Assembly: GCA_041660105.1 (NCBI GenBank)
Contig: JBAZWZ010000002.1
Span: 57,964 to 121,963 of the forward strand
DNA length: 64,000 nt
Direction: 5' to 3'
Source of the DNA: Minisyncoccota bacterium
Lineage (GTDB): Bacteria; Patescibacteriota; Minisyncoccia; Phycocordibacterales; UBA1550
Positions 1 through 64,000 of this stretch are shown here, in pieces. Positions within the stretch are counted from its first letter, which is position 1. Every line of letters begins with the position of its first letter. The notes under the pieces were generated by a model, which ran no database searches, was not told the origin of the DNA, and saw only the letters and a list, made by a program, of their open reading frames with translations. The position numbers and the translations under genes are program-made.

Positions 1-299
1 GTTCCGCTTCTGCATCAGAGATTCTCGCAGGCGCACTTCACGAACAAGGCATCGCAAAGCTCGTCGGAGAGAAGAGTTTTGGAAAAGGCTCAGTGCAGGA
101 AGTGATTGAGATTACTCCCGACACGGCTCTCAAGGTGACCATCGCAAAATGGCTCACCCCAAGTGGTCACTCCATTTCTCAAAACGGCTTGGAGCCTGAT
201 GTAAAAGTAGCCATCACCAAGAAAGATATTGAAAAGAAATTTGACTCGCAGATGGAGAAGGCGGCAGAGATATTACGAGACGCAAACTATAAACTTTAA
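1..299 (+). CDS. C-terminal processing protease, S41 family (3' part; 5' end outside window)
   Basis: Frame 3 translates from the window edge as ASASEILAGALHEQGIAKLVGEKSFGKGSVQEVIE...KWLTPSGHSI, the S41 peptidase catalytic-region signature. The ORF track shows only the Met-initiated tail (93..299). Confidence 0.8.
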   Translation, partial: SASASEILAGALHEQGIAKLVGEKSFGKGSVQEVIEITPDTALKVTIAKWLTPSGHSISQNGLEPDVKVAITKKDIEKKFDSQMEKAAEILRDANYKL

Positions 300-303
300 T
301 CCC

Positions 304-744
304 ATGAAAATTATTTTCCTCAGAGACATTCCACGCATTGGTAAAAAATACGAAACGAAAGAAGTAGCCGACGGGTACGGACGACACCTTATCTCACAGA
401 AGCTCGCCGAACCCGCAACAAAGGAGGTTCTCGCGCGTATCGAACACAAGATGGCAACCGATGCCACAATGAAGAAAGTACATACTGAACTCTTGATGAA
501 AAACCTTGATGCCATCTCCGGCTCGGGTATCACCATCCGTGGCAAAGCGAACGAGAAGGGAAGTCTCTTTGCAAGTATTCACAAAGAAGAAATCCTCGCC
601 GAGCTCAAGCGCGCAACTGGACTCGATATGAACCCCGACTATGTCATCCTCGTACGACCTATCAAAGAAGTCGGCACCTACGACATCCCCGTAATGATCG
701 AGAGTAATCGTGTGACATTCAAGGTGGTGGTGGAGGCAAACTAA
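304..744 (+). CDS. rplI: 50S ribosomal protein L9
   Basis: MKIIFLRDIPRIGKKYETKEVADGYGRHLI matches the L9 N-terminal domain, 147 aa. The ORF-track upstream extension 229..303 is probably not translated. Confidence 0.85.
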   Translation: MKIIFLRDIPRIGKKYETKEVADGYGRHLISQKLAEPATKEVLARIEHKMATDATMKKVHTELLMKNLDAISGSGITIRGKANEKGSLFASIHKEEILAELKRATGLDMNPDYVILVRPIKEVGTYDIPVMIESNRVTFKVVVEAN

Positions 745-756
745 AAGGTATATAAA

Positions 757-784
757 AATAACCTGCATATTGCAGGTTATTTGT
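757..784. terminator. hairpin AAATAACCTGCA-TAT-TGCAGGTTATTT between convergent rplI and a small minus-strand gene
   Basis: Perfect 12-bp inverted repeat with A/T-rich flanks directly after the rplI stop. Confidence 0.5.
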
Positions 785-974
785 TGTCTTCAATAATTTC
801 CCTCATCTGTTTCAGTTGCCCCTCCACTACAAGGACAACATCTCCAACAACAGAACGAGGGTCATGAATACCTTCTTGTACCTGTTTTTTGAGTTTAAGA
901 ATCTCACCCTCGATACGTCCTATCCTAATTTCCAAGCAACAAATAAGTGTCTCCCTATCGTCCATATTTGGCAT
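777..974 (-). CDS. small hypothetical coiled-coil protein (65 aa)
   Basis: Strong SD GGAGGT sits 6 nt before the ATG at 974 (MPNMDDRETL...). The ORF-track version starting at 1049 lacks an RBS. No recognisable family. Confidence 0.45.
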   Translation of the reverse strand: MPNMDDRETLICCLEIRIGRIEGEILKLKKQVQEGIHDPRSVVGDVVLVVEGQLKQMREIIEDNK

Positions 975-1122
975 GATTACCTCCATAAGTAACAATCTGA
1001 AAAAAACTTTACCAATTCTAAGCAAAGTAGTCAACCCCGAACTAGACAAAAATACCGCATCATCACTGTGCGGTATTTTTGTTTGAATGACTTTGAGACC
1101 TTTGACTTTCCGACCTTAGACT

Positions 1123-1395
1123 CTATTTTACGCTCGCTACCTTGCGACGAGTTTTTGTACCGTCGAAGTTTTGCTTGTTTTTCTCAGTAAATTCTACAAC
1201 TCCTTCTTTGAGAGAATAAAGTGTGTGATCCTTGCCGATAGCAACATTTGCTCCGGCGAGAATCTTGGTACCGCGCTGACGCACGATGATTGATCCAGCC
1301 TTCGCAACCTCACCAGCATAAAGCTTGGTACCGAGGTATTGTGGTCCTGAATCTGTTAGGTTTTTGGCGGATCCGCCGGCTTTTCGATGTGCCAT
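1123..1395 (-). CDS. rpmA: 50S ribosomal protein L27
   Basis: MAHRKAGGSAKN...GTKLYAGE is the L27 signature, 90 aa. Confidence 0.9.
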   Translation of the reverse strand: MAHRKAGGSAKNLTDSGPQYLGTKLYAGEVAKAGSIIVRQRGTKILAGANVAIGKDHTLYSLKEGVVEFTEKNKQNFDGTKTRRKVASVK

Positions 1396-1438
1396 GGTTT
1401 AAATTTGGTAAATGTATATAAAACGCCTATAATCTAAT

Positions 1439-1870
1439 GTGATGAGCAGTATACAGCGATTAGTAGAAAAAATCAAGGGCCTTGGGCGTTTTGAAGCCCC
1501 AAATCTGCGAACTATCCCTGATGACCTATTTTTAGGGCTAATTATTATCCTCGTGGCTTTTGGGTCTTTTGGACTCGGTCGACTCTCGAAAATCCAAGGT
1601 TCGAAAACCCCTGTCCGTTTTGAAAATGCGCTCCTTGCGCCAGCCGAATCCGTCACCGCAAAAACTTCAGTGACAAATCAGAGCGCATCAGTTATTGATG
1701 CAACATCAAACAGCACTGACCTCGTCGGGTCCAAAAACGGCACAAAATATTATTATCCTTGGTGCTCTGGTGTAAAAAATATTTTCCCCTCAAACCTCAT
1801 TCACTTCGCATCAAAGTCCGAGGCTGAAGCAAGAGGATATACACCATCTGCGACATGTAAAGGTCTCTAA
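1439..1870 (+). CDS. membrane-anchored protein with C-terminal Ada-like Cys motif
   Basis: N-terminal TM helix. The C-terminus YYYPWCSG...IHFASKSEAEARGYTPSATCKG resembles the Ada N-terminal Zn-binding motif (FYANASEALAAGFRPCKRC). A TATAAT box lies 8 nt upstream of the GTG/ATG, suggesting a leaderless transcript. Confidence 0.5.
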   Translation: MMSSIQRLVEKIKGLGRFEAPNLRTIPDDLFLGLIIILVAFGSFGLGRLSKIQGSKTPVRFENALLAPAESVTAKTSVTNQSASVIDATSNSTDLVGSKNGTKYYYPWCSGVKNIFPSNLIHFASKSEAEARGYTPSATCKGL

Positions 1871-1875
1871 AATAT

Positions 1876-2919
1876 TTGTGCTATACTAGTTTTCTTATGA
1901 CCAACATCGAATCCCTTCACACACATACCACGCTCTCTGACGGGAAACTTTCGCACAAAGAAATGTTTGACCTCGCAGAGTCGCTCGGTGTTTCAGTGAT
2001 TGCATTTACTGATCACGATGCAGTGCCACCACCTGAGATTGTTGCCGAGCTTGAGACACTTCGTGACCGTAAGACAAAGTGGATTATCGGCTCGGAGATT
2101 ACCGCAGGACTTCCAAAGGAACTCGAATCATCAGGAAGTGCATCAATGCATATCATTGGGCTCTTTCTTGACCCAACAAATGAGGCGCTCGTTGTACATT
2201 GCCGTCGCGCTCAAGAAGCACGCATCAAAAGGATGAATTATATTGTGAATAGTCTCAAGAATCTTGGGTTCAATATTTCTGCTGACGACTGTCTCGAAAT
2301 GTCAGGTGGGGAGTCAGTGGGTCGTCCCCACATCGTGCTTGCACTTCAGAAATATCCTGAGAATAATTTGGTGCTTGAGAAAATCCGTCTCGAGATGGCT
2401 GACGAGGCTAGACGCGACTCAGCAATTCAGGAAAAATATACTCATATGATGCAAGTAGGCGAGCGTGAATATCCGTACACACTTTTCCTTACGCCAACAG
2501 CCTTTCGCAATTGCTATATAGAGCCAGAATATATGCCCGACCTCGACGAAGCAGTGAAGCTCATCCGTGACGCGGGTGGTTTAGCATTTCTTGCTCACTA
2601 CTTCACCATCAAATCAAAAATATCGTTGGAATTTCTTGAGAAACTTATAGCGGAAAAAAGATTTGATGGACTCGAGGTTGTGTATGGGCTCCGTGAATAC
2701 GGGACCAATGAGGAAATAGAAATGACGAGACAGAGGGTGGCTGTGCATGAGATTGTAAAACGCCACGGCGCTCTCGCCGCTGGTGGATCCGACGCTCACA
2801 CTCAAGAAGACCTCGAGCGCTATGTGTCCAATGACTGGTTCTCCGGGGAGACGGCGGGTTTCGCTGCAAACATCCTCGCAACAGGTCGCGTGAACAAACA
2901 ATTCTCATCGCTCGAATAG
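1876..2919 (+). CDS. PHP-family metal-dependent phosphoesterase (TrpH/YciV, RNase AM-like)
   Basis: LHTHTTLSDG, GSEI and HIV motifs follow the YciV/TrpH pattern. An alternative start is at 1897 (MTNIESLHTHT). Confidence 0.8.
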   Translation: MCYTSFLMTNIESLHTHTTLSDGKLSHKEMFDLAESLGVSVIAFTDHDAVPPPEIVAELETLRDRKTKWIIGSEITAGLPKELESSGSASMHIIGLFLDPTNEALVVHCRRAQEARIKRMNYIVNSLKNLGFNISADDCLEMSGGESVGRPHIVLALQKYPENNLVLEKIRLEMADEARRDSAIQEKYTHMMQVGEREYPYTLFLTPTAFRNCYIEPEYMPDLDEAVKLIRDAGGLAFLAHYFTIKSKISLEFLEKLIAEKRFDGLEVVYGLREYGTNEEIEMTRQRVAVHEIVKRHGALAAGGSDAHTQEDLERYVSNDWFSGETAGFAANILATGRVNKQFSSLE

Positions 2920-2953
2920 TAATTATCACAAAACGATGGTTTTGGTAATTTCC

Positions 2954-3003
2954 CCCACTAGTGCCGTACTTTATACGATAGTATAAAGTACGGCACTAGT
3001 GGG
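2954..3003. promoter_or_regulatory. perfect 23-bp inverted repeat CCCACTAGTGCCGTACTTTATAC-gata-GTATAAAGTACGGCACTAGTGGG
   Basis: Seen directly in the sequence. It lies between the PHP gene stop (2919) and an extended -10 box (TGATATAAT, about 3036-3046) upstream of the exonuclease gene. It could be a terminator or an operator; there is no T-run after it. Confidence 0.5.
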
Positions 3004-3056
3004 TTAATGTGATGCGAATAAATATTAACAAAGGATTATGATATAATATACACATT

Positions 3057-3644
3057 ATGATTGTCGCAGACATTGAAGCATCGGGGCTCGACTACAACAA
3101 ACACTCACTGCTCAGCATTGGAGCGGTGGACTTTGAAAATCCTGAAAGACAGTTCTATGGAGAATGTCGTATGTGGGACGGTGCAAGCATTATGACTGAC
3201 GCCATTAACGTAAATGGTTTTACAAAAGAAAACTGCGTTGACCCAAGAAAACAATCTCTCGAAGAACTTATGAATAGTTTTTTGAAATGGATTGATGAGG
3301 GCGAGGATAAGACTCTTGCGGGGCAAAACCCATCATTCGATCGCGACTTCCTCAACAACTCATTTGCTCGTGCACACATTGGTTGGCATTTCTCATACCG
3401 CACCCTCGACCTCAACTCAATGGCATATATGGATATGATCAAGCGCGGACTTCCAGTCCAACACAAGAACAACCGCGCCGACTTGAGTCTCGATACCATC
3501 CTCAAATATCTCGGCCTTCCCGAGGAGCCGAAACCTCATCACGGTCTCATGGGTGCAAAGTTGGAAGCCGAAGCATTTTCACGAATCCTCTACGGCAAAA
3601 ATTTGTTACCTGAGTTTGCAGAGTACCCCATCATGCATTCTTAG
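3057..3644 (+). CDS. DEDD-family 3'-5' exonuclease (DnaQ/RNase T-like)
   Basis: ADIEASGL (exo I), HNPSFDRDFL (exo II) and C-terminal H...AL.DA (exo III) motifs. Confidence 0.8.
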   Translation: MIVADIEASGLDYNKHSLLSIGAVDFENPERQFYGECRMWDGASIMTDAINVNGFTKENCVDPRKQSLEELMNSFLKWIDEGEDKTLAGQNPSFDRDFLNNSFARAHIGWHFSYRTLDLNSMAYMDMIKRGLPVQHKNNRADLSLDTILKYLGLPEEPKPHHGLMGAKLEAEAFSRILYGKNLLPEFAEYPIMHS

Positions 3645-3724
3645 TTCTATTTGACGGCGATAGCCCACAATGCTAGGCTTCAAAGAGGTAAGAACATTTC
3701 AATAACTAACGAGGGAGGTGTGTG

Positions 3725-4335
3725 ATGAAGGAACCTAAACGGATGAAAGAGTTGTTCCCCGCAAAGAACCCCGCAAAAGTACGACTCTATGGGGAATTTA
3801 ATGATGAGCTCGAGGAGAGTTTTCACAAGCAACTGAAGGCTAGTTCTGCAAAAGAGGAGCCAGACGGTCTTATGCTTCTTATTGATTCTCAGGGGGGGAA
3901 GCACGAGTTCTTTGGAGTATCGTCAACACACTTCAGAGGCTAGATTTGCCATGCATGGCTGTCGCAGAAAATGAAGCGTATTCTTGCGCTGCACAACTTC
4001 TGCTCTGGTGCCAGTACCGAGTTGCTGTGCCATTCGCAAATTTTATTTTTCACAATGCGAGTTACCCAATAAAAGGGGTAGACATACTTAGTGACGATGT
4101 CTTGTCAGTTATTGTCGAGAATCATCGCGCCCAAGAAAGAGCACTGCTTAAACAGTTTACACAAGCAACTGGACAGCCTCTGCGTCTTGCACGTGCTGTA
4201 TATTCCTCGGAGACACCGATGATTGCCACTCGCGCACTCGAGCTTGGTATCGTTCATGAAATAACCGAAAAGAGTTTCGCTATTGATGAGGATGACTGCG
4301 GTCTCGTCCTTGTCCCTGAAACCCCCGCCAAGTAA
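3725..4335 (+). pseudogene. ClpP-like serine peptidase (S14 fold) interrupted by a -1 frameshift inside a G7 run (3892-3898)
   Basis: Frame 2 reads ...VRLYGEFNDELEESFHKQLKASSAKEEPDGLMLLIDSQGG and then hits a stop after 15 more codons. Frame 1 continues EARVLWSIVNTLQRLDLPCMAVAENEAYSCAAQLLL...FIFHNA, which aligns residue for residue with ClpP ...[42 protein letters not shown]...MIHQP. The Ser and His positions are conserved. A G8 run would restore the frame. SD GGAGG sits 7 nt before the ATG at 3725. Confidence 0.6.
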
Positions 4336-4356
4336 GGCGGGGGTTTTTCTTTTTTA
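4322..4356 (+). terminator. rho-independent terminator CCCCCGCC-aagtaa-GGCGGGGG plus T-run
   Basis: The hairpin overlaps the ClpP-like stop codon and is followed by TTTTTCTTTTTT. Confidence 0.6.
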
Positions 4357-4372
4357 TGGTAATATAAAAATA

Positions 4373-6268
4373 ATGTGTGGCATTGTTGCAATCATCACGA
4401 GTAGAAAACGAAATCTCGTCCCTGAGATTGTTTCGTCGCTCAAAAATCTTGAATACCGTGGCTACGACAGCTCGGGTATTGCCATTCTTGACCAAGGAAA
4501 GATCAAGCGTGTTCGCCGTGTTGGTGCGCCGAGTGATGTTTTTCCGCCTGATGAAATCACAAATGAACTCGCTGTCAGCGATTTAGGATTCTCTCTTGCT
4601 CTCGGACACAACCGCTGGGCGACACACGGGAAGCCCTCACTTGGAAACGCTCACCCGCATTTTGATTGTGCTGGTGAAATCGCTGTGGTTCACAATGGAA
4701 CTATCCTCAATCACGAAACCTTAAAACAAGAGCTCGTGAAGCTCGGACACACTTTTACTTCGACGACCGATACGGAGGTCGTCCCGCATATGATAGAGCA
4801 GAAAATGAAAGAGGGCTTATCTCTTAAAGATGCCTTTCTTGACACCGCAGCGCTTCTCGAGGGGAGCTTTGGACTTGCTGTCATCTCTACAAAAGAGCCA
4901 GGAAAACTTTTTATCGTTAAGCGCGGAAGTCCACTGCTCTTTGGCATTTTGAAAAACACCATCATCGCTGCGTCGAGCTCAAATGCAATTCTTTCATACA
5001 CCAACACATTCATTCCGCTTACCGATTGCGAATATGCTGAGTTTGCTATTGAGGGCGATGAGGTGACCTATCGCATCGGCACCACCTTCAACAAGAACCA
5101 GACCATCAACAAACCAGTGGAAACAATTACCGACCACTCACTCGCTGATATTTCAAAAGGTGGCTACGACTCATTTATGAAAAAAGAAATCCACGCACAG
5201 CCTTCTGTTTTTCGTACGACCATTCTCGGACGCTACGACGAGAAAACAGGAGACGCTGTCTTGGGTGGACTCATTGACCACGAAGACACGTTGAGGAGCG
5301 CGAAAGCAATCCTCACTGTTGCGTGTGGCACCGCACACAACGCATCCCTCGTTGGCGGAGCGCTCATCGAGACACTTGCGGGTATCCCCGTGAGAAGCGA
5401 AATTGCGTCGGAATTTCGCTATAAGAAAGTTCCTCTCGACCCAAAAGACACGATAATCCTTGCCACAAGTCAGTCAGGCGAAACAGCAGACACCCTCGAG
5501 TCAATCAAGGAGGCGAAGAGAAAAGGGTATAAAACATTTGGTATCGTAAACGTCGTCGGCAGCGCCATAGCCGAAGAAGTCGACGCGGGAGTATACGCGC
5601 GCGCTGGTGTCGAAGTGGGGGTCGCCTCCACAAAAGCTTTCACGGCGCAACTCGCAATATTTTATTTGCTCGCGATAAAATTTGCACGCGAGCGGGGGAT
5701 GACGGCCCAAGAAGGTCGCGCGCTCATCGCAGAGCTTGAGCAAATCCCTGAGCTTATGATGAAGACTCTTGCTGACACAGAAAAGAGAGTGATTGCCCTC
5801 ACAGAGCGCTACACGGCAAAAAATATTCGTGTGATTAATTTCCTCGGGCGTGGTATCAATGTGCACGTAGCCACCGAAGCAGCGCTCAAGTTTAAGGAAC
5901 TCACATACCTCGAAGCAGGAAGCTATCCGCTTGGCGAGCTCAAGCATGGGCCTATCGCTGTCATTGATGAAAATTCCGTCTCGGTGATCCTTATGCCGCA
6001 CGACGAACTCTTTGCGCAAAACAAAAATTCGCTTGAGCAAATCCTCTCCAAGAATGGCAATGTCATCGTCATCACTGACGAACTCGGCGCGCAAAATCTC
6101 AAAGAACAAAATGTCGACATCATCACCATCCCCACACTCAAGCATTCACTCATGTACCCACTTCTTGAGATTCTTCCCCTTCAACTTTTCGCCTATCACT
6201 ACGCAGTCGCTCTCGGAAACAATGTCGACAAACCCCGTAACCTTGCAAAATCAGTGACGGTGGAGTAA
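4373..6268 (+). CDS. glmS: glutamine--fructose-6-phosphate aminotransferase
   Basis: MCGIVAI... gives the N-terminal nucleophile Cys. SIS domains are present and the C-terminus reads DKPRNLAKSVTVE. Confidence 0.9.
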   Translation: MCGIVAIITSRKRNLVPEIVSSLKNLEYRGYDSSGIAILDQGKIKRVRRVGAPSDVFPPDEITNELAVSDLGFSLALGHNRWATHGKPSLGNAHPHFDCAGEIAVVHNGTILNHETLKQELVKLGHTFTSTTDTEVVPHMIEQKMKEGLSLKDAFLDTAALLEGSFGLAVISTKEPGKLFIVKRGSPLLFGILKNTIIAASSSNAILSYTNTFIPLTDCEYAEFAIEGDEVTYRIGTTFNKNQTINKPVETITDHSLADISKGGYDSFMKKEIHAQPSVFRTTILGRYDEKTGDAVLGGLIDHEDTLRSAKAILTVACGTAHNASLVGGALIETLAGIPVRSEIASEFRYKKVPLDPKDTIILATSQSGETADTLESIKEAKRKGYKTFGIVNVVGSAIAEEVDAGVYARAGVEVGVASTKAFTAQLAIFYLLAIKFARERGMTAQEGRALIAELEQIPELMMKTLADTEKRVIALTERYTAKNIRVINFLGRGINVHVATEAALKFKELTYLEAGSYPLGELKHGPIAVIDENSVSVILMPHDELFAQNKNSLEQILSKNGNVIVITDELGAQNLKEQNVDIITIPTLKHSLMYPLLEILPLQLFAYHYAVALGNNVDKPRNLAKSVTVE

Positions 6269-6316
6269 AACTAGGCACAATCTACTATTCTGCGCATGTG
6301 CTAAAATAGGGGAATT

Positions 6317-7147
6317 ATGGCGAAACAGCCCAAACTTAGTCCTAGGCAGATAATGTTCTTCCAGGCTCAAATTTGGGCCTTTTACGGGGTATCAGGCAGG
6401 AGGAATCTACCTTGGCGAAAGACAAAAAACCCTTACAAAATAATGGTTTCTGAAGTAATGCTTCAGCAGACGCAGGTCTCGCGCGTACTCGTAAAATATC
6501 CTGAATTTTTAAAGGCTTTTCCGACTGTTGAGACACTCGCAAAAGCACCTTTATCTCAAGTCCTCAAAGTCTGGCAGGGGATGGGGTACAACCGTCGCGC
6601 GCTCGCGCTCAAGCGTATGGCGGAAAAAATAGTTGCTGATTTCAATGGAAAAGTTCCACGAGCGCGACTCGACCTCGAATCACTTCCTGGAGTCGGCCCA
6701 TACACCGCAGGCGCCGTGCGTGCGTTTGCATTTAACGAGCCAGAAATATTTATTGAGACAAATATCCGTAGAATTTTCATTCATCATTTTTTCATAGACA
6801 AAGAGGGAATTAGCGATCGAGAAATTTATCCACTCGTCGAAACTACCCTCGACACAAACAATCCGCGCGAGTGGTACTGGGCACTTATGGACTACGGATC
6901 ACACTTACCAAAGATTGCGCGCAAAAATTCAAATACACAAAGCAAACACTATGTAAGGCAAAGCAAGTTTAAGGGTTCTCTCCGTGAGCTCCGCGGGAAA
7001 ATAATACGCGCGCTTGGAGACAAGCCGCAAACTCTTGTATCACTCAAGCGCGCATGCAACAATGACACAAGGATAAAAGAGGCACTGGACGCACTCACAA
7101 AAGATGGCCTCATCACCTATGAAAAAAGAAAATACCAACTTGCCTAA
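6317..7147 (+). CDS. HhH-GPD DNA glycosylase, MutY-like, lacking the Fe-S cluster loop
   Basis: LPWRKTKNPYKIMVSEVMLQQTQV and GVGPYTAGAV match the MutY catalytic domain. No Cys4 cluster and no NUDIX-like C-terminal domain follow. The MutY catalytic Asp position reads E (IETNI). Confidence 0.7.
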   Translation: MAKQPKLSPRQIMFFQAQIWAFYGVSGRRNLPWRKTKNPYKIMVSEVMLQQTQVSRVLVKYPEFLKAFPTVETLAKAPLSQVLKVWQGMGYNRRALALKRMAEKIVADFNGKVPRARLDLESLPGVGPYTAGAVRAFAFNEPEIFIETNIRRIFIHHFFIDKEGISDREIYPLVETTLDTNNPREWYWALMDYGSHLPKIARKNSNTQSKHYVRQSKFKGSLRELRGKIIRALGDKPQTLVSLKRACNNDTRIKEALDALTKDGLITYEKRKYQLA

Positions 7148-7751
7148 GATTTTGAGAACACTCAAAATACTTTACCCTAACCCCGCATGCGCCCTTCACT
7201 ACACGAAGCCGTGGGAGCTTCTCGTTGCGGTCATTCTTTCTGCACAGTGTACTGATAAAAAAGTGAATGAAGTTACAAAGGTATTATTCAAAAAATACAA
7301 AACGCTTGATGATTATGTCGCCGCAAAACCTGCAGAGTTTGAACAAGATATTCATGCGACAGGATTTTATCGCGCAAAGACAAAAAATATTCTTGCTGCG
7401 GCAAAAGTTTTGAAATATGATTTCGGTGGAAAAATCCCAAAGACAATGAGTGAGATGATCACTATCCCTGGCGTCGGCAGGAAAACTGCCAACGTGGTCT
7501 TGGGTGAGCTCTACGGCACCGCAGAAGGAATCGCAGTCGACACCCACGTTATTCGTTTGTCACAACTCTTTGGATTGACAAAGAACACCGACGCAACCAA
7601 AATAGAGCAGAACCTGATGCAGATTGTTCCCAAAAAAGATTGGGTGAGTTTTTCGCATATGCTCATCCTCTATGGACGCGAGCACTGCACCGCGCGTTGT
7701 AAACACACTGACTGCCCACTGAAAGATTTTGTAATACGTGCTAATATGTAA
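7119..7751 (+). CDS. nth: endonuclease III
   Basis: ELLVAVILSAQCTD, GVGRKTANVV, DTHV and the C-terminal C-x6-C-x2-C-x5-C (CTARCKHTDCPL) motifs. The start overlaps the preceding gene. Confidence 0.85.
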   Translation: MKKENTNLPKILRTLKILYPNPACALHYTKPWELLVAVILSAQCTDKKVNEVTKVLFKKYKTLDDYVAAKPAEFEQDIHATGFYRAKTKNILAAAKVLKYDFGGKIPKTMSEMITIPGVGRKTANVVLGELYGTAEGIAVDTHVIRLSQLFGLTKNTDATKIEQNLMQIVPKKDWVSFSHMLILYGREHCTARCKHTDCPLKDFVIRANM

Positions 7752-7758
7752 GGACTTT

Positions 7759-8958
7759 ATGGAAACCTCAGACCATTTACTTACAAACAAGGAGCTTCGA
7801 AGGGGATTTTTTGGCCTCTACTTTGGTCGCATGGCGATGTCTGTCGCAAACGGCCTTATTGGAATATTTCTTCCTATTTTTCTCTACAACCTTCTCGACG
7901 GAAATGTATCCCTCATAATGCTTTATTATGGGCTAACAGGACTCGCGTATGTTTTCCTTGTAGCATTTGGCGCACAGTTTCTCAACAAATTTGGATTTCG
8001 CAGATCTCTCGTTCTCGGAAGTTTTTTGGCAGCGGTGGTCAACGCAGCATATTTTTTTGTTACAAAAGAAAATGCCTTTCTGCTTTTGTCATGCTCGCTT
8101 GTTGCGCTCGTACTCTTTCGAATGTTCTTTTGGATTCCGTTCCATGTCGACTTTGCAATTTTTACCAACAAGGGAAAGAAGGGTGGGCAAGTGGGGCTTA
8201 TGCTTGGAACAATGACGCTCGTCGGCATCGCAGGGCCTATGATCGCAGGATACATCATTCAAAACTGGTCGATGCAAGTGCTCTTTTTTATCGGAGTCTT
8301 GGTTTATATATTAAGTATGATTCCGTTCAAGATGGTGCCACGCACCAATGAGCGTTTCAGCTGGACCTACAAAAAAGTATGGCAAGAACTTTTTGCAAAA
8401 AAGAATAGGGGAATCGTGTGGGCATCGGTAGCAGTAGGAGCTGAGGATATCATCGGCTTTACAATCTGGCCTATCTTTATTTTCGTACTACTCAAGGGCA
8501 ACTATTTTCAGGTTGGTGCACTCGAAAGTTTTATTGTTGGGATCACCGTGCTCTTGCAACTAATGTTCGGTCGCTACCTTGACCGCATAGAGAAGAAACA
8601 CAGAACACTCAGGATGAGTAGCGTCCTATATGCGTTCGGATGGATTATCAAAATTTTTGTTGCAACCGCAGCCCAAGTATTTGTCGTTGGACTCTACCAC
8701 AGGATAACCAAAGTGCTGACTGACACTTCATATGATGCTATCTTTTACGAGACAGCAGCGGACCAAGGGCACTACGTAGATGAGTATACCGTCCTGAGTG
8801 AAATGGCAATAAACATCGGGAGGGTAGTCGGGACTGGAGCAGTAGCAATCCTTTTGGTATTTTTGAGCCTCAAGTGGACATTCATCGTTGGGGCTGCAGC
8901 TTCGCTCGTATTTATTACGCTTTCTGCAACGCATCAGATGAACGAGAAGCGCGCTTAA
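7759..8958 (+). CDS. MFS-type transporter (multi-TM)
   Basis: About 12 predicted hydrophobic helices and a GRxxDR-like loop (GRYLDRIEKK). Confidence 0.6.
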   Translation: METSDHLLTNKELRRGFFGLYFGRMAMSVANGLIGIFLPIFLYNLLDGNVSLIMLYYGLTGLAYVFLVAFGAQFLNKFGFRRSLVLGSFLAAVVNAAYFFVTKENAFLLLSCSLVALVLFRMFFWIPFHVDFAIFTNKGKKGGQVGLMLGTMTLVGIAGPMIAGYIIQNWSMQVLFFIGVLVYILSMIPFKMVPRTNERFSWTYKKVWQELFAKKNRGIVWASVAVGAEDIIGFTIWPIFIFVLLKGNYFQVGALESFIVGITVLLQLMFGRYLDRIEKKHRTLRMSSVLYAFGWIIKIFVATAAQVFVVGLYHRITKVLTDTSYDAIFYETAADQGHYVDEYTVLSEMAINIGRVVGTGAVAILLVFLSLKWTFIVGAAASLVFITLSATHQMNEKRA

Positions 8959-9035
8959 ACCAACGCCTTGGTGGTGGGTATTGATACTGAAGGGGGAAAG
9001 GGCTCTATTCTATATGTATGCGGGATATACGTACG

Positions 9036-9120
9036 TCGCACAATATATCTTTTGCGACGTGCTCAGAAATCCTGTAAGGATTACTTGAGTACGTCGCAAA
9101 AGAGCCTCCATTGTGCGACC
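9036..9120. repeat. cluster of GTCGCA(A/C)AA / TT(T/G)TGCGAC inverted repeats forming at least two hairpins
   Basis: ACGTCGCACAA-tatatc-TTTTGCGACGT and GTCGCAAAAG-agcctccat-TGTGCGAC, plus a central AATCCtgtaAGGATT hairpin. This is the 3' intergenic region of convergent genes. Confidence 0.4.
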
Positions 9121-9121
9121 T

Positions 9122-9180
9122 CGAATCAGCTGATTCTGAATTAGCAAATTCACGTCTCGGACGAAATCTTGGACATAAAC
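9122..9180 (+). repeat. copy 1 of the palindromic element (CGAATCAGCTGATTC ... CTTGGACATAAAC)
   Basis: Contains the 14-bp perfect palindrome GAATCAGCTGATTC and the shared TTGGACATAAAC module. Confidence 0.6.
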
Positions 9181-9223
9181 ATAAAAATGTGCGCACAATC
9201 CAGGTTTGCGACAAAACTAAAAA

Positions 9224-9466
9224 TTATTTTCCGAGAATTTGTGCTGTGGTAGTTGCTGTTGATGTAGCCGTTGAACTCGCTGACTCGAGTAAATCAATTG
9301 CGCTACCCGTCAGAAATTTAAATAATGGTAAAATATAATTTATCCAAGCTTCACTCAAAATTGCTATAATCTGTTTTACTATCGGCATTTGAGCCACCGC
9401 ATGCAAATCTATATTAAAATATGCGAGCCCCGCAATGATAATAACTGCCAAAAACACGATCTGCAT
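9224..9466 (-). CDS. small membrane protein (about 80 aa)
   Basis: MQIVFLAVIIIAGLAYF... has a TM helix, and AGGAGGG lies just upstream of the ATG at 9466. The gene is flanked by copies 1 and 2 of the palindromic element. The alternative longer start (MKRK at about 9562) would translate through copy 2. Confidence 0.45.
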   Translation of the reverse strand: MQIVFLAVIIIAGLAYFNIDLHAVAQMPIVKQIIAILSEAWINYILPLFKFLTGSAIDLLESASSTATSTATTTAQILGK

Positions 9467-9518
9467 AAACCCTCCTGAGTTTTTCGAAGAAAAATTCTGG
9501 CGGGTAAATCCGCGGTTA

Positions 9519-9550
9519 CGAATCAGCTGATTCGTGTCTTGGACATAAAC
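9519..9550 (+). repeat. copy 2 of the palindromic element (CGAATCAGCTGATTCG-tg-TCTTGGACATAAAC)
   Basis: 16-bp perfect palindrome followed directly by the TTGGACATAAAC module. A TAGTAAT -10-like box sits 16 nt downstream. Confidence 0.6.
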
Positions 9551-9586
9551 TTTTCTTTTCATAGTAATTATATTGTACATTGTTTT

Positions 9587-10861
9587 TTACATATAATCCA
9601 TCGGATCCAGATACGCGTTGGTTGCCGCTACGGGCATTGTGTAGGTACGGCCACCGCAAGACTTACTTGGGAGATTCTTTACTTCAACCGCTGCTGCTGC
9701 AAAAACCGTCAGGTGCAAGTGCGGACCTGTCGAATAGCCGGTGTTGCCACTGTAGCCAATAAGGTCGCTTGTGTTAACGGTCTGCCCTTTTGATACTTTT
9801 ATAAGCGAAAAGTGCGCATAGAGGCTCGCAAGTCCGTTGTTGTGCTTGATGAGCACCCATTTACCATACGAAGCACCCGCGCACGTGAGGTCTGTGTCCC
9901 CTGTGCCGATTACCGTCCCTGAGAGCATCGCCTTCACAGGAGTTCCTACCGATGCTCGAAAGTCTGTACCATTGTGCGTCCCTGATGCATACAAACGCCC
10001 TGATGAGCTCGTCTTGCCAAACTGTTGTGTGATAGTAAGCGGATTAAGTGGCGCTGCAAAAACTTTTGTACCACGTGGCGGAATCGACGTTGGATCAAGA
10101 ATGAATTTCAATGTTGATTCATACTCACGAAGTTCTTTCTCGAGCGCGTCCTTGAGCGCGAGCTTGTCTTTCAAAATCTTTTGGTACTGCGTCTCTTGAT
10201 TTTTTGTTTGCGTAAGAAGCTTCGTTGTTTGCTTTTTGTTATCAAGCGTGATTTTCTTTTGATCACTGAGGTCGCTCTGGAGGGTCAACAACTTCCCTTT
10301 TACTGTTTGTTGTTTTTTGTTTTTGTTTTCCAGATCCGCCTTCAATGACTTGATGAGCTCTACGTTTTCATTTATCGATAAGCTGAATTCACCGAGAGAC
10401 TCGATATCATTCCAAAAATCAGAAAAACTTTTGTCAGACAGGGCAACTTGGACCAAGGATAGCTTATCTCCTTCGTTTATTACCCGCAATGCTTCTTTGA
10501 GCGCTGCTATACGCCCGCTTATTTCATCTTCCTTATAGGAAATTTCTGAGCTTAACTGTCGGATAGTTAAATTTGAAGTATCAACCTTCGCTTGAGTTAC
10601 TTTTATCTGCGCTTCGAGTGCTTTCTGTGTCGTTGCGAGTGCGGCAACAGCATTGCTCAGCGTTTTTTTCTTTGTTGCAAGAGTGGTGAGGTCTCCTTGA
10701 TACTGTTTTATTTCATCTTCAAGTTTTTGTATCGCAGTATTTTGGGCGGTGATTTTTTGTTGTAACTCGTCGACTGTTTGCGCACTCGTAAGTCCACCCG
10801 TCATAAATACAATAACGCCGAGCGACAATAATATTCCAAGTTGAAAAAAATATTTTCGCAT
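9587..10861 (-). CDS. M23-family peptidase with long N-terminal coiled coil (EnvC/LytM-like)
   Basis: N-terminal signal/TM, a Q/K/L-rich coiled coil, and C-terminal GTHNGTDF...YAHFS...GNTGYSTGPHLHL M23 motifs. Confidence 0.8.
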   Translation of the reverse strand: MRKYFFQLGILLSLGVIVFMTGGLTSAQTVDELQQKITAQNTAIQKLEDEIKQYQGDLTTLATKKKTLSNAVAALATTQKALEAQIKVTQAKVDTSNLTIRQLSSEISYKEDEISGRIAALKEALRVINEGDKLSLVQVALSDKSFSDFWNDIESLGEFSLSINENVELIKSLKADLENKNKKQQTVKGKLLTLQSDLSDQKKITLDNKKQTTKLLTQTKNQETQYQKILKDKLALKDALEKELREYESTLKFILDPTSIPPRGTKVFAAPLNPLTITQQFGKTSSSGRLYASGTHNGTDFRASVGTPVKAMLSGTVIGTGDTDLTCAGASYGKWVLIKHNNGLASLYAHFSLIKVSKGQTVNTSDLIGYSGNTGYSTGPHLHLTVFAAAAVEVKNLPSKSCGGRTYTMPVAATNAYLDPMDYM

Positions 10862-10885
10862 AAAATTACAACACGCAAACAAATA

Positions 10886-12229
10886 CTAAGCAATGAGTAG
10901 CTTCGTTGCTTTCTCAATGCGACTTATGGTGACTTCTTTCCCCAAAATACTTGCGAGAACGAAAGGATCGGGTGATTTGTCACGACCCGAAAGAGCGTAG
11001 CGCATCGGCCAGAGGACACTCCCCCTCCCTACTTCGGTCGCATAGTCCCAGATTGCTGTTTTAATCGTCTCTGGGGTAAAAAGATTGTCATCAATATCAC
11101 CAATCAACGAAAGAACTTTCCTAAGCTTGCCCTCAGCAACAAATTTATCTTTCTCATCTTTCCACAAGAGTGCATCTACAGAATATTCTGGATCGTCAAA
11201 AAAGTATCCATACTCCCCCGCATCTGCAAGTGCGCTCACTTCTCCAAACGTCGAGATATGGTCGAGAATAACAAGTACAATTTTTGCGAGAATATTTTTA
11301 TTATTTTCTGCCTTCGCTCGTAAGTCATCAGGAAAACGCCTGAGGATTTCTGCTTCAGCATTTTCTGTAGTGAGAACCTTCATGTAGTGCTTGTTGAGCC
11401 ACTTGAGTTTATCAATATTAAAAACAGCGCCACCTTTTTGTATTTTCTCAAGCATGAAAAGTTTAATCATCTCATCAAGTGAGATTATTTCCTGATCGTT
11501 ACCCGGGTTCCAACCCATAAGCGCAACAAAGTTGAGGATTGCCTCAGGTAAATATCCTTCCTCACGATACTCAGTCACTGCGAGAGCACCATGACGCTTT
11601 GAGAGCTTCGATTTGTCGGGGGCGAGTATCATTGGCAAATGCGCATACACAGGGCGCGGTGCACCAAGAGCTTCTTGAATAAGGATTTGACGTGGCGTAT
11701 TTGAAATGCCATCGTCTCCGCGAATGATGTGAGTTACCCCCATTTCGAAATCGTCGACAACCACCGCGAAGTGATAGAGTGGGGACTCGAGATCTTTTGC
11801 AATAACAAAATCACCAAGCTCGGTGGTATCAAAGGAAATATCTCCACGAGCCTCGTCACGAAACGTGACAACACCATTGGGATTCTTGAAGCGAATTACT
11901 TCTGTGCGGTCCCCCGGTTCCTTCGGTTCCTCTTTTGAAACATACGCTGTGCCGTCGGCAATAAGTTTAATGAGATGTTTTTTATATATTTCTCCACGTT
12001 CAGACTGACGATAAAATTCATCATTTGTAAGTCCAAGCCACGCAAGCCCATCGAGGATATTATCTTCAAATTCTCTCTTCGAGCGTTCCTTGTCAGTATC
12101 CTCAATACGCAAAATAAATTTACCACCATTTTGACGAGCAAAAAGCCACGAGTAAAGTGCAGTGCGCACGGACCCAATATGAAGCACCCCTGTTGGTGAT
12201 GGCGCAAATCTTGTTATAACGTTTGTCAT
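10886..12229 (-). CDS. gltX: glutamyl-tRNA synthetase
   Basis: RFAPSPTGVLHIGSVRTALYSWLFAR...LRIEDTD (HIGH region) and KLSKR (KMSKS). Confidence 0.9.
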   Translation of the reverse strand: MTNVITRFAPSPTGVLHIGSVRTALYSWLFARQNGGKFILRIEDTDKERSKREFEDNILDGLAWLGLTNDEFYRQSERGEIYKKHLIKLIADGTAYVSKEEPKEPGDRTEVIRFKNPNGVVTFRDEARGDISFDTTELGDFVIAKDLESPLYHFAVVVDDFEMGVTHIIRGDDGISNTPRQILIQEALGAPRPVYAHLPMILAPDKSKLSKRHGALAVTEYREEGYLPEAILNFVALMGWNPGNDQEIISLDEMIKLFMLEKIQKGGAVFNIDKLKWLNKHYMKVLTTENAEAEILRRFPDDLRAKAENNKNILAKIVLVILDHISTFGEVSALADAGEYGYFFDDPEYSVDALLWKDEKDKFVAEGKLRKVLSLIGDIDDNLFTPETIKTAIWDYATEVGRGSVLWPMRYALSGRDKSPDPFVLASILGKEVTISRIEKATKLLIA

Positions 12230-12233
12230 ATAT

Positions 12234-13361
12234 TTATTTCTGGTGACGGAGGAGTATTGCAACTATTTGTTCAGCTATTTTTTCTGCGGCGTCGGTGCGA
12301 GCAAATGCCTTTGCTGCCGCCTTCATCGTCGCACGCTCGTTTGCATCGTTCATCAGTAAATCAATCTCCGACATCAAAATATTTGGTCCAAGATTTGCTT
12401 CTTCAATAACTACTGCTCCTCCCGCGCGCGCGTACGCAAAAGCATTTTTGCGCTGATGGTCGCCGATATGATTTGCGATAGGAATGAGTATTGCTGGCAC
12501 ACCCCATGCAGCTATTTCAAAAATTGCCGATCCCGCGCGTGATACGACGACCGTCGCTGCTTCGGCGGCAAGCTTCATCGTCTCAGAACCAAGGTATCCG
12601 TAAATATGGTAACGTGATGCATTTGGGTTGCCACCGAGCATTCCGTTTACATTGGTGCGCACTTCTTCAAGATTGGTCTCACCCGACTGGTGAACAATCT
12701 GATATTTTTCTACGAGCCTTGGTGCGAGAGTTTCCATCTGACTGTTGATAGTGCGAGCACCTTGTGATCCGCCGAGGACGAGGAGTACGGGGATACTTGG
12801 ATCAAGTCCGAGCTCTTTGAAAGCATCTTTGCCTGACGGGACGAGAACCTCTTCGCGGATAGGATTGCCAGTGAGTGCGGTGCGTCCTGCGGGGAAAAAT
12901 GGCGCGGCTTCGGGGTACGAGATGGCAATCTTCTGCGCAAACTTCCCTGCCCATGCGTTCACGCGACCTGGGACGGTATCGGACTCGTGAATGATGACAG
13001 GAATACGGAAAACGCGCGCAGCGACGAGCACGGGGAAGCTAGCAAAACCACCCTTACTAAAAACCACATCAGGGTACAACGCAAAAATCTGAAAAATCGC
13101 TTTTACGACACCCCAAGCAGTAACAAATACATCAAAAAAATTCTGCACAGAGAAATACGCGCGCATCTTCCCCGCACTAACTTGCTTGAAAGTGATTTTG
13201 TTGTCGTACAAAAGACGCTCGTTGTACGGGTCGGTCGACATATAAAAAAGCTCTACCTTTGCGATTTTCTCGCGCTCAAGCATTTTATTTAGTTTTTCGG
13301 CGACGGCTATTAGTGGGTAAAAGTGTCCGCCTGTATATCCGCCTGTGAGAAGAATCCGCAT
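12234..13361 (-). CDS. murG: UDP-N-acetylglucosamine--N-acetylmuramyl-(pentapeptide)-pyrophosphoryl-undecaprenol N-acetylglucosamine transferase
   Basis: MRILLTGGYTGGHFYPLIAV and the C-terminal GGSQGA nucleotide-sugar motif. Confidence 0.85.
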   Translation of the reverse strand: MRILLTGGYTGGHFYPLIAVAEKLNKMLEREKIAKVELFYMSTDPYNERLLYDNKITFKQVSAGKMRAYFSVQNFFDVFVTAWGVVKAIFQIFALYPDVVFSKGGFASFPVLVAARVFRIPVIIHESDTVPGRVNAWAGKFAQKIAISYPEAAPFFPAGRTALTGNPIREEVLVPSGKDAFKELGLDPSIPVLLVLGGSQGARTINSQMETLAPRLVEKYQIVHQSGETNLEEVRTNVNGMLGGNPNASRYHIYGYLGSETMKLAAEAATVVVSRAGSAIFEIAAWGVPAILIPIANHIGDHQRKNAFAYARAGGAVVIEEANLGPNILMSEIDLLMNDANERATMKAAAKAFARTDAAEKIAEQIVAILLRHQK

Positions 13362-13362
13362 A

Positions 13363-14463
13363 TTATGATTTTGCTAATTTTGAAATGTTAAGTAGTATCC
13401 CGATCTCGAGGAACGCAAAGAGTAATGCGGTTCCGCCGTGGCTCACAAAAACAAGAGGAACTCCTGTCAGAGGTATAAGCCCAAGCATCGCCGCAATGTT
13501 CGCAAATGACTGCGATACTATCAGTATAACAATTCCGACGGCTAAAAGCGACTCAAACATATCGGGGGCTCGTCTTGCAATAAGAATGCCCCGAACGCTA
13601 AAAGCGAGAAACAAAAGTATGATAGTTACTCCACCAAGAAATCCGAACTCCTCCCCCGCCACCGCAAAGATAGAGTCTCCTGTAGGCTCTGGGAGAGAGC
13701 CAGATTTCTGAATACTTTGACCAAACCCTCGCCCCGTGACGCCACCCGAGCCGATAGCAAGCAATGACTTTTGAAGTTGATAACTTGCGCCTTGGGGGTC
13801 GCGTGATGAATCCATAAACGTAAGGACGCGCTCCATAACATAGGGCTTCACCATCGCGAGGACGCCCACGGCAAAGACTGCGATGATCACAACGTAAACA
13901 AAGTGGCGCAATTTTGCACCCGCGGTAATGAGCATTGCAAGAAGAGCAGCAAGGAGGACAGCCAGAGTCCCCGTGTCGGGCTCCTTGAGCAACACTATCG
14001 CAGGAACAGCAATGACGCCAAAGAGCAGTCCGAGGGAATATTTTACTTCGCTTAATTTATTTTTAAAAAGTGGCAGAAGTGCTGCAAAATAAATTACCGC
14101 ACCGAGTTTGAGAAGCTCGGATGGTTGAAACGACATCACACGTAAATCAATCCATCTGTCAGCGCCGTTGTAGCCAAATCCGATACCGGGCACGAAAACA
14201 AGGAGTGTCACAATGATAGAGCCGATAAAAATATAGAGTGCATTCTTTTGTAATAATTTTATGGGGAATTTGAATGTAATAAATGTAGCAATCAGAATAC
14301 CAAGTACCAGCCCAAGCGTTTGGTCAAAAAATAAATCTTGCAAAGAAAAACCTTTGCGGACAAGCGGACCAAGTGATGCTGATGAAAAAACAAAAAAACC
14401 AACAAAAACAATTGCGGTAGCGAGTGCGAGGAATACTTTATCAAGAGTAGGTACTTTTCTCAT
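13363..14463 (-). CDS. ftsW: SEDS-family cell division/elongation protein FtsW/RodA
   Basis: Polytopic membrane protein with PEPTGDSIFAVAGEEFGFLG and SHGGTALL motifs. Its start overlaps the mraY stop by 1 nt (TAATG). Confidence 0.8.
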   Translation of the reverse strand: MRKVPTLDKVFLALATAIVFVGFFVFSSASLGPLVRKGFSLQDLFFDQTLGLVLGILIATFITFKFPIKLLQKNALYIFIGSIIVTLLVFVPGIGFGYNGADRWIDLRVMSFQPSELLKLGAVIYFAALLPLFKNKLSEVKYSLGLLFGVIAVPAIVLLKEPDTGTLAVLLAALLAMLITAGAKLRHFVYVVIIAVFAVGVLAMVKPYVMERVLTFMDSSRDPQGASYQLQKSLLAIGSGGVTGRGFGQSIQKSGSLPEPTGDSIFAVAGEEFGFLGGVTIILLFLAFSVRGILIARRAPDMFESLLAVGIVILIVSQSFANIAAMLGLIPLTGVPLVFVSHGGTALLFAFLEIGILLNISKLAKS

Positions 14464-15521
14464 TATCCTATAAGCGCAATTATTGTACCGACGAGAGCAA
14501 ACACGACCGAGAGAACCCAGTAACGCATAACCACTTTGTAAGGAGGCCATCCGAGTGCTTGGAAATGGTTGTGAAGTGGCGCAACGAGAAATACTTTTTT
14601 ACCATTGCGTAATTTTTTTGAAAAAATCTGGATGATACTTGAAGCACTCGTAACAACGAGCAGTAGCGCAATAATGGGGAGCACGAGCACTGCCTTAGTG
14701 AGAAACGCGACGACAGTAAGTGATGTCGTGAGTGCCATGGTACCTGTCTCAGAATTAAAAAATCGCGCAGGAGGAATATTGAACCAGAGGAACGCAAGGA
14801 GTCCACCGACGACCACACTACAGAATGCCGCGAGGTCGATTTGTCCTTGCGCAAACGAGATGATTGCGTACGCACTGAAGATTGAAGCAAACACACCACC
14901 CGAGAGTCCATCGATGCCGTCAATGATACCCCCCGAATAAATTCCAATCATAAAAATGATAAAGAGCGGGATGAACCAAAGTCCAAGCGTTGCATCACCA
15001 ATGAACGGCACATGAACGCTACCCATACCAAGCTTCGCGTAGAACCACCACGCGCCGACGCTCGCGAGAGTAAACACAAAAACAAGTCGGGCGCGAAGAG
15101 AAAGTCCACCACCAATATACGTTCCAGACTCACGACAAACAAGATAGTCATCAATGAGACCAAAGAGTCCACCCGCAATAAGCGTGAGAAGTGGGAGCCA
15201 CGTCTGATTGCGCGAGAGGAATGAAAGTTTCGCAAAAGCACTATCAGGGAACAGTGTCGCGAGAACAGAAAAAAGGACGATAGTAAACAACACCGATCCC
15301 CACACCACTACCCCACCCATGCGAGGCGTTTTACGCTCCTCGTCGTTATGAAGCTTGCTTGAGATAGTCGCTTCCCTGCCGTCCATCGTGAGCTTTACGC
15401 TCGACTTCTTCCACATCTTGTGGCGATACAAAAACCCCGTCAAAATAGGTGTAAAAAGGACACCAACCGTGAAGGCGACCGTCGCTGGAAGGAAGATTTT
15501 TACTACATCAAGAATCATCAT
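14463..15521 (-). CDS. mraY: phospho-N-acetylmuramoyl-pentapeptide transferase
   Basis: Polytopic membrane protein with KTPRMGG and HNHFQALGW motifs. Confidence 0.85.
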   Translation of the reverse strand: MMILDVVKIFLPATVAFTVGVLFTPILTGFLYRHKMWKKSSVKLTMDGREATISSKLHNDEERKTPRMGGVVVWGSVLFTIVLFSVLATLFPDSAFAKLSFLSRNQTWLPLLTLIAGGLFGLIDDYLVCRESGTYIGGGLSLRARLVFVFTLASVGAWWFYAKLGMGSVHVPFIGDATLGLWFIPLFIIFMIGIYSGGIIDGIDGLSGGVFASIFSAYAIISFAQGQIDLAAFCSVVVGGLLAFLWFNIPPARFFNSETGTMALTTSLTVVAFLTKAVLVLPIIALLLVVTSASSIIQIFSKKLRNGKKVFLVAPLHNHFQALGWPPYKVVMRYWVLSVVFALVGTIIALIG

Positions 15522-15574
15522 ATTTTTCTATTATATAGAAATTATAGACAAACTCCAAACGTTTAATTTAACAA

Positions 15575-16591
15575 TTAATTCTGAGACAGAGCTACAAGAA
15601 TAGTAGCTGCGACGAGCTTTTGAACATCTTCGAAACGCTCTTTGTAGCCAGAGCCGAGGACTACGATGACAATAGCGTCCCCTATTCCTCTGTCAAAAAT
15701 TACTGCAAGATTACCTCCCGCTAGGTCAGTAAATCCAGTCTTTGATGCAATGAGGCCGGGAATTTTGCCGACTATTTCATTGGTGTTTGGAAGGTAGTGC
15801 GCAATCTTGTCCTGAGAAGAAATATTTACTTCCTTGCGTGCAGTCACCTCAACAGTATCAGGGTATTTACTCCAGAGCTCTGCGATGAGCTCGGCAACAT
15901 TTTTTGCAGAGCCGTACCCGCCCGCCGTCGAGACGATTTCGGGCAAGCCGTTTTGTGTCGTGCTTACATCAAGCCCTGATTCATTGAAAAACTCCATTTG
16001 GTCAAGTCCGAGCTCCACGGCTTTTGCATTCATCATTTGTATAAAATTTGCACGAGTGAGACTCATATCAGGATAATTCTCTGGATGCCCATTTGCTCCC
16101 ACAAAGGAAGCAACAGCGTGGGCTCCGTCGTTCGACGAAATAATAAGTGTCGCACGAAGAAGGTCTCCAAGTCGCCAGCGTTCACCAGGGCGAAGACCAG
16201 TGTCTCCCTCCGCGGCGAGGTCATCCTTGGTAAGTGTAAGCACAGCACTCGCTGACATACTTTCGCGCGCAACAAGCGCTGTCATTAATTTGGTTACCGA
16301 AGCAAGTGGCAACTTTTCGTTTTCATTCTTGGCAAATAGAACGGTGTTCGTCTTGAGGTCATATACATACGCACCACGTGCAACGAGAGCGACCGTATCA
16401 AAGGGATTAACAATTTTCTCAGATAAAGACGTAGTGTTTGATACCTTGCTTACTCTCTGAGTACCTACCGGTGTATAAAATGAAACAAACCATTGCATCA
16501 GAAGTGCAAAAGCCGCTGTACTTCCGAGAACTATGACAAGTGCAATTATTCTCTTTGGGGTAAAATGCTCTTTATAATTCCTCGGGTTCAT
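15575..16591 (-). CDS. D-alanyl-D-alanine carboxypeptidase (S11, PBP5/6-like)
   Basis: N-terminal TM. ASVTKLMTA (SxxK), SSND (SxN) and KTGFT (KTG) motifs. Confidence 0.75.
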   Translation of the reverse strand: MNPRNYKEHFTPKRIIALVIVLGSTAAFALLMQWFVSFYTPVGTQRVSKVSNTTSLSEKIVNPFDTVALVARGAYVYDLKTNTVLFAKNENEKLPLASVTKLMTALVARESMSASAVLTLTKDDLAAEGDTGLRPGERWRLGDLLRATLIISSNDGAHAVASFVGANGHPENYPDMSLTRANFIQMMNAKAVELGLDQMEFFNESGLDVSTTQNGLPEIVSTAGGYGSAKNVAELIAELWSKYPDTVEVTARKEVNISSQDKIAHYLPNTNEIVGKIPGLIASKTGFTDLAGGNLAVIFDRGIGDAIVIVVLGSGYKERFEDVQKLVAATILVALSQN

Positions 16592-17117
16592 TTTCTACGT
16601 TTGCTTGTTTAAATTCTTCTACAGACTTTGTCGTCTCTTCATACCCTGGCAAATCCTGAACCTTGGTTACGCCCATATACGAGAGGAGCTCAAATGTTGG
16701 CTGATACACTGTGCTTCGTCCACCCTGATCAACTTTTTCAATAAGCCCACGAATGAGGAGGTTGCGCAAAATGTAATTTGAATTTACACCACGCAAGTAG
16801 TTAATCTCACTTCGAGATATTGGGCCACGATAAAGTACGGTTGCAAGCGTTTCGAGCCCTGCTTTGCCAAGCTCTTTGCTGAGTTCTTCCTTGAGGAGCG
16901 CTTCAATCAATGGTCCCATTTCTGGTGTTGTGCTCAATGTGTACTCATTGCCATTTTGCATAAGGACAATCCCTCGCCCTGAAAGCTCGTCTTTGAGAGT
17001 TACGAGCCCTTGTGCAACTTCTTCCTCAGTGTTGCCAAGAGACTTCACAAGAAAAGCCACCGTGACTGGCTCACCTTTGTAAAAAAGTAATGCTTCAATT
17101 TTTCGAGAAATTTCCAT
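16572..17117 (-). CDS. scpB: segregation and condensation protein B
   Basis: N-terminal EALLFYKGEPV and tandem wHTH architecture, 181 aa, directly downstream of scpA. Confidence 0.8.
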   Translation of the reverse strand: MEISRKIEALLFYKGEPVTVAFLVKSLGNTEEEVAQGLVTLKDELSGRGIVLMQNGNEYTLSTTPEMGPLIEALLKEELSKELGKAGLETLATVLYRGPISRSEINYLRGVNSNYILRNLLIRGLIEKVDQGGRSTVYQPTFELLSYMGVTKVQDLPGYEETTKSVEEFKQANVENEPEEL

Positions 17118-17122
17118 AAGTT

Positions 17123-17875
17123 TTATTGTACCACATTCCCCGTTCCTCCATAATTGGGTGTCTCCAAGACGCTCGTCTCAATCTGGATGTCGTCACTGTT
17201 CTCCGCTTGAGTAACTGCTATCATCCCTTGCTTCACGAGCTCGAGCATCGCAAGGAAGCTCACAATGACATTTACCTTCTCCTCCTTCCCTACTCCTGCG
17301 AAATCACGGAAGCTCATCTTGAGACTGCCAGTGATACGTGTGGCAAGTCTGTCCATCATCTCCTCAAGTGAGACGACTTTCTTTATCACAACTTTTGGCA
17401 GAGTTACCTTCTTTGGAAAATGTGCGATGATTTCGCAAATAGCTGCAAAAATACTCTGCGTGGTGATCTCCTCACTCGGAGCGAAGACGACTTCCTTTTC
17501 GCGTGTCTGACCCTTAGGAAAGGAAACGTTTACTCCAAAGCGCTCTTTCACACGCACGGAGAGCTCGCGAATCTTCTGGTACTCGCGCAAGCGTCGCTCA
17601 AGTTCGTTAATGTCCTGAGTTTCTTCAGGGCTGAGGTCGAGCGCAGGAAGAAGTGATTTTGACTTGATGAGAATGAGTGTCGAAGCAACGATGAGGAAGT
17701 TTGAAACAAAATCAACGGGCATCTTTTCAAACTGTCGCAAGTGCGCAATGTAGTCATCCGCAACCTGTGCAAGCGAAATCTCATTGATAAAAAGTTTGCG
17801 CTTCTCAACAAGATCAAGCAAAAGCTCGAGTGGTCCTTCAAAGACTTCAGTTTTTACTTGATAGTCAGGGTTCAT
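17123..17875 (-). CDS. scpA: segregation and condensation protein A
   Basis: EGPLELLLDLVEKRKLFINEISLAQVADDY is the kleisin N-terminal signature. Confidence 0.8.
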   Translation of the reverse strand: MNPDYQVKTEVFEGPLELLLDLVEKRKLFINEISLAQVADDYIAHLRQFEKMPVDFVSNFLIVASTLILIKSKSLLPALDLSPEETQDINELERRLREYQKIRELSVRVKERFGVNVSFPKGQTREKEVVFAPSEEITTQSIFAAICEIIAHFPKKVTLPKVVIKKVVSLEEMMDRLATRITGSLKMSFRDFAGVGKEEKVNVIVSFLAMLELVKQGMIAVTQAENSDDIQIETSVLETPNYGGTGNVVQ

Positions 17876-17877
17876 GA

Positions 17878-19275
17878 TTACTTCTTCTTTGGAATCGTGA
17901 TGCCGAGTTCGAGGAGCTGTTCGGGGCTGATTTCTGAAGGTGACTCCATCATAGGGTCACGGCCTTCGCCAGTCTTTGCAAATGCGATCACTTCGCGAAT
18001 GTTTGGTTCGTTCTGGAGGAGCATCATCAAGCGATCAAAGCCGAAAGCAAGACCACCATGAGGAGGCGCACCTGCGGCGAGCGCCTTGAGCATGTGCCCA
18101 AAGTTCTTCTCAATGCCTTCCATCGAGTGTCCCATAATCTCAAATACTTTCTTGAGTGCCTCAGGGTTGTGATTGCGGATACCGCCGCCACCGATTTCAT
18201 AACCATTGAGTGCGATATCGTACTGAGCTGCCACGATGTCACCGATGTTTTTCTTCTCCATCAAATCCTGCATAAATTCTGGCTTTGGTGCAGAGAAAGG
18301 ATTGTGTGAGAACGTCCACGCACCTGTGTCAGTCTTCTCAAAAAATGGAAAATCAATAACCCAACAGAACGCAAGAAGATTTGGGTCCTCTTTATCCTCG
18401 CGGATATCTGGTTTGTCGTTGCCATATTTCTCCATAGCATCCTTGTAGGAAATACGTGGGAACGGTACTTGCTGAATGCGCTTCTCAGGGTAGAGCTTGG
18501 TCACCATATCAATCATAAGTGCCTCGTTGATTTGCATCACGTCTTCTTGAGTAACGAAACTCATTTCCATATCGATCTGCGTAAACTCTGGCTGACGATC
18601 ACCACGAGTGTCCTCATCGCGGAAACAACGTGCCACCTGCACATAGCGCTCAAAACCCGACGCCATAAGAAGCTGCTTGTACTGCTGAGGTGACTGTGGG
18701 AGCGCATAAAACTTGCCCTGATCGAGACGTGAAGGCACTACATAGTCGCGAGAACCCTCAGGTGTCGACTTGGTAAGCGAAGGAGTTTCAATCTCCATGA
18801 AGCCATGCTGTGCATAAAAATTACGAAGATGAAGGAGCACCTCATGACGCATACGGAAGTTACTCTGCATACGTGGACGACGAAGGTCGAGGTAGCGATA
18901 CTTGAGGCGAGTCTCCTCGCCAATCTCACGCCCATCAGAAGACACATCAAACACAGGAGTCTCAGCTTCGTTCAATACCTCAATACCGAGAACCTCGAGC
19001 TCAATGTCACCATTGGGAACCCCAGCCTTCACGTTGCGCTCGGGGCGCTTGTTGACCTGCGCTGACACAGCCACAACCCACTCTGGGCGCACACGCTGTG
19101 CCACCTCAAGTGCCTCAGTGTGCATAGGGAGCACAACTGCCTGCACCTTGCCGGTCACATCACGAAGATCGAGGAAGACCATCTTTCCTTGGTCGCGACG
19201 AACATCAATCCATCCCGAGATAGATACTTGCTGTCCTACGTTGTTCTGTAAATCCTTAATGTATGTTCGTTCCAT
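17878..19275 (-). CDS. aspS: aspartyl-tRNA synthetase (short form, 465 aa, no bacterial-type insertion domain)
   Basis: N-terminal OB fold. Class II motifs FERYVQVARCFRDEDTRGDRQPEFTQIDMEMSF and GGGGIRNHN...GLAFGFDRL. Confidence 0.85.
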   Translation of the reverse strand: MERTYIKDLQNNVGQQVSISGWIDVRRDQGKMVFLDLRDVTGKVQAVVLPMHTEALEVAQRVRPEWVVAVSAQVNKRPERNVKAGVPNGDIELEVLGIEVLNEAETPVFDVSSDGREIGEETRLKYRYLDLRRPRMQSNFRMRHEVLLHLRNFYAQHGFMEIETPSLTKSTPEGSRDYVVPSRLDQGKFYALPQSPQQYKQLLMASGFERYVQVARCFRDEDTRGDRQPEFTQIDMEMSFVTQEDVMQINEALMIDMVTKLYPEKRIQQVPFPRISYKDAMEKYGNDKPDIREDKEDPNLLAFCWVIDFPFFEKTDTGAWTFSHNPFSAPKPEFMQDLMEKKNIGDIVAAQYDIALNGYEIGGGGIRNHNPEALKKVFEIMGHSMEGIEKNFGHMLKALAAGAPPHGGLAFGFDRLMMLLQNEPNIREVIAFAKTGEGRDPMMESPSEISPEQLLELGITIPKKK

Positions 19276-19286
19276 GACCTTTGTAA

Positions 19287-19532
19287 TTAGTTGTAAAGTT
19301 TATTTTTAATTTCTTTGATTGCGTCCTCGTGTGTTTTCTCATCTGCGAGAAGATTGTAAAAATTGTACTGAGGATCATTGAGTAGGTTATCAAAGCGTTC
19401 GCCATTAGTAACAATCCACTCAAGTGCAGTATCCCCATCACCAACACCATCCATAACCTCAAGCTGTGCTTTCATTTTTATATCAAATTTCTTCTCGTCT
19501 GGGTTTTCAAATTGTAGTTCAGGAAATTTCAT
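19287..19532 (-). CDS. hypothetical small acidic protein (81 aa)
   Basis: Compact ORF placed tightly between trpS and aspS in the same orientation. No recognisable family. Confidence 0.4.
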   Translation of the reverse strand: MKFPELQFENPDEKKFDIKMKAQLEVMDGVGDGDTALEWIVTNGERFDNLLNDPQYNFYNLLADEKTHEDAIKEIKNKLYN

Positions 19533-19536
19533 AATA

Positions 19537-20610
19537 TTATTTAAGAGTTAAGCCAACTTTTGCACGCACTTCGCTCATCATCTTCTGTGCTTGGGCTCGT
19601 GCTACTTCCCCACCCTCGCGCAAAATCTTCAACACGGCCTCGGGGTCGCGTGCGATCTCCTCACGGCGAGCACGCATTGGTGAAATGAATTTGATAATTT
19701 TTTCTACAAGCAAATCTTTTGATTCCTTGTAGCCGATACCGCCCGCGACATAGCGCGCGCGGAGCGCGTCGAGTTCTTCACCAGGGAAAAGCTCGTGCAT
19801 AGCAAATACTTTGCAGGTCGCAGGATCCTTGGGCTCCTCGACACCTTTTGAGTCGGTCGGAATGCTCATCACTGCTTTTTTGATCTCATCGTCAGTACCA
19901 AAAAGCGGGATGGTGTTTCCATAACTCTTGCTCATCTTGCGGCCATCGGTGCCGACCACAGTCTGCACTTCTTCAAGGATAATAGGCTCAGGCATTTTGA
20001 ATGTCTCGCCAAATGCATTGTTGAACTTCTGCGCAGTGTCGCGCGCGATCTCGATGTGTTGCTTCTGATCAAGACCAACAGGAACAATATCGGTCCCATA
20101 CATCAGGATGTCTGATGCCATAAGAATCGGGTAATCAAAAAGGCCGACGTTTATTCCTTTAAAGACATGCTCCGTGTATTCTTCCATAGAGATACTTGTA
20201 CTACCCAACGTACCCTCGTCGTTAAACTTAATCTCTGAAGAATCTGAAGAAAATGATTTTGAATTTTTATTAATTGCATCCTTGAATGCGTGTGCACGCA
20301 TAAGATATGGCACCGTCGTAAGTGTATTAAAAATCCACGTGAGCTCTGTCACCTCGGGCACATCTGACTGGAGGAAGAGTGTCGTCTTCTTGGGGTCGAT
20401 ACCAATAGCGAGATAGTCGAGGGCAAGGTCGAGGGTGAGCTCACGGAGCTTGTCGCCATCTGAAACACTCGTGAGTGCATGATAGTTTGCCAAAAAGATG
20501 AACTGACGGTAATCATCCTGTCGGTCGACAAACTGGCGCATAGCACCAAAATAGTTGCCAATATGGACCGTTCCTGTGGGTTTTACACCAGAAAGTAGTG
20601 TTTTTTGCAT
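19537..20610 (-). CDS. trpS: tryptophanyl-tRNA synthetase
   Basis: SGVKPTGTVHIGNYFGA (HIGH) and GRKMSKSYGN (KMSKS). Confidence 0.9.
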   Translation of the reverse strand: MQKTLLSGVKPTGTVHIGNYFGAMRQFVDRQDDYRQFIFLANYHALTSVSDGDKLRELTLDLALDYLAIGIDPKKTTLFLQSDVPEVTELTWIFNTLTTVPYLMRAHAFKDAINKNSKSFSSDSSEIKFNDEGTLGSTSISMEEYTEHVFKGINVGLFDYPILMASDILMYGTDIVPVGLDQKQHIEIARDTAQKFNNAFGETFKMPEPIILEEVQTVVGTDGRKMSKSYGNTIPLFGTDDEIKKAVMSIPTDSKGVEEPKDPATCKVFAMHELFPGEELDALRARYVAGGIGYKESKDLLVEKIIKFISPMRARREEIARDPEAVLKILREGGEVARAQAQKMMSEVRAKVGLTLK

Positions 20611-20647
20611 TACTTCATATTAACAAAATATTGCGGTTTTTCAAAGG

Positions 20648-20688
20648 AATTCAGGGGCGCGGGCAAAGCCCGCGCCCTGAATTCCCAA
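20648..20688. terminator. perfect 18-bp hairpin GAATTCAGGGGCGCGGGC-aaa-GCCCGCGCCCCTGAATTC
   Basis: Sits between the histidine kinase stop (20694) and the trpS start (20610). No clean T-run, so it may act as a processing or termination structure. Confidence 0.5.
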
Positions 20689-20693
20689 ATATC

Positions 20694-22355
20694 CTACCCC
20701 TTCGCTTGAAGCTCCACAAAGAACGTCGAGCCTTGTCCTTCCCCTTTTGACTCTGCCCATATACGCCCTCCGTGCTTCTTGATGACCTCGCCTGCAACAT
20801 AGAGCCCCAGCCCCGTACCCTCGGTGTACACCTTGCTCACCCCCTCAGCACGACTAAACTTCTTAAAAATCTTATCTTTTGTCGTATCGCTCATCCCAAT
20901 CCCCGTGTCCGAGATACTAAATAATACTTTTTTATTATCTGGGCTTTTTGAGAGCAAGATCGATACTTCACCCTTTGGTGTGTACTTGACTGCATTATCG
21001 ATAAGGTTTGAAGCAACTTGGCGCAATTTGCCCTCATCACCCACTATGACGAATGAAATATCCTGAATGATACCCTCATCTATAATTACACTAAGCGCAA
21101 GGTGCGCGCGGTCTGCTGATTGTTTCATCTCCTCCGACAATTCAAGCACGAGCTTCTTCATATCAACATCAGCAAATTGATAGTTCATATCTCCACTTTC
21201 AATGCGCGCAACATCCATAAAGTCCGACACCATTAAAAGCAGACGCTCACTTGAATCAAAGATTTTTCCAATAGCATCTTTCACGTTCTCTGGTAATTCC
21301 CCAAGTGAGCCTTCCATAAGCATTGATGCGTAACCTTTGATGGTCGTAAGTGGGTCACGCAGATGGTGAGATGCAATGGACAAAAACTCAGACTTCTTTT
21401 TGTCGAGAACTTTTAGCTGCTCCGTAAGAAAATCTATTTCGAATAATAGGCGTGTAATCTTGTCCTTGGACTGGATCTCCCTTTTTATACTTCCATCCAA
21501 AAATGCACAAGAAAAAATGATGAGTACCGTGATTCCTGTTTTGACAATCAAATCAATTGTTGAGCTCGCAAAAAATATTTCAACAATCATCGTAATTATA
21601 ATGATCGATGTAAAGAACTCAGTAAGAATTATTTTAATATTCCAAAAATTATATTTTGCAAGAATGAAGGCGATGGCAAATATAAACAAAATGACAGCAA
21701 TATGCCCTCCCCAAAACAGGTCTGAACCCCAAATCAAAAAGGGCGAGAAAAGGGACATAGCAAGCGCCGTCAGACAAGTTAAAGCAAGGGATATAATTAA
21801 TCCCCGAATTGCTACCTTATAAATACCCGCGCTTGTGCGATATTTATTAACCAACAAAACACCACAGGCAACAAGAAACGCCACTATGTACAATGCGTAC
21901 AACCAAAAACCCTTCCCAAATACAATCACGTTTTTCTCTTCTCCTGTGTGCAGTTGGTGACCAACAATAAAATCAGGTGCTCCAACAAGAATTGTTAAAA
22001 TTAGCAAAAAAGGAACAAACAGAGCAAACAGATTCCAGACTGAATTCTTCTTTTTTTCTGTTGAAAATGTATAAAAGAACAAAAAAAGAAAAACGGGGAC
22101 CGTCGCAGCTGCTGAATAAAGCACCATTATCCCAACTTCGGCGTATGCCCCCCTAAATGCACCGTCGAAAAATGCATAGGAAAGTCCCCACAAAAAAACA
22201 ATTACCCCTAAAAAAAGAAATGCCAAACCACTTCGCCTTGTAATATCCTGCAAATAAACGATTCCGGTCATAACCAGTGCAAGTAGACTTCCTCCGACAA
22301 CAATCCAACCGATTGTCGAGATGTTATTAATAATGGAAATGACAATTGCAGACAT
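20694..22355 (-). CDS. sensor histidine kinase with N-terminal multi-TM (7TM-type) domain
   Basis: H-box ASHHLRDPLTTIKGYASML and G2 box GTGLGLYVAGEVIKKHGGRIWAESKGEGQGSTFFVEL. About 7 N-terminal TM helices. Confidence 0.8.
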   Translation of the reverse strand: MSAIVISIINNISTIGWIVVGGSLLALVMTGIVYLQDITRRSGLAFLFLGVIVFLWGLSYAFFDGAFRGAYAEVGIMVLYSAAATVPVFLFLFFYTFSTEKKKNSVWNLFALFVPFLLILTILVGAPDFIVGHQLHTGEEKNVIVFGKGFWLYALYIVAFLVACGVLLVNKYRTSAGIYKVAIRGLIISLALTCLTALAMSLFSPFLIWGSDLFWGGHIAVILFIFAIAFILAKYNFWNIKIILTEFFTSIIIITMIVEIFFASSTIDLIVKTGITVLIIFSCAFLDGSIKREIQSKDKITRLLFEIDFLTEQLKVLDKKKSEFLSIASHHLRDPLTTIKGYASMLMEGSLGELPENVKDAIGKIFDSSERLLLMVSDFMDVARIESGDMNYQFADVDMKKLVLELSEEMKQSADRAHLALSVIIDEGIIQDISFVIVGDEGKLRQVASNLIDNAVKYTPKGEVSILLSKSPDNKKVLFSISDTGIGMSDTTKDKIFKKFSRAEGVSKVYTEGTGLGLYVAGEVIKKHGGRIWAESKGEGQGSTFFVELQAKG

Positions 22356-22363
22356 ATAAATAA

Positions 22364-24019
22364 TTATACACTAATTTCCACTCCCCCTTGCGGTGCGGGT
22401 GGCAACTCAACAATGACCGTAGTCCCTTGCCCAACACCAGCAGACTTAATATGGATAGACCCTTGTTGTGCTTCGATTATTTCTTGCGCGATATACAACC
22501 CAAACCCGTGAGTGCGCTCTTGTTTTTCTGATACAGAGTTTGTACTTTCAGTCCCATCATCAATCATAGCTGTTTTTGAATTATAGGTATCAAAAATGTG
22601 CGATATTTGACTCTTAGTCATCCCTGGACCAGTATCAGAAACCGAAAGACGTACCCTGTTTGTAACTTGATCATATGCAATTACAACACTCACCAACCCA
22701 GGACCGACTGAGTATCTAATCGCATTATCCAGAATCTGTCGCACTGCCTGCTTCAATTTATACTCGTCAATCATAACAAAATATTCTCCCGTACTCTCAG
22801 GTGAGAACGACATAATTATTTTCGCTTCATCGGCATCTTTTTTCAGCTCCGCAAGCACCTCTTTAATAAATAATTTGAAGTTTACCTTTCTAAAATCAAT
22901 CGTTGTCCTCCCCTGCTCAATGCGCGAAACGGTCAAAAGGTCTTCTACAAGTGAGGCAACATTCACTGTTGATTCATATAGTTTTTCTATTGCCTTGCGG
23001 GCGGTCTCATTGATGGGTCCAAAGGTTCCTTCTAGTACCATTGATGCATACCCCTTAATAATGGTAAGTGGTGTGCGAAGCTGATGAGAAGCAATCGATA
23101 CGAATTCTGTCTTTTGAGTTTCCATCGCTCGAAGTTTTTCATTGGCTCGCGCCCTCTCCCACGCAAGCTCTTCAATCCTCTCACGGTCGCGGATTTCGCC
23201 ATAAATACCCCGTACAAGAAAGAAACTGAATGCAACAACAGAGAGAGCAACGGAGATATTGAGCACATAGTCAAGCTTTGTATGTGAGGTAAATATATTG
23301 ATAAACAAAAATAGGTTTAGCAAAAAAACCGCAAGCTCGACAAGAATGAGTTTGATGTCAAATAATTGATGCTTAATAATAGCGTAAGAAATGATTAGAG
23401 GATAGAGAAGCACTGTCATGTTCATAAACGGATATATATCAACCCCGTACACAGGAAAGAAGTTAAATCCTCCACCAGCAAAACTTACTGCCATTCCAAA
23501 AAAGAACAATTTGATCCTATCCTTAGTTAACCTATCGTTGGTCTCATTATACCCGCGCCACAAAAGAAAATGACTATACGCAGTCAGCCCAAAGAACATT
23601 ACTGTATAAAACGGATAAAGAAGACCAGGAGGAGAGTCAAAGTAAAACTCATTAAACACGAAGCGCATGTTGTCTATAAAAAGTCCCCCCGCAAAATCTG
23701 CAACTAGAAATATGCCAGAAATAATATAGAAAAATGTGAGAAGTTTTACATTCTTTTTCCCCAAAAACTCATACACGAAGTGCAAAAATAATACAGGTAT
23801 CATAATCGCACCAACATGAGCAAGCTTCCAAGAAAACGAGGCTTCTTCAGGAGTCAGTGCTCCCCCAACAAAATAAACGCCAAGCCCAAAAAGAAAGACT
23901 GCAAAACAAAAAACCGCCCAAAGATAATGTAGTTTATTTTTGCCAATGAGCAGCATCAGAGCTGTCATCAGTCCGCTCGTGATGGCAGTAAGAAGACCTG
24001 ATAAACTATAGATAGTCAT
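22364..24019 (-). CDS. sensor histidine kinase with N-terminal multi-TM (7TM-type) domain (paralog)
   Basis: ASHQLRTPLTIIKGYASM and GFGLYIAQEIIEAQQGSIHIKSAGVGQGTTVIVEL. Same architecture as the neighbouring kinase. Confidence 0.8.
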   Translation of the reverse strand: MTIYSLSGLLTAITSGLMTALMLLIGKNKLHYLWAVFCFAVFLFGLGVYFVGGALTPEEASFSWKLAHVGAIMIPVLFLHFVYEFLGKKNVKLLTFFYIISGIFLVADFAGGLFIDNMRFVFNEFYFDSPPGLLYPFYTVMFFGLTAYSHFLLWRGYNETNDRLTKDRIKLFFFGMAVSFAGGGFNFFPVYGVDIYPFMNMTVLLYPLIISYAIIKHQLFDIKLILVELAVFLLNLFLFINIFTSHTKLDYVLNISVALSVVAFSFFLVRGIYGEIRDRERIEELAWERARANEKLRAMETQKTEFVSIASHQLRTPLTIIKGYASMVLEGTFGPINETARKAIEKLYESTVNVASLVEDLLTVSRIEQGRTTIDFRKVNFKLFIKEVLAELKKDADEAKIIMSFSPESTGEYFVMIDEYKLKQAVRQILDNAIRYSVGPGLVSVVIAYDQVTNRVRLSVSDTGPGMTKSQISHIFDTYNSKTAMIDDGTESTNSVSEKQERTHGFGLYIAQEIIEAQQGSIHIKSAGVGQGTTVIVELPPAPQGGVEISV

Positions 24020-24056
24020 AGATACATTATAAATGAGTTATTCATTTTTTCATAAC

Positions 24057-24090
24057 AAAAAGCGAGCAGTACTAGAGTACTACTCGCTTT
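24057..24090 (-). terminator. rho-independent terminator (GCGAGCAGTACT-aga-GTACTACTCGC plus T-run on the minus strand)
   Basis: Hairpin followed by TTTTTGTT when read on the minus strand, after the SDR gene. Confidence 0.5.
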
Positions 24091-24108
24091 GCCCCAAAGT
24101 ACAAAGTT

Positions 24109-25248
24109 TTACTTCTTGCCGAAGTCCACAGACATCGCGTAGTCGAGCATCATGCGGAGCATCTTCTCGTCGACCCTGGGATGCTTGGGGTATTTATCCC
24201 CGAGCGCATTAACCAAGTTATCGCACTTAAAGATGGTGCCGTGCTTCACATACGGTTGGTAGATCCTGATGTTTTCCGTGACTCCCCCCTGAATCTTCGC
24301 CAAGAATGGCGTCAGTTTGGAATTGTCCGCAGGACCATACATGACCCCCGCAATACGCATATGCGCGAGAGAGACTTCGATGACCTCCTTGACCCGCATA
24401 GGGTTTTGATCGACAAGATGATACGTCCGATCAGAACTCGGCCGCGGAAGGAACTGGGACAAAACTGTAGCGACCCAGTCAACGCAAACCATGTTGAGAA
24501 CCGACGTTTCGGAACAATCGATGAAAAGCGGGATGTTCATCACGCCAGATTCGTCGAATGTCACACCCTTGCTCGCACAGTCACCCCGATCCGCATCCCA
24601 ACGTCGGCGCCAGCTCTTGATCATACGCCAGAACGGAATGAAGAAGCCGTAGTAGCTATGGAAGGTCAGGACCTCGCCATCAATAGAGCTACCAAGAACG
24701 ATGGGCAAACGAGAGATAGTAAACTTACCACCAGCCCATGCATGCACAAGTTTTTCGGCAGCAATCTTGGAGCGCTCGTAGGGATTGAAAAACTCCTGCC
24801 CCACGTCGAGATCAGTCTCGCGAAAGACTTCAGACGTCCCCGAGATGTACGCAGTGCTGATGTAGTGGAAGTCCGTGATGCCAAGGGCATCAGCGAGCTC
24901 CAGCATGTTTTTCGTACCAACATAGTTGGTCTTCCATACGCTGTCGGCGTCCTTCTCTTCGAAGCTGATTGCCGCAGCGGCATGCAAAATCTTGTCGACT
25001 TTGCCATCCCACTTCGCGACATCCTCGACGGAAAATCCGCCGAGAGGCAACGTGATGTCACCCTCGATTGCGATGTCCATCTCTTCGCGAACCACCGGCA
25101 AGATTTTCGCCAGACGTGCTTGCGCATCATCATCGCCAGAGGGGCGAATCAGATAGAGGATGCGGTAGTCGAGCTTTTGCAAAACCATCGCGAGCTCGGA
25201 AACAACTTGCCCCGTGACACCCGTGAGCAAAACGGTTTTCTTTTTCAT
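24109..25248 (-). CDS. extended SDR / NAD-binding-4 (thioester-reductase-like) oxidoreductase
   Basis: LLTGVTGQVVSEL Rossmann motif, YERSK (YxxxK) and a long C-terminal domain. The 366-aa ORF on the opposite strand is a shadow. Confidence 0.7.
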   Translation of the reverse strand: MKKKTVLLTGVTGQVVSELAMVLQKLDYRILYLIRPSGDDDAQARLAKILPVVREEMDIAIEGDITLPLGGFSVEDVAKWDGKVDKILHAAAAISFEEKDADSVWKTNYVGTKNMLELADALGITDFHYISTAYISGTSEVFRETDLDVGQEFFNPYERSKIAAEKLVHAWAGGKFTISRLPIVLGSSIDGEVLTFHSYYGFFIPFWRMIKSWRRRWDADRGDCASKGVTFDESGVMNIPLFIDCSETSVLNMVCVDWVATVLSQFLPRPSSDRTYHLVDQNPMRVKEVIEVSLAHMRIAGVMYGPADNSKLTPFLAKIQGGVTENIRIYQPYVKHGTIFKCDNLVNALGDKYPKHPRVDEKMLRMMLDYAMSVDFGKK

Positions 25249-25369
25249 CTTGAATCTCCTTCAAAAGACCTGCTGAAATAAAAAGAAGTTGATAACAATC
25301 AACTTCTTTTACTCAAACTCCAATTAAGAGTTAACCATATTTTTACTCAGATGTAAATTACCACCAATT

Positions 25370-26446
25370 CTAGATGCCTTCTTTTTTGAGTTCTTCGATG
25401 AGTTTTTCTGCGGTGCGGGAAAGTTTTGCAGGAGTTTTCACCTCAAGCTTGATGAAGAGATCACCACGCTTCTTGCTATCGTAGGGCACACCTTTTTCTT
25501 TTACGCGCAAGACTTCGCCTGACGAAACACCCTTGGGAATCTTGAGTTTAATCTCGCCATCGAGGGTTTCTACGGGATACTCCGCGCCAAGAATTGCATC
25601 AGTAAGTTTCACCTGAAGCGTCATCACAAGACTATAACCTTCTCTCTTGAAGACCTTGTGTGCTCCGACGTGAATACGTACATAAAGGTCGCCTGGCTTG
25701 CCGTTCTGAATGGCCTCGCCTGCTCCCGTAAGACGAACTTGCTCACCATTATTAATTCCAGCTGGTACACGGATGGTAATATTTTCTTCTTTGCGAAGCA
25801 CGCCTGCTCCTTTACAATTTGTACATTTTTCTTCAGGCACCTTACCACTGCCGTGACATGTCTCACACTCTCGCTCTTGTGCGAAGCTACCAAGTATTGT
25901 CCGCACTGTTTCTTGTGTACGCCCCTTACCTTTACATTGCGTACACTCTTTCGTTTTTGTATTTGGTTTTGCGCCGCTACCATTACACGTATCGCATTGG
26001 GATGTCTTTGTGATGCGAACTTTTTCTTCTACACCAAAGACTGCCTCAGAGAAAGAAATCTCGAGGTCCACCGCGATATCACGGCCACGACGCGCTTGTT
26101 GACGACGTCCACCTCCAAAAAAGTCACCGAAGATATCATTGAGATCAACACCCTCGAACCCTTGCTGACCTCCGAAACCACCCTGAAAACCGCTGAAGCC
26201 TGATGCGTCGAAACCGCCACCCTGCCCACCGAAGCCTTGATTTGGTCCTGCACTACCATAGGTGTCATACTGCTGACGCTTCTTCTCATCAGAGAGTGTC
26301 TGATATGCTTCGCTCGCCTCTTTGAATTTCTTCTCATCGCCACCCTTGTCGGGGTGATGCTGATGCGCGAGCTTACGGAACGCTTTTTTAATTTCGTCCT
26401 GAGATGCGCCTTTTTCAACGCCAAGAATTTTGTAGTAATCTTTCAT
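25370..26446 (-). CDS. dnaJ: chaperone DnaJ
   Basis: J domain ([10 protein letters not shown]...HPDK), a G/F-rich region and four CxxCxGxG repeats. Confidence 0.9.
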
Positions 26447-26456
26447 GAGCTTCCAA

Positions 26457-26548
26457 CATGTGACATTTAACAAGTGACATGTGACGAGCAACTTTTTCGC
26501 TATGCGAAAAAGTTGCTGTCAGTTGTCAGATGTCAGTGGTCAGTTGTT
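26457..26548. repeat. intergenic palindromic repeat element (TGACAT repeats + GCAACTTTTTCGC-tat-GCGAAAAAGTTGC hairpin + CTGTCAGTTGTCAGATGTCAGTGGTCAGTTGTT)
   Basis: Perfect 13-bp hairpin flanked by imperfect inverted ends (AACAAGTGACATGTGAC / GTCAGTGGTCAGTTGTT). It fills the dnaK-dnaJ spacer and related copies occur elsewhere in the window. Confidence 0.55.
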
Positions 26549-28442
26549 ATTTGTTCTCCCCCTCCTTGTACTCTGCGTCGTGCACGGTGCCTTCGCCTTC
26601 AGCTTTTGGAGCTTCACCTTCAGGAGCTTTTGCGCTCTCTGCCTGCTTCATCATTTCTTCACCAATCTTCGAGAGTTCATCTGAGAGCTCTTGTGAAGCC
26701 TTCTTCATCGCCTCAGTATCAGTACCTGTGCTTGCAGTCTTTGCAGCTGCAATCTTGCCCTCGACTGATGTCTTGAGGTCAGCAGAAATCTTGTCGCCGT
26801 TGTCACGAAGCCCCTTCTCTGCAGTGTAAACCATTTGCTCGAGATTGTTCTTAGTCTCTACGGCTGCGTGCTTGCGAGCATCCTCCTCAGCATTCATCTC
26901 AGCTTCTTTCTGCATACGAGCGATGTCGTCCTTTGAAAGTCCTGAGCTTGCTTCGATACGGATTGATTGCTCCTTGCCCGTGGTCTTCTCCTTGGCCTTC
27001 ACCTGGAGGATACCGTTGGCATCCACATCAAACGACACCTCAACCTGAGGAATCCCGCGTGGTGATGGTGGAATACCATCGAGAATGAAACGACCGAGTG
27101 ACTTGTTGTCGGCGGCCATTGGGCGCTCGCCCTGAACAACGTGAATCTCTACTGAGGTCTGGTTGTCTGCTGCAGTCGAGAATACTTGTGAACGTGATGC
27201 TGGGATCGTGGTGTTTTTCTCAATGAGCTTCGTCGCAACACTTCCAAATGTCTCGATACCAAGTGAAAGTGGAATAACATCGAGGAGCAAAACATCCTTC
27301 ACGTCCCCTTGGAGAATACCCGCCTGAATAGCAGCACCAATAGCAACCACTTCGTCTGGGTTGATTGAGCGGTTTGGCTCCTTACCAAAGAGCTCCTTCA
27401 CTGCGTTTACAATAGCTGGCATACGAGTCTGTCCACCAACCATAATGATTTCATTTATCTCCTCCTTCTTGAACGGAGAAGCAGCGAGAGCACGCTTGGT
27501 AATCTCAATAGACTTCTCAATGTACTCACGAGCGAGATCCTCGAGTGTAGCGCGAGAAATCTTCATGAGAAGGTGCTTTGGACCGTCTGAACCAGAAGTA
27601 ATAAATGGAATATTGATTTCAGCTTCTGTCGTGGTTGAGAGCTCGTGCTTTGCCTTCTCAGCAGCCTCCTTGAGACGCTGAAGTGCCATCACATCGGTTG
27701 AAACATCGATACCTGATTCCTTTTTAAATTCGCTCGCAATGTAGCCAATGATCTTCTGGTCGATATCCTCTCCACCCATGTGCACATCGCCGTCGGTCGA
27801 CTTCACTTCGATAACATCGCCACCCACCTCGAGTACTGACACGTCGAACGTACCACCACCAAAGTCGTACACCACAATCTTCTCATCCTTCTTTTTATTA
27901 AAACCGTATGCGAGTGCTGCAGCGGTAGGCTCGTTGATGATGCGCTTTACATCGAATCCTGCAATAGTTCCCGCATCCTTTGTTGCCTGACGCTGTGCGT
28001 CATTGAAATATGCAGGCACGGTGATCACCGCCTCAGTAATCTTCTCACCGAGCTTTGCCTCTGCATCTGCCTTGAGCTTTTGGAGTACCATCGCTGATAT
28101 CTCCTCTGGACGATACTGCTTGTCGCCCATCTTTACCTGCACGCCACCGGTAGGTGACTTCTCAAGAGTAAATGGCACGTTCTTTTTGTCACGCTGAACA
28201 CCCTCGTCTTCGTAGGTGTGTCCGATCATGCGCTTGATGCCGTAGAGTGTATTCTGAGGATTGGTTACGGCCTGACGCTTCGCGAGGAGTCCCACCAATC
28301 GTTCACCACTTTTTGAAACTGCGACAATCGATGGTGTCGTGCGTGCGCCTTCAATGTTTTCAATGATGCGGGGCTCGCCACCCTCAATGATAGCAACCGC
28401 GCTGTTTGTAGTACCCAAGTCAATACCTAAAATTTTTGCCAT
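26547..28442 (-). CDS. dnaK: chaperone DnaK (Hsp70)
   Basis: [25 protein letters not shown] and the full Hsp70 architecture, 631 aa. Confidence 0.95.
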
Positions 28443-28520
28443 AATATGTTTGTGTGATTACAATTAATGAGACTAATAAAATCCTTTCGACTTTCTCTTA
28501 CTATTTATTATACTAAATTC

Positions 28521-29147
28521 TTACTCCGTCGGATGCCCGAACGCCTTCACCTTTGCGGGACGGATCACCTTGTTGTGCAAACGATATCCTTTTTGGATTA
28601 CTTCCGCCACGGTGTCTGCTTCTTTCTCTGACGGCGTCGGGATCTCCTCTATTGCAACGTGTAGTCGCGGATCAAACGCTTCCCCCACCTTGCCTATCTC
28701 CGTGAGACCACGGGACTCGAGAATAGAATACATTTGAGCGTAAATATATTCAACCCCCTTACGCCAGTTGGCATCTACCTTCTCCCATGCTTCTTTGTTG
28801 CCAAAGGCCATCGCGAACGAATCGAGCACAGGGATGAGGTCATCTACGAGCCCTTCGGCGGCAAACTTGATCATCTCACCGCGTCTCGTCTCCTCTTCCT
28901 TGCGGGCGTTTGCGAAGTCTGCGCGCATCCTCTGCCACCCATCGAGATAATCCTTTTTCTCCTTCTCGCAGGTCTTGAGCTTTTCGCGAAGCTTCTTCAA
29001 AGATTGAGCAGGATTCTCCATTTCTTCGTCATCCTCATATTGGAGGTCATCACTATACACAGCGTTTTCTTTTGTGTCAAGTGCCTCATTTCCTGCCTCC
29101 AAATCCCCTATTTTCTTATCTTTTTCTTCGTTTTCGTTGTTTGTCAT
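28521..29147 (-). CDS. grpE: nucleotide exchange factor GrpE
   Basis: Acidic N-terminus, a coiled coil and a C-terminal ...GWQRMRADFANARKEEETRR GrpE core. Confidence 0.9.
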   Translation of the reverse strand: MTNNENEEKDKKIGDLEAGNEALDTKENAVYSDDLQYEDDEEMENPAQSLKKLREKLKTCEKEKKDYLDGWQRMRADFANARKEEETRRGEMIKFAAEGLVDDLIPVLDSFAMAFGNKEAWEKVDANWRKGVEYIYAQMYSILESRGLTEIGKVGEAFDPRLHVAIEEIPTPSEKEADTVAEVIQKGYRLHNKVIRPAKVKAFGHPTE

Positions 29148-29257
29148 ATTGGATTCTTATCTTATCACATCAGGCAAATTGGTGGAACTTGACATCTTTG
29201 GCTCGTTTGGTAATATATCTACATAACGACGAAAAAGGATCCGAAAGGTCTCGTGCC

Positions 29258-29812
29258 TTAGGAGCCTTTTTCTTTTCTACTGGTGCGGGCAATATATGTC
29301 TTTATATTTTCCAGATTATCGTAATATTCCGACCCAATTCTCTTATACAATGACGAAGCTCGTTTTTTGTCGGGAAACAATATCTTCTTAAACCTTTTTT
29401 CCTCAATGAGAAAATCAACTATGGCTTTATAATCGCCATCCCCAGACACTAAAATTACATCCTGGAAATCTTCTTTTCGATATAATCTTTTCATTATCGA
29501 AAAAATAATATCAGAATCAACATTTCCCTTTTTGCCACTTATCAATGCTTCGCTGTGTTGTCTAAACTTTAGAATAAAGCCAGAACTTTGAATATATTCA
29601 TAAATCTCTTGCGCCCTTTCTGTGTCTTGAATATATCCAAGGTGATAGAACGCCACTTTAACATTATATTTGTCGGCAAGATAAACCCGAAATCTCTTTA
29701 GGTCAATCTTCCACGGATCGACTTCCCTCTTCGCTGTCCCCATGTGCAAATTCTGCCCATCGATGAATGCATAATTTTTGAGTTCTTTGTTCATGGTTTC
29801 AATTCCTAACAT
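29258..29812 (-). CDS. NYN-domain (LabA-like PIN-fold) putative nuclease
   Basis: AFIDGQNL...VDSDI...VSGDGDY acidic residue pattern of NYN domains. Start uncertain (29812 or 29794). Confidence 0.7.
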   Translation of the reverse strand: MLGIETMNKELKNYAFIDGQNLHMGTAKREVDPWKIDLKRFRVYLADKYNVKVAFYHLGYIQDTERAQEIYEYIQSSGFILKFRQHSEALISGKKGNVDSDIIFSIMKRLYRKEDFQDVILVSGDGDYKAIVDFLIEEKRFKKILFPDKKRASSLYKRIGSEYYDNLENIKTYIARTSRKEKGS

Positions 29813-29825
29813 TATCCCACCATTA

Positions 29826-29910
29826 CACATTAAAAGAAAGAGTGGATTGCAATGCAATCCACTCTTTCTTAATTTTGTCTCTACCAATGGAGTTTGAAAA
29901 TCAAAGGTAC
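29826..29910. repeat. 85-bp hairpin repeat, copy 1 (AAGAAAGAGTGGATTGCA / TGCAATCCACTCTTTCTT stem + conserved 45-bp tail)
   Basis: Near-identical to 31064-31148, with compensatory loop changes that preserve the stem. It lies just 3' of the Fic gene. Confidence 0.6.
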
Positions 29911-29948
29911 CTGACCGCTTATTCTTGAGAGTCCGTGGCGAATATTGA

Positions 29949-31010
29949 TTAAATCCTTACATACCTCGTTCCCCTGCCACGGCCGATACGCTTTACTTTT
30001 CCAAGCTCGACGAGACGCTCGAGGGATTTTCTTACGGTCGCGGTAACCATACCAGTTGCACTCGCAATTTCCGCAGGGCTCGCCTCGTGGACTGACGCAA
30101 AGAATTGTAGAACCTCGCTTTGTTTTGGTGATAGGCCTTCCTCGTGTTCCCTTTCCACAAGCGCTAGCGCTCTCACTGCCTGTTCCTTTACGATAGACAA
30201 AAAGAAATTAAGCCAAGGCACGATTGAACTATTTTCCGTCTTAAATGTTTTCTGTGCTTCACGCAGAGCAAGATAGTATTCATCTTTACGTTTCTCGACG
30301 AGTTGCTCGTGCGAGACGTATTGCACAAATGTATAACCAGAGCGAAGGAGAAGCATATTGGTGAGCACACGTGAAAGGCGCCCATTACCATCTTCAAATG
30401 GGTGAATCTTCAAAAACTCTATAAGGAAATTTGCAATAATGAGGAGTGGATGAAAGCGCTTCTTCTCAAGAGCTTCATGTGTCCACAGGACGAGCTCGGT
30501 CATTTCTGCGGGTGTCTGCCATGCGGGGGTTGTTTCGAACACAATACGTACGACTTTGCCGTCTTCGCCGAGCACTCCAACTACATTTTCTTTCTTTTTG
30601 TATTCACCCCTGTGTAGGTCGTCTTTGGTTGAATATTTGAGAAGTTCTTTGTGAAGCGATTGAATAGTACTTTCACGAAGTGCCAGTGTTTGAAAACTAT
30701 CAAAAACATTTTGCAGTGTTTCGAGGTAGCCTTGTACTTCCTGGGAATCGCGGTCTGCGAATTTAGTAATTGAAAGCCCCTGCATTATCTTTTTCACTTC
30801 CTCGTCAGAAAGTTTTGATCCTTCGATACGAGTCGATGCACCTGCTGATGTCACGAGAACCGACTTTCGAAGATTGGTAATTGCCTGTGGCGTCATACGA
30901 ACACCAACACGGAAAACACCACGGGCCTCGTCTATCGCTGCCAAAAGAGCCACAATATGAGGCTCGGGGGTGTTTATTCGGTGGTCAAATTTTCGTGCGT
31001 TATCGTCCAT
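29949..31010 (-). CDS. Fic-family protein (putative AMPylase) with C-terminal wHTH
   Basis: Canonical HPFEDGNGRLSRVL Fic motif. An N-terminal STRIEG (S/T-x-x-x-E-G/N) inhibitory-helix motif suggests class II. Confidence 0.85.
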   Translation of the reverse strand: MDDNARKFDHRINTPEPHIVALLAAIDEARGVFRVGVRMTPQAITNLRKSVLVTSAGASTRIEGSKLSDEEVKKIMQGLSITKFADRDSQEVQGYLETLQNVFDSFQTLALRESTIQSLHKELLKYSTKDDLHRGEYKKKENVVGVLGEDGKVVRIVFETTPAWQTPAEMTELVLWTHEALEKKRFHPLLIIANFLIEFLKIHPFEDGNGRLSRVLTNMLLLRSGYTFVQYVSHEQLVEKRKDEYYLALREAQKTFKTENSSIVPWLNFFLSIVKEQAVRALALVEREHEEGLSPKQSEVLQFFASVHEASPAEIASATGMVTATVRKSLERLVELGKVKRIGRGRGTRYVRI

Positions 31011-31063
31011 ATTTAGTGATACTATCTAACATATGAGATTTTATCACATTTTATTAGATAAAG

Positions 31064-31148
31064 CAAAGAGTGGATTGTCGAAGACAATCCACTCTTTCTT
31101 AATTTTGTCTCTACCAATAGAGTTTGAAAATCAAAGGTACCTGACCGC
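31064..31148. repeat. 85-bp hairpin repeat, copy 2
   Basis: Direct repeat of 29826-29910, upstream of the Fic start. Confidence 0.6.
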
Positions 31149-31254
31149 AATATTCTAGGTATCTACTCATACGGACGATAGTACTGTATAAGTAGATACC
31201 TGGTGCACAAAGCTGGATTTCCTTCACTTTTTTCCGTAGTTCCCTAGTATATAC

Positions 31255-31300
31255 AAAATTTTAGAGATGTGGATTTCAAAAGGGTGCCCAATCCCCTTTC
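31255..31300 (+). repeat. 40-bp direct repeat, copy 1 (AAAATTTTAGAGATGTGGATTTCAAAAGGGTGCCC...)
   Basis: Repeated at 32095-32134 and includes an AAAGGG...CCCTTT hairpin. It lies 50 nt upstream of a 240-aa ORF. Confidence 0.55.
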
Positions 31301-31347
31301 TTCGAGTTCTGGTAACCGAGGAGCTTTAAGAGTACACTTCCTAATAT

Positions 31348-32070
31348 ATGGCAGGAAGAAAAGAAAAATCTGTTTCTGGTTCAGACCTAGCACATCCTCA
31401 TGATGTCGGTGTTACTGTGACATTTAATCAGATAGTCATTCATCCAACTTACGGCACAATACTGCTACCTGTTTATGATCACACAGACTTTTACTTTAAG
31501 TCTGCCGAATCTGCTCTGATCGAAGCCAAAAAATATCATGAAAAAATACTATCCAGCCCCGTTAATAAATCAAATTGTCGAGTCGTTTATTCAGAAAGTA
31601 CAGACTTGCCTGCATTTTTTATGTTTTCACAAAATGTCGTTATATATTCATATTTAGCTCTTGAGTACTTTGCTATAAGTTGTGCTCAATCAGTTAATAA
31701 GGTTAAGGAGTGGGAAAAGAGAAGACTAGACCAAAAATTAAAATATCTTATACAACAGGAACTTGGTATCCCTCATCTTTCTCCTGATCTTTGTAGTGCG
31801 TTTGGTGAACTTGAAAATAGAAGACACTCTTTGAACCATCCGACTATAAAGAACATAACTAATGGTCACCCTACAGAATGGGATTCTGCACATCTTGCCT
31901 GGTTAATGGTTGGGAACTATGAAAAAGTATATTTATCTGCTAAGAAAATTTATGAGGAAATTCGTAAACCTCTAATAGAATACAATAAGAAAAAACCTCA
32001 GGGTGAAGTTACTCTCACTGGAGTTAAAAGAGGTATTAAGTTTGAAAACCCAGCCAAGAAATCTTTATGA
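31348..32070 (+). CDS. hypothetical protein (240 aa), no recognisable domain
   Basis: Clean ORF on the strand opposite its neighbours, flanked on both sides by the 40-bp direct repeat. Confidence 0.6.
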   Translation: MAGRKEKSVSGSDLAHPHDVGVTVTFNQIVIHPTYGTILLPVYDHTDFYFKSAESALIEAKKYHEKILSSPVNKSNCRVVYSESTDLPAFFMFSQNVVIYSYLALEYFAISCAQSVNKVKEWEKRRLDQKLKYLIQQELGIPHLSPDLCSAFGELENRRHSLNHPTIKNITNGHPTEWDSAHLAWLMVGNYEKVYLSAKKIYEEIRKPLIEYNKKKPQGEVTLTGVKRGIKFENPAKKSL

Positions 32071-32094
32071 AACAATGGTGTTACCACTTCACGC

Positions 32095-32134
32095 AAAATT
32101 TTAGAGATGTAAATTTCAAAAGGGTACCCCCTTT
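32095..32134 (+). repeat. 40-bp direct repeat, copy 2 (AAAATTTTAGAGATGTAAATTTCAAAAGGGTACCCCCTTT)
   Basis: Lies between the convergent 240-aa ORF and the protease gene. Contains the AAAGGGTACCCCCTTT hairpin. Confidence 0.55.
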
Positions 32135-32141
32135 ATCAAAC

Positions 32142-33518
32142 CTATTCACAAAAATATGACCCACCAGAAGTCTCAAGCTCCTTTTCTTTTGAGACTGTTA
32201 TTACTATTAAATCTTTCGCTAATTTAGTGTATTTTTCCTCTTCCTCCTGTAACGATTTTAAATAGATATCTGAAGCACTGGACTCCAAACCCTCCACGAA
32301 TTTAAGTGTACTTTCTGCTTCTTTTATTCTATAACCAATTGCTTCCTTTCGTAATTTTACGACATCACTCATGACACCAGCAATAGATGAGGGTATATTA
32401 TTTGGTATGAGACTAGGCAGACTATCAAATGTTTTGCTTGCTATCTTAAAATTAGTAAGTGCATTTTCTAGGTCAGTATGTGCACCATCAATATCAATGT
32501 CTCCTATCTTCTTATACACGAAAAGTCCATTTATTATTCCTTTATTCATGCTGTCTGAACCCCTGCTCAAGGTTGAAATAAAAGACAGATAATTTTGTTT
32601 TTGATTCTCGGTATAAGTACAACTGCTCGAATACGCCGTCGTCGAACCTGGGAGGATCGTATTTTTGCCTTGTTTCAAATACGGGAGCCATGTTTTTACG
32701 ATATCAACCGGAATAGCAAATTTGATTGTTTCTCCCAAAATGACACCCTCAATCTGTTTGCTACTATAAATTGCAGTATTAATACCTACCACCTGACCAT
32801 AACGGTTTATTAAAGGTCCACCACTATTCCCTGGGTGAATTTCAGCAGAAGTTTCAAGGTAATTTTCAATTCGTCGTGAAATCGTCCCTTCCTTGAAACT
32901 CACATCTCCTTCAAGTCCAAATGGAAATCCGAAAGTAAAAACATTTTCTCCTTGAGGAAGCGACTCTTCATCAGAATTTCCAAATTTAATTATCGACAAA
33001 CCATTTTTATTTACTTTCAATAGAGCCAGATCATGAAGTTCATCCCTGCCAACAACAGTTGCTAAGGCGTAATCACTATTACTAAAAGTAACATCAGCTC
33101 TGTTGACCCCACTAATAACATGGGCGTTCGTTAAAATATATCCATTGGGCTCTATTACAAAACCACTACCACTTCCTTCAGATGTTTTTATGTAAACTAC
33201 CGCAGGCTTTACCTTTTTAATTAAATCCGTATTACCCAAAACACCAGTTGACGTTGTAGTAACTTCTTTTTTTACGGAAGGAGCATTCGTATTAGATGAA
33301 TGTTGCCCCTTTTTAAGTTCATCAACTTCTTGGCGTAGTTTTTCAATTTCCGAAAGTTGGGGGGTTGTGCTCGCTTGCTTGTCGCTCTTGGAAGGATTTT
33401 CTGCTTGGTGGATTTGATATTGTACTACTCCAAAATATCCGCCACCCCCTAAAACCAAAACGCTCGCAACAGCCACGAGAAGTATTGGTATTGGGATAAA
33501 TCCTCCTTGATTTTTCAT
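32142..33518 (-). CDS. membrane-anchored trypsin-like (S1) serine protease with uncharacterised C-terminal domain
   Basis: N-terminal TM. GSGFVI...TNAHVI (His), DLALLK (Asp) and GNSGGPL (Ser) motifs. No obvious PDZ, and about 190 aa of unknown C-terminal sequence. Confidence 0.75.
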   Translation of the reverse strand: MKNQGGFIPIPILLVAVASVLVLGGGGYFGVVQYQIHQAENPSKSDKQASTTPQLSEIEKLRQEVDELKKGQHSSNTNAPSVKKEVTTTSTGVLGNTDLIKKVKPAVVYIKTSEGSGSGFVIEPNGYILTNAHVISGVNRADVTFSNSDYALATVVGRDELHDLALLKVNKNGLSIIKFGNSDEESLPQGENVFTFGFPFGLEGDVSFKEGTISRRIENYLETSAEIHPGNSGGPLINRYGQVVGINTAIYSSKQIEGVILGETIKFAIPVDIVKTWLPYLKQGKNTILPGSTTAYSSSCTYTENQKQNYLSFISTLSRGSDSMNKGIINGLFVYKKIGDIDIDGAHTDLENALTNFKIASKTFDSLPSLIPNNIPSSIAGVMSDVVKLRKEAIGYRIKEAESTLKFVEGLESSASDIYLKSLQEEEEKYTKLAKDLIVITVSKEKELETSGGSYFCE

Positions 33519-33540
33519 TTAAATTATTATCCCACAAATA

Positions 33541-33600
33541 CACATTAAAAGAAAGAATTGGACTGACTGCTGAAGACAGTCCGTCCAGTTCCTTCTTTTA
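33541..33600. repeat. hairpin element related to the 85-bp repeat (CACATTAAAAGAAAGA... nested stems)
   Basis: Shares the CACATTAAAAGAAAGA lead and a long imperfect stem. It lies upstream of the protease gene start. Confidence 0.4.
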
Positions 33601-33709
33601 TCATTATCCAATTGTGTATAGAAATTATAGGCACTTGTACACCTCCTTAATTTACTTTTGTAGTAATATACTATGGTAAATTACTACAAAAAAGAATAGA
33701 CTTTAGATT

Positions 33710-34540
33710 ATGGACCCAAATACCTATAAATTTCTCTACGACTGGCAGCAATTAATCGGTGCGTTTCTTGGACCATTTCTTGCAATTATTTTTTCTTCAT
33801 TAAGTTTTTATATTACGTGGTTAATTGGGAAATGGAGAAGATACAGAGAAACATTTCGAAAAATTGAGGTTCACACTACATACGCAATGAATAGCACGGT
33901 CTCAATGCAGGATAAACTTACAAGCTTTGTTAATCAAGCAAAAAAACTAGTAGCTGACATCAGGGGGATAACTAATCCAAATGAATTTGCTCTTCATACC
34001 ATTAATTTCCCCGCATTGGGTGAAATCCACCTTTTTTCAGAGGCGCCAGATATTGGAGTTAGAAGTTACTTTTTACACAACAAGCTTCTCTGGGCGCACT
34101 CAAGCACAAAAGATCTTAATTCAATACTGGGAACATTTTCAGACGGTTGGTCTCATATAATTAATTTAAATAATCGCCTCATCGACCTTACAAAAGACAC
34201 ACCAAATCCAACATTTCAAAGAGGACAATATGCAGAAAATATAGAAATTTTTTGTAAAGAAATTGAGAGGTTTTCTAATGATGACTTATCAAAAAACTTG
34301 ATAACACTTTCTCAAATAAAAATATACAACGAGATGCTGAGGCAGTCATATTTTGTCGGTAGCTATAATTTATGGAAGAATGAAGGCCTGAGTTTCAAGT
34401 ATTTTCGTACTTACTCAGAACATAAAGCATTTTCAAGAAACCTCGAAAGTATTGAAAGGATTGAGGGAATCATCCAAGACGAAACTACTAAACTTTTATC
34501 GGAAATTGAAGAAAGGCACAAAAAAATCAACAATATATAA
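33710..34540 (+). CDS. hypothetical membrane-anchored protein (276 aa)
   Basis: N-terminal TM helix (LIGAFLGPFLAIIFSSLSFYITWLIG) and a soluble remainder with no recognisable family. Confidence 0.5.
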   Translation: MDPNTYKFLYDWQQLIGAFLGPFLAIIFSSLSFYITWLIGKWRRYRETFRKIEVHTTYAMNSTVSMQDKLTSFVNQAKKLVADIRGITNPNEFALHTINFPALGEIHLFSEAPDIGVRSYFLHNKLLWAHSSTKDLNSILGTFSDGWSHIINLNNRLIDLTKDTPNPTFQRGQYAENIEIFCKEIERFSNDDLSKNLITLSQIKIYNEMLRQSYFVGSYNLWKNEGLSFKYFRTYSEHKAFSRNLESIERIEGIIQDETTKLLSEIEERHKKINNI

Positions 34541-34650
34541 AACATAGAACTGCAACCAGCAACCCTGCATTTTTTTAAATCTCCAAAAAACGTTCAAATA
34601 TTGAGATGCTTACGCTCTAAGGTTTATCTCGAGATGAATACGAGGCACGG

Positions 34651-34706
34651 AAAAAGCGCCCGCGGAAGGTGTACAAGTAGTACTCCGACCAAGGGCGCTT
34701 TTTTCG
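34651..34706. terminator. bidirectional terminator AAAAGCGCCC...GGGCGCTTTTTT
   Basis: GC stem flanked by an A-run and a T-run, between convergent rpsI and the hypothetical plus-strand gene. Confidence 0.6.
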
Positions 34707-34727
34707 TAACGAAGTAGTCGCTCGAGA

Positions 34728-35195
34728 TTAACGCTTAGACCATTGTGGGGCCTTTCTAGCCTTCTTAAGCCCAAACTTCCTTCTCTCCTTCATTCTAGGA
34801 TCACGCTTGAGGAAGCCGAGCTTCTTGAGACGCTTGCGAGTCTCTTCGTCGTACTTCACGATTGCGCGTGAGAGTCCGTGGCGAAGTGCCTCTGCTTGTG
34901 AGTGGATACCACCTCCTACTACCTTTACGGTAACGATGAACTTGCCGGCTACCTTCGACTTCTCGAGAGCTTCTGCAACAATGTGCTGGAGCTCTGCTGT
35001 GGGGAAGTACTCAGTAACGGTCTTGTCGTTGATGGTTACACCCTCCTTGGTGCCCTCGGTAATACGTACACGAGCTGATGAAGTCTTACGACGACCAACT
35101 GCCTCGATGTAACGAGCGGCTGTCTTCACTACCTTTGGAGCCTTTACAGCTACACTTTCTTCTCCTACTGCTTTTGTTGTATCTTTGGTCGTCAT
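34728..35195 (-). CDS. rpsI: 30S ribosomal protein S9
   Basis: ...GGGIHSQAEALRHGLSRAIV...KKARKAPQWSKR C-terminus. Confidence 0.9.
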   Translation of the reverse strand: MTTKDTTKAVGEESVAVKAPKVVKTAARYIEAVGRRKTSSARVRITEGTKEGVTINDKTVTEYFPTAELQHIVAEALEKSKVAGKFIVTVKVVGGGIHSQAEALRHGLSRAIVKYDEETRKRLKKLGFLKRDPRMKERRKFGLKKARKAPQWSKR

Positions 35196-35196
35196 A

Positions 35197-35544
35197 TTAT
35201 TCTGTAACTTTTAAATTCTTCATACGAGCCTTGTGAAGCTTGTTGCGAGGGATCATACGTGAAATTGCGCGAACGAAAACATCGCCGTAGCCCTTCTTCT
35301 CAATGGTGTACGCAACGGTACGCTCCTTGAGTCCTCCTGGAAAACCAGAGAACAACTTGTGGTGAACAGTCTTCATCTTTGAAGGAGCGATTGATGCCTT
35401 TGAGGCGTTTTCAATCTCAACCTCAACATCCGCAACCAAGTTGTTTTGGAATGCTGGTGAAGTCTTGCCCATAAGAATCATTGCAGCCTCTGTGGCTACA
35501 CGTCCTACGGATTTTCCTTTTGCGTCAATTTTGTGTGATGTCAT
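35197..35544 (-). CDS. rplM: 50S ribosomal protein L13
   Basis: MTSHKIDAKGKSVGRVATEAAMILMGK matches the L13 N-terminus. The longer ORF-track start would overlap rplQ. Confidence 0.85.
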   Translation of the reverse strand: MTSHKIDAKGKSVGRVATEAAMILMGKTSPAFQNNLVADVEVEIENASKASIAPSKMKTVHHKLFSGFPGGLKERTVAYTIEKKGYGDVFVRAISRMIPRNKLHKARMKNLKVTE

Positions 35545-35554
35545 ATTAGTAAAA

Positions 35555-35914
35555 TTAAACAAACTCAATTACAGCCATCTTTGATGCGTCTCCCTGACGA
35601 CGAGGAAGCTTCACGATGCGGGTGTAACCACCTGCACGCTCCTTGTAGCGAGGCGCTATCTCGTCAATGAGTTTCTTTGCACCCTCCTCTCCTGACACAC
35701 CACCAAGGCGTGCAATAATGAGACGGCGTGATGCAAGATCAGCTGCTCTTCCACGAGTCACAAGCTTCTCAACAAATGGGCGAATCTCCTTGGCGCGAGC
35801 CTCGGTAGTCTCCATATGCTCAGTCTTGATGAGCGAAAGTGCGAGCGAACGAAGGAGCGCGATGCGTCCTGCGTGGTCTCGTCCAAATTTTCGAATCGAC
35901 TTGTGATGTTTCAT
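35555..35914 (-). CDS. rplQ: 50S ribosomal protein L17
   Basis: MKHHKSIRKFGRDHAGRIALLRSLA is the L17 signature. Confidence 0.9.
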   Translation of the reverse strand: MKHHKSIRKFGRDHAGRIALLRSLALSLIKTEHMETTEARAKEIRPFVEKLVTRGRAADLASRRLIIARLGGVSGEEGAKKLIDEIAPRYKERAGGYTRIVKLPRRQGDASKMAVIEFV

Positions 35915-35941
35915 AGTAGTAAAAGTAACCTAATAAATTAA

Positions 35942-36910
35942 TTATGCCTTGAGGGTGATGTCGTGTGCTCCGAGAGCGCGCTTGATCTCCTGAATACCCT
36001 TGTCGCCCAAACCATCGATCTCCAAGAGGTCTTCCTCGGTCTTGCGAGCGAGTCCACCAATGGTACGGATGTTTGCGTTTGAGAGAGCGTTGTTGGTACG
36101 TGTCGAGAGGTCGAGGTTTTCTACGCGAGTCTTCAAGAAGTCGTTGTCTGCAGCGTCCTTCTTTGCAGGCTTCTCTTCGCCAGTAATCTCAGCTTCTTCT
36201 GCCTCAACTTCTGCCTTCTCTACAAAGCCAATAACTGCCTTGAGCTGGTTGATCATAATCTCAATCGATGCCTCGAGAGCGCGACGTGGAGAAATGGTAC
36301 CGTCAGTCTCAATAGTGAGGCGGAGACGGTTGTAGTCAGTACGATCACCAACGCGCATATTGTCTACTTCGTAGTTAACACGGCGAATAGGGGTGAAGAT
36401 CGCATCGAGCGCAATGGTGCCGATATCTACCTTCTCCTTCTGGTGAATCTCCTTTGATACGTAACCAAAGCCCTTTGCAACTACAATCTCAATGTTGAGC
36501 GTTGCGCTCTTGTCGGTCAATGTCGCGATGTGCAACTCTTTGTTCAAAACCTCAACTTGGCCAGACACGGTGATGTCACCTGCGGTAACATCCTTTACTC
36601 CCTTCACAGAGAGCGTCACGGTCTGTGACTCCATAGTTGATAGCTTGAAACGAGCCTTCTTCAAATTGAGAAGAATCGTGATGACATCTTCCTTCACACC
36701 GGGAATCGTTGAAAACTCGTGTGATGCACCTTCAATCTTCACCGTCGTGATGGCTGCGCCAAAAAGCGATGAAAGAATAATACGGCGAAGTGAGTTGCCG
36801 AGTGTGTGGCCGTACCCAGGGTAAAGACTTTCAATTTCGTAACTTCCCTTAAAACCGTCCTCTGAGAGAACTTTTGGCTTTGATGGCAATGTGATGTTGT
36901 AGTCGAGCAT
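35942..36910 (-). CDS. rpoA: DNA-directed RNA polymerase subunit alpha
   Basis: NTD plus CTD (LDLSTRTNNALSNANIRTIGGLARKTEEDLLEIDGLGDKGIQEIK), 322 aa. Confidence 0.9.
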   Translation of the reverse strand: MLDYNITLPSKPKVLSEDGFKGSYEIESLYPGYGHTLGNSLRRIILSSLFGAAITTVKIEGASHEFSTIPGVKEDVITILLNLKKARFKLSTMESQTVTLSVKGVKDVTAGDITVSGQVEVLNKELHIATLTDKSATLNIEIVVAKGFGYVSKEIHQKEKVDIGTIALDAIFTPIRRVNYEVDNMRVGDRTDYNRLRLTIETDGTISPRRALEASIEIMINQLKAVIGFVEKAEVEAEEAEITGEEKPAKKDAADNDFLKTRVENLDLSTRTNNALSNANIRTIGGLARKTEEDLLEIDGLGDKGIQEIKRALGAHDITLKA

Positions 36911-36976
36911 TGTGTTGTGGGTTAGATTAGGAGGAAACTTAGTTTAAAATTTGATAAATCAAACGGGATTCAGTGA

Positions 36977-37588
36977 TTAACGGCTGTAGAACTCAATAAC
37001 CGAAGTGAGATTGAATGACAACTCAGCTTGACCTGCCTTTGGCTTACCTTGGAAGGTTGCCGTGAGCTTGTCCGCGTCCACCTTGAACCAAGATGGTGCA
37101 GTGAGTGTCTTCATCTTCTCGCTCAATCCTTCAAAAAGTTTCGTGTTCATACTTCCTGGGCGAATAGCAATGACGTCGCCTACTTTCATACGGCGAGATG
37201 CGATGTTGCTACGGCGACCATTTACCATAATGTGTCCGTGGGATACAATCTGGCGTGAAAGCGCACGTGATGTTACAAAACCTGCACGAAATACTGCATT
37301 ATCCAAACGTGATTCGAGAGCTTCAAAAAGGAACTCTGCGGGATTGACTCCACGCTTTGCTGAAGCCTCTTTTACATAATTCGAAAACTGCGTTTCGCTC
37401 ACGCCGTACGTGTGACGAACCTTCTGCTTCTCACGAAGCTGACGGCCGTAGTCGGTTACGGTTGAACGGTGTTTCTTTTCAGAAATCAACTTTCCCGGTG
37501 GGTACGGACGCTTCTTAAAAGCGCACTTCTCACGTCCGCAAATGCTCTCTCCGAGACGACGACAAATTTTACATGTAACTCTGCTCAT
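36977..37588 (-). CDS. rpsD: 30S ribosomal protein S4
   Basis: N-terminal Zn-ribbon-like CKICRRLGESICGREKC and an S4 domain. Confidence 0.9.
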   Translation of the reverse strand: MSRVTCKICRRLGESICGREKCAFKKRPYPPGKLISEKKHRSTVTDYGRQLREKQKVRHTYGVSETQFSNYVKEASAKRGVNPAEFLFEALESRLDNAVFRAGFVTSRALSRQIVSHGHIMVNGRRSNIASRRMKVGDVIAIRPGSMNTKLFEGLSEKMKTLTAPSWFKVDADKLTATFQGKPKAGQAELSFNLTSVIEFYSR

Positions 37589-37611
37589 ATGTTAATAATT
37601 AATTGGATGGT

Positions 37612-38046
37612 TTAAATTCTTCGTGGCTTCTTTGGCTTTGGTCCGTTGTGAGGAACCGGTGTGACGTCGCGGATTGATGAGATGTCAATACCCTTTGAGT
37701 TGACCGCGCGGATAGAGCTCTCACGTCCTGCTCCAACGCCCTTTACGACAACGTCAACTGACTTCATACCGATCATTGCTGCCTTTTCTCCAACGAGCTC
37801 ACCTACCTTTGCGGCTGCAAATGGAGTCCCCTTCTTTGCGCCCTTGAAACCAAGAGAACCAGATGATGACCATACGAGTGCGTTGCCTGCCTTGTCCGCG
37901 AGGAGCACCTTGGTGTTGTTGTATGTTGACTGAACATAGAGAACGCCTTCAACGTGCTTCTTCTTTGCGGTACGAGCAAGAGCGCGAGATACCAATCCCT
38001 GATCAACACTCTGTCCTTCTTTTTTAATAATTCGTTTTTTGCCCAT
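37612..38046 (-). CDS. rpsK: 30S ribosomal protein S11
   Basis: Internal KKHVEGVLYVQSTYNNT... motif and C-terminal ...DVTPVPHNGPKPKKPRRI. Confidence 0.9.
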   Translation of the reverse strand: MGKKRIIKKEGQSVDQGLVSRALARTAKKKHVEGVLYVQSTYNNTKVLLADKAGNALVWSSSGSLGFKGAKKGTPFAAAKVGELVGEKAAMIGMKSVDVVVKGVGAGRESSIRAVNSKGIDISSIRDVTPVPHNGPKPKKPRRI

Positions 38047-38080
38047 AATAGTAGTCTTGTTGGTGATTGATTATTGCGCT

Positions 38081-38461
38081 TTACTTCTTGTCTGCCTTAC
38101 GTCTTCCTGAACCCATCGTTGTGCGCTTGTTGCCGCGTACGGTGCGAGAGTTGGTCTTTGTGCGCTGTCCACGAACGGGAAGCTTCTTTGCATGACGTGA
38201 ACCGCGGTATGATTTGATTTCTTTCAAACGCTTTACGTTGGTTGAAATCTCACGCTTGAGGTCTCCTTCGAGAGTGAGGCCTTCGACAACTTTACGAATC
38301 TTTGCCTCATCATCTGGGGTCAAATCCTTCGCGCGCTTGCCGTGATCAAGTCCTACAGCGTCGAGAAGCTCCTTCGCGCGGGGACGGCCGATGCCGTATA
38401 CCGCTGTGAGGCTGATCTCTAATCTCTTATCGTCTGGTATTGTAACTCCTAGGATTCGCAT
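38081..38461 (-). CDS. rpsM: 30S ribosomal protein S13
   Basis: MRILGVTIPDDKRLEISLTAVYGIG is the S13 signature. Confidence 0.9.
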   Translation of the reverse strand: MRILGVTIPDDKRLEISLTAVYGIGRPRAKELLDAVGLDHGKRAKDLTPDDEAKIRKVVEGLTLEGDLKREISTNVKRLKEIKSYRGSRHAKKLPVRGQRTKTNSRTVRGNKRTTMGSGRRKADKK

Positions 38462-38491
38462 AATTTAATATCTTAAAATGTTTTAGCTCTA

Positions 38492-38605
38492 TTAGCCCTG
38501 GCGCTGCTTGTGGCGAGGGTTCTCGCAGATAACACGAATACGGTCACCTCGTTTGACCGTCTTGCATTTCACGCAGATTTTTTTTACTGATGCTCGTACT
38601 TTCAT
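38492..38605 (-). CDS. rpmJ: 50S ribosomal protein L36 (37 aa; below the ORF-track length cutoff)
   Basis: Minus-strand translation gives [37 protein letters not shown], with the Cys/His zinc ribbon. It sits in the canonical position between infA and rpsM. Confidence 0.85.
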
Positions 38606-38719
38606 ATAATCATAAACTGGTTTACAGCGGATTGGTTTATACGGGTTTAACTGAACAAACCCCAAACTAGCTGATTCAAAAACAGTGAGAGTATTCTATC
38701 TCATTTCGAAATAAAATGC

Positions 38720-38925
38720 AAGGGCTTTGCCTCGCAAAGCCCACAACTGACAGCTAACACCGCTTACGCGGACATCTGACCGCTGATTTTCGCTTCGCGA
38801 AAATCAGCGGTAATGGTCAATTATCACACGTTTTTTGTCAAATGTTCCCCAAAATCCCCCGTGCCACTATCTAATAATCTATCCCCTGTCAGTTGTTATA
38901 TGTCAGTGGTCAGTTGTTCCCCTCT
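38720..38925. repeat. composite intergenic palindromic element (two hairpins plus inverted ACAACTGACAG ends, GTCAAATGTTCCCC module)
   Basis: Hairpins GGGCTTTGC-ctc-GCAAAGCCC and CCGCTGATTTTCGC-ttc-GCGAAAATCAGCGG. ACAACTGACAG at 38743 is inverted relative to CTGTCAGTTGTTATATGTCAGTGGTCAGTTGTT at 38886-38918. Related to the element at 26457-26548. Confidence 0.55.
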
Positions 38926-39139
38926 ATAAACGCTTGATGATACGACCTTTTCCGCCGTATGGGTCAAGCTTTACCATCACTTTGTCCCCGATGAGGACCT
39001 TGATGCGGTGGAGCCTCATCTTGCCCGCTAAGTAACAAATGATGTTTTTCTCCCCAGGAAACTCTACGCGGAACATAGCGCTCGGAAGCGCCTCTGTTAC
39101 TACTCCTTGTGTAAGTTCTTCTTTTTCGTTTTCTGCCAT
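38924..39139 (-). CDS. infA: translation initiation factor IF-1
   Basis: MAENEKEELTQGVVTEALPSAMFRVEF...GKMRLHRIKVLIGDKVMVKLDPY is the S1-like IF-1 signature. Confidence 0.9.
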   Translation of the reverse strand: MAENEKEELTQGVVTEALPSAMFRVEFPGEKNIICYLAGKMRLHRIKVLIGDKVMVKLDPYGGKGRIIKRL

Positions 39140-39292
39140 TTGTGAATGTTTATAATAACAAAATTATGGTGTGCCGTCAATTTCTCCGGCAAGTGCGTAG
39201 ATAACCAGTTGCAATAGACATAAATTACAACACATTATTTACGAAACAATCGTGACTGTCCCCATTTCCCACATTTCCCATTTCCTCATTTC

Positions 39293-39721
39293 CTACGACT
39301 TCTTCCGTAGTGTAATGTATTTTGAAATAATGAGAATAAGAGAAACAACAAGAAATATAATAGAGAGAAACATAGAAGTTGGCTCAGCAATTTGCATGCC
39401 CATAAAACCACCAATACTATCCTTTTCCATAAAAATAATTAAGGAAATAATGACAAATTGAAGCGGTACCCATCGATAAGCAAATTTACGCCAAGACTGA
39501 AAAATTTCATCACGCGAAAATAATAAGATAAATACAACAAAAGTTAAAGGAACAGAGAACCAGATGATAGATTTATATATTGCTATGTATGTATGCTGAG
39601 GTAATCCTAGTAACGGCCACACGTCATAATAGTGTTGAAGAAAATACGCAATCAATATCCCCGCAATTCCAATAATTGCCATGTTTTTCTTTGTCACCCA
39701 CTTATTAATATTTTCTGTCAT
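39293..39721 (-). CDS. small 4-TM membrane protein (paralog A)
   Basis: Shares (E/D)EIFQSW(R/L)..A..WVPLQ and overall topology with the adjacent gene. Confidence 0.55.
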   Translation of the reverse strand: MTENINKWVTKKNMAIIGIAGILIAYFLQHYYDVWPLLGLPQHTYIAIYKSIIWFSVPLTFVVFILLFSRDEIFQSWRKFAYRWVPLQFVIISLIIFMEKDSIGGFMGMQIAEPTSMFLSIIFLVVSLILIISKYITLRKKS

Positions 39722-39726
39722 CTTAT

Positions 39727-40131
39727 TTATTGCATTTTATTTCGTAAGGTAGAATACTTTACAAAAATGAATACGAGGGACACGAAGAAGAATACACAAG
39801 AAAAAAATATGGACATTGACTCGACTGTGGGTGCATTAAAAAATCCACCGCCTACTGTGCCACGCTCTCTAATTGCCATAGAAACAACCACAAGAATTTG
39901 CAAAGGAACCCACAAAATAGCCAAACGAAGCCAAGATTTAAAAATCTCACCACGAAGAGGAGAGAGGACAATCATAATTACAACTAGCGCAACGGAAACA
40001 TGGAATAATGGTTCTGCTATAATTTTGTACACACTCCTCGAAAGTAGCGCATGTCTATATAGTGACTCTATACCAAACGCCAGTCCAACACCAATCAAAC
40101 TTCCAATAAAAAGGTTTTTTTTGTCGCCCAA
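39727..40131 (-). CDS. small 4-TM membrane protein (paralog B)
   Basis: Tandem paralog of 39293..39721, directly downstream of the giant surface protein gene. Confidence 0.55.
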   Translation of the reverse strand: MGDKKNLFIGSLIGVGLAFGIESLYRHALLSRSVYKIIAEPLFHVSVALVVIMIVLSPLRGEIFKSWLRLAILWVPLQILVVVSMAIRERGTVGGGFFNAPTVESMSIFFSCVFFFVSLVFIFVKYSTLRNKMQ

Positions 40132-40200
40132 TTCAATACTTTTTCCATAATTTTAGATAATTAATTTTTAATAACACACTTAACAAACTTCCCGCTGGCA

Positions 40201-43200
40201 TTACTCCTCAAATCTCACCCCCACAACATCCATCTGGGTAATACCATTCACGGTTGTAGTGATGGTAATATTTTCCTGAGTCGTCGCTAAGCTTTGGGGG
40301 AAGAAAAGCGAGAACTTCGTCTGCTTGCGGTCATTGTCATTGTCATGTTCTTCCTCCTGGACAACATTGAGCATAGTGAAATTACCCACAATGTTCGACG
40401 CGAATGGCACATCTTTCTTGATCCCTGTTACCTTCACTGTCATCTCAAGTGGTTGTCCTTTTTTGAGTTTCAGTGTGTCGTCTGATTTGAGCAGAAGTGT
40501 CGTACTGTGGTTGGTATCCTTATATTTGTACTGTAGCTGAGCTGTTTGCTGTTTGTCATAGATATTTACAATGCTCATCTCTGACGTTGTCTTGTTGGCA
40601 CTTGTATTGGTTATCCCAAGAGTGATTGGGGAACCCGCAAAATCCAACTCTTTTTCTAAGTCACGTCTTCGTTCTTCGTCTCCTTCGTGGTCTCTCTTCT
40701 TTTTAATAGAGTCTCGTTCCTTAGTGTTTCCTTTTGTAGTAGCGAGAGTAAGTGTGTAAGTCTTGAGCTCTTTGGTGCTCTGTGCAAACGATACCGTGAT
40801 TACTCCGTCTGTTGTAGTGACCGTTGCGGGGACAGTAGTTCCTATACTGTCTTTCACAGGTGAAGTTCCTATGCGGTAATACGTGTTTGATAGTATGAGG
40901 TTTACATCCCCCTTCCCTGCAACTGAGAACGGCAAATCAAATGATTCTTTTTCCCAAAGAGAATACTCGCTTGGAATGATGAGATTTACAAAGACAGTAG
41001 CGTCAAATGGCTTCACGTCGTCTTGATTTGGGACACCGTCACCATCGGGATCTGCGGCTGGAGAAGAGTAAATTGTTATGGCGATGCTTGAGGTTGCAAT
41101 ATTGCCTGCCATATCGTGTGCAGTTATTAATATGTTCGTAACTCCTGGCGCGAATATCTGCGTGAGAGGTACGTCTGTGGTAAATGTTGGGCTTGCATCA
41201 ATACTATCATTGACTGTCACGGGGACAGTAAGGAGTGTGCCTCCCGCAGTAAGTTGTTCCGCCGAGGTATCCGAAGCGAATATAGTTGGTGCGACGGTGT
41301 CGATATTGAAGGTGAGCGTTTTTATAGCCTCACTATTGCCACTGTTGTCTACTGAGTAGTATTGAAGCGTGGTACTGCCTTCTGTTGCGATAACAAGTGG
41401 AGTGCTTGTGCTGTATGTATTCCATGTAGTTCCGTTATCGAGAGAGTACTTTGTGTCTGCAACTCCTGATGACACCTCACCAAGAGGGGCGCCATCATCT
41501 GCGGTAAGAGCAACAGTAACTGCAGAAGTATAGTAGTCATTTGAGCCAAGAGTACCTGATGGCATCACAATAGTTACTGGTGCGGTGAGGTCGTTGCTTT
41601 CTTGTACGGACACATCGGTCCCCACGGTGTCGATAAGATATGTTTTTTCCTCTGTTGGAGCAATGGTTTGATTTTCCAAAATTGGAGACGTGAAGATTCC
41701 CACCGTTGGGTCAATGGTACGTGCGTAGAGTGAATATGAGTCGGTGGTCGTCGCCATGGTGCTTGCGAGCCCTGGGTTCTGCTTCAAGAACTCATCATTG
41801 TCATGCGCAGAGACATAGTACTTCACTTGAGTCCCTTCGGGGACGTAAACCCATTCTGGGATACCTTGGTTATCTCCCGAGACAATAGAGCCAGGGATTT
41901 GATTCTCGTACTCCCCTGTTACATAGTTCATGCCAATGTGTTTGCCGTCGGGGGTAATGGCGTGGAGATCGAGGTCAGGAAGGGTGTAGTCGAGAGGAGA
42001 AGATAACATAAATCCATTATTTCTATAACATGGTTCGAGGTTCTCGCAAGTTCTAAACATAGCACAACCAGCGTCGTAAGAGGTGACAACTGTAGACAAT
42101 GCAGAGAGGTAGTAAAGATAATTACCCCAAGTAATGACAGAGGCAGACCACAGAACCCAAATAGAAACTTTAACTATCTTTACTTTTCGCCATTGAATAT
42201 TAATTACACTCTTTTTTTTGTAGACAAATACTAATATTATGCTTAATACCAAAAACAAGAGCGGGGCAGGCATTTTTTTAACGGCGCAAATTCTTGTATC
42301 TAACCCTCCACCAGAAAGAAGTTCGTCTATTGGAATTGAATTCCTTGGGATAGTCCCCGGCCTGACTGGAGTCATAAACATATCACCCTTAATATACTGT
42401 AGGAAATCGTTCAAAGGGCTTAGGACTGATCCATTATAATTTTGATTAAATGATTCTTTTGGAATCTTGGTGATTGAAGTAGCAATCTCGTATTTTCCGT
42501 TAACTGTTTGGTCTCCTGAGGTAGAGAATTCTACAAACTTATCCAGGTCTTTGTAAGTTTCCCCAGACACAGAGAGCACACCGTCATCTACACTTATAGT
42601 GCTTGTAGAGTTTGTAGGACTGGAAGGAATTGTGATGGTTTGTTTTTTCCCCAAGAGAAAACCGCTCGCCCCAACACGATATAGCACCAATGATTTTTCT
42701 TCTGGAAGCGATGAATCCCATATTTTCAAATTTCTATTACGTGCCTCGAGAATATAATAATCATCGGTTGATGAATTAGTATTTTCTTCAAGGTTGTAGC
42801 GGAAAATAGTGTCACCCAACTCGCTCGTTTCCAGTGAATTAATCTGATATGTTCCGTATGCGGATTTTGGATGAATATCTTCGCTGAGCAAACCGAGAAA
42901 TTCTTGGGTAAAGGAGGTCATAAATGGAGGATCTGAGACATTGTTGTCGGCGACATTCCAGTCACCGTCCGCCATCAAATCCCACCTTCCTACATTGCCC
43001 ATTAGATAGAGATCGGGAGTTGGGGTGTTCTCTGGAGTTATTGTGGTTCCAACAGTGTGCCCCACCTCGTGCATCCACACACCAACTGGCTCGCGCTCTG
43101 AGATAATAATCTTTAGAGGTGGTTGCCAAAACAATATCGTACGCCCCCATGCACCAGTGGAAAGTTTACTTTTAGGAATTGTTGCATTCATTTGATCCGA

Positions 43201-44898
43201 CTCACCCGCATGAACAACTGCCGCAACATCAAACGCTCTTAAATCTATCGCGGATATAGTAATTGCATCCTCAACAAACTCATCCTCCTTATCATTCGCC
43301 CCATAATACGCCTCAGTCTTATCCGTCTTGTACCACAGCCCACCGTTATCAAATATCGTAAACGTAAAACTCAACGAACCGTGCGATACTTCTTTGTAGT
43401 AATCATTGATGCAGTAGGCGAGGTCGGTGTAGTATTCTTCGCCATAACCATTGGCGTAAGTCTTTTCAGGAATGAGCTTGCATGGCTGAGCGGTTGTTGA
43501 CGCTGTTGTGTGGGAAACATCTACTGGCTCCGCGAGAATGATAGCGACGTTAATGTTTTTTGCTGTGCTTGTCGGTGCGAGCCAACCATCTTGTTTTGTC
43601 CATGGCAGATTATCTTGTCCACCAGGGAAAACGTAGGCGGAATCACAGATGTTGTCATTATTTGCATCCCTACAGCCTTCACTTGCTGTATCAAAGTTGC
43701 TCCAGTAGTTGCCACCTATTGGAGGAGCAAGGTTGAATATATCGGTATTTGTGTAGCGAGTATCAATATAAACCTGCGTTGGGTTATTGAGAAAGTTATT
43801 ATTGTATATTTTGTTAATAATAGGCAGACTCCACGGGAAGTTGGATATCCCGCTTACAGCGTTTTTTGAAAAAGTGTTACCAGACAAGGTATTGCCGCTG
43901 GAAACAAAAAAATCGATTCCATTCTTATAGTTATTTAATGCGTTATTCCCGGAAAGGGTGTTGTTATTGGAACCAAAAAGGAAGATTCCGAAAGAATTAT
44001 TTTGAGCAGTGTTGCCAGTCAGAGTGTTGTTATTGGCACCACGGAGAAGGATTCCGCGGCTAGAATTAAATACAGTATTCCTGGTTAGGGTGTTGTTGGG
44101 GCCTACAAGTTCGATTCCATTCGTATTATTCGATATCGTATTGTTGACCAGAGTGTTATAGCTAGAATTGTAGACAAATATTCCATCCGTAAAGTTACTA
44201 ATATTCAAATTCCTGATTGTCACACGCCCTCTCCCGTTAAGATAGACACCGTTCCCCGTGTTATATCCTGTCAGCGTATGGTGGTTACCATCGAGAGTTA
44301 CATTATTACTGTCTATCTGGATGGTTTCGGTGAGGTCTGTGTTCATCGTGCAAACCCTTGTAGTATAATTCCAGCTACCAATCTGAGTACAGTCTCCGCC
44401 CGTTGCGTTGTCGCTAATGAATTTCGTTGAGTGGCGAGGTTGAATAAATACTATATGTGTCTTCGATAAATCTTGTGAGTATGAGTAGCCACCACTTGCA
44501 TCAGTAACAAACTGGTCTAAATTGTGATAGCTGTCTTCATACTTATAGTACGTTGTCGATGTGGCAAAACCAGAGAGGGTGACTTGAGTTGATGTCGCCG
44601 TAGATGAGGCCGATGACTCAACTGTTAATGTTACCATTTCTGGTACGGAGTCCATTTTTAATTTAATCTGCTCTGAACTGTCGAGGGTGACATTGAGATA
44701 TTGACTGTCTGTGATAGTGAAGTGTGTATCATCCCCCTCAGTTGTGCCTGGCATAACAAATGGCTGGGGTATATCAAATACAGGAGGTGGAACTGATTGC
44801 GCGTATGCAAAAGAATTAAATCCAAACAATAAAGCAAGCGCAAACACCGCGCGCACAATAAGACGGATGATAATCTTTTGCATAAAATTGACGGTCAA
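40201..44898 (-). CDS. giant (1565 aa) secreted/surface protein with parallel beta-helix repeats and an HEXXH zinc-metallopeptidase-like (M6/InhA-like) region
   Basis: N-terminal signal peptide. Repeated NNTLTGN/NNTLSGN beta-helix units. VWMHEVGHTVG...VGRWDLMADGDW. A hydrophobic segment (LLFLVLSIILVFVY) mid-protein and Ser/Thr-rich linkers. Confidence 0.75.
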   Translation of the reverse strand: MTVNFMQKIIIRLIVRAVFALALLFGFNSFAYAQSVPPPVFDIPQPFVMPGTTEGDDTHFTITDSQYLNVTLDSSEQIKLKMDSVPEMVTLTVESSASSTATSTQVTLSGFATSTTYYKYEDSYHNLDQFVTDASGGYSYSQDLSKTHIVFIQPRHSTKFISDNATGGDCTQIGSWNYTTRVCTMNTDLTETIQIDSNNVTLDGNHHTLTGYNTGNGVYLNGRGRVTIRNLNISNFTDGIFVYNSSYNTLVNNTISNNTNGIELVGPNNTLTRNTVFNSSRGILLRGANNNTLTGNTAQNNSFGIFLFGSNNNTLSGNNALNNYKNGIDFFVSSGNTLSGNTFSKNAVSGISNFPWSLPIINKIYNNNFLNNPTQVYIDTRYTNTDIFNLAPPIGGNYWSNFDTASEGCRDANNDNICDSAYVFPGGQDNLPWTKQDGWLAPTSTAKNINVAIILAEPVDVSHTTASTTAQPCKLIPEKTYANGYGEEYYTDLAYCINDYYKEVSHGSLSFTFTIFDNGGLWYKTDKTEAYYGANDKEDEFVEDAITISAIDLRAFDVAAVVHAGESDQMNATIPKSKLSTGAWGRTILFWQPPLKIIISEREPVGVWMHEVGHTVGTTITPENTPTPDLYLMGNVGRWDLMADGDWNVADNNVSDPPFMTSFTQEFLGLLSEDIHPKSAYGTYQINSLETSELGDTIFRYNLEENTNSSTDDYYILEARNRNLKIWDSSLPEEKSLVLYRVGASGFLLGKKQTITIPSSPTNSTSTISVDDGVLSVSGETYKDLDKFVEFSTSGDQTVNGKYEIATSITKIPKESFNQNYNGSVLSPLNDFLQYIKGDMFMTPVRPGTIPRNSIPIDELLSGGGLDTRICAVKKMPAPLLFLVLSIILVFVYKKKSVINIQWRKVKIVKVSIWVLWSASVITWGNYLYYLSALSTVVTSYDAGCAMFRTCENLEPCYRNNGFMLSSPLDYTLPDLDLHAITPDGKHIGMNYVTGEYENQIPGSIVSGDNQGIPEWVYVPEGTQVKYYVSAHDNDEFLKQNPGLASTMATTTDSYSLYARTIDPTVGIFTSPILENQTIAPTEEKTYLIDTVGTDVSVQESNDLTAPVTIVMPSGTLGSNDYYTSAVTVALTADDGAPLGEVSSGVADTKYSLDNGTTWNTYSTSTPLVIATEGSTTLQYYSVDNSGNSEAIKTLTFNIDTVAPTIFASDTSAEQLTAGGTLLTVPVTVNDSIDASPTFTTDVPLTQIFAPGVTNILITAHDMAGNIATSSIAITIYSSPAADPDGDGVPNQDDVKPFDATVFVNLIIPSEYSLWEKESFDLPFSVAGKGDVNLILSNTYYRIGTSPVKDSIGTTVPATVTTTDGVITVSFAQSTKELKTYTLTLATTKGNTKERDSIKKKRDHEGDEERRRDLEKELDFAGSPITLGITNTSANKTTSEMSIVNIYDKQQTAQLQYKYKDTNHSTTLLLKSDDTLKLKKGQPLEMTVKVTGIKKDVPFASNIVGNFTMLNVVQEEEHDNDNDRKQTKFSLFFPQSLATTQENITITTTVNGITQMDVVGVRFEE

Positions 44899-44922
44899 CT
44901 TTTACTATTAATAATGCTAAAA

Positions 44923-45035
44923 GTATACCCCCACACCTACTTTTTACCTAGTAGGTTATACACAGTTAATATTATTGATACTATCTATGAAATTGTGTCG
45001 ATGATCAATGTGGAAAAGTAGGTGTGGGGGTATAC
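44923..45035. promoter_or_regulatory. 22-bp perfect inverted repeat GTATACCCCCACACCTACTTTT ... AAAAGTAGGTGTGGGGGTATAC enclosing about 68 bp (with an internal ACCTAGTAGGT palindrome)
   Basis: Located 25-135 nt upstream of the giant gene ATG. The arms contain TATACT. Confidence 0.5.
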
Positions 45036-45047
45036 CACGGAGGCGCG

Positions 45048-45119
45048 CAAAAACGTCAGAGGGCGGGATTGCCGAAGGCAGTCCCGCACTTTGACGTTTT
45101 CTGTCAGATGTCAGTTGTG
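45048..45119 (-). terminator. terminator hairpin (CGTCAAAGTGCGGGACTGCC-ttcg-GCAATCCCGCCCTCTGACG + TTTTT) fused to a partial ACAACTGACATCTGACAG repeat module
   Basis: Read on the minus strand directly after the stop of the 45132..46481 gene. Confidence 0.5.
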
Positions 45120-45131
45120 CGCACCGATACA

Positions 45132-46481
45132 CTACTTCGTCAAAATCTTCACCGTTATTTTTGTGGGGTCGGTGGGGAAAACTGTTTTCCAGACGGGGCG
45201 GATGGTGAGGTTGGCTTTGTGGATGTTGCTCTGGTCGGCAATCATAGCGCTAAAATCATTTTTGTTTTTGCCTACGAGTGATGCGATGATTTTCGCTGAA
45301 TCAATTTTGCCTACAAAAGATGCCGGTCCTGCGATGTGGAATTGTAATTTCGAAATATCTGAGAGCACTACGTTGTCGACGGGGTCAATAAATGTAAACG
45401 TAAGCGTCGACATATCGGGGATACCATATGGTGTCGCCGTCGTGTCATCGGTGAATGCGGTAGCGGTGAGAACTTTGATCAACGAATCCGTATCAAAGAA
45501 AAATACTGATGCGGTCGCACGTACCGTCACATTGGCAGCATTATCAGCCGAGTAATCCTGCGGAACTTCTTCAAACTTCACAATCACGCTTCCCGGGAAA
45601 AAAGTAACGTTCTCTGGAATTTGCGCGCGCGCCTTTTCTGTCGCCTCTTTCTTGAGGTCTTGCTTGAGCTCTTCCATAGCTTGCGCAATCGCTTCGTCAG
45701 AAGGAACTTTCACCGTACCTGCAAACCCGCCCGCGAGCACCGAGTCTGGCTTCGAGCGCGCATAAAACCTTGTGTATCTTGGGTCACCTTTGAATCCTGG
45801 AATTGTGAAATCAACGGGCTTATCAATATTGTACTTCTCGCCTGCTGCGTCTGCGTAGATTGTTGCCTCGATTGACCCTGGAACTGTCTTGCCACTTACT
45901 ACTTTATAGCCCGGGACAACTACTGATTTGTCTATATGAAATATTTTATGATCAGGTGTCTCGAGGCGTGTGTTTATGACGAGCTTCTGAGTAGCGGTGC
46001 TGTAATTGTTGTAAATGATAACCTTGCCCGTTGCTTTGTTTTGAATATTCTTTTCGACCGTTACGGGTGCTTCCTTGGTCTTCTCATCAGTGAGACTTAC
46101 AAATTGAAACACGAGAGAATCATCATGAGCAGCAAGTTCCTTTACTGCAGTGAAGTCAGCGTCGAGGGTTGCCTCCCTGGTCGTGGGAGAAATCTCGATA
46201 ATTGCCGTTGCAAAATAGTTTGCAACAACGAAACCACAAGCGAGAAGCGCCACAAACACGAGAGCCCAGAGGATACCACGTACCCCTGAGCCACTTGACT
46301 CCACTGGTTTCCTCACCTTAGCGCTACGAGACTTTTCAAAAAATGGATTGTTCTCAATGCGGTCACCTGCTCTCTCGGGGGAAATGCTGGGGCGCGACTC
46401 AGGTACAACAACAGGACGACGAACAACCTCGTTGTGAGGGACGAGCACGTCATTCATTTGTTTTTTCTTGATGTCATCCAT
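45132..46481 (-). CDS. hypothetical membrane-anchored protein (449 aa, single TM)
   Basis: Basic N-terminal region and one TM (ILWALVFVALLACGFVV). No recognisable domain. Confidence 0.5.
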   Translation of the reverse strand: MDDIKKKQMNDVLVPHNEVVRRPVVVPESRPSISPERAGDRIENNPFFEKSRSAKVRKPVESSGSGVRGILWALVFVALLACGFVVANYFATAIIEISPTTREATLDADFTAVKELAAHDDSLVFQFVSLTDEKTKEAPVTVEKNIQNKATGKVIIYNNYSTATQKLVINTRLETPDHKIFHIDKSVVVPGYKVVSGKTVPGSIEATIYADAAGEKYNIDKPVDFTIPGFKGDPRYTRFYARSKPDSVLAGGFAGTVKVPSDEAIAQAMEELKQDLKKEATEKARAQIPENVTFFPGSVIVKFEEVPQDYSADNAANVTVRATASVFFFDTDSLIKVLTATAFTDDTTATPYGIPDMSTLTFTFIDPVDNVVLSDISKLQFHIAGPASFVGKIDSAKIIASLVGKNKNDFSAMIADQSNIHKANLTIRPVWKTVFPTDPTKITVKILTK

Positions 46482-46483
46482 AA

Positions 46484-47671
46484 TTATTTTTCAAATTGCT
46501 CTGTCATCTTTTGCGCAAAGAGCACTTCTGTCACGATGAATGGGTCACGCGTAATCCCAGGATCAGACACAACAAATTTTGAAACGATGAGCTGATCTAA
46601 ATATTGTACATCAAATCCCCCATTTACTAAAAGTTCTGATTTTGCACTTCTAATAGTGCTAGAAAAAAGTGGCTCAATATCACTATCAATAGTAAAGTAT
46701 ATTTTGTTGGGGGTCGTCCCGCCTGCGGAAAGTGCCGCGACGGTCTTCTCGAAACGAATGAGCCATTCTTTCTTTGCCCATTCTATTATCTCGGAAATCG
46801 GAGCTCTCCGCGCATCATCGAGCTCGTTGCGGAGGAACATCGCAAATAGTGACGCCGCTTCTTCGTGGACAGTGCGCATACGCATCGATATCTCGCGGAT
46901 GATAAAGTTGCGCCCATAAGGGAACGAGAGTGTACCCGTGAGTATGTCATTCTCAATACGCGATATGTCGGTCGACTCGCCCGTAATATCGAGAAAGAGG
47001 AAATTCTTATCAACAGGAAACATATCACGCACCACACTGAATGCTGCCACAGGGAACGCACCAAAGTGGATCGGAGCAATGTGAAAATATTTGTGAATCT
47101 TCCTCTCGATCCCCTGAATGACTTTGTTTGATGAAATGCAAACCGTAGTCGACATCTCCATTCGCGTGGTGCGTTGTTTGTAGGGATTTTTTATCTCGTA
47201 CCCATTGAGCTTCATCTGAATTATTTTCTTTTCAATAACCCTGACGTCGCGTGGGGGAAGCGTCTGTTTAAGCTCCTCTTTGAGGAGGGTGACATCTTCG
47301 TCAATAAATTCTTCAAGTGTGTGCTCGTTGACTTCAAATTCTTGAAGACGAGAAATCTGCATATTGCGGGTTTTCAAAATGAACCACGGGGACGAGAGTG
47401 TGCAAAATACATTTGAAAGTTTCCCCCTTACAAGACCTTTTGATTGAATATTCTTTAGTGCTGTATCAAGACTTCTGTTCATCGCAAAAAGAAAACGAGA
47501 AGAAGAAAGCACTTCCTGAAATGAAATGTCTTCACGGACGCTCGCAAGCACTTGGGGGACAGAGCCTTTGCCCATCTTTACCAAAGCTGCACCAACGCTC
47601 GATGACCCCACATCGATGAGGAGCGTGAGCGCCTGCTCTTGTTTCTTGTTAGCTAAAAAAGGAATTGCCAT
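46484..47671 (-). CDS. actin-like ATPase, FtsA/PilM family
   Basis: LLIDVGSSSVGAALV (phosphate 1) and LFLDITGESTDIS (phosphate 2-like), 395 aa. Confidence 0.6.
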   Translation of the reverse strand: MAIPFLANKKQEQALTLLIDVGSSSVGAALVKMGKGSVPQVLASVREDISFQEVLSSSRFLFAMNRSLDTALKNIQSKGLVRGKLSNVFCTLSSPWFILKTRNMQISRLQEFEVNEHTLEEFIDEDVTLLKEELKQTLPPRDVRVIEKKIIQMKLNGYEIKNPYKQRTTRMEMSTTVCISSNKVIQGIERKIHKYFHIAPIHFGAFPVAAFSVVRDMFPVDKNFLFLDITGESTDISRIENDILTGTLSFPYGRNFIIREISMRMRTVHEEAASLFAMFLRNELDDARRAPISEIIEWAKKEWLIRFEKTVAALSAGGTTPNKIYFTIDSDIEPLFSSTIRSAKSELLVNGGFDVQYLDQLIVSKFVVSDPGITRDPFIVTEVLFAQKMTEQFEK

Positions 47672-47704
47672 TTGTTACATTGTACCACGTCGCGATACTT
47701 TGTT

Positions 47705-48430
47705 TCAATTGGATTTTATTAACAAATGTGCCAAATACTCTTTGTTGCCTGCCCCACCTAGAACTGGCGACGGAATCACCGCCTTGCATACAAGCCCAAG
47801 CTCCTCACTTTTCTTTACTACAGTCTCGACTGCATCACTGCGAAGCTTTTCATCGGTCACTACGCCATTCTTGCCAAGCTTACCTTTCCCAACTTCAAAC
47901 TGCGGTTTAATGAGTATCACAGCGCTTCCCTTTTCTTTTAACATAGACTTCACACGAGGAAGAATCTTAGTAACAGAAATAAACGAAACATCAACAACGG
48001 CGAGGTCCACGGGCAGAGGTAGCTCAACAGTGCGAACATCAGTCTCTTCCATCGATATCACGCGCGGGTCATTGCGAAGCTCTGGCACGAGCTGATCACG
48101 ACCAACATCAATCGCAAAAACTTTTTCAGCGCCACGCTGAAGCACACAGTCGGTAAATCCTCCCGTCGATGCACCAATATCGGCGACCGCAAGACCCTTC
48201 ACATCAATATCAAAAACCTCAAGTGCCTTCTCGAGCTTGAGACCACCGCGACCAACAAACGGAAGTTGCTCAGTGACTTCAATAGTCGTCACATCATCGA
48301 CAGGCAAGCTAGGCTTCTCTACAATAACACCACCAACAACGACTTTTTTTGTATGCACAAGCTCCGCCGCTTGAGTGCGACTGCGTGCGAGACCTTTTTC
48401 TACGAGGGCTATGTCGATGCGCTTTTTCAT
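47705..48430 (-). CDS. tlyA: TlyA-family rRNA 2'-O-methyltransferase (S4 domain + FtsJ-like MTase)
   Basis: MKKRIDIALVEKGLARSRTQAAELV (S4 domain) and ADIGASTGGFTD (SAM motif I). Confidence 0.8.
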   Translation of the reverse strand: MKKRIDIALVEKGLARSRTQAAELVHTKKVVVGGVIVEKPSLPVDDVTTIEVTEQLPFVGRGGLKLEKALEVFDIDVKGLAVADIGASTGGFTDCVLQRGAEKVFAIDVGRDQLVPELRNDPRVISMEETDVRTVELPLPVDLAVVDVSFISVTKILPRVKSMLKEKGSAVILIKPQFEVGKGKLGKNGVVTDEKLRSDAVETVVKKSEELGLVCKAVIPSPVLGGAGNKEYLAHLLIKSN

Positions 48431-48470
48431 GTTTACCTTTTTATCATATTTACTGCGTGTTGTCATTGAA

Positions 48471-48539
48471 CTCGAAAATTAAAACAAAGGACCGCCCTTT
48501 TTGAATTCTCAAGGGCGGTCCTTTGTTTTAATTTTCGAG
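48471..48539. terminator. 27-bp perfect inverted repeat CTCGAAAATTAAAACAAAGGACCGCCC ... GGGCGGTCCTTTGTTTTAATTTTCGAG
   Basis: Fills the rpsP-tlyA spacer. The 14-nt loop is TTTTTGAATTCTCA. Confidence 0.6.
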
Positions 48540-48545
48540 TGTCGC

Positions 48546-48968
48546 TTACGCTACAACTTCTGGTGTTGCCTCTGTTGCTACTTCAGCTACGGGAGCCTCT
48601 GCTACTACTTCTGCGGGGGCTTCTGCGGGAGTCTCGGCTGCTGCTGCGGCTGGTGCGGCTGCCTTTGGAGCCTCTGCGGGAACTTCCTTAACGATAGGAG
48701 TCTTCTTGCCGAGAACGTTCACCTTCTTTCCTGAAACCGCTTTGAGGTCTACGAGGAGGTTGTGAACTGTTCCTGACGCCTTTGCGCCTACTGACATCCA
48801 GTGCTTTGCGCGCTCTACGTTGATAACGGGCTTTCCCATACGCGCGTTATATGAACCGAGAACTTCAAGGAAGTTTCCAGTCTTTGGCTTTAACTTTGAA
48901 TCTGTAACGATGACGCGGAATGATGGGTCATTCTTGCGGCCAACGCGTTGTAGTCGAATTGATAACAT
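48546..48968 (-). CDS. rpsP: 30S ribosomal protein S16 with Ala/Pro/Glu-rich C-terminal extension
   Basis: MLSIRLQRVGRKNDPSFRVIV is the S16 signature. The C-terminal tail is AEAPKAAAPAAAAAETPAEAPAEVV. Confidence 0.85.
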   Translation of the reverse strand: MLSIRLQRVGRKNDPSFRVIVTDSKLKPKTGNFLEVLGSYNARMGKPVINVERAKHWMSVGAKASGTVHNLLVDLKAVSGKKVNVLGKKTPIVKEVPAEAPKAAAPAAAAAETPAEAPAEVVAEAPVAEVATEATPEVVA

Positions 48969-48990
48969 AGGCAACATCCTATCAAAAAGG

Positions 48991-49030
48991 CCCCAAACAG
49001 TCAAGCGATTGACTGTTTGGGGGAGTAGTG
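48991..49030 (-). terminator. rho-independent terminator CCCCAAACAGTCAA-gcg-TTGACTGTTTGGGG
   Basis: Perfect 14-bp stem followed on the minus strand by CTTTTTGAT. A second hairpin, AAAGGGCTCA-aaat-GAGCCCTTT at 49062-49084, follows directly after the 49095 gene stop. Confidence 0.55.
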
Positions 49031-49094
49031 GCTAACCACATACACTAAACTAATAAAGAAAAGGGCTCAAAATGAGCCCTTTAAGTGCAGAAAA

Positions 49095-49517
49095 CTATTT
49101 GACGGGTGTCCAAAGACTGCCATTCACCACCTTGGCCTTGAGCTTTTTGGGGGCGAGATATTGATCGTCCAAAATCTCGAATTTCTCGAAACCGTTGCGG
49201 GGCTCCATCACTACCTCTGTTTCGTAGTTTGGGCTTCCGTCGAGAAATAATAGGCGACGTCCTCTTGTTTTGACAATATCGCCAATCCTGTATGAGACAT
49301 CTTTGTCGAGATCCTTCTCCTCTGCAATTGTGCCGAGACCGAGACAGCGTCCACGGTAGGAAACGAGAAAAAGGATGACTACAAAGAAAACAGTTGCAAA
49401 AAATATAAACAGCCCCGAAAATTCTGGATCCTTGAAAGCAACAAAAAGGCATCCAGCAAATATTGCTGAAAAGATACCGATGATTATTTTCTGTGTTCTG
49501 TTTTCGTTCTTACTCAT
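49095..49517 (-). CDS. hypothetical membrane protein (2 TM, about 140 aa)
   Basis: MSKNENRTQKIIIGIFSAIFAGCLFVAF... has two hydrophobic helices and a soluble C-terminal domain. Confidence 0.5.
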   Translation of the reverse strand: MSKNENRTQKIIIGIFSAIFAGCLFVAFKDPEFSGLFIFFATVFFVVILFLVSYRGRCLGLGTIAEEKDLDKDVSYRIGDIVKTRGRRLLFLDGSPNYETEVVMEPRNGFEKFEILDDQYLAPKKLKAKVVNGSLWTPVK

Positions 49518-49633
49518 CACACACCTCACTTTTTGTAGTTGAAAGAATTACTTCTAAATTCAAACTACCACTTCCCTGCTATTTGTCAACAAAAAAAGGG
49601 CCCGAAATGGACCCTTTTGAACTAGAATGGTTG

Positions 49634-49870
49634 CTACTCTTGCGCTTCGTCCTGCTGGTTTTTCGCAAGGAGAGCGCTGAGCTTTTGTGCTGAGCGTCGT
49701 GCTTGTTGGCCGATACGGACGAGTTTGGGGATTTCAGAAATTGAAACTATCGCTCGAACTGGTTCCTTCACGCCAATTACGTTGGTATACTGAGGCAAAT
49801 TCGTAAACTCAACCAGTGCGCTTCCGTCTGGTTTCGTTGAAAGTACTTTCATTTCTTCCTCCTTAATCAT
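49634..49870 (-). CDS. small hypothetical protein, possibly KH-like RNA-binding (78 aa)
   Basis: ...VIGVKEPVRAIVSISEIPKLVRIGQQARRSAQKLSALL weakly resembles the YlqC/KH fold. Low certainty. Confidence 0.35.
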   Translation of the reverse strand: MIKEEEMKVLSTKPDGSALVEFTNLPQYTNVIGVKEPVRAIVSISEIPKLVRIGQQARRSAQKLSALLAKNQQDEAQE

Positions 49871-49988
49871 TTATGATGTACCAGATTTCATCGTACCATA
49901 AATTTACTAAATAACAATTACTTAGAAGTATGCGTGGTCAGTTGTCCCAAAATGTCATCTGTCAAATGTTCCCCAACTGTGCTATCTT

Positions 49989-52019
49989 ATGAGCAATATG
50001 AACGACAAAAATACTAAAGACTCCAACTTTGCTGAAGGCGTTATTACTACCACGGCGAAAGGTTTTGGCTTTGTTTCTGTGGGCGAAGATAGCCCGCGCG
50101 AAAACGATATCAAAATCGAGGCAGGTTTCCTTAATACCGCACTACCCCGCGACAGAGTGAAAGTACGTTTGAACGCTAAAGTCGGAGACATGCAGCAAAC
50201 GGGAGAGGTTACAGAGATTCTCGCGCGCAATAAGATAACCTTCGTGGGCCTCATCGACGAAGAAGGTGGGTCAACATTCCTCATTCCTCAGGATACACGC
50301 ATCTATGTGGACTTCTTTATTCCCAATCCTACCCAAAGCAAAGCGGGTGACAAAAATGAAGAGAAACTTCGTGGCAAAAAAGTACTCGTGCGACTCATGG
50401 ACTGGACTGACCCAAAGAAAAACCCAACCGCAGAGATTATTGAGGTACTCGGTCAGGCTGGCGATAACGAAACAGAGATCCGCGCTATCGTCCTCGACAA
50501 GGGGCTTCAGATGGAGCTTCCTGAAGAAATTCATCGTGAAGCAGACGAGCTCAAGAAAACTGCGCCTGCATTTATCGCAGAGGAAGCAAAGAAACGTCGC
50601 GACTTCAGAAATGTAACGACATTCACTATCGACCCTGCGGATGCGAAGGACTTTGACGATGCTATCTCTATCCAGACACTCGCAAACGGCGACATTGAAA
50701 TCGGTGTGCATATTGCAGACGTGTCGGCGTACGTGAAGCCTCATATGGCTATCGACGAGGAGGCGCGCAACCGTGCTACATCTATCTACCTTGTGGACCG
50801 TGTGATCCCAATGTTCCCTGAGGTTCTCTCCAACGACCTCTGCTCGCTCAATGAGAAGGAAGACAAGCTCGTGTTCTCAGCTGTGTTTACGTTTGCGCCA
50901 GAAGCGTTTAGTGACCCAAAGACGAAAGTGATTGTGAAAGACAAATGGTTTGGTCGTGCAATCATCAATTCTGCAAAGCGCTTTACCTACGAGAATGCGC
51001 AAGAAATCCTCGACAAGGGCGAAGGTCTTTTCTATAACGAGCTCAATATGCTCAATGTGATGGCAAAAAAGCTCGCTATCCAAGACAAAGCAGAAGGCGC
51101 TATTTCTTTTGAACACGAGGAGGTACGTTTCGAACTCGACGAAAACAAAAAGCCTATTCGCGTATACACAAAGACATTTCAAGACACCAATAAGCTTGTG
51201 GAAATGTATATGCTCCTCGCCAATAAAAAGGTGGCAGAGTTCGTGTCTTCGAAGCTCGGTGACAATAATGGCAAGCTCGCACACCCCGACCATGTGAATG
51301 ATCTCTTTATTTATCGTATCCACGATGAACCAAAACCAGAACGCATCCTCGAGCTCTCGAAGTTCGTCGCTGGTCTCGGGTATAAACTTCCCGTAAAGGA
51401 GGGTCGTGTATCCTCAACAGATATCAATAAATTCCTCGAATCAATCAAGGGTAAGCCGGAGGAAACAATGCTCAACACCGCCACGGTGCGCACGATGGCA
51501 AAAGCAATCTACTCGACCAATAATATCGGCCATTTTGGTCTCGCATACGAGCACTACGCACACTTCACCTCCCCTATTCGTCGATATCCTGACGTGATGG
51601 TACACCGCATCCTCGCGCACTTCCTCGCTGATGAGAGGGTTACCAAAGATGAGATGGAAGAATACCGTAAGCTCGCATCGCACTCATCTGAAATGGAAAA
51701 GCTTGCTGCCGATGCAGAGCGCGCATCTATCAAGTTTAAGCAAGCGGAGTATATGAATGAACGCGTTGGCAAAGAATTTATGGGGACTATCTCTGGTGTT
51801 GCTGAATGGGGTGTCTTCGTAGAGGAAGACGAGACAAAGTGTGAAGGTCTCATCCGTATCTCAGACCTCGGCAATGACTATTACATCTTTGAGCGCGACA
51901 AGTATCGCATCGTTGGAAAGACGAAACACGAAAAGTTTCAGCTTGGAGAGAAAATAAAATTCCGCGTGAAAGCGGTTGACCTCGAGAAGAAGTCGATTGA
52001 TTACGAGCTCGTGAAGTAA
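49989..52019 (+). CDS. rnr: ribonuclease R (RNB family 3'-5' exoribonuclease)
   Basis: N-terminal OB/cold-shock domains, RNB motifs (DPADAKDFDDAISI, VYLVDRVIPM) and a C-terminal S1 domain. Confidence 0.9.
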   Translation: MSNMNDKNTKDSNFAEGVITTTAKGFGFVSVGEDSPRENDIKIEAGFLNTALPRDRVKVRLNAKVGDMQQTGEVTEILARNKITFVGLIDEEGGSTFLIPQDTRIYVDFFIPNPTQSKAGDKNEEKLRGKKVLVRLMDWTDPKKNPTAEIIEVLGQAGDNETEIRAIVLDKGLQMELPEEIHREADELKKTAPAFIAEEAKKRRDFRNVTTFTIDPADAKDFDDAISIQTLANGDIEIGVHIADVSAYVKPHMAIDEEARNRATSIYLVDRVIPMFPEVLSNDLCSLNEKEDKLVFSAVFTFAPEAFSDPKTKVIVKDKWFGRAIINSAKRFTYENAQEILDKGEGLFYNELNMLNVMAKKLAIQDKAEGAISFEHEEVRFELDENKKPIRVYTKTFQDTNKLVEMYMLLANKKVAEFVSSKLGDNNGKLAHPDHVNDLFIYRIHDEPKPERILELSKFVAGLGYKLPVKEGRVSSTDINKFLESIKGKPEETMLNTATVRTMAKAIYSTNNIGHFGLAYEHYAHFTSPIRRYPDVMVHRILAHFLADERVTKDEMEEYRKLASHSSEMEKLAADAERASIKFKQAEYMNERVGKEFMGTISGVAEWGVFVEEDETKCEGLIRISDLGNDYYIFERDKYRIVGKTKHEKFQLGEKIKFRVKAVDLEKKSIDYELVK

Positions 52020-52026
52020 TAAAAGG

Positions 52027-52059
52027 AAGCCCGTGGCGCATCGCGCCACGGGCTTTTGT
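52027..52059. terminator. bidirectional terminator AAGCCCGTGGCGC-atc-GCGCCACGGGCTT + TTTTG
   Basis: Perfect 13-bp stem between convergent rnr and gmk. Confidence 0.6.
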
Positions 52060-52060
52060 A

Positions 52061-52642
52061 TTACTCACGAAGGGCTGAGGGCCCGACACGGTATACGATT
52101 TTGTCACAGATTTTCTGGACAACATCCTTCGGGTCATCATTGTCGCTATTTCTGATACGATATTTGATAAAGGGACTAAGGATGTTGAGCAATTCATCAT
52201 CGAGCTTCGCGATGCGTTCCTGCTTCTTTTCTTCGCTTATATCACGCTCATTGATGCGACGGATGAGGTCTTCTTTTGGTGCTGTGACGAAGAACGTTTG
52301 GGCTTCGGGGTAAATACGAGCGATTGATTCAACCCCCTGAATGTCCACGACGAGCAAGACGAGCGCCCCCGTCGCCAACATAGAATCAAGATCATCCCGC
52401 AATGTCCCATACAAATGCCCGTAGACTTCTGCGCTCTCAACAAATTCACCACGACGAACAGATTCGATAAACTCCACACGACTGAAGAAATAGTAATCTA
52501 CCCCATTTACTTCACCCGGACGAGGGTCACGCGTCGTGCCACTAATTACCTTTTTTGTGTTTAAACGTTTTTCGATTGCTGTTGAAAGTTTAGTTTTCCC
52601 AGCTCCCGAAGGTCCTGCAAGCACCACAATGCGTCCACTCAT
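52061..52642 (-). CDS. gmk: guanylate kinase
   Basis: GRIVVLAGPSGAGKTKL P-loop and TTRDPRPGEVNGVDYYF. Confidence 0.85.
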   Translation of the reverse strand: MSGRIVVLAGPSGAGKTKLSTAIEKRLNTKKVISGTTRDPRPGEVNGVDYYFFSRVEFIESVRRGEFVESAEVYGHLYGTLRDDLDSMLATGALVLLVVDIQGVESIARIYPEAQTFFVTAPKEDLIRRINERDISEEKKQERIAKLDDELLNILSPFIKYRIRNSDNDDPKDVVQKICDKIVYRVGPSALRE

Positions 52643-52752
52643 GTCTGTTCCCCTTCCTTGGAATAGTTTGTTTGGGTGTTCCATAAATCAGAGTACAGAA
52701 AATTTACCAACAAGTCAAAAGCCCGTTGCGCATAACGCAACGAGCTTGTTCT

Positions 52753-53349
52753 CTACGTCAGATTCCCGACGATTTCCTCCCACGAATAGACGCGGGTGAC
52801 ATTCTTGGGAAGCTCAGCGGTTTGATTCCAAGGCGCATCGAGAAGTAACACAGGTGTTCCCGTAGCAGCAATATCAAATGCGTAATCCAAGTGATCGTCA
52901 ATAAATACTTCTATTCCAAGATCAAGACAAAGCTCCGCCTTCCTTCTCTTGGTAGGAATACCTTTATATACACTCCCATTTGGAAAATGAAAACTATCAA
53001 GTAAAAACGGAATATGTTTTTGTGCAAGAAGTAACGTGATAGGACTAAATTCTTTTCTTCGTGCAGTAATAATATGCAGTTCTTTGTCTTTGCCTTTCAA
53101 CATCCTGAGAGAGTCAACTGCTGCATTAATTAATTTGGTGGATGTGTGCTCATCGGAACTAAAGAAATTGTCGATTCGCTTGTTCGCCTCATCAAGTGAA
53201 CAACCCCAAATTTTTTCAATAGAATAAGTAAAAATATCCTTTCTTTCATACGCGGTCCCATACACACGATTATGCCACAGCGCCATCGCTTCGTTTGTCG
53301 AAACAATTACATCATCAAAATCAATGCCAATTACTTTTGCGTTTTTCAT
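52753..53349 (-). CDS. HAD-superfamily hydrolase, 5'(3')-deoxyribonucleotidase-like
   Basis: IGIDFDDVI (DxDx[T/V] motif I) and FIDDH (motif IV). Confidence 0.7.
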   Translation of the reverse strand: MKNAKVIGIDFDDVIVSTNEAMALWHNRVYGTAYERKDIFTYSIEKIWGCSLDEANKRIDNFFSSDEHTSTKLINAAVDSLRMLKGKDKELHIITARRKEFSPITLLLAQKHIPFLLDSFHFPNGSVYKGIPTKRRKAELCLDLGIEVFIDDHLDYAFDIAATGTPVLLLDAPWNQTAELPKNVTRVYSWEEIVGNLT

Positions 53350-53750
53350 TTAAAATCTGATTTATGGGACACAATTGCTTTTGCAATATACGCGCGAAGT
53401 TTTGGCGCGCCCGAAAAATCAGTTGTCTTCTTTGGGGTATGTTCAAAAATATTAAAACCTTTCTCATCATATCGCGGTACGAGCTGCCAATGAACATGTT
53501 TCGCTTCGTCCATATACACGAGATAAACCTTTTTAACTTTAAGCATTTTGAGGAGTGCATCGCGCGTCACATCCACGACGTGCATCAGATGCTCATACTG
53601 CTTACACGTGAGATCACGCAAGTCAGGCACTTCATTCTTCCAAACAACGATAGTGTGCCCCACGGTAACAGGAAAAAGTGCGAGACAAACATAAAGATAT
53701 TTATCTTCGTACACAATCGATTCTTTTGGAGGAGTTGGGAGTTTTGACAT
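53346..53750 (-). CDS. HIT-family (histidine triad) hydrolase
   Basis: HVHWQLVPR is a histidine-triad variant. 134 aa. Overlaps the downstream gene by 4 nt. Confidence 0.75.
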   Translation of the reverse strand: MSKLPTPPKESIVYEDKYLYVCLALFPVTVGHTIVVWKNEVPDLRDLTCKQYEHLMHVVDVTRDALLKMLKVKKVYLVYMDEAKHVHWQLVPRYDEKGFNIFEHTPKKTTDFSGAPKLRAYIAKAIVSHKSDFK

Positions 53751-53819
53751 ATTTACTTTACTATCTCTACTATTCCATTAATTTAACGAGTTCCTAAACA
53801 TTATTGCTTTATCAATACC

Positions 53820-54071
53820 TTATTTATACATATCCTTTCTGTGCCCAACCTTTAGAATTTTAGCCGTGTCTTTTTCAACATCAAACGCAACTCTATAATC
53901 TCCAATACGAAAACGGTATTCTCCAAATTCAAAATCTGTAAGATGTTCCGCAAAATGAAGTGGCGTCGATGCCGACATATAAAACTCAAGTTTCTCCATT
54001 ATCAACAATTGAACCTTGCGAGGAAGCTTAGAAAATTCTTTGATCGAGTTGCCCTTGAAATCGTACTTCAT
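53820..54071 (-). CDS. type II toxin, RelE/ParE family
   Basis: YRFRIGDYRVAFDVEKDTAKILKVGHRKDMYK matches the RelE/ParE consensus (YRIRVGDYRIIY...I.IGHRKD.Y). Confidence 0.85.
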   Translation of the reverse strand: MKYDFKGNSIKEFSKLPRKVQLLIMEKLEFYMSASTPLHFAEHLTDFEFGEYRFRIGDYRVAFDVEKDTAKILKVGHRKDMYK

Positions 54072-54073
54072 AA

Positions 54074-54298
54074 TTAGGCAAGTCCAAGTTTCTTGTACAA
54101 ATCCTTTGATGAAACTTCTTTTTTAGAAATGCGTGCACGTGCAATATCTTGCTTATATTTTTTTGAGGTAGACATTTGATAGTATTCTTCAAGCTGACTT
54201 ACCCTTTCACGAATGGTCTCCCATACCGAAACAGGCAAGACCACAACAGGGTTCTTGCCGAGCTTGAAAATTTGCGCTTTTTTCATCAATGTATTCAT
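54074..54298 (-). CDS. cognate type II antitoxin (74 aa)
   Basis: Immediately upstream of the toxin with a 2-nt spacer. The small basic/acidic protein has a canonical antitoxin-toxin arrangement. Confidence 0.6.
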   Translation of the reverse strand: MNTLMKKAQIFKLGKNPVVVLPVSVWETIRERVSQLEEYYQMSTSKKYKQDIARARISKKEVSSKDLYKKLGLA

Positions 54299-54333
54299 AT
54301 TTTTATGATACTCTTTTTTACAAAAATCACAAA

Positions 54334-56577
54334 CTATTTCGCCACTTCCACAGCTTCTTCAAACTTGATTGAGAGGAGCTTTGAGATTGCGTCTGAGCCC
54401 ATCGTCACACCGTAAATGATACCCGCGCGCGACATCGTTTCGCGGTTGTGCGTGATCACAATAAGCTGTGAATACTTTGAGAGTGTTGCGACCATATCGC
54501 CATACTTCTTTGAGTTGGCCTCATCGAGTGCTGCATCTGTCTCATCGAGTACGAGAAATGGTGGTGGGTTCACCTGTGACACTGCGAAGATGAGTGCAAT
54601 AGAGGTGAGTGCACGCTCTCCACCAGAAAGCATCTGAAGTCCTCGAATCTTCTTGTGTGGAAGTGAGATTGCAACCTCAATCCCCTCCTCGCCTTCTTCT
54701 TCCTCAATCTCATCAGGGTTCTCAACGATGTCGGTATCCAAGCGCTTTCTCTTCTTCTCAATAGCAACCTCGAGTGAGGCAGTCCCACCACCAAACATAA
54801 GCGCAAAGAATTCACCGAACTGCTTGTTGATCTTCTTGATACCCTCTTTGAATTGCACCCCAAGGGTCTCCTCGAGCTCACGACAGAGTGCGTGGAGCGA
54901 CTCAGCGCCCTTGGTAAGGTCTTCGAGCTCGCGTGCGAGGAAATTATCGCGCTCAACGGCCTCTTCATACTCACGCATAATCTCCTCTCCCGAACCGCCA
55001 CCCATCATATCCTCGAGACGAATCTTGGTACGCTCAATCTTCTTGCGACGAGCCTCTTGCTCAGCACGAGACTCTGTAAGTGCCATCTCAATATCAATAG
55101 GAGTATTTACATAGTCGAGCACAGAGCGTCCCACGAGGATACCTCCCTCACGAAGTTCTTCACGGAAGGAAACTTCATCGCGGGCAAAGTTCTCAATGTG
55201 CTCACGTACCATACCGAGGCGAAGGGTAAGCTCTTGCTTCTTGGCACGGAACTCAAACGATGCACGCTCTGCTTCTGTCGTCTCTGTGCGCTTGTTCTCC
55301 AGTACTGCTTCAAGCTCATGAACCCTCCTCTCAAAACCACGAATCATTTCTTCGAGGTTGTGTTGTGAATCAAGAAGTGTCTTGTGCTCATTACGCAAAT
55401 CATCGAGTGCCTTAATAACGGCATCATTGTTTACGGGCACACCCTCAGAACCACGAATGTGTTCGAGAAACTTCCCCACTTTCTGGCGGGTAGCACTTAC
55501 TACACCTTTAATATACAAATAGTCCTCGCTTGATTCTGCGTGTCCAAGCTCGTCGTAGAGATTTTGTGCGAGATTCTCAGCCTCTTCTGCGCTCACAACC
55601 TTTTCGTGTTTCTCAAGTGGCGTATTCAAACGGCGCTCCTCGTACTCGATCATTCCCTCGAGGCGACCTATCTTGCGACCGAGGTCATCACGCTCACGAC
55701 GAACAGCGCCCATCTCAGAGCGGACCTTCACGAGCTCGGCAACCTCAGCGCTGTCCTTGGTCTGAACACCGCGCAGACTGTCCGCATGCGCAAGCGCCTC
55801 ATTGGCCACATGGAGTTCTTTCTCAAGTACTTCTTTCTCCTTGTGGAGCTTCTCACGTGTGTGTTTGATGTACGTCTCCTCACGAATCAAATAATCACCA
55901 TAAAGCATCGCGAGCTCATCACGGAGAGTACGTGCCTGCTCCACTTTCTCAACTTGTTTCTTCAAGAATTTAATGTGTGGAGCAATCTCACGACGAAGCG
56001 ACTCTGTCTGACGCATATTCTCCTCTGTCTTCGCGAGTTTCTTCTCGCTCTCTGCAATCTTCCACTGATAAATCTTGAGACCAAGCGCGTCCTCAATCAT
56101 CACACGGCGCTCCTTGGGTGATGTGTTCAAAATACGATCTGCCTCGCCCTGAGAAATGATGTGGTGCCCTGACGCACCAATGTGCACGGACGCAAGGAGC
56201 TCGATAACGTCCTTGAGGCGCACTGAAGATCCATTGATAAAATACTCACTCGATGCATCGCGGTGAATCTCGCGAGAAATAGCAACCTCGTCGTAATCGA
56301 TAGGAAATGTACGGTCTTTGTTATCAAAAGAAATAGTGACACGTGCGCGGTTCTGACGCTCGGCCGACTTGGAGCCGTTGAAGATGAGATCCTCGGTGCG
56401 CTTACCACGCATCGACTTGAGCGACTGCTCTCCGAGTACGAAACGAAGCGCCTCGGCGACGTTGGACTTGCCGGAGCCGTTGGGACCCACGATAGCGGAA
56501 ATAGACGCCCCAAACTCAAGGGTGCTCTTCTTTGCGAAGGATTTAAAACCTGAAATCTCGAGACTTTTTACACGCAT
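54334..56577 (-). CDS. smc: SMC-family chromosome partition ATPase (short, 747 aa)
   Basis: N-terminal Walker A IVGPNGSGKSNV, a long coiled coil, and C-terminal LSGGERALTSIALIFA...FLVLDETDAALD signature/Walker B. scpA and scpB are present elsewhere in the window. Confidence 0.8.
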   Translation of the reverse strand: MRVKSLEISGFKSFAKKSTLEFGASISAIVGPNGSGKSNVAEALRFVLGEQSLKSMRGKRTEDLIFNGSKSAERQNRARVTISFDNKDRTFPIDYDEVAISREIHRDASSEYFINGSSVRLKDVIELLASVHIGASGHHIISQGEADRILNTSPKERRVMIEDALGLKIYQWKIAESEKKLAKTEENMRQTESLRREIAPHIKFLKKQVEKVEQARTLRDELAMLYGDYLIREETYIKHTREKLHKEKEVLEKELHVANEALAHADSLRGVQTKDSAEVAELVKVRSEMGAVRRERDDLGRKIGRLEGMIEYEERRLNTPLEKHEKVVSAEEAENLAQNLYDELGHAESSEDYLYIKGVVSATRQKVGKFLEHIRGSEGVPVNNDAVIKALDDLRNEHKTLLDSQHNLEEMIRGFERRVHELEAVLENKRTETTEAERASFEFRAKKQELTLRLGMVREHIENFARDEVSFREELREGGILVGRSVLDYVNTPIDIEMALTESRAEQEARRKKIERTKIRLEDMMGGGSGEEIMREYEEAVERDNFLARELEDLTKGAESLHALCRELEETLGVQFKEGIKKINKQFGEFFALMFGGGTASLEVAIEKKRKRLDTDIVENPDEIEEEEGEEGIEVAISLPHKKIRGLQMLSGGERALTSIALIFAVSQVNPPPFLVLDETDAALDEANSKKYGDMVATLSKYSQLIVITHNRETMSRAGIIYGVTMGSDAISKLLSIKFEEAVEVAK

Positions 56578-56625
56578 TATGCGTATATATTACCATATTG
56601 CGTTTTATGTTGCGACAAATAAAAA

Positions 56626-56660
56626 ACCAGGTGGCATCACGAGATGCGCACCTGGTATAT
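56626..56660 (-). terminator. rho-independent terminator ACCAGGTG...CACCTGGT + TTTTTTATTT (minus strand)
   Basis: Lies after the 49-aa ORF stop. Confidence 0.55.
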
Positions 56661-56679
56661 ATTAGAACCTTGATAGTGT

Positions 56680-56829
56680 TTAGTTGTACATGCGAATCAT
56701 CTCTATGCGTTCTTTGCGCTCCTCGAGTGTTTCGCCCCAATGACACAAGCGGTCCATAACAAACCAAAAAAGAACGGTACAAAAAAGTGAAATCAAACCT
56801 ACAGCAAGCAACGATTGTAAATTACACAT
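56680..56829 (-). CDS. small membrane protein (49 aa; below the ORF-track cutoff)
   Basis: MCNLQSLLAVGLISLFCTVLFWFVMDRL... with CCCAAGGAGGGAAAAATG leader/RBS identical to that of the 95-aa gene at 57256. Confidence 0.5.
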   Translation of the reverse strand: MCNLQSLLAVGLISLFCTVLFWFVMDRLCHWGETLEERKERIEMIRMYN

Positions 56830-56968
56830 TTTTCCCTCCTTGGGAAGTTGACTAATGCTGACAAACCCTACAAATACTATACACTAATATACTATTCTGT
56901 CAACCCCAATCAAGTTGCAACGAAAAAACAGGCGAGATTATCGCCTGTTTTGAATTTATATATTTACA

Positions 56969-57256
56969 TCACGTAGTGTAAACCTTTTTTAGGGTAAATA
57001 TCCCCAAAAAGAACAGTGCGGCACCCGTAAGCCCTGTGATTAGATTTACTACAAGTGACGCAGACACGAAAGTTGCAAAAATCACGCAACCACATGCTGT
57101 AAATACCATCCCAAGAACCATGCGGGCAAGAAACCCCAACATAGGATATCCGTGCTCAAACGGACTATCACCACAGAGGAAGAAATATATTCCTCCAAAA
57201 AGAAGTACTGCGTAAACAAAAGCCCAAGCAATGAAACTCTCAATTTTTCGTAGCAT
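56969..57256 (-). CDS. small membrane protein (95 aa, 3 TM)
   Basis: Same CCCAAGGAGGGAAAAATG translation-initiation context as the 49-aa ORF, and hydrophobic helices. Confidence 0.5.
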   Translation of the reverse strand: MLRKIESFIAWAFVYAVLLFGGIYFFLCGDSPFEHGYPMLGFLARMVLGMVFTACGCVIFATFVSASLVVNLITGLTGAALFFLGIFTLKKVYTT

Positions 57257-57388
57257 TTTTCCCTCCTTGGGAGTTATTAAGATCTGAACGAAGATTAGAA
57301 TAATATTAGAAATATGTCAACAGCAAGAGCGCGAGGCCTTTGGCCTCGCGCTCCGTGTTTCTATTTGCTAATGACTATTGGCTATCAA

Positions 57389-58090
57389 CTATTTCTGCCA
57401 CCCCTTCTTCTTGAGCCCATCCGCGGCGGCATTTTGCTCTGCGTCTTGCTTTGACTTACCCATCCCTGTCCCCACAAGCTCTTTCTCGAGATACACACCC
57501 ACGGTGAAATCCTTATCATGGTCGGGACCCTCTTCCTTAAGCACTTCGTACGATGGTGTGATGCCAACATGCTCTTGTGCCTCTTCTTGAAAAAAACTCT
57601 TTGGGTCACGCCAGAGTTCTTTGTTTACAATTTCATCTGTCTTGCCAAGGAGATGTGTCTTCAAAAATGTATCCGCTGCATCGTATCCCAAGTCGAGATA
57701 AATAGCTCCCACGAGCGCCTCAAATGCGTTCGCGATAATTATTTGTCTCGCCTTTGTGCCCCTGTCCTTCGCCTCGCCTTTTGACATCAGAAGATACTCC
57801 TCCATACCGAGATCAATGCCGAGATTGCCAAGTGTCACTGCGTTTACGAGCGCAGCGCGATAGCTTGTGAGGTCTCCTTCGTTTGACTTTGGATATTTCT
57901 TGTACAAGTAATCAGTTACCGCGAGCTCAACAACGGCGTCACCAAGGAACTCGAGGCGCTCATTGTGATCGAGTCCACGCTCGCGTGTCTCGTTGATATA
58001 CGAGCGATGCGTAAAAGCCTCACGGAGAACCGCCTTGTCGCGAAAGATAACGCCTATGCGTTCTTCGAATGGTAAAAATTTTTCTTTCAT
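57389..58090 (-). CDS. rnc: ribonuclease III
   Basis: ERLEFLGDAV catalytic signature and a C-terminal dsRBD. Confidence 0.85.
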   Translation of the reverse strand: MKEKFLPFEERIGVIFRDKAVLREAFTHRSYINETRERGLDHNERLEFLGDAVVELAVTDYLYKKYPKSNEGDLTSYRAALVNAVTLGNLGIDLGMEEYLLMSKGEAKDRGTKARQIIIANAFEALVGAIYLDLGYDAADTFLKTHLLGKTDEIVNKELWRDPKSFFQEEAQEHVGITPSYEVLKEEGPDHDKDFTVGVYLEKELVGTGMGKSKQDAEQNAAADGLKKKGWQK

Positions 58091-58164
58091 AAAAATTAAG
58101 CTGGTATATCCTGGATTGCTTCGCTGCGCTCGCAAAGACAATCACCGTGATTGTTAGTTAAAGG

Positions 58165-59070
58165 TTATTTCTTGAGTAATATATTTACTGCCTTCGTAAT
58201 CACCGGCAACATATCATCATACATATTGAGGTCAATGATTTCTGCGAGCTTGAACCACTTTGCATCATCGAGTCCACCTTTCTTAAGAAGCTGAATATCC
58301 TGATACGGTGCCTCAGCAAGGAAATAACTCACATGCTTTCGCATCTTACCCTTCTCTGGGTGTGATGCAACGTATTCATTTTCACCGAGAAGCTCACCAA
58401 TAGTTACGGGCAAACCAACTTCTTCCATAACGATACGTGGAAGTGCCTGCTCGTCAGTCTCACCTTCTACATAGTGCCCTTTCGAGAGCGTCCAGTGACC
58501 AAATATGTCATGCACAAGTCCGAGATAGACATCCTGACCATCACGCGCGTAAATCACCGCACCGCCAAGCTTGTCGAGAGGAAGAGTCTTTGGGTCCACC
58601 GGAGCGTGAGGAACTTTCTTCTTGCTCGTCTCATCTTTACCAGGCTCACCAAGCTCCTTATACACCGCGCCGAGTACGCCGTTGATAAACTTACCACTTG
58701 TCTCACCGCCGTATGTCTTCGCAAGCTCGATAGCTTCATTGATAGCCACCTTCGCCGGCACTTGAGTACGGTCTTCGAAAAGTAATTCGTAAAGTCCGAT
58801 GCGGAGGATATTGCGGTCTACAAGTGCAATCTTGGCAATAGGCCAATCTGGGGCAGCCTTTACAATAATGTCGTCAAGCGTAGTCTTCTTGTTGAGGATA
58901 CCCAAAAGAAGCTTTCGCATAAACGAGATGTCATTCACCCCAGGGGCAAACTCCTCTGCGTTGCGTACGAGAGCCTGCTCAATCTCAAGATCGGTAAGTG
59001 CTCCACCGCGGAAATCCCACTCGTAGAGAACCTGCATAACGATACTTCTTGAAAGGTGTCTGTTTGCCAT
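58165..59070 (-). CDS. NusB-like N-terminal domain fused to a C-terminal NUDIX hydrolase domain
   Basis: N-terminal about 145 aa (RSIVMQVLYEWDF...FINGVLGAVYKEL) is NusB-like. The C-terminus carries the Nudix box GHWTLSKGHYVEGETDEQALPRIVMEEVGL. Confidence 0.75.
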   Translation of the reverse strand: MANRHLSRSIVMQVLYEWDFRGGALTDLEIEQALVRNAEEFAPGVNDISFMRKLLLGILNKKTTLDDIIVKAAPDWPIAKIALVDRNILRIGLYELLFEDRTQVPAKVAINEAIELAKTYGGETSGKFINGVLGAVYKELGEPGKDETSKKKVPHAPVDPKTLPLDKLGGAVIYARDGQDVYLGLVHDIFGHWTLSKGHYVEGETDEQALPRIVMEEVGLPVTIGELLGENEYVASHPEKGKMRKHVSYFLAEAPYQDIQLLKKGGLDDAKWFKLAEIIDLNMYDDMLPVITKAVNILLKK

Positions 59071-59156
59071 ATGATTAAATGTACTTATCCTTATAGTATA
59101 CGCATAAGGAGCAAAAAAGAAAAGCGGTTAGGCTTTACCTTACCGCTTTTGCTTGA

Positions 59157-59375
59157 TTATTTCTTCTTTGCTGCGACACGCTTCTCTGTCTTCGCAATAG
59201 TTTTTACCAATTTGAGGACTGCCTTACCACGATACGTACCGCAAGCGGCACAAACCTGATGGCGAAGGTGAAGAGCCTCGCACTTCACGCACTTTGAAAG
59301 GCGTGCGCCGTCAAGAGCGTGATGTGAACGGCGATTTGCCGTGTGTGCACGTGTGTGTCTCATTCGTACTACCAT
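59157..59375 (-). CDS. rpmF: 50S ribosomal protein L32
   Basis: MVVRMRHTRAHTANRRSHHAL...CxxC...CxxCG is the L32 zinc ribbon. Confidence 0.85.
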   Translation of the reverse strand: MVVRMRHTRAHTANRRSHHALDGARLSKCVKCEALHLRHQVCAACGTYRGKAVLKLVKTIAKTEKRVAAKKK

Positions 59376-59449
59376 AGTAGAGATACTCTAGCAAATCCCC
59401 CAGAAAAAATCAAGGGGCTGGTATTTCTACCAGCCCCTTTTGGGTTTTT

Positions 59450-59767
59450 CTACAGAATTCTTCGAAGCATACGGGTGTTATAAAGCTGGAAACGCCTGCC
59501 TTCAACACTGAGAACACCTTCCCTGATTGCCACTGCTATCACCTCATCCTCAATAAAACCAAGCCTGACTGCGGGGGCTCCACCATCTTCTGAGGGATGA
59601 TAGAACAGTGTGACACTGAAACCCTTGTCCTCCTTAAGGAAATGGAGGGTCTGATTCTTGTCCTCCACATCGACGAGGGCCTCCTTGATGCCATACCCCG
59701 GGTGCGCGGTTGCTGGAGCAGTGTTTGCCCTGGACACAGAGCGAAAACGTTCACTTTTATTCAACAT
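59450..59767 (-). CDS. hypothetical protein (105 aa) upstream of rpmF
   Basis: Position is analogous to the DUF177/YceD genes that often precede rpmF, but the sequence is not clearly recognisable. Confidence 0.35.
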   Translation of the reverse strand: MLNKSERFRSVSRANTAPATAHPGYGIKEALVDVEDKNQTLHFLKEDKGFSVTLFYHPSEDGGAPAVRLGFIEDEVIAVAIREGVLSVEGRRFQLYNTRMLRRIL

Positions 59768-59821
59768 TTACTTCCTTTCTATTGTGTACGTACTAAAACA
59801 AGTATACCACACAAACACGCT

Positions 59822-59953
59822 TTACACAAGACCCTTCAGAAAACTTTTGCGGTGATGCTTGGTGATGCCATTCTTTTTTATTGCTTCGTAGTGTGCGCGG
59901 GTACCGTAGCCTTTGTGTTTTTCAAAACCGTACGCAGGAAACTTTTTTGCAAA
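59822..59953 (-). pseudogene. duplicated 3'-terminal fragment of rnhB (about 42 codons plus stop)
   Basis: The nucleotide sequence is about 85% identical to 60942-61071. It translates to ...[43 protein letters not shown] against rnhB ...[44 protein letters not shown]. Confidence 0.65.
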
Positions 59954-60308
59954 TATGGAAAAGAAAAAGCGCCGTACCAAAAGGTCGTGCGCTCTTGTAT
60001 TTGATGCAGTTACTTGGGAATGTACGTAATTGTTACGTACATCGTGGCGTCGCTCGAAATTGAAGTGGCCACGGAAATGCATTCCTTAACATTCTCTGAA
60101 AGAAACTTTTCCACACCTTTCTCCATTTCATCAAATCTTCCCACAGTATGGCGTGGTTGAGTGAGACAGAACGAAAGCACTTTGCACTTAGGCATCACAT
60201 ACTCCTTAGTTGTGTATGTTCACGGCGACGTGCCAGTGACTCATATGAATTAACAGTAGCATTTTAGTATAATTTTGTCAAGTGCTACAAGACTTTTGCT
60301 ACAGAACT

Positions 60309-60929
60309 TTAAAAATTGCGCCCACAATTTTTTCTTGCTATCAAAACCTCAGCATTATTCACCATAGGAGTCCCGTCCGTACGATTTCGCAATGCACGGG
60401 AGTCCATCTTGTCATAGGCAATAATCTCCCAGTCATTATATATTTCTTTTAGTTCATTTGGTTTGGGATAAAAATTTTTTGTTGATGGATTCTCATTATA
60501 AAAATCTCCCTCTGCCGTAAGAACCGATACGACGTTGAAACCACCAGCCCTTGTTTTTTCTTTCATCTGTTCTATGACTTTTCTTGCAGCAAAATCAGTG
60601 ATGTGCTGAAAAACATAAGAAACTACAATAACATCATAACTCTGGATAACACCAATTTCGACTATGTCTGCAATATGTGAACGAACAACCAAGTTTCTCT
60701 TTTTAGCCTCTTTTTTAAACTTCTCAACTCCAACCCTAGAAAGATCAATGAGTGTAACTTGAAATCCAGCGTCTGCAAGAAAAAGTGCATTTCTCCCTTC
60801 TCCTCCACCTATGTCCAATACTTCGCCACTCTTAATTAACTCTGTAATTTTTTTTACAGCTTGCTGTGGTTTCCCTCCCCTAAAATCAATATTTGGGGTC
60901 GCATAAATTTCATCATATTTATTACTCAT
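60309..60929 (-). CDS. SAM-dependent methyltransferase, TehB-like
   Basis: VLDIGGGEGRNALFLADAGFQVTLIDLS (motif I) and overall similarity to tellurite methyltransferase TehB. It lies between the two rnhB 3' copies. Confidence 0.75.
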   Translation of the reverse strand: MSNKYDEIYATPNIDFRGGKPQQAVKKITELIKSGEVLDIGGGEGRNALFLADAGFQVTLIDLSRVGVEKFKKEAKKRNLVVRSHIADIVEIGVIQSYDVIVVSYVFQHITDFAARKVIEQMKEKTRAGGFNVVSVLTAEGDFYNENPSTKNFYPKPNELKEIYNDWEIIAYDKMDSRALRNRTDGTPMVNNAEVLIARKNCGRNF

Positions 60930-60933
60930 CTGT

Positions 60934-61542
60934 TTATTCTACCACACCCTTCAAAAAACTTTTCCTGTGATGCTTGGTTATGCCGTTCTTTTTGATAGCT
61001 TCGTAGTGCGCTCGGGTGCCGTAACCTTTGTGCTTTTCAAAACCGTGCTCAGGGAACTTTTTTGCAAGAAGTGTCATACGAGCATCGCGCGCGACTTTTG
61101 CCACTATTGAAGCAAGGGCAATAGCAAGCTCCTTTTCGTCGCCCTTTATAATAGTTTCTTGATTCTTGTAATGCTCTGGTGCATAGAGCGAACCATCAAG
61201 AAGAACTTTTGCCTCATCGACATTGTGCTCGATTGCTTCGAGTGAAGCAATCATCGCCGTGCGAATAGCAGACGAAAGTCCCCTTTTATCAATCACGCTC
61301 GGCGCAACAAAAGAAACTGCGCACGAGAGATATCCGAGAGACTCAGCTTCTTTGATTTTGAGTAACCATTCTTCCCTCTTTTTGGGGGTGAGTTTTTTTG
61401 AGTCTTTTATAATAGGAAAAAGTTTTTCAACCTTCTTTTTGTGTTCAGCATAAATACACACAGCGCCGACAGCGACCGGCCCAGCAAGAGGTCCACGACC
61501 AACCTCATCGACACCAATTATGTATTTATACTTCTTCTTCAT
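60934..61542 (-). CDS. rnhB: ribonuclease HII
   Basis: IIGVDEVGRGPLAGPVAVGAV catalytic DEDD motif region, 202 aa. Confidence 0.9.
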   Translation of the reverse strand: MKKKYKYIIGVDEVGRGPLAGPVAVGAVCIYAEHKKKVEKLFPIIKDSKKLTPKKREEWLLKIKEAESLGYLSCAVSFVAPSVIDKRGLSSAIRTAMIASLEAIEHNVDEAKVLLDGSLYAPEHYKNQETIIKGDEKELAIALASIVAKVARDARMTLLAKKFPEHGFEKHKGYGTRAHYEAIKKNGITKHHRKSFLKGVVE

Positions 61543-61577
61543 ATTTCATAACTCTATAGTATCTAACAGTAAAAAAC

Positions 61578-61611
61578 AAAGCCCCTTGCGCTTTACAGCA
61601 CAAGGGGCTTT
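61578..61611 (-). terminator. terminator AAGCCCCTTG...CAAGGGGCTT with flanking A/T runs
   Basis: Lies between the stop of the 61621 gene and the rnhB start. Confidence 0.55.
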
Positions 61612-61620
61612 TCGTTGATG

Positions 61621-62106
61621 TTACCTTCGGCGCATTTTCTCCATTTCGGAAAGTTGTTTGTCGATTTGTTTATCAACTTTATTCATATCGACATCACGCA
61701 CAGGAATTACGCTGAGACATCGGATAAGGCCATTGTTGTGGACCCCAACGTCCTTCTTCATAATCTCCGCGATTTTCATAGAACGATATCGGGAGAAATG
61801 CCAAGTTGCTAAACAAAGACAGATCAAAACAGCAAAAGAAAATTTTGGAAATCCTAAAGTTGCAAGGACAAGACTTGCAATCATTGCCATTATCGCAATC
61901 ACCGCTTGGCAAATATGCGCATTTCGCATATCCCTCATCATGCTTCTCCGAAATGGCTCTTGCTCGTGAAGTTCTTTAACGTTTTTGGGCAATCGCTGGG
62001 CTATCAACGATTTTGCGCTATTCTGCTTAAATCCTTCAAACAGCAAATATAGACAGATTGTAACCAGCAAAATTGTCCCCAAAACCAAATGTAGGTTGGT
62101 CATCAT
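61621..62106 (-). CDS. hypothetical membrane protein (161 aa)
   Basis: Three hydrophobic helices. It is divergent from dnaE, and the shared upstream region carries copy 3 of the palindromic element. Confidence 0.5.
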   Translation of the reverse strand: MMTNLHLVLGTILLVTICLYLLFEGFKQNSAKSLIAQRLPKNVKELHEQEPFRRSMMRDMRNAHICQAVIAIMAMIASLVLATLGFPKFSFAVLICLCLATWHFSRYRSMKIAEIMKKDVGVHNNGLIRCLSVIPVRDVDMNKVDKQIDKQLSEMEKMRRR

Positions 62107-62184
62107 TTTCTCCTTTGTAATGAACTATATTTCATTCTATCTAAAAAGAACAATACTTCATTTTGGTGATTATGTCAAAAATTT

Positions 62185-62240
62185 CGAATCAGCTGACGGG
62201 TCACCAGAGCCGTGTCATGGGCACGTGTCTTGGACATAAA
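62185..62240 (+). promoter_or_regulatory. copy 3 of the palindromic element (CGAATCAGCTGAC ... CACGTGTCTTGGACATAAAC) in the dnaE promoter region
   Basis: TTGGACA is followed after 17 nt by TATACT at 62254-62259, and the dnaE ATG is 8 nt further on. The half-palindrome CGAATCAGCTGA is retained. Confidence 0.55.
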
Positions 62241-62267
62241 CCTTCATCAGCGATATACTGTCACTGT

Positions 62268-64000
62268 TATGACCATCGAGAAACAGCAATTTGTGCATCT
62301 TCACACACACTCTCACTACTCTCTCCTTGATGGACTCTCAAAAATTGATGAGATGATTGCACTCGCAAAAGAGCGTGGTATGAAAGCCATCGGTCTCACC
62401 GATCACGGCAACATGTACGGTGCGATTGAGTTCTATAAGAAGTGTAAAGCAGCAGGCATCAAACCAATCCTCGGCGTAGAAGCATACGTGACTGCAGGCT
62501 CACGACTCGATAAGCGCCCAGGTATCGACAACGAACGCTTCCACCTCACCCTTCTCGCAAAGAACGCACAAGGTTACAAAAACTTGATGCGCCTCGTGAC
62601 CATCTCAAACCTCGAAGGCTACTACTACAAGCCACGCATGGACAAAGAAGTGCTCCGCAAATACAGTGAAGGGGTTATTTGTTTGTCAGGATGCTTCGGA
62701 GGAGAGTTTTCTCGTGCTATTCGTCGAGGTGACCTCGAAGGGGCGGAAGCTATCGCACGTGAACATCAAGACATCTTTGGGAAAGAAAATTATTTTCTTG
62801 AAATCATGCATCACCCTGGTGTTGAAAATATTGAAGAGGTGCGCAAAGAAATCATCCGCCTCAGCAAGAAGCTCGACATCCCCCTCGTCGCCACACAGGA
62901 CTCGCACTATCTCCATGTCGAAGACCAAGATGCGCACGAAACACTTCTCGCCATCCAAACCAACGGCGACCTCAACGATGAAAATCGTTTCTCAATGAAG
63001 ACAGATCTCTTCAGCTTCATCGACGAAGAGACAGCGCTCAAAAACTTTGCATCAACTCCTGAAGCAGTGTGGAACACGGGCAAAATCGCTGATATGTGTG
63101 ATATCGAGCTCACACTAGGAAAATTTATTTTTCCAAATTTCACCATCCCTGAAGATACGACTTACGACTCTGAGCTTCGCCGACTTTGTTTTGAAGGACT
63201 TCCCCGTCGCAAACTCGAGGGAGACGAAAAGGTAATTGAGCGACTTGAGTACGAACTCTCGGTGATCAAGATGAAGGGGTACGCGGTGTACTTCCTCGTT
63301 GTGGAAGATCTCATTCGTTTCGCGAAGGAGAATAAAATCCTTGCGAACATTCGAGGGTCCGTCGCAGGCTCGATGACTACGTATCTCCTCGGGATTACGG
63401 CGGTAAACCCACTTGAATACAAGATTCCTTTTGAGCGCTTCTTGAACCCTGAGCGTCCCTCTGCTCCCGATATTGATATGGACTTTGCCGACAACCGTCG
63501 CGACGAAGTTATTGAATATTCACGCAAAAAATACGGAGACGATCACGTGGCGCAAATCGGTACATTTGGGACAATGATGGCGCGCGGTGCCGTGCGTGAC
63601 GTTGCGCGCGCGCTCGGTCACCCGTATGCTATCGGCGACAGGATTTCTCGTCTCATTCCCGAAGGCTCACAGGGTTTCCCGATGACGATCGACACTGCAC
63701 TCGAAATGGTCGACGAGCTCGCTGAACTTTACAAAAAAGACGCTGACACAAAACAGATAATTGACCTCGCAAAAAAACTCGAAGGTTGTGTGCGTCACAT
63801 TTCTGTCCATGCTGCGGGAGTCGTCATCTCCCCACTCCCCCTTTATGAATACGCGCCACTACAGTTTGACCCCAAGGGTGGAAAAATAATCACACAGTAC
63901 GATATGTACTCTGTCGGCGAAGACGGCGTCGGGCTCACCAAGTTCGACTTCCTTGGTATCCGCAATCTTTCAATATTGAGTAACGCAGTTGAGCTCGTGG
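62268..64000 (+). CDS. dnaE: DNA polymerase III alpha subunit (5' part; continues beyond window)
   Basis: MTIEKQQFVHLHTHSHYSLLDGLSKIDEMIALAKERGMKAIGLTDHGNMYG is the DnaE PHP-domain N-terminus. The ORF runs open to the window end, so the track omits it. Confidence 0.9.

Follow-up and report, generated by a model that had tools for sequence, protein, structure and literature searches.

Palindromic heptanucleotide-repeat elements in the dnaK-dnaJ spacer and at other gene ends of a Patescibacterium

Reports of heptamer repeats go back to 1990, and such repeats are looked on as an oddity of cyanobacteria and a small number of further groups. Among long simple repeats of prokaryotes, heptamers are reported to be the most frequent, and polymerase slippage has been named as their cause (Mrazek 2007, cited in PMC4679880 and PMC4692102). 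TAACTGA repeats (MacGregor 2015, PMC4679880) occur in marine Beggiatoaceae and in some Cyanobacteria and Bacteroidetes; they are 7-nt tandem units with an ACTGA core, occur in 2-6 copies per set, lie in intergenic regions beside start or stop codons and within ribosomal-protein operons, and have a patchy phylogeny. In Beggiatoaceae, 169 direct sets and one indirect repeat have been described, mostly in sense orientation and just upstream of start codons (PMC4679880). The short tandemly repeated heptanucleotides (STRR) of cyanobacteria (Calothrix PCC 7601, cited in PMC4692102) are usually described as long direct arrays that serve in fingerprinting; long simple sequence repeats (LSSR) of period 7 are a related class (Mrazek 2007, cited in PMC4679880). 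The class 3 elements of Geobacter metallireducens, with the consensus MTYCTGA in five tandem heptanucleotides, are multicopy, have been proposed to be regulatory and were read as DNA sites of a global regulator (PMC2700814).

The elements described here lie in a 64-kb window (the whole stretch of 64,000 nucleotides that was analysed) from Candidatus Yonathbacteria (Patescibacteria), an uncultured host from groundwater. Judged by their sequence, they belong, as a palindromic variant, with the heptanucleotide tandem repeats of intergenic DNA that go by the names STRR/LSSR, TAACTGA and MTYCTGA: a 7-nt unit is repeated head to tail, the location is intergenic and the core is ACTGA/CTGA. The features listed above for TAACTGA repeats recur here, with AACTGAC in place of TAACTGA; unlike the repeats of Beggiatoaceae, however, these form inverted hairpin pairs, have a sense array after a stop codon and reside in a Patescibacterium. 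Period 7 also leads among the intergenic tandem periods here, as in the STRR, whereas the palindromic stop-to-start layout and the apex hairpin are, against the STRR as cited, particular to these elements. With Geobacter class 3 they share CTGA-core heptads and sets of about five units, but the flanking trinucleotides differ and no inverted-array hairpin appears in the description of that class. Among the papers listed by a literature search on heptamers in Patescibacteria/CPR none mentions them, and heptamer repeats in palindromic form are not known to have been reported before in Patescibacteria.

The four loci are related non-coding elements of one family (Table 1). Locus A occupies the dnaK-dnaJ spacer and locus B the infA-rpmJ spacer; locus C follows a gene of 449 aa, and locus D lies between two divergent genes, one of 78 aa on the minus strand and rnr on the plus strand. 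The common design, read on the transcribed strand, is a tandem NNCTGAC array, then a short perfect apex hairpin, then an inverted GTCANNT array; in the window, the NNCTGAC arrays come after stop codons and the inverted arm precedes a start codon. GTCA chains at 7-nt spacing are confined to these loci within the window, as is every one of the seven copies of GTCAGTTGT (0.59 expected; 0 of 100 shuffles reached 7). GTCAAATGTTCCCC, with up to two mismatches, has three copies against 0.39 expected, while GACATCTGAC by itself is in no significant excess (7 against 3.9; equalled in 10 of 100 shuffles). A direct repeat of 33 nt links A and B (26516-26548 and 38886-38918; 94% identity, blastn E=5e-9). 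These two copies share both the order of the arrays and the apex hairpin and thus were copied as a unit. Exact TTTTCGC-NNN-GCGAAAA has just two copies in the window, at A and B, and none in the other lineages. Further identities join the internal segment of B to D (TGTCAAATGTTCCCCAA, 17 nt, 38836-38852 and 49960-49976) and C to A (14 nt). With blastn, no more copies were found in the 64-kb window, so that the family there numbers two full and two partial elements; a candidate at 3753 (TGTTCCCC) was rejected as a coding-looking region in which heptads are absent.

A first-pass annotation had already grouped the four sites as one palindromic family, intergenic and at gene ends, and this grouping stands: the motifs it named lie where it placed them, strictly between genes, and both of its perfect TTTTCGC-nnn-GCGAAAA hairpins are exact. 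Its modules are likewise real sequences, but in nature they are 7-nt tandem repeats and not arbitrary words.

Table 1. Coordinates, strand and make-up of the repeat elements and of one adjoining hairpin in the window
Feature	Position	Strand	Sequence or remark
Locus A 5' arm	26516..26546	-	heptads CAACTGAC CACTGAC ATCTGAC AACTGAC AG; GTCA chain of 4, period 7
Locus A apex hairpin	26489..26515	-	CAACTTTTTCGC-ATA-GCGAAAAAGTTG, perfect 12-bp stem
Locus A 3' arm	26453..26488	-	inverted heptads CTC GTCACAT GTCACTT GTTAAAT GTCACAT GTTGG
Locus B 5' arm	38886..38922	-	heptads GGGGAAC AACTGAC CACTGAC ATATAAC AACTGAC AG
Locus B internal 75-nt segment	38811..38885	-	absent from copy A
Locus B apex hairpin	38780..38810	-	CCGCTGATTTTCGC-GAA-GCGAAAATCAGCGG, perfect 14-bp stem
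Locus B 3' arm	38743..38779	-	GTCAGATGTC + small hairpin CCGCGTAAGCGG (38760-38771) + GTGTTAG CTGTCAGTTGT
Terminator-like hairpin beside element B	38722..38742	-	GGGCTTTGC-GAG-GCAAAGCCC; outside the repeat element
Locus C heptad array	45101..45118	-	ACAACTGAC ATCTGAC AG; short
Locus C long hairpin	45050..45100	-	AAAACGTCA...TGACGTTTT, directly 3' of the array
Locus D partial copy	49937..49974	.	GTCAGTTGT, then GTCATCT GTCAAAT GTTCCCC

At locus A, the 5' arm abuts the dnaK stop codon (26547-26549) and the 3' arm ends 6 nt before the dnaJ ATG (26446-26444). TRF assigned period 7 to both arms, with 4.4 copies at 26517-26547 and 4.3 copies at 26456-26485. The element has no discrete termini; in the predicted fold its arms pair to give one stem-loop (-43.4 kcal/mol, z=-8.2) spanning from the dnaK stop codon to 7 nt before the dnaJ start. 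The 5' arm of locus B begins 1 nt past the infA stop codon (38924-38926), and a further, short array, GGGGAAC ATTTGAC AAAAAAC (38830-38850), lies within its internal segment, this array being the GTCAAATGTTCCCC module described earlier. The inverted ACAACTGACAG termini claimed for this copy were confirmed at 38743-38753 and 38886-38896, the final 11 nt of the 3' arm being the inverted partner of the latter. A fold of 212 nt is predicted for B at -77.5 kcal/mol (z=-6.0), with long-range pairing of ACAACUGAC and GUCAGUUGU. The span originally given to it (38720-38925) takes in the separate terminator-like hairpin, which is followed by an rpmJ promoter, TTGCAT-N17-TAGAAT (38693-38721). This promoter block is kept in relatives, in which the infA-rpmJ copy itself is absent. 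The array of locus C starts 13 nt past the stop codon, and the predicted fold of this locus, with its long hairpin, has -44.5 kcal/mol (z=-6.3); locus D by itself does not fold significantly (z=-1.3).

The genes of the dnaK-dnaJ and infA-rpmJ strings are co-directional, and transcription of the two elements within them, as proposed at the outset, is almost certain. The locus A hairpin lacks a U-tract and is not a canonical intrinsic terminator; no intrinsic terminators were predicted at loci A or C, and a promoter scan placed no sigma-70-like promoter inside the elements. A promoter common to locus D and copy B (GTCAAATGTTCCCCAA…TATCT) was considered and rejected, its spacing being off by 9 nt and its -35 match poor. 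Rfam 15 gave no family at gathering score in the whole window and, at E up to 1, weak generic hairpin matches of the miRNA-precursor type; a tRNA/tmRNA search gave none. The dnaK region had been said to lack the heat-shock operators CIRCE and HAIR, and indeed neither occurs there beyond chance: CIRCE has no match in the window at up to three mismatches, and HAIR and the CtsR box have chance-level matches in the window, none of them at the elements.

Comparison with orthologous dnaK-dnaJ spacers shows how variable the heptads are. The closest relative (L088, with 91% nucleotide identity in dnaK) has no heptads in this spacer and, like L095 and L097, carries a plain GC hairpin. In L091, by contrast, TGAC heptads are followed by an inverted GTCACAT array with a weak fold (z=-0.6), the pairs in L098 and L099 consist of AATATAG arrays and inverted arrays of TATTCAA, and still other heptads occur in L089, L140, L154, L164 and L170. 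GAATAT, GAAATTT, AATTACG and other unrelated heptads occupy the same site in sister lineages, and the L091 genome has several heptad types. The numbers of units in the 5' and 3' arrays also vary (4+4 in the window, 3+4 in L091, 4+5 in L098, 4+3 in L099), between lineages too distant to reveal simple 7-nt indels; the strain of the window (samples SRR18595301 and JGI 3300014208), of which an InfA search recovered two short contigs, was identical in two metagenomes. What the heptad-type spacers have in common is a single hairpin that covers 85-98% of the spacer and ends at most 8 nt before the ATG, whereas the plain-hairpin spacers leave 14-57 nt unpaired. Among dnaK-dnaJ spacers of 40-200 nt, nearly all contain some stable hairpin, with a median z of about -3 and many values between -5 and -8. 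With the same design built from different heptads, it is the structure that recurs at this spacer and not the sequence.

Period 7 is the sole strong intergenic periodicity across the 88 Parcubacteria loci of the clade survey. TRF detected 44 arrays of period 7, against 8 of period 6, 10 of period 8 and 14 of period 9. At lag 7, 17 of 424 intergenic regions (57 kb) had at least 75% self-identity, with none at lags 5, 6, 8, 9 or 10, and 573 kb of coding sequence contained just four lag-7 arrays. An inverted partner lay within 130 nt of 19 of the 44 period-7 arrays, compared with 2 and 5 in two controls. The apparent preference for the dnaK-dnaJ spacer is partly a sampling effect, because the relatives' loci were centred on dnaJ; the distribution of heptads among the lineages is patchy. 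Outside the clade, the 18-mer ACAACTGACCACTGACAT matched 87 loci where about 17 were expected, mostly within NACTGAC arrays of 3-17 units, and 34 of the 87 had an inverted array nearby. Arrays of AACTGAC/CACTGAC are present in at least seven phyla, including Nostocales, Acidobacteriota, Planctomycetota and Desulfobacterota, with identical arrays in Nostoc, Anabaena, Dolichospermum and Calothrix. In these other phyla the arrays have the sense orientation, and many lie 0-26 nt ahead of a start codon: by crude ORF calls, which are indicative only, 35 of the 87 loci have a same-strand ORF that starts within 60 nt downstream, against 10 in antisense.

From their position and predicted fold, we lean towards the view that the heptad-repeat palindromes are intercistronic RNA hairpins that arise by 7-nt slippage and palindromisation, and a role in operon polarity and mRNA stability may reasonably be proposed. 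In a polycistronic mRNA, the arms would pair via their TGAC/GUCA cores into a long interrupted stem-loop, reaching from the upstream stop codon to near the downstream start. Such a stem could protect the upstream cistron at its 3' end and lessen read-through. Initiation at dnaJ could require that the base of the stem be opened, for example by ribosomes terminating on dnaK, and this dependence would set the DnaK:DnaJ ratio. As to origin, slippage during replication, in steps of 7 nt, would lengthen or shorten the arrays, the second arm could come from inverted duplication (template switching at a hairpin), and whole elements would occasionally be copied to new intergenic sites.

The same mutational steps might operate without any function. 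If 7-nt slippage and hairpin-templated inverted duplication were simply a bias, the elements would be neutral by-products tolerated where they do no harm, as their rapid turnover, the closest relative without heptads at the same spacer and the patchy spread among lineages would allow; the slippage put forward for heptamers in general (Mrazek 2007, as cited in PMC4679880 and PMC4692102) and the near absence of arrays from coding sequence, where 7-nt steps shift the frame, also fit. This explanation is nonetheless unlikely. The stable hairpin in nearly every dnaK-dnaJ spacer of 40-200 nt suggests that the site needs structure, the heptad hairpins are bounded precisely by stop and start codons, and inverted partners are far commoner than in the controls.

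REP elements have a classical role as 3'-end stabilisers of upstream cistrons. The repeats of the window had been likened to REPs and MITEs, and in being palindromic, intergenic and at gene ends they do resemble them; membership of the REP/REPIN or MITE classes does not follow, as there is no target duplication, and no RAYT or transposase in the window. In Proteobacteria, REP/BIME/REPIN elements are likewise extragenic, palindromic and located at gene ends and in operons, and a REPIN is defined as two REPs in inverted order, which fold into a hairpin in mRNA or single-stranded DNA (PMC3116915). REP units, however, are imperfect palindromes of 20-40 nt with a flanking RAYT and tens to hundreds of similar copies (PMC3116915), while here the inverted arms do form a hairpin, but each is a tandem array of 7-mers and not itself a palindrome, and no RAYT link was found. 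It is improbable, then, that these are non-autonomous REPIN-like or MITE-like DNA moved by a RAYT/IS200-type or other transposase encoded elsewhere, with incidental effects on expression. Copies A and B do have two modules in common with their order kept, and copy B is a lineage-specific insertion of about 180 nt (the spacer is short in relatives) with perfect 11-bp terminal inverted repeats. Relatives also commonly carry RAYT-like Y1 genes with inverted-repeat flanks (for the genes, best match NF047646, E about 1e-19). Yet those flanks are GGAATGGGGACAGCCACCATT and not heptads, are identical in L091 and L098 despite their differing heptads, and are not dispersed in the relatives' 21-kb loci. 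The window has no homologue of Y1 or other transposases, and in tblastn the relatives' Y1 proteins matched neither the window nor the 87 cross-phylum loci. A parent insertion sequence, that is, a longer element with the same ends, was not found in the window, and no target-site duplication surrounds copy B (flanks …GCCC| and |TATATG…). The copies share modules and are not near-identical whole elements, and sister lineages arrive at one architecture with unrelated heptads, as would be expected of local generation more than of transposition.

Structure is not the whole story, since locus D and the spacer of L091 are without a significant or strong fold. Nor do pure structure and slippage explain CTGAC heptads in distant phyla, which hints at sequence-specific recognition. 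One possibility, proposed for TAACTGA repeats (PMC4679880; bioRxiv 10.1101/2022.06.06.494920), is that heptad arrays are sites for a single-strand nucleic-acid-binding protein that takes about 7 nt per domain (a cold-shock-domain protein, S1 or similar) and governs a post-transcriptional regulon. The recurrence of AACTGAC/CACTGAC units across phyla and their sense placement before start codons agree with this, as does the lack of a clear Shine-Dalgarno sequence before dnaJ in most relatives. We regard it as a decidedly unlikely account, because unrelated heptads at one spacer, and several types in L091, are an ill fit to a single sequence-specific protein, and the arrays of the window are mostly paired with an inverted partner in the predicted fold and so would not be single-stranded. 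Finally, it is very improbable that the dnaK-dnaJ element is a heat-shock operator or RNA thermometer in place of CIRCE/HrcA: the window lacks CIRCE, no hrcA adjoins grpE-dnaK-dnaJ, the element directly precedes dnaJ, and CtsR operators consist of directly repeated heptads whose core is GTCAAA, but the element also occurs after infA and a further gene and hence is not specific to heat shock, it lies within an operon and not at a promoter, its spacing is 7 nt and not 10 nt, CtsR-type and HAIR matches do not exceed chance, and a stem of -43 kcal/mol would not melt on a mild temperature shift.

A broader version of the intercistronic-hairpin reading can be offered, tentatively and with little expectation that it holds. 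The heptad palindromes might be clade-wide, continually renewed stop-to-start hairpins, in Patescibacteria and several other phyla, that serve as an evolvable rheostat: slippage by 7 nt in one arm or the other would make the stem longer or shorter and so tune the coupling or attenuation of neighbouring cistrons, the DnaK:DnaJ ratio being an example. The CTGAC-type unit common to at least seven phyla would then be explained by a conserved cellular factor that recognises it (polymerase, ribosome/S1 or a cold-shock-domain protein), and not by common descent.

Should the explanation prove an ordinary one, the value for annotation remains, since the elements are probably neither REPs nor MITEs, nor operators or known RNAs. 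The dnaK-dnaJ spacer offers a defined and conserved site at which the question of heptamer repeats can be tested. CTGAC units are present in the ultra-small, streamlined genomes of Patescibacteria, where non-coding DNA is scarce, and inverted arrays often fill a spacer exactly, from stop to start codon, with heptads that differ between sister lineages. Stop-to-start arrays of such differing heptads indicate that selection acts on structure and not on sequence, or else that a very specific mutational mechanism is at work.

Four intergenic loci in the window, lying in the dnaK-dnaJ spacer (A), between infA and rpmJ (B), 3' of the stop codon of a gene for a 449-aa protein (C), and between rnr and a divergently oriented 78-aa gene (D), read as the first-pass annotation had described them; its account of modular palindromic elements was largely right and the finding is real. 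Seven copies of the motif GTCAGTTGT were counted in the window, where 0.59 would be expected (0 of 100 shuffles reached seven), and all are confined to these loci. At two mismatches or fewer, GTCAAATGTTCCCC was found three times in the window (0.39 expected); the count of GACATCTGAC alone was not significant there. Positions 26516-26548 and 38886-38918 share 33 nt at 94% identity (blastn E=5e-9), a 17-mer is common to 38836-38852 and 49960-49976, and a 14-mer to loci A and C. Both TTTTCGC-NNN-GCGAAAA hairpins match exactly and are the sole exact copies in the window; a sensitive self-search of the 64 kb found no further elements. No tRNA genes or Rfam families were found in the window. The window comes from a Candidatus Yonathbacteria (Patescibacteria) genome; its DnaJ is 82-92% identical to Yonathbacteria MAG proteins, and two public metagenomes contain the strain.

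The arms of the elements are tandem 7-nt repeats (heptads) with a TGAC/GTCA core. Within the window, GTCA or TGAC chains spaced by 7 nt are confined to the four loci, and Tandem Repeats Finder independently reported period 7 at 26456-26485 and 26517-26547. The GTCAAATGTTCCCC module, too, keeps the heptad register (GGGGAAC ATTTGAC AAAAAAC), paralleling the GGGGAAC AACTGAC CACTGAC that opens locus B. Locus B belongs to the A type: its arrays follow one another as in locus A and its apex motif is shared, but it is enlarged by an internal segment of 75 nt and, in the 3' arm, by a small additional hairpin. Loci C and D are partial copies. For locus A RNA the predicted fold is a single interrupted stem-loop (-43.4 kcal/mol, z=-8.2) that begins at the dnaK stop codon and stops 7 nt short of the dnaJ ATG; in it the TGAC/GUCA cores would be paired and the variable trinucleotides would lie in small internal loops. 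Long-range pairing of the termini is predicted for locus B (-77.5 kcal/mol, z=-6.0) and a stable fold for locus C (-44.5 kcal/mol, z=-6.3); the predicted fold of locus D was not significant. Locus A is not a canonical terminator, and neither intrinsic terminators nor heat-shock operators were recognized in the elements. All four loci are oriented alike on the chromosome: GTCAG lies on the plus strand, which has negative GC skew across the whole window; a comparable uniform orientation of repeats is known from Microcystis (MacGregor, PMC4679880).

Table. Positions of genes, element parts and repeats in the window and in contigs of relatives (L numbers)
Feature	Contig	Positions	Strand	Remark
dnaJ	window	25370-26446	minus	
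dnaK	window	26547-28442	minus	
grpE	window	28521-29147	minus	
rpmJ	window	38492-38605	minus	
infA	window	38924-39139	minus	
Locus A, 5' arm	window		minus	TAA-CAACTGAC CACTGAC ATCTGAC AACTGAC AG (TAA, dnaK stop)
Locus A, apex hairpin	window		minus	CAACTTTTTCGC ATA GCGAAAAAGTTG
Locus A, 3' arm	window		minus	CTC GTCACAT GTCACTT GTTAAAT GTCACAT GTTGGAAGCTC-ATG
NYN-domain gene	window	29258-29887		within 29148-34727
Fic+winged-helix gene	window	29949-31010		within 29148-34727
Repeated 5' regions, genes of 29148-34727	window	29855-29918 = 31085-31148		98%
Repeated 5' regions, genes of 29148-34727	window	29811-29841 = 33526-33556		94%
Repeated 5' regions, genes of 29148-34727	window	31254-31289 = 32094-32129		92%
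RAYT-like Y1 gene	L089	15166-15852		
RAYT-like Y1 gene	L091	11908-12585		
RAYT-like Y1 gene	L097	14402-15076		
RAYT-like Y1 gene	L098	12075-12752		
(TTGAAAA)n-type array before tRNA gene	L157	4144-4354		
(TTGAAAA)n-type array before tRNA gene	L158	1136-1300		
(TTGAAAA)n-type array before tRNA gene	L165	4087-4306		

Several other features of the window were recorded. About 5.6 kb between rpsI and grpE (29148-34727), holding three genes besides the two tabulated, is not present in relatives, where rpsI abuts grpE; nor is the roughly 6 kb between the 449-aa gene and infA (39293-45035), which encodes two small membrane proteins and a repeat-rich protein of surface type, 1565 aa long. Before the latter, and adjoining locus C, lies a perfect 22-nt inverted repeat (44923-44944 / 45014-45035, 69 nt apart). 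Very long perfect intergenic hairpins occur at 48470-48540 and 2954-3003 (30-bp and 23-bp stems), similar GC-rich terminator-like hairpins flank one gene on both sides (52027-52058 and 52716-52747), and a 127-nt direct repeat of 87% identity (59826-59952 and 60941-61067) probably reflects two adjacent paralogous genes.

The dnaK-dnaJ region was compared across 8 Yonathbacteria lineages and 80 further Parcubacteria contigs. The spacer of the closest relative (L088; dnaK 91% nucleotide identity) holds only a plain GC hairpin, as do those of L095 and L097. The L091 spacer reads CAATTGAC AATTAAC CATTGAC … GTCACAT GTCACAT GTCAGTT GTCACAT and, to judge by its sequence, is clearly of the same kind as the window's element. 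L098 and L099 carry (AATATNG)4, a centre, and inverted (NATTCAA)3-5, and six further spacers (L089, L140, L154, L164, L165, L170) show the same design made from yet other heptads. Lag-7 periodicity was found in about one-third of 43 dnaK-dnaJ spacers of 40-200 nt, the remainder mostly holding a stable plain hairpin. In heptad-type spacers one predicted hairpin takes up 85-98% of the length and stops at most 8 nt before the ATG; plain hairpins are predicted at the spacer 5' end, leaving 14-57 nt unpaired. At infA-rpmJ, relatives have only a conserved promoter and leader; element B, of approximately 180 nt, is confined to the window lineage. The promoter-like TTGCAT-N17-TAGAAT in front of rpmJ (window 38693-38721, minus strand) is conserved in relatives, including the L098 spacer, and is preceded in the window by a terminator-like hairpin (38722-38742) separate from element B. 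In plain-hairpin relatives (L088, L095, L097, L100, L104) the dnaJ ATG is preceded at 9-10 nt by a -10-like TATACT, and in the window TGcTATCTT (49980-49991) adjoins the first ATG of rnr; these motifs hint at very short-leader or leaderless mRNAs. Other Parcubacteria have (TTGAAAA)n-type heptad arrays directly ahead of a tRNA gene downstream of dnaJ.

Tandem repeats of the clade are dominated by period 7: across 633 kb of Parcubacteria loci, 44 period-7 arrays were found versus 8, 10 and 14 of periods 6, 8 and 9. Self-identity of at least 75% over 28 nt was seen at lag 7 in 17 of 424 intergenic regions and at lags 5, 6, 8, 9 and 10 in none of them, with only four lag-7 cases in 573 kb of coding sequence. 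An inverted partner lay within 130 nt of 19 of the 44 arrays, compared with 2 and 5 in composition-matched controls. A search of species-representative genomes for the 18-mer ACAACTGACCACTGACAT gave 87 loci against about 17 expected from database size under uniform base composition, with matches in Nostocales, Acidobacteriota, Planctomycetota, Desulfobacterota, Bacteroidota and CPR (Curtissbacteria, Levybacteria, Yonathbacteria). Most matches sit within arrays of 3-17 units, almost solely AACTGAC, CACTGAC and TACTGAC; an inverted array is nearby at 34 of the 87 loci, and many arrays stop 0-26 nt ahead of a same-strand ORF start, by crude ORF calls.

Comparable repeats have been reported. TAACTGA direct repeats of Beggiatoaceae, Cyanobacteria and Bacteroidetes lie mostly just upstream of start codons, also in ribosomal-protein operons, and S1, Csp or CsrA-type proteins were proposed to bind them (MacGregor, PMC4679880). 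The G. metallireducens genome paper describes elements of five tandem MTYCTGA heptads (PMC2700814). Rehm et al. (PMC4692102) cite Mrazek (2007) for heptamers as the simple repeats most strongly over-represented, and earlier work for three tandem heptanucleotides in Calothrix PCC 7601. A Nostoc preprint reports that heptamer arrays affect recF and recO expression. The window elements share the defining features of this class, namely 7-nt tandem units, intergenic location and a CTGA core, but differ in host and in having their arrays inverted about an apex hairpin.

It is unlikely that the elements are mobile DNA driven by a RAYT or transposase. The first-pass annotation had likened them to REPs and MITEs, but no target duplication was found and no Y1 or RAYT-like gene is present in the window. 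A few kb downstream of dnaJ, Yonathbacteria relatives have one RAYT-like Y1 transposase gene, whose best match, 'REP-associated tyrosine transposase' (NF047646), has E ~1e-19 and stays below the curated cutoff. One or two inverted copies of a repeat other than the heptads flank this gene in L089, L091 and L098; the repeat has a GGGGACAG(T/C)CAC core and reads GGAATGGGGACAGCCACCATT in both L091 and L098, lineages with different heptads, and GGAATTGGGGACAGTCACGATT in L089. The L097 flanks differ. That the elements are neutral mutational debris would account for their rapid turnover, but leaves unexplained both the precise stop-to-start bounds and the excess of inverted partners, and seems improbable. 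If a single-strand-binding protein recognized the arrays by sequence, the recurrence of one CTGAC unit in several phyla would be accounted for, but not the presence of different heptads at one site; we think this reading rather doubtful. A heat-shock operator or thermometer at dnaK-dnaJ is very unlikely.

Sister lineages retain the stop-to-start hairpin while the heptads change, and lineages lacking heptads have a plain hairpin in the same position; the target of selection is therefore most likely an RNA structure in the dnaK-dnaJ spacer. The analysis establishes the anatomy, predicted stability, position and comparative pattern of the elements; for their function we infer that such a stem could block 3'-exonucleases and attenuate read-through, as in the classical role of REP/BIME elements and of the stem-loops of the B. 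subtilis dnaK operon. The stem base would pair post-stop with pre-start nucleotides, so dnaJ initiation, which in most relatives has no clear Shine-Dalgarno sequence, could depend on ribosomes terminating on dnaK. The elements probably arose by slippage in 7-nt register and inverted duplication through template switching; the latter would be illustrated by the hairpin at 38722-38742 and its L098 counterpart, both apparently formed from the local GGGCTTGC by inverted duplication. Since copies A and B have two modules in common in the same order, whole elements have probably also been copied from site to site. The elements are best called heptad-repeat palindromes, not REPs or MITEs, and are a variant of known, unexplained heptanucleotide repeats in a new host group.

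Follow-up and report, generated by a model that had tools for sequence, protein, structure and literature searches.

The segment between rpsI and grpE in an uncultured bacterium of Candidatus Yonathbacteria (Paceibacterota, CPR) raises the question of how a single Fic gene came to lie between two near-identical repeats, each containing a long perfect hairpin, and of what these repeats are. Judging from sequence, the bracketing hairpin repeats are two copies of the local transcription terminator and the island is not an integron; the reading that we favour, at about even confidence, is that the Fic unit was inserted beside the terminator upstream of a NYN gene in an insertion with long target duplication, within a defence hotspot flanked by core genes. 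The features of the region are listed by their positions in the window, that is, the whole 64-kb stretch of DNA analysed.

28521-29147, minus strand: grpE, the hotspot border lying downstream in the direction of transcription (Pfam GrpE, E = 6.4e-43), syntenic in 80 related loci.
29258-29794, minus strand: NYN/LabA-like gene (Pfam NYN, E = 3.6e-15; GC 0.358).
29795-29833, minus strand: putative promoter and RBS part of the linker, TTTTAATGTGTAATGGTGGGATAATGTTAGGA, with the extended -10 box TGGGATAAT.
29834-29870, minus strand: hairpin copy 1, followed by a T-tract and terminator-like on both strands.
29871-29918, minus strand: tail copy 1, 48 nt, starting on the minus strand with GCGGTCAGGTACCTTTGA.
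29926-29942, minus strand: 17-nt filler separating the Fic stop codon from tail copy 1, identical to positions 34869-34885 in the genome's own rpsI.
29949-31010, minus strand: Fic gene, 353 aa, class II and SoFic-like, with inhibitory motif, Fic core and predicted C-terminal winged helix.
31011-31064, minus strand: putative Fic promoter and leader, GCTTTATCTAATAAAATGTGATAAAATCTCATATGTTAGATAGTATCACTAAAT, which travels with the open reading frame.
31065-31097, minus strand: hairpin copy 2, 15 perfect pairs, with the minus-strand apex GTCTTCGAC.
31098-31148, minus strand: tail copy 2, comprising the 48-nt tail (31101-31148) and 3 nt of stem-base homology (31098-31100).
31157-31201, no strand assigned: inverted repeat forming an extra 16-bp hairpin immediately upstream of tail copy 2.
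31254-31289, minus strand: D2a, one copy of a 36-nt direct repeat around orf240.
31348-32070, plus strand: orf240, a rare orphan gene oriented opposite to Fic and a second single-gene insertion.
32094-32129, minus strand: D2b, the second copy of the 36-nt repeat.
32142-33518, minus strand: HtrA/DegP-like serine protease gene (Pfam Trypsin_2, E = 4.4e-33; NCBIfam Do-family protease).
33519-33640, minus strand: third, diverged linker, with putative promoter (33519-33545), hairpin (33546-33600) and tail-like part (33601-33640).
33710-34540, plus strand: orf276, without family matches.
34590-34727, minus strand: conserved long hairpin element immediately following the rpsI stop codon, with 37 predicted pairs, 15 of them with compensatory changes.
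34728-35195, minus strand: rpsI, the upstream hotspot border (Pfam Ribosomal_S9, E = 2.1e-40).

The near-identical elements that a preliminary description had placed around Fic are real, and occupy about 90 nt each on either side of the gene (29831-29918 and 31059-31148). They share a 64-nt direct repeat (29855-29918 and 31085-31148) of 98% identity with one SNP (29889 G versus 31119 A), and with gaps allowed the two copies remain similar over 93-97 nt (AGAATA to CTCTTT). There are exactly two occurrences of the 21-mer CTTAATTTTGTCTCTACCAAT in the 64 kb, and it appeared in none of 100 shuffles. The repeat period is 1230 nt, and Fic with its promoter is all that the approximately 1.14 kb between the copies contains. 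The three flanked genes share the minus strand, so that the order in the direction of transcription is tail, hairpin, T-tract, extended -10 promoter, and gene. The conserved tail reported earlier is present, although it is 48 nt rather than 45 bp long. Tail copy 2 matches positions 9310-9373 of the closest relative, L002, at 63/64 nt, compared with only 84-86% identity in the backbone (binomial P about 4e-4).

Hairpin copy 1 was delimited by a repeat finder as 18-nt perfect arms (29834-29851 and 29853-29870) with a 1-nt spacer, and by folding and a terminator scan as 17 pairs with a 3-nt loop; fold z-scores of the hairpin copies are -4.5 to -5.8. The two copies differ only in the hairpin apex (GCAATGC in copy 1, GTCGAAGAC in copy 2), the stem base of copy 2 (GC for GA, 31063-31064), and the single SNP. 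These changes had been described as compensatory and taken to indicate selection on structure; the stems are indeed intact, but two copies alone are insufficient for that conclusion, which was overstated. Long perfect palindromes can also correct themselves by arm-to-arm templating. One hairpin copy in L002 resembles a loop inversion of window copy 2. The third hairpin that had been noted before the protease gene (33541-33600) is likewise genuine (z = -6 to -7); its linker shares a 31-nt promoter segment with copy 1 (33526-33556 versus 29811-29841, 94%) and has weak tail homology (nhmmer E = 0.014, model positions 8-90). The promoter part of the linker is identical across four L002 copies and has two mismatches to the copy at 33526-33550; its function as a promoter is suggested by consensus. 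Candidate boxes for transcription start are TGGGATAAT and TGTGATAAAAT.

The identity of the hairpin emerges from relatives without an island, in which the rpsI-grpE gap is only about 90 nt and consists of one hairpin, AAGAAAGAG...CTCTTTCTT, and an extended -10 promoter, TGTGATAAT. By homology, the window hairpin descends from this ancestral rpsI terminator, a point that the earlier description overlooked. Each of the orthologous and paralogous hairpins (14/14) folds as a 15-21 bp stem followed by a T-tract despite sequence change, as judged by folding each sequence separately, because indels shift the stems out of register in alignment-based covariation; the retention of stem and T-tract gives the family the look of a terminator under selection. 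Both window copies were reported as predicted terminators by the terminator scan, with hairpin copy 1 located 78 nt past the Fic stop codon, and we infer that the hairpins terminate transcription and that the -10 boxes drive each gene. The alternative that the element is simply a terminator used widely in the species does not hold, as it is confined to the island in the 64-kb window and in 20 kb of L002, where it separates genes different from those in the window. Outside the islands, pattern, fuzzy, and nhmmer searches for such a generic terminator detected no additional copy, either in the window or across 1.59 Mb of related loci.

Several other readings of the repeat were considered and rejected. 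DNA folding of the tail as the other half of a larger palindrome gave only short, inconsistent extensions (CCATT/AATGG, ACA/TGT), and reading it by eye as an HrcA/CIRCE or HAIR heat-shock operator gave no match. ARAGORN found no tRNA in the window, and nothing reached Rfam gathering thresholds, with the hairpins giving only sub-threshold noise of miRNA and L20-leader type.

The two core genes border a variable island that is absent from most relatives, where rpsI abuts grpE, as comparison of the syntenic region established. Among 78 related loci, most gaps are 60-250 nt, and about 25 (about a third) contain 0.5-8.7 kb of cargo, including an EcoRI-like methyltransferase with GmrSD/HNH, a type ISP/IIG restriction-modification gene, RhuM, zeta toxin, and Fic, together with predicted toxin-antitoxin-like pairs. 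The flanking genes are thus fixed and conserved and the content is variable and rich in defence genes, as in defence hotspots flanked by core genes. Among the relatives examined, those with an island have the long hairpin element after rpsI (L006 among them, with a nested insertion), and those without an island lack it. In L002, whose GrpE is 93% identical, the tail-hairpin-promoter linker lies between unrelated small membrane-protein genes, and two full and three internally deleted linkers, the full ones 1356 nt apart, occur within one 2.4-kb array; pure tandem duplication of paralogues was discarded as an explanation of this array, only two of its four genes being recognisably related. The gene next to Fic in the window had been called a NYN gene, an assignment with which its Pfam match agrees; it is annotated at NCBI with a 184-aa product (ATG at 29812), and a homologue (86%) lies directly upstream of grpE in L091, where only the tail motif is present. 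The other neighbour of Fic, orf240, has only nine relatives among 5.8 billion proteins.

The Fic protein passes the Pfam Fic cut-off (E = 1.5e-17) and contains both motifs that had been read from the sequence, HPFEDGNGR (from residue 203) and the N-terminal inhibitory motif S59-xxx-E63-G64, while its C terminus has sub-threshold matches to winged-helix families, e.g. MarR_2 (Pfam). It matches PADLOC SoFic over residues 47-351 (E = 2.4e-44) and PDB 8uqu (E = 1.9e-32), and scores 43.7 bits against the NCBIfam SoFic equivalog NF046030 (cut-off 550), so that it is not an equivalog of the Shewanella SoFic. Its predicted architecture is that of SoFic, and it belongs to a distant subfamily.

The view that Fic is a mobile insertion is borne out by its recurrence as a single-gene unit in unrelated CPR contexts. 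The GC content of the gene is 0.462, compared with 0.34-0.38 (about 0.35) elsewhere in the island, and the unit of promoter and open reading frame is 1.13 kb. Fic was found in about nine other unrelated CPR contexts; homologues with 79-92% identity follow gyrA, fusA or VKOR, lie next to a sulfate transporter or a type III restriction-modification system, or precede a giant helicase, and a partial copy with 83% identity is present on an IMG/VR contig. A 60-nt promoter with a sharp 5' boundary is common to the homologues across about ten unrelated contexts. Two further relatives, L009 and L005, also have Fic integrated at the rpsI-grpE hotspot, and the junction between hairpin and Fic promoter is the same there as in the window. 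At the other end of the gene, the 17-nt filler is an exact copy of the genome's own rpsI; where the rpsI of a relative shows any match, at least 1 nt is different, and the longest match in 300 shuffles was 14 nt. The Fic 3' junction is thus illegitimate and templated.

Long repeats on both sides of a gene are rare and are restricted to inserted or variable genes. In a control covering all fetched DNA, seven of 937 genes have long flank-to-flank repeats; all seven are in insertion contexts or variably present, and every one of their repeats contains a terminator hairpin or borders on one. The rpsI-grpE interval accounts for four of these genes, and a fifth follows immediately downstream of grpE. 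The repeats are 93-97 nt around Fic in the window, 72 nt around Fic in L090, where they correspond to the fusA 3' end, 36 nt around orf240 in the window, and 46 nt around its homologue in L109/L110. For orf240, L002 provides the empty site, with a single D2 copy and matching right flank. The linker itself occurs in L002 in single copies, but ahead of genes other than NYN, and look-ups of exact proteins and of the contexts of NYN and orf240 homologues gave no genome with the exact Fic empty site (orf240-side flank, one linker, NYN), so that a single copy at the uninterrupted site is only indirectly supported for Fic.

In naturally competent bacteria, restriction-modification genes are known to enter genomes by insertion with long target duplication (Nobusato et al. 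2000, cited as reference 37 in Furuta, Abe & Kobayashi 2010, NAR, PMC2853133). The Fic insertion has the corresponding anatomy, namely an inserted segment below 20 kb without a mobility gene (here only Fic and its promoter) and flanking repeats above 30 bp that are unique to the site (here 93-97 nt, found only in the island). The linker consists, in the direction of transcription, of the conserved 48-nt tail, a hairpin of Rho-independent type that goes back to the ancestral rpsI terminator, and a putative extended -10 promoter, and Fic is an autonomous 1.13-kb promoter-plus-ORF unit that moves between CPR genomes without a recombinase of its own. We propose that the unit entered next to the terminator upstream of NYN, with about 95 nt of target (tail and hairpin) being duplicated on both sides, probably in the insertion event itself. 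A plausible route would be a break at the palindromic terminator and recombination or repair after uptake of foreign DNA, and natural competence as well as homologous-recombination genes have been reported for Patescibacteria (PMC12455944). Several such insertions at one terminator would yield the observed array of genes separated by linker copies.

Some observations do not sit easily with this proposal. The differences between the copies are clustered at the apex, with only one SNP elsewhere, which argues against a simple recent duplication. The junction of hairpin 2 with the Fic promoter is common to L009 and L005, so that Fic may have brought along all of hairpin copy 2 or only its 3' arm. 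The two repeat copies in L090 differ solely by synonymous third-position changes, a pattern that favours two alleles brought together by homologous recombination over a de novo duplication with later decay. Finally, several full linkers coexist in the lineage, as L002 demonstrates, and Fic could therefore have replaced a gene between two linkers that were already there.

This last alternative is possible, if less likely than the preferred reading. It holds that Fic arrived with its own upstream hairpin from an L009-like donor and replaced a gene between two array linkers, by one crossover in about 35 nt of hairpin homology and one illegitimate join at the Fic 3' end, so that the direct repeats would be recombination substrates and not products of the insertion. 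[quoted passage not shown] (PMC2853133). On the other hand, both window copies carry the AGAATA extension past the boundary of the L002 module, L002 has a single D2 copy for orf240, and four independent cases (Fic twice, orf240 twice) and three more inserted genes are each flanked by different local repeats, a coincidence that is hard to accept.

The likeness to attC sites and integron cassettes suggested in the preliminary description failed on inspection: the stems are perfect over 15-17 bp and lack extrahelical bases and RYYYAAC/GTTRRRY core sites, and no integrase was found among the ORFs scanned in the window. By reading, no conserved GTTRRRY/RYYYAAC was seen at the element ends, the nearest, GTTAGGA, failing at the last position and being ATTAGGA in L002. 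Pfam scans of ORFs of at least 150 aa in the 64-kb window, covering all except seven that overlap annotated genes in another frame, gave no integrase, resolvase, or transposase domain and only housekeeping genes. An extended -10 box precedes each gene, and orf240 and orf276 are on the opposite strand, an arrangement different from that of promoterless cassettes in one orientation.

A more general form of this idea, a site-specific cassette platform in which the linker with its GGTCAGGTACC motif is an att-type site for a recombinase encoded elsewhere, is very improbable. One linker type does separate unrelated cargo in two genomes, its tail is conserved far beyond the backbone, and in five genomes recombination breakpoints fall at the 5' motif, among them the truncation of hicB in L009 and, in L005, a MITE-like insert with a 10-nt duplication around it. 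Against it stand the lack of integrase, transposase, or HUH domains in the ORFs scanned and of attC R''/R' core sites, genes seemingly with their own promoters and in both orientations, the absence of the motif from the roughly nine other Fic contexts, the ancestry of the hairpin as the rpsI terminator, and the unrelated sequences of the repeats around the other inserted genes. The related proposition that GGTCAGGTACC, at the start of every unit and at breakpoints in five Yonathbacteria genomes, is a dedicated recombination site for an enzyme acting in trans is also very improbable; were it true, the island would be an integrase-independent or novel-recombinase platform for gene capture in CPR bacteria, in which cassettes bring or receive their own terminator and promoter.

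More improbable still is a reading of the tail-hairpin element as itself mobile, a short repeat of the MITE, REP, or Correia kind that spread between genes and landed on both sides of Fic by chance. The element is compact, contains a palindrome, is intergenic and is highly conserved between two genomes, and the "short" L002 linkers, which lack about 66 nt, could be empty sites; with the hairpin orthologous to the resident terminator, these are better read as deletions. Full copies are confined to the island (two and one diverged in the window, two in L002), unlike a dispersed repeat, and the other approximately 58 kb of the window and 1.59 Mb of related loci contained none. No related copy came from the metagenome and viral scans either: the tail pattern had one chance match in the former, inside an oligoendopeptidase gene, and a 16-mer had seven in the latter, none with extended similarity. 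The element also lacks its own terminal inverted repeats and target-site duplications.

An assembly artefact, in which Fic on a separate 1.23-kb circle or in a strain variant was threaded into the chromosome via the common linker, is scarcely credible: Logan unitigs of the same sample do break within the repeats (L001 corresponds to window 29891-31114), one of them 2 nt from the sole tail SNP though only 29 nt are common there, which hints at sample heterogeneity, but the apex and SNP tell the copies apart, each copy is contiguous with unique Fic-side sequence in an independent assembly, the approximately 95-nt repeat is shorter than ordinary reads, and Fic is integrated at the same hotspot in L009 and L005.

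To our knowledge, the mechanism of insertion with long target duplication has stayed unexplained since its first description, and discussion of it has been almost solely concerned with restriction-modification genes. The present locus and its relatives add clean cases from CPR/Patescibacteria with other cargo: a SoFic-type Fic and a very rare orphan gene, each in two contexts, together with RhuM and two genes of unknown function. Such cargo, all of it at terminators, argues for a mechanism independent of the restriction enzyme and suggests palindromic terminators as preferred entry points. The 90-nt gap between rpsI terminator and grpE promoter is furthermore a compact and recognisable hotspot where uncultured ultra-small bacteria exchange defence and toxin genes, and could serve for mining new defence genes and for tracking gene flow in metagenomes.

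Several known systems share parts of this organization. Integron arrays (e.g. those with Vibrio VCR) similarly have unrelated genes separated by approximately 90-nt palindrome-containing repeats that are conserved within a lineage, and toxin or accessory cargo; the island differs in lacking IntI, attI, Pc, R and L boxes, and extrahelical bases, and in having cassettes seemingly with their own promoters, in mixed orientations, and a hairpin that is the resident terminator. The minimal mobile elements of Neisseria are alternative cargo between one conserved gene pair, exchanged by transformation and homologous recombination in the flanks without machinery encoded by the element. The island resembles them in its alternative cargo between fixed conserved genes; we know of no description in them of internal duplicated terminator linkers around each gene.

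With SoFic and class II Fic AMPylases (PADLOC SoFic; PDB 3EQX, 8UQU; PMC12249575), the window Fic shares HPFxDGNGR, the N-terminal S/TxxxE(G/N), the C-terminal winged helix, and a full-length match to the PADLOC model. It differs in lacking a small downstream anti-SoFic ORF, for which the 30 nt between stop codon and tail leave no room, and its AMPylation and defence roles are predictions from sequence. The P. aeruginosa cDHS (PMC10250203) and the defence islands of E. coli (PMC10121019) likewise occupy fixed sites between housekeeping genes and have variable defence and toxin content without an integrase, whereas the hotspot described here is a single 90-nt terminator-promoter gap in tiny CPR genomes, with islands of 0.5-9 kb in which internal linker repeats delimit single genes.

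The closest parallel to our preferred reading is with restriction-modification insertions with long target duplication, which, as characterised in PMC2853133, are short units without mobility genes, flanked by repeats of more than 30 bp of local target, the target often being at the 3' end of a neighbouring gene or just past it; they occur in naturally competent hosts and carry defence or toxin cargo with a GC content unlike that of the surroundings. Here the cargo is Fic and an orphan gene and not restriction-modification genes, and the explanation by double-strand breaks given by those authors is not obviously applicable. Further differences are the CPR host and the nature of the duplicated target, a terminator with a putative promoter; several rounds of insertion also seem to have built an array.

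The Fic gene lies between two copies of a 64-nt direct repeat that are 98% identical (one SNP), with similarity covering 93–97 nt once gaps are allowed, and the bracketing repeats and perfect hairpins reported in the preliminary description are thus confirmed. Its 21-mer occurs exactly twice in the 64 kb and never in shuffles. The features concerned are as follows.

29855-29918: copy 1 of the 64-nt direct repeat
29949-31010, minus strand: Fic, 353 aa
31085-31148: copy 2 of the 64-nt direct repeat
31348-32070, plus strand: orf240, an orphan gene
33541-33600: third hairpin

Each copy contains a perfect hairpin followed by a 48-nt tail on the plus strand; the hairpin has 17 pairs and a 3-nt loop in copy 1 and 15 pairs in copy 2, and differences between the copies are limited to the apex, the copy-2 stem base (GC for GA, 31063-31064), and the one SNP. 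The third hairpin belongs to the same family, as proposed earlier, as a diverged member: its region and copy 1 have a common 31-nt promoter segment with 94% identity, and the whole element aligns weakly (nhmmer E = 0.014). NYN (the gene downstream of Fic), Fic and the protease gene, all on the minus strand, are each preceded in transcription order by tail, hairpin, T-tract and extended -10 box, together referred to here as the linker, and then the start codon. No full linker copies were found outside the islands, the variable gene stretches at the rpsI–grpE junction, whether in the window or across the 1.59 Mb of related loci, and the metagenome and viral scans for the element gave chance matches only. 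On the sequence available, the element is not a widely used species terminator, the case named beforehand as refuting a cassette, and full copies are confined to islands.

The hairpin is of local origin. The GrpE search gave 80 Paceibacterota/Patescibacteria loci, the nearest named relatives being Candidatus Yonathbacteria, and the order rplM-rpsI-grpE-dnaK-dnaJ is conserved. In island-free Yonathbacteria the rpsI–grpE gap is about 90 nt and corresponds to one hairpin plus one extended -10 promoter, as in L003, where AAGAAAGAGAGAAATTATCAATGATAGTTTCTCTCTTTCTT is followed by TGTGATAATATTAGAT and the grpE ATG. The hairpin base AAGAAAGAG...CTCTTTCTT is common to the window and the island-free relatives, and all 14 orthologous or paralogous hairpins fold with 15–21 bp stems followed by T-tracts, with different upper stems. 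Because of this common base and these stems with T-tracts, the Fic-bracketing hairpin descends from the resident rpsI terminator, and a stem kept throughout the family is as would be expected of a terminator.

Comparison of the grpE–rpsI region in relatives, suggested in the preliminary description, shows that the gap between the rpsI stop and the grpE start is mostly 60–250 nt (78 loci) and spans 0.5–8.7 kb in about 25 genomes. A hotspot for accessory genes, most of them of defence type, lies in this interval.

Cargo of islands between rpsI and grpE
Window: orf276, HtrA-like protease, orf240, Fic, NYN
L009: Fic (91% amino acid identity), EcoRI-like methyltransferase, GmrSD/HNH nuclease, DUF2283, PRiA4_ORF3
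L005: Fic (68%), type ISP/IIG restriction-modification enzyme, RhuM
L006: zeta toxin
L007 and L017: short HicAB-like and RelE/ParE-like pairs (read from the sequence)

The window island is AT-rich (GC 0.34–0.38), with the exception of Fic (0.46), which is near the window mean of 0.45. Integrase, transposase and resolvase domains are absent from the scanned ORFs of at least 150 aa in the 64 kb, a set that excludes seven ORFs each overlapping an annotated gene in another frame. Elsewhere in the window, two adjacent paralogous 7TM histidine-kinase genes (20694-24019) occupy a low-GC stretch (0.39–0.40). A separate long hairpin of ~105–140 nt lies directly after the rpsI stop (window 34590-34727, minus strand; L002 6398-6537, L005 1255-1375, L007 9349-9480, L009 3173-3295, L017 9295-9415), with 37 predicted pairs and compensatory changes in 15. 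The island-bearing Yonathbacteria examined carry it (in L006 with a nested insertion) and the island-free ones lack it. Rfam gives no match, and the element may be a hotspot-linked site, a MITE or a structured RNA.

The closest relative, L002, shares the linker with the window but there it parts different genes. Its GrpE is 93% identical and its backbone 84–86% identical in nucleotide sequence, and its 3.6-kb island contains none of the window island genes, carrying one ORF of unknown function and four small membrane-protein genes. Upstream of all four is TCTTTCTTTTAATGTG(T/C)AATGGTGGGATAAT(A/G)TTAGGA, then ATG. Two L002 linkers (7954-8040, 9310-9396) have the full tail and hairpin, and the other three resemble internal deletions (GGTCAG/ATCC/TTTCTTTT). 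Conservation of the tail and outer stem greatly exceeds that of the backbone: window copy 2 matches L002 9310-9373 at 63 of 64 positions (binomial P ~4e-4 at 85% background identity).

Five genomes have the first 16 nt of the tail (GGTCAGGTACCTTTGA) at unit boundaries, twice each in the window and L002 and also at L005 9464, L009 7449 and 9510, and L091 1158. At L009 7449, homology to the intact L007 hicB ends exactly at the motif, and at L005 9464 there is a MITE-like insert flanked by a AGGTCAGGTA duplication. This inverted-repeat element (L005 9329-9475; GTCTTTGCGAGG...CCTCGCAAAGAC core) sits within the tail motif, and a related copy is located at L005 1480-1570, between hairpin and Fic. 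What follows the motif in L005, L009 and L091 is an unrelated hairpin or no hairpin. The spacing between motif and -10 box ranges over ~45–115 nt and so speaks against a simple operator; the element may be att-like, mark a fragile site, or belong to a small RNA or 3'-UTR. A reading of low probability builds on these observations, in which the motif would be a dedicated recombination site and the island a gene-capture platform. Immediately upstream of tail copy 2 is a 16-bp hairpin (AGGTATCTAC...GTAGATACCT; 31157-31201) that looks like a palindromic insert within an AGGTA|TACCT context resembling the tail-motif core AGGTACCT.

The Fic protein has the HPFEDGNGR motif at residue 203 and an S59xxxE63G64 inhibitory motif, both as first described, as is the adjoining NYN gene; winged-helix matches at its C terminus are all sub-threshold. 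It gives a full-length match to the PADLOC SoFic model (E = 2.4e-44), also matches solved Fido and SoFic structures, and falls far under the NCBIfam SoFic equivalog cut-off. SoFic is reported to be an abortive-infection AMPylase (PMC12249575). More than 7,000 relatives were found at E <= 1e-20, over 100 of them at least 72% identical along their full length. Homologues with 79–92% identity reside in unrelated contexts: after gyrA (L084), after fusA (L090), beside a sulfate transporter (L085), before a 1,600-aa helicase (L086-L089), in a tandem Fic pair (L100), before a type III restriction-modification system (L101-L104), and after VKOR (L105-L108); an IMG/VR contig (L092) carries a partial copy, 83% identical. 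The L100 pair consists of two different Fic genes (2501-3562 and 3699-4754) adjoining an AEP-helicase gene.

The 5' edge of the Fic-unit homology is sharp in every case, at TTGCTTTATCTCATAAAAGGTGATAAAATCTCATA ~60 nt before the ATG, the 3' edge is a few nucleotides from the stop codon, and the upstream junction is usually within or just past a terminator T-tract. The CTCTTT|GCTTTATCT junction of window copy 2 recurs in L009 and L005, where the unit comes immediately after the orthologous rpsI-distal hairpin; tail and downstream repeat are absent from these two genomes. Fic is an autonomous unit that travels widely. In its promoter (window 31011-31064) the -10 box is surrounded by two direct ATCTCATA repeats, and a GATA(A/G)TATCA palindrome precedes the ATG; both are kept across contexts (L009, L084-L086, L090, L100, L101, L105), and these may form an autoregulatory operator for Fic's own winged-helix domain.

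We propose that a mobile SoFic-type gene unit entered the terminator–promoter linker ahead of NYN, which would have left ~95 nt of target on both sides of it and a terminator ahead of the arriving gene as well as of the one downstream; recurrent insertions like this at a single terminator would build the observed array of genes separated by linker copies. The main alternative, judged less likely, is that several linkers pre-existed, as in L002, and that Fic replaced a gene between two of them. It draws on the hairpin-to-Fic-promoter junction common to the window, L009 and L005, on the clustering of copy 1/copy 2 differences at the apex, and on the resemblance of the copy-2 apex to L009 and L002a. 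A decisive empty-site genome for the Fic insertion was not found.

At the 3' junction, 30 nt separate the Fic stop from tail copy 1, and 17 of these (29926-29942) are identical to the genome's own rpsI (34869-34885), ~5 kb away. The longest match in 300 shuffles is 14 nt, and those rpsI genes of relatives that show any match to this filler have one or more differing bases. The filler therefore seems templated from the resident rpsI, which indicates an illegitimate join made in this lineage, probably replication- or repair-associated. We also note that L001, a Logan unitig from the same sample (window 29891-31114), begins 2 nt past the sole tail SNP, a point at which the two copies have only 29 nt in common; this may reflect heterogeneity in SRR18595301, for example a circular or tandem form or a variant produced by gene conversion.

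Comparison of the 500 nt upstream and downstream of each gene (320 nt for orf240) identified further long flanking repeats besides the 93–97 nt around Fic. In L090, Fic is flanked by a 72-nt repeat of the 3' end of fusA (4148-4220 and 5444-5516). The copies differ solely by synonymous changes at third positions, a sign of two alleles brought together by homologous recombination and not of a decaying duplicate; this also favours the replacement account. Among 5.8 billion proteins the orf240 family numbers only nine. The window's orf240 lies between two copies of the 36-nt D2 repeat (31254-31289, 32094-32129); L002 has a single D2 copy with matching right flank, which serves as an empty site. 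A 76% homologue (L109/L110) is in another context, adjoining a PLD-SNF2 helicase and an Eco57I-type methylase, and is bracketed by an unrelated 46-nt repeat (L109 2088-2133, 3034-3079).

As a control, flank-to-flank repeats were scored for 937 genes (150 aa or longer) across all DNA retrieved, and seven were positive: Fic in the window and L090, orf240 in the window and L109/L110, and three further genes in insertion contexts. These are RhuM in the L005 island (6634-6694 / 7798-7858) and an unknown gene in the L052 rpsI–grpE gap (8656-8726 / 9799-9864), both with a duplicated terminator (with promoter) segment, and, directly downstream of grpE in L061, an unknown gene (10542-10625 / 11355-11450), where the terminator and promoter following grpE are duplicated. 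All seven repeats abut or include a terminator hairpin. Long flanking repeats are rare, recurrent, and confined to inserted or variably present genes.

The substance of the earlier proposal, a potential toxin inserted like a cassette, is supported, the island being variable and the Fic unit occurring in unrelated contexts; an attC-like boundary is not supported. The locus combines a defence-gene insertion with long target duplication and a core-gene-flanked defence hotspot, both of known kinds. Insertion with long target duplication has been described for restriction-modification genes, mostly in naturally competent bacteria (PMC2853133), and competence as well as retained homologous-recombination genes are reported for Patescibacteria (PMC12455944). 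The flanking-repeat pattern here is alike, and the locus differs from the known cases in its unusual host group, its non-restriction-modification cargo, and its clear link to terminators.

Follow-up and report, generated by a model that had tools for sequence, protein, structure and literature searches.

The window analysed here, a stretch of DNA 64 kb in length that comes, by the source names recorded for the identical protein, from a Candidatus Paceibacterota MAG, contains a gene for a protein of 240 amino acids that is surrounded mostly by genes of the opposite orientation (Table 1). In order along the window, dnaJ, dnaK and grpE, all on the minus strand, are followed by minus-strand genes for a NYN protein and a Fic protein, by the 240-aa gene on the plus strand, and by a gene for a trypsin-like protease on the minus strand. 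Beyond the protease lie a gene for a 276-aa membrane protein (plus strand) and then rpsI, rplM, rplQ, rpoA, rpsD and rpsK (all minus strand). The block from 29.1 to 34.7 kb has a GC content of 0.34 to 0.38, with the Fic gene at 0.46, whereas dnaK and rpoA have 0.49 to 0.50. Because its GC content is low relative to these two genes, the block is an accessory island set between core genes, from grpE to rpsI. Within the island, the 240-aa gene (GC 0.36) differs in composition from the Fic gene.

The reading frame given for this gene in the preliminary description of the DNA is borne out, running from ATG to TGA on the plus strand with 240 codons. The same description had called it the only plus-strand gene in its neighbourhood, which is incorrect: the 276-aa gene is likewise on the plus strand, and gene calling reports it in L021 as well, which was assembled independently from a different sequencing run. 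L021 also carries the protease, the 240-aa gene and both copies of the direct repeat that brackets it, with the sequence unchanged. Since it spans the gene and both repeats, the arrangement is not an assembly artefact. Upstream of the start codon lies a short block, GAGTACACTT, whose counterpart at the locus of the closest homologue (L011) is GAGTACAATT; in an alignment, this is the sole non-coding stretch common to both loci. The TACACT within the block could be a -10 element. A general promoter scan gave no enrichment relative to shuffled sequence.

Table 1. Genes, repeats and motifs of the accessory island, with positions numbered from the first letter of the window
Feature	Position	Strand	Evidence or remark
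Fic-bracketing direct repeat, copy 1	29829-29925		About 97-104 nt, with an 18-bp perfect palindrome; unrelated to the HEPN repeat
Fic-wHTH gene, active site HPFEDGNGRLSR	29949-31010	-	Pfam Fic, E 1.5e-17; PADLOC SoFic, E 2.4e-44, full length
Fic-bracketing direct repeat, copy 2	31053-31156		64-nt core 98% identical to copy 1
Direct repeat of the 240-aa gene, copy 1 (46 nt)	31254-31299		Second version of the protease terminator region, distal to the protease; matches copy 2 at 38 of 41 aligned bases
Upstream block GAGTACACTT	31330-31339	+	9-18 nt 5ʹ of the ATG; alignment with L011
240-aa gene	31348-32070	+	ATG-to-TGA ORF; putative metal-independent RNase, stand-alone, HEPN superfamily, no profile model
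Rx4H motif codons (R159-H160-S-L-N-H164)	31822-31839	+	74-member alignment
Direct repeat of the 240-aa gene, copy 2 (41 nt)	32094-32134		Terminator-like region of the convergent protease gene
Membrane-anchored trypsin-like serine protease gene	32142-33518	-	Trypsin_2, E 4e-33; convergent with the 240-aa gene
276-aa membrane protein gene	33710-34540	+	ORF list; gene call in L021

The 240-aa protein matched no Pfam, NCBIfam, PADLOC or PHROG model (no Pfam family at E ≤ 10 and no family among the PADLOC-DB v2 system models at E ≤ 1), and sequence-profile searches of the PDB returned noise only. Neither tblastn of the protein against phage and plasmid collections nor a fold search of BFVD (at E ≤ 0.001) gave a match. 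Nine close homologues, 47% to 100% identical, are found in MAGs of Paceibacterota, Nomurabacteria, Acidoferrales and Bacteroidota; scans of genomes and metagenomes with an alignment of these nine sequences gave no loci beyond those already known. A profile search of 1.84 billion representative sequences extended the family to 123 clusters at 50% identity (E ≤ 0.001), nearly all of about 240 aa and matching end to end. Against the closest homologue, non-synonymous divergence (pN) is 0.15 while pS is 0.77, with synonymous sites saturated, which marks the reading frame as a real gene under strong purifying selection. Because copies 47% to 60% identical are spread over Paceibacterota, Nomurabacteria, Acidoferrales and Bacteroidota MAGs, the gene was likely acquired horizontally and is likely accessory.

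The signature of HEPN RNases is Rx4-6H with a polar residue (N, D or H) directly after the arginine, located at the C-terminal end of helix 3 (PMC3710099). In an alignment of 74 family members (19% to 76% identical), just two columns are invariant, R159 and H164, each present in all 74. The surrounding consensus is E-[IL]-x-x-x-R-[DHN]-x-[ILV]-x-H-P, in which residue 160 is D in 35 members, H in 26 and N in 9 (together 70 of 74) and the proline at position 165 is present in 72. The AF2 model of the window protein has a pLDDT of 94.9. Its core is an up-down bundle of four helices (residues 45-68, 86-115, 146-163 and 190-215), with an insert between helices 2 and 3 and a small sheet from the N- and C-termini (strands 8-11, 27-32, 36-41 and 229-232) that caps the core. 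In this model, R159-x4-H164 lies at the C-terminal end of helix 146-163, which is helix 3. A further HEPN feature, a second conserved acidic residue in helix 2 (Ex3[KR]), is seen only in part: position 106 in helix 2 is acidic or glutamine in 64 of the 74 members (E 33, Q 26, D 5), with no clear K or R four residues on. When the 74 members were searched against Pfam, HEPN was the sole recurring theme among the sub-threshold matches: two members matched HEPN_RiboL-PSP (best E 1.5e-4), and Swt1 and Apea were matched by one member each.

The family is concluded, from alignment and model together, to be a previously unmodelled member of the HEPN superfamily with an intact catalytic motif, because the Rx4H pair is invariant, position 160 is polar, the AF2 model places the motif at helix 3, and HEPN recurs among the Pfam matches. 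The earlier statement that the protein has no recognisable domain thus stands for sequence profiles and fails at the level of structure: the structure prediction that had been proposed as a check, combined with the conserved motif, yielded a HEPN domain. By analogy with characterised HEPN enzymes, the 240-aa protein is most likely a metal-independent endoribonuclease, and the gene probably encodes a stand-alone HEPN ribonuclease of the defence or toxin type. Such a protein would probably act as a dimer, would probably be kept inactive until triggered, for example by phage infection, and may serve as a single-gene toxin or abortive-infection-type effector.

Among known HEPN superfamily RNases, the HepT toxins of HEPN/MNT systems (PDB 5yep, 7ae2 and 8xdj), TT1696 and AF0298 share with this family the Rx4H motif that closes helix 3 and has a polar residue next to it. 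However, these proteins are about 130 aa in length, whereas the family described here is about 240 aa and has additional conserved strands at the N- and C-termini (H18, G21, G36 and R228-G229) as well as a pair of tryptophans (W178 and W185). Sequence identity to the structural matches is only 5% to 13%, and, in contrast to HEPN/MNT systems, no MNT antitoxin is adjacent. A weak sequence resemblance, seen in a few family members, connects the family to RiboL-PSP-HEPN, Swt1-like (Abi2) and ApeA proteins (PF18735, PF18731 and PF18739), which occur in restriction-modification (R-M) or defence neighbourhoods (PMC3710099). Homologues of the window protein likewise have such neighbourhoods and likewise consist of a single polypeptide. 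Unlike those families, no member of the present one reaches a gathering score for a Pfam HEPN family (74 searched), and the window protein has no match to them at E ≤ 10; the beta-rich N-terminal domain of roughly 300 aa found in ApeA is also absent.

The preliminary description grouped the 240-aa gene with the adjacent Fic, NYN and membrane protease genes into a possible toxin/immunity or defence module. The genes are physically adjacent inside a low-GC island, the Fic protein matches the PADLOC SoFic model, and both NYN and HEPN belong to the nuclease folds often met in conflict systems. The proposed check of co-occurrence was run on 11 independent homologue loci (L001, L003, L006, L009, L010/L011, L018-L020, L024, L025 and L027), and in their fetched flanks there is no Pfam match to Fic or NYN. 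Moreover, all-against-all BLASTP of the neighbouring proteins found no neighbour common to the homologue loci. In the window, promoter-like or terminator-like elements are separate for each of the genes, the Fic and HEPN genes differ in repeat pair and in GC content, and the 240-aa gene is convergent with the protease, whose family is widespread in CPR bacteria (343 matches at E ≤ 1e-30). The absence of co-occurrence largely refutes the module, which is now very improbable. Instead, Fic, NYN and protease are independent neighbours in an accretion island and not partners of the HEPN gene. Fic is a separate single-gene insert bracketed by repeats of its own, and it may itself be a defence gene, independent of the HEPN gene.

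The homologues occupy variable, mobile or defence islands without a conserved partner. The closest homologue has a type IIG R-M gene (E 2e-145) and a DrmD-like PLD-SNF2 helicase gene 1.3 kb away, and other loci hold genes for TIR/SEFIR proteins, serine recombinases, rolling-circle Rep, DUF2726, PIN and weakly HEPN-like proteins. Within the insert, there is neither a second conserved ORF nor an antitoxin; no nucleotidyltransferase (MNT) gene lies beside the 240-aa gene in the window or at any homologue locus, and no antitoxin or sensor for the HEPN protein is evident. The earlier guess of a toxin- or defence-like gene fared better than the module, drawing support from the HEPN fold, the invariant Rx4H, the low-GC island and the adjoining SoFic-matching Fic gene.

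Some HEPN domains are non-catalytic or serve housekeeping roles (PMC3710099), and no partner gene was seen here; the protein could accordingly be an RNA- or nucleotide-binding or RNA-processing factor outside biological conflict, or else a toxin whose antitoxin, an RNA or a distant gene, has escaped recognition. Strict invariance of the arginine and histidine argues for catalysis, and a housekeeping role fits poorly with a distribution so sporadic and with loci in islands. For a toxin–antitoxin system, the lack of an adjoining MNT gene at every locus speaks against a protein antitoxin of that kind, and no Rfam family reaches its gathering score anywhere in the island, which disfavours an RNA antitoxin. 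Both variants are considered quite unlikely next to a stand-alone effector.

Two imperfect direct repeats bracket the gene. AAAATTTTAGAGATGTRRATTTCAAAAGGGTRCCC is found exactly twice in the window, at 31255-31289 and 32095-32129, and a pair of matches arose in none of 100 dinucleotide shuffles. A repeat search returned a 36-nt pair with 92% identity, and in a gapped alignment the two copies differ by 3 mismatches and, within the loop of the hairpin, a single 5-nt indel; the longest perfect identity is 17 nt. The hairpin motif AAAGGG...CCCTTT, reported earlier for both copies, is indeed present at 31279-31284/31294-31299 in copy 1 (9-nt loop) and at 32119-32124/32129-32134 in copy 2. Read on the minus strand, copy 2 forms the hairpin AAAGGG-GGUA-CCCUUU (-10.9 kcal/mol). 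This hairpin starts 7 nt past the stop codon of the protease (32142-32144), and UUUUGAAAUUU comes after it. The 6-bp hairpins are not more stable than those of shuffled sequences: on the minus strand, z is -0.78 for this copy 2 hairpin and +0.79 for the other, and the plus-strand values are -1.94 and +0.77.

The repeats had been described as the gene's own. They are instead the duplicated terminator region of the neighbouring protease gene, and not functional elements of the 240-aa gene. Because copy 2 is the 3ʹ end region of the protease and copy 1 is a second version of it on the far side, the 840-bp unit looks like an insertion in the 3ʹ flank of the protease, with that flank duplicated. 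Several other identities for the repeats were rejected. ARAGORN found neither a tRNA nor a tmRNA in the window, and an origin from either was set aside. An Rfam search of 28.5-35.5 kb gave five sub-threshold hairpin matches at chance level, none within or next to the HEPN insert, and a riboswitch or small RNA was dismissed for want of any match at gathering score. IMG/VR viral contigs contained no match to the HEPN repeat and none to the Fic repeat; with the tblastn and BFVD searches of the protein also without a match, a phage or plasmid origin was discarded as well.

Repeat-bracketed inserts of this kind were found five times, three in the window and two in other Paceibacterota contigs. An unrelated 46-nt repeat, its copies 91% identical, lies on both sides of the closest homologue of the 240-aa protein (76% identical; L010/L011). 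In L011, each copy runs into a 13-bp perfect hairpin, the downstream one overlapping the stop codon of a convergent gene; two compensatory pair changes separate the hairpins, both of which fold strongly (z about -6.5). In L001, a 41-nt promoter-like repeat (93% identical) surrounds a 2.18-kb segment of four genes that include a homologue and a DUF2726 gene. The second insert in the window is the Fic gene, in whose repeat the hairpin apex differs between the copies and is fully paired in both. The third is a TehB-like methyltransferase gene at 59.8-61.1 kb, bracketed by a 127-nt repeat (87% identical) that is the 3ʹ end of an RNase HII gene. The more distant homologue loci have no bracketing repeats.

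The RNase HII repeat is the most informative, since it is coding. Between its copies, 13 codons have synonymous changes only and 4 have amino-acid changes, against an estimated ~26 synonymous and ~103 non-synonymous sites. Because the changes are mostly synonymous, both copies must have been functional genes, kept by purifying selection in separate lineages while they diverged; one evolved elsewhere and came with the insert. The 127-nt repeat is therefore no target-site duplication made in situ. The compensatory hairpin changes in L011 and in the Fic repeat point the same way. This argument from synonymous bias is direct for the RNase HII/methyltransferase insert alone and may be carried to the HEPN insert by analogy.

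These comparisons bear on two other accounts of the repeats. In one, they would be target-site duplications left by a transposition-like insertion at a staggered cut, the cassette being a non-autonomous transposable element. The repeats do bracket the insert directly, their sequence varies by locus as target-derived sequence would, and the geometry of a hairpin plus about 30 nt is alike in the window and L011. Nevertheless, repeat lengths of 41 to 127 nt are far above those of known target-site duplications. The insert ends show no terminal inverted repeats, the insert contains no transposase ORF, and the 10-nt block 5ʹ of the ATG is the one motif common to the non-coding ends of the inserts in the window and L011. 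Moreover, the copies are 87% to 93% identical, rather than identical, in four of five cases (up to 98% over all). The synonymous bias of the RNase HII differences and the compensatory stem changes in L011 indicate divergence under selection before the copies were joined. A transposon with target-site duplication was rejected on these grounds, and transposition of any such form is regarded as distinctly improbable.

In the other account, the repeats would be reused regulatory elements, such as bidirectional terminators or insulators, that arose by local duplication without any mobility, and the gene would be an old resident. Copy 2 plausibly terminates the protease transcript, and a terminator- or promoter-like character is also seen in the remaining bracketing repeats of the island and in that of L001. 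Yet similarity between the copies extends about 30 nt past the hairpin, where no role is obvious, and the window hairpins are thermodynamically unremarkable. Bracketing is also seen again around other cargo genes, in one case by a coding 3ʹ end, and the cargo is atypical in GC content and patchily distributed across phyla. Regulatory reuse is thus considered unlikely.

Given a probability of roughly 0.6, the reading favoured here is that the 240-aa gene encodes a HEPN effector and was acquired horizontally as a single-gene insert, with the repeats as attL/attR-like scars and the neighbouring genes independent. A small circular DNA would have brought a diverged copy of the protease-terminator sequence, and a single crossover (Campbell-type integration), either homologous or catalysed by a trans-acting site-specific recombinase, would have placed a single-gene insert of ~0.8 kb just downstream of the protease terminator. 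The two repeats of 41 to 46 nt would then be two versions of the terminator region. The 17 nt of perfect identity is short for RecA-type recombination. An empty site would read as the protease stop codon, one copy of the repeat, and then directly ...GTATATACTAGGGAAC. A search by way of protease homologues found neither an empty site nor a circular junction, the closest other homologue being only 57% identical and located on a 2-kb contig; three other contigs with this protease, from the same population, all carry the insert. Att-like integration of small inserts without an integrase is the likeliest origin, one that for the HEPN insert we infer.

Elements of comparable architecture are known. 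CIMEs (cis-mobilizable elements) keep attL and attR and have no recombinase gene (PMC5704250), and the microcin H47 island of E. coli, which depends on functions of its host, contains 'extensive and imperfect direct repeats' (PMC3191183). The HEPN insert likewise has imperfect direct repeats around cargo without a recombinase, and shares with these elements an accretion in tandem at a target gene's 3ʹ end. Unlike them, the inserts described here are only 0.8 to 2.2 kb in length with one to four genes, and their sites are terminators, promoters and the 3ʹ end of a protein gene rather than a tRNA gene; their mobility is presumed. A HEPN gene as single-gene mobile cargo also has precedent, in the integron-cassette HEPN family (PDB 3jrt; PMC3710099). 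In contrast to that family, no attC is shared here, each insert has its own target-derived repeat pair, and no intI was seen among the island genes. An integron cassette was consequently rejected: the repeat pairs of the inserts are unrelated, with no attC common to neighbouring cassettes, and Pfam found no integron integrase or recombinase among the five island proteins.

A family of ~240-aa proteins annotated everywhere as 'hypothetical' can now be given, as predictions, a fold, a catalytic motif and an activity open to testing. Little is known of the defence repertoire of CPR bacteria, and the window protein is a candidate for a new HEPN RNase effector of the single-gene kind in this group. 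The recurrent repeat-bracketed inserts in Paceibacterota are a more unusual by-product of this analysis than the HEPN gene, and the five cases point to recurrent, recombinase-less addition of single genes in these tiny genomes. A broader proposal, that Paceibacterota build defence and accessory islets by a cassette accretion not described before and that the 240-aa protein founds a new family of single-gene HEPN abortive-infection proteins, is speculative and rather unlikely. If true, inserts of 0.8 to 2.2 kb with one to four genes and no integrase would enter at terminators, promoters and gene 3ʹ ends by recombination over only about 40 to 130 nt of diverged homology, leaving bracketing repeats behind. 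If general, this would help to explain how accessory islands form in CPR bacteria, and would provide a sequence signature for recent gene gains in MAGs.

At the L011 locus, a tRNA-Gln gene and a remnant of a tRNA 3ʹ end are located upstream of the insert. In the window, a promoter repeat of 31 nt (29811-29841 and 33526-33556) brackets the protease, HEPN and Fic genes jointly; because it encloses all three together, it suggests nested, stepwise accretion.

Acquisition of genes between direct repeats, in which a cargo gene would enter by a single, att-like crossover that leaves the repeats as scars, may extend beyond the gene for the putative HEPN RNase. Within the same low-GC island, the Fic gene is bracketed by a repeat pair of its own and differs in composition from its neighbours (GC 0.46 versus 0.36). 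Each copy of this repeat contains a perfect palindrome of 15–18 bp; the apex sequence is not the same in the two copies, and the pairing is complete in both. A further, shorter repeat (TCTTTCTTTTAATGTGTAWTKGTGGGATAAT on the minus strand) has a promoter-like sequence and brackets the whole protease–HEPN–Fic segment, an arrangement that is consistent with nested accretion, the stepwise build-up of the island by successive inserts. Because the extended −10 element of this repeat lies only about 9–20 nt ahead of the NYN and protease start codons, its position suggests that the predicted mRNAs of both genes are leaderless or near-leaderless.

Features of the window, with positions in window coordinates
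Feature	Position	Strand	Remarks
33-nt repeat CTGTCAGTTGTCAGATGTCAGTGGTCAGTTGTT	26516-26548 and 38886-38918		94% identical; two distant sites
Promoter-like repeat, 31 nt	29811-29841 and 33526-33556		directly upstream of NYN and protease genes, respectively
Fic-bracketing direct repeat, ~100 nt	29829-29925 and 31053-31156		separate pair, Fic's own
Fic-wHTH gene	29949-31010	minus	full-length PADLOC SoFic match, E 2.4e-44
276-aa orphan gene	33710-34540	+	N-terminal transmembrane segment; GC 0.34
Direct repeat, 127 nt	59826-59952 and 60941-61067		87% identical; brackets TehB-like SAM-methyltransferase gene
Repeat-bracketed insert	59953-60940		carries TehB-like methyltransferase gene
TehB-like SAM-methyltransferase gene	60309-60929	minus	
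RNase HII gene	60934-61542	minus	

At the RNase HII gene, the 127-nt repeat is a second copy of the final ~42 codons. The two copies differ synonymously at 13 codons, whereas only 4 codons carry amino-acid changes; judged by this pattern, one of them is a foreign 3ʹ end, imported together with the methyltransferase insert.

The 276-aa gene is the second orphan of the island. Its product had no match in Pfam, PADLOC or NCBIfam, and its sole match in PHROG was non-significant (E 0.14). Outside the island, the first copy of the 33-nt repeat covers the final two bases of the dnaK ORF, in the stop codon, and runs into the dnaK–dnaJ spacer; the repeat may serve as a shared regulatory element.

Repeats also accompany HEPN homologues on two other contigs. 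In a Paceibacterota contig, a 41-nt direct repeat (5489–5529 and 7668–7708, 93% identical), itself promoter-like (TTGTAA-N17-TAAACT), encloses a 2.18-kb, four-gene segment that includes the homologue and a DUF2726/DUF559-like nuclease gene. At the locus of the closest homologue, a tRNA-Gln(CTG) gene with encoded CCA (1877–1950) is followed 56 nt on by a remnant resembling a tRNA 3ʹ end (GGGTTCGAGTC...CCCAGCCA, 2006–2038), which suggests that the tRNA gene was the target of a previous integration; both lie directly upstream of the repeat-bracketed HEPN insert. In a Nomurabacteria contig, several HEPN-like genes may be clustered beside the genes for a serine recombinase, Rep and tRNA-Glu, since the 318-aa gene directly downstream of the homologue (6303–7259) has weak HEPN_RiboL-PSP and Csx1-HEPN matches and is followed by a Hypoth_Ymh gene (7312–7824).
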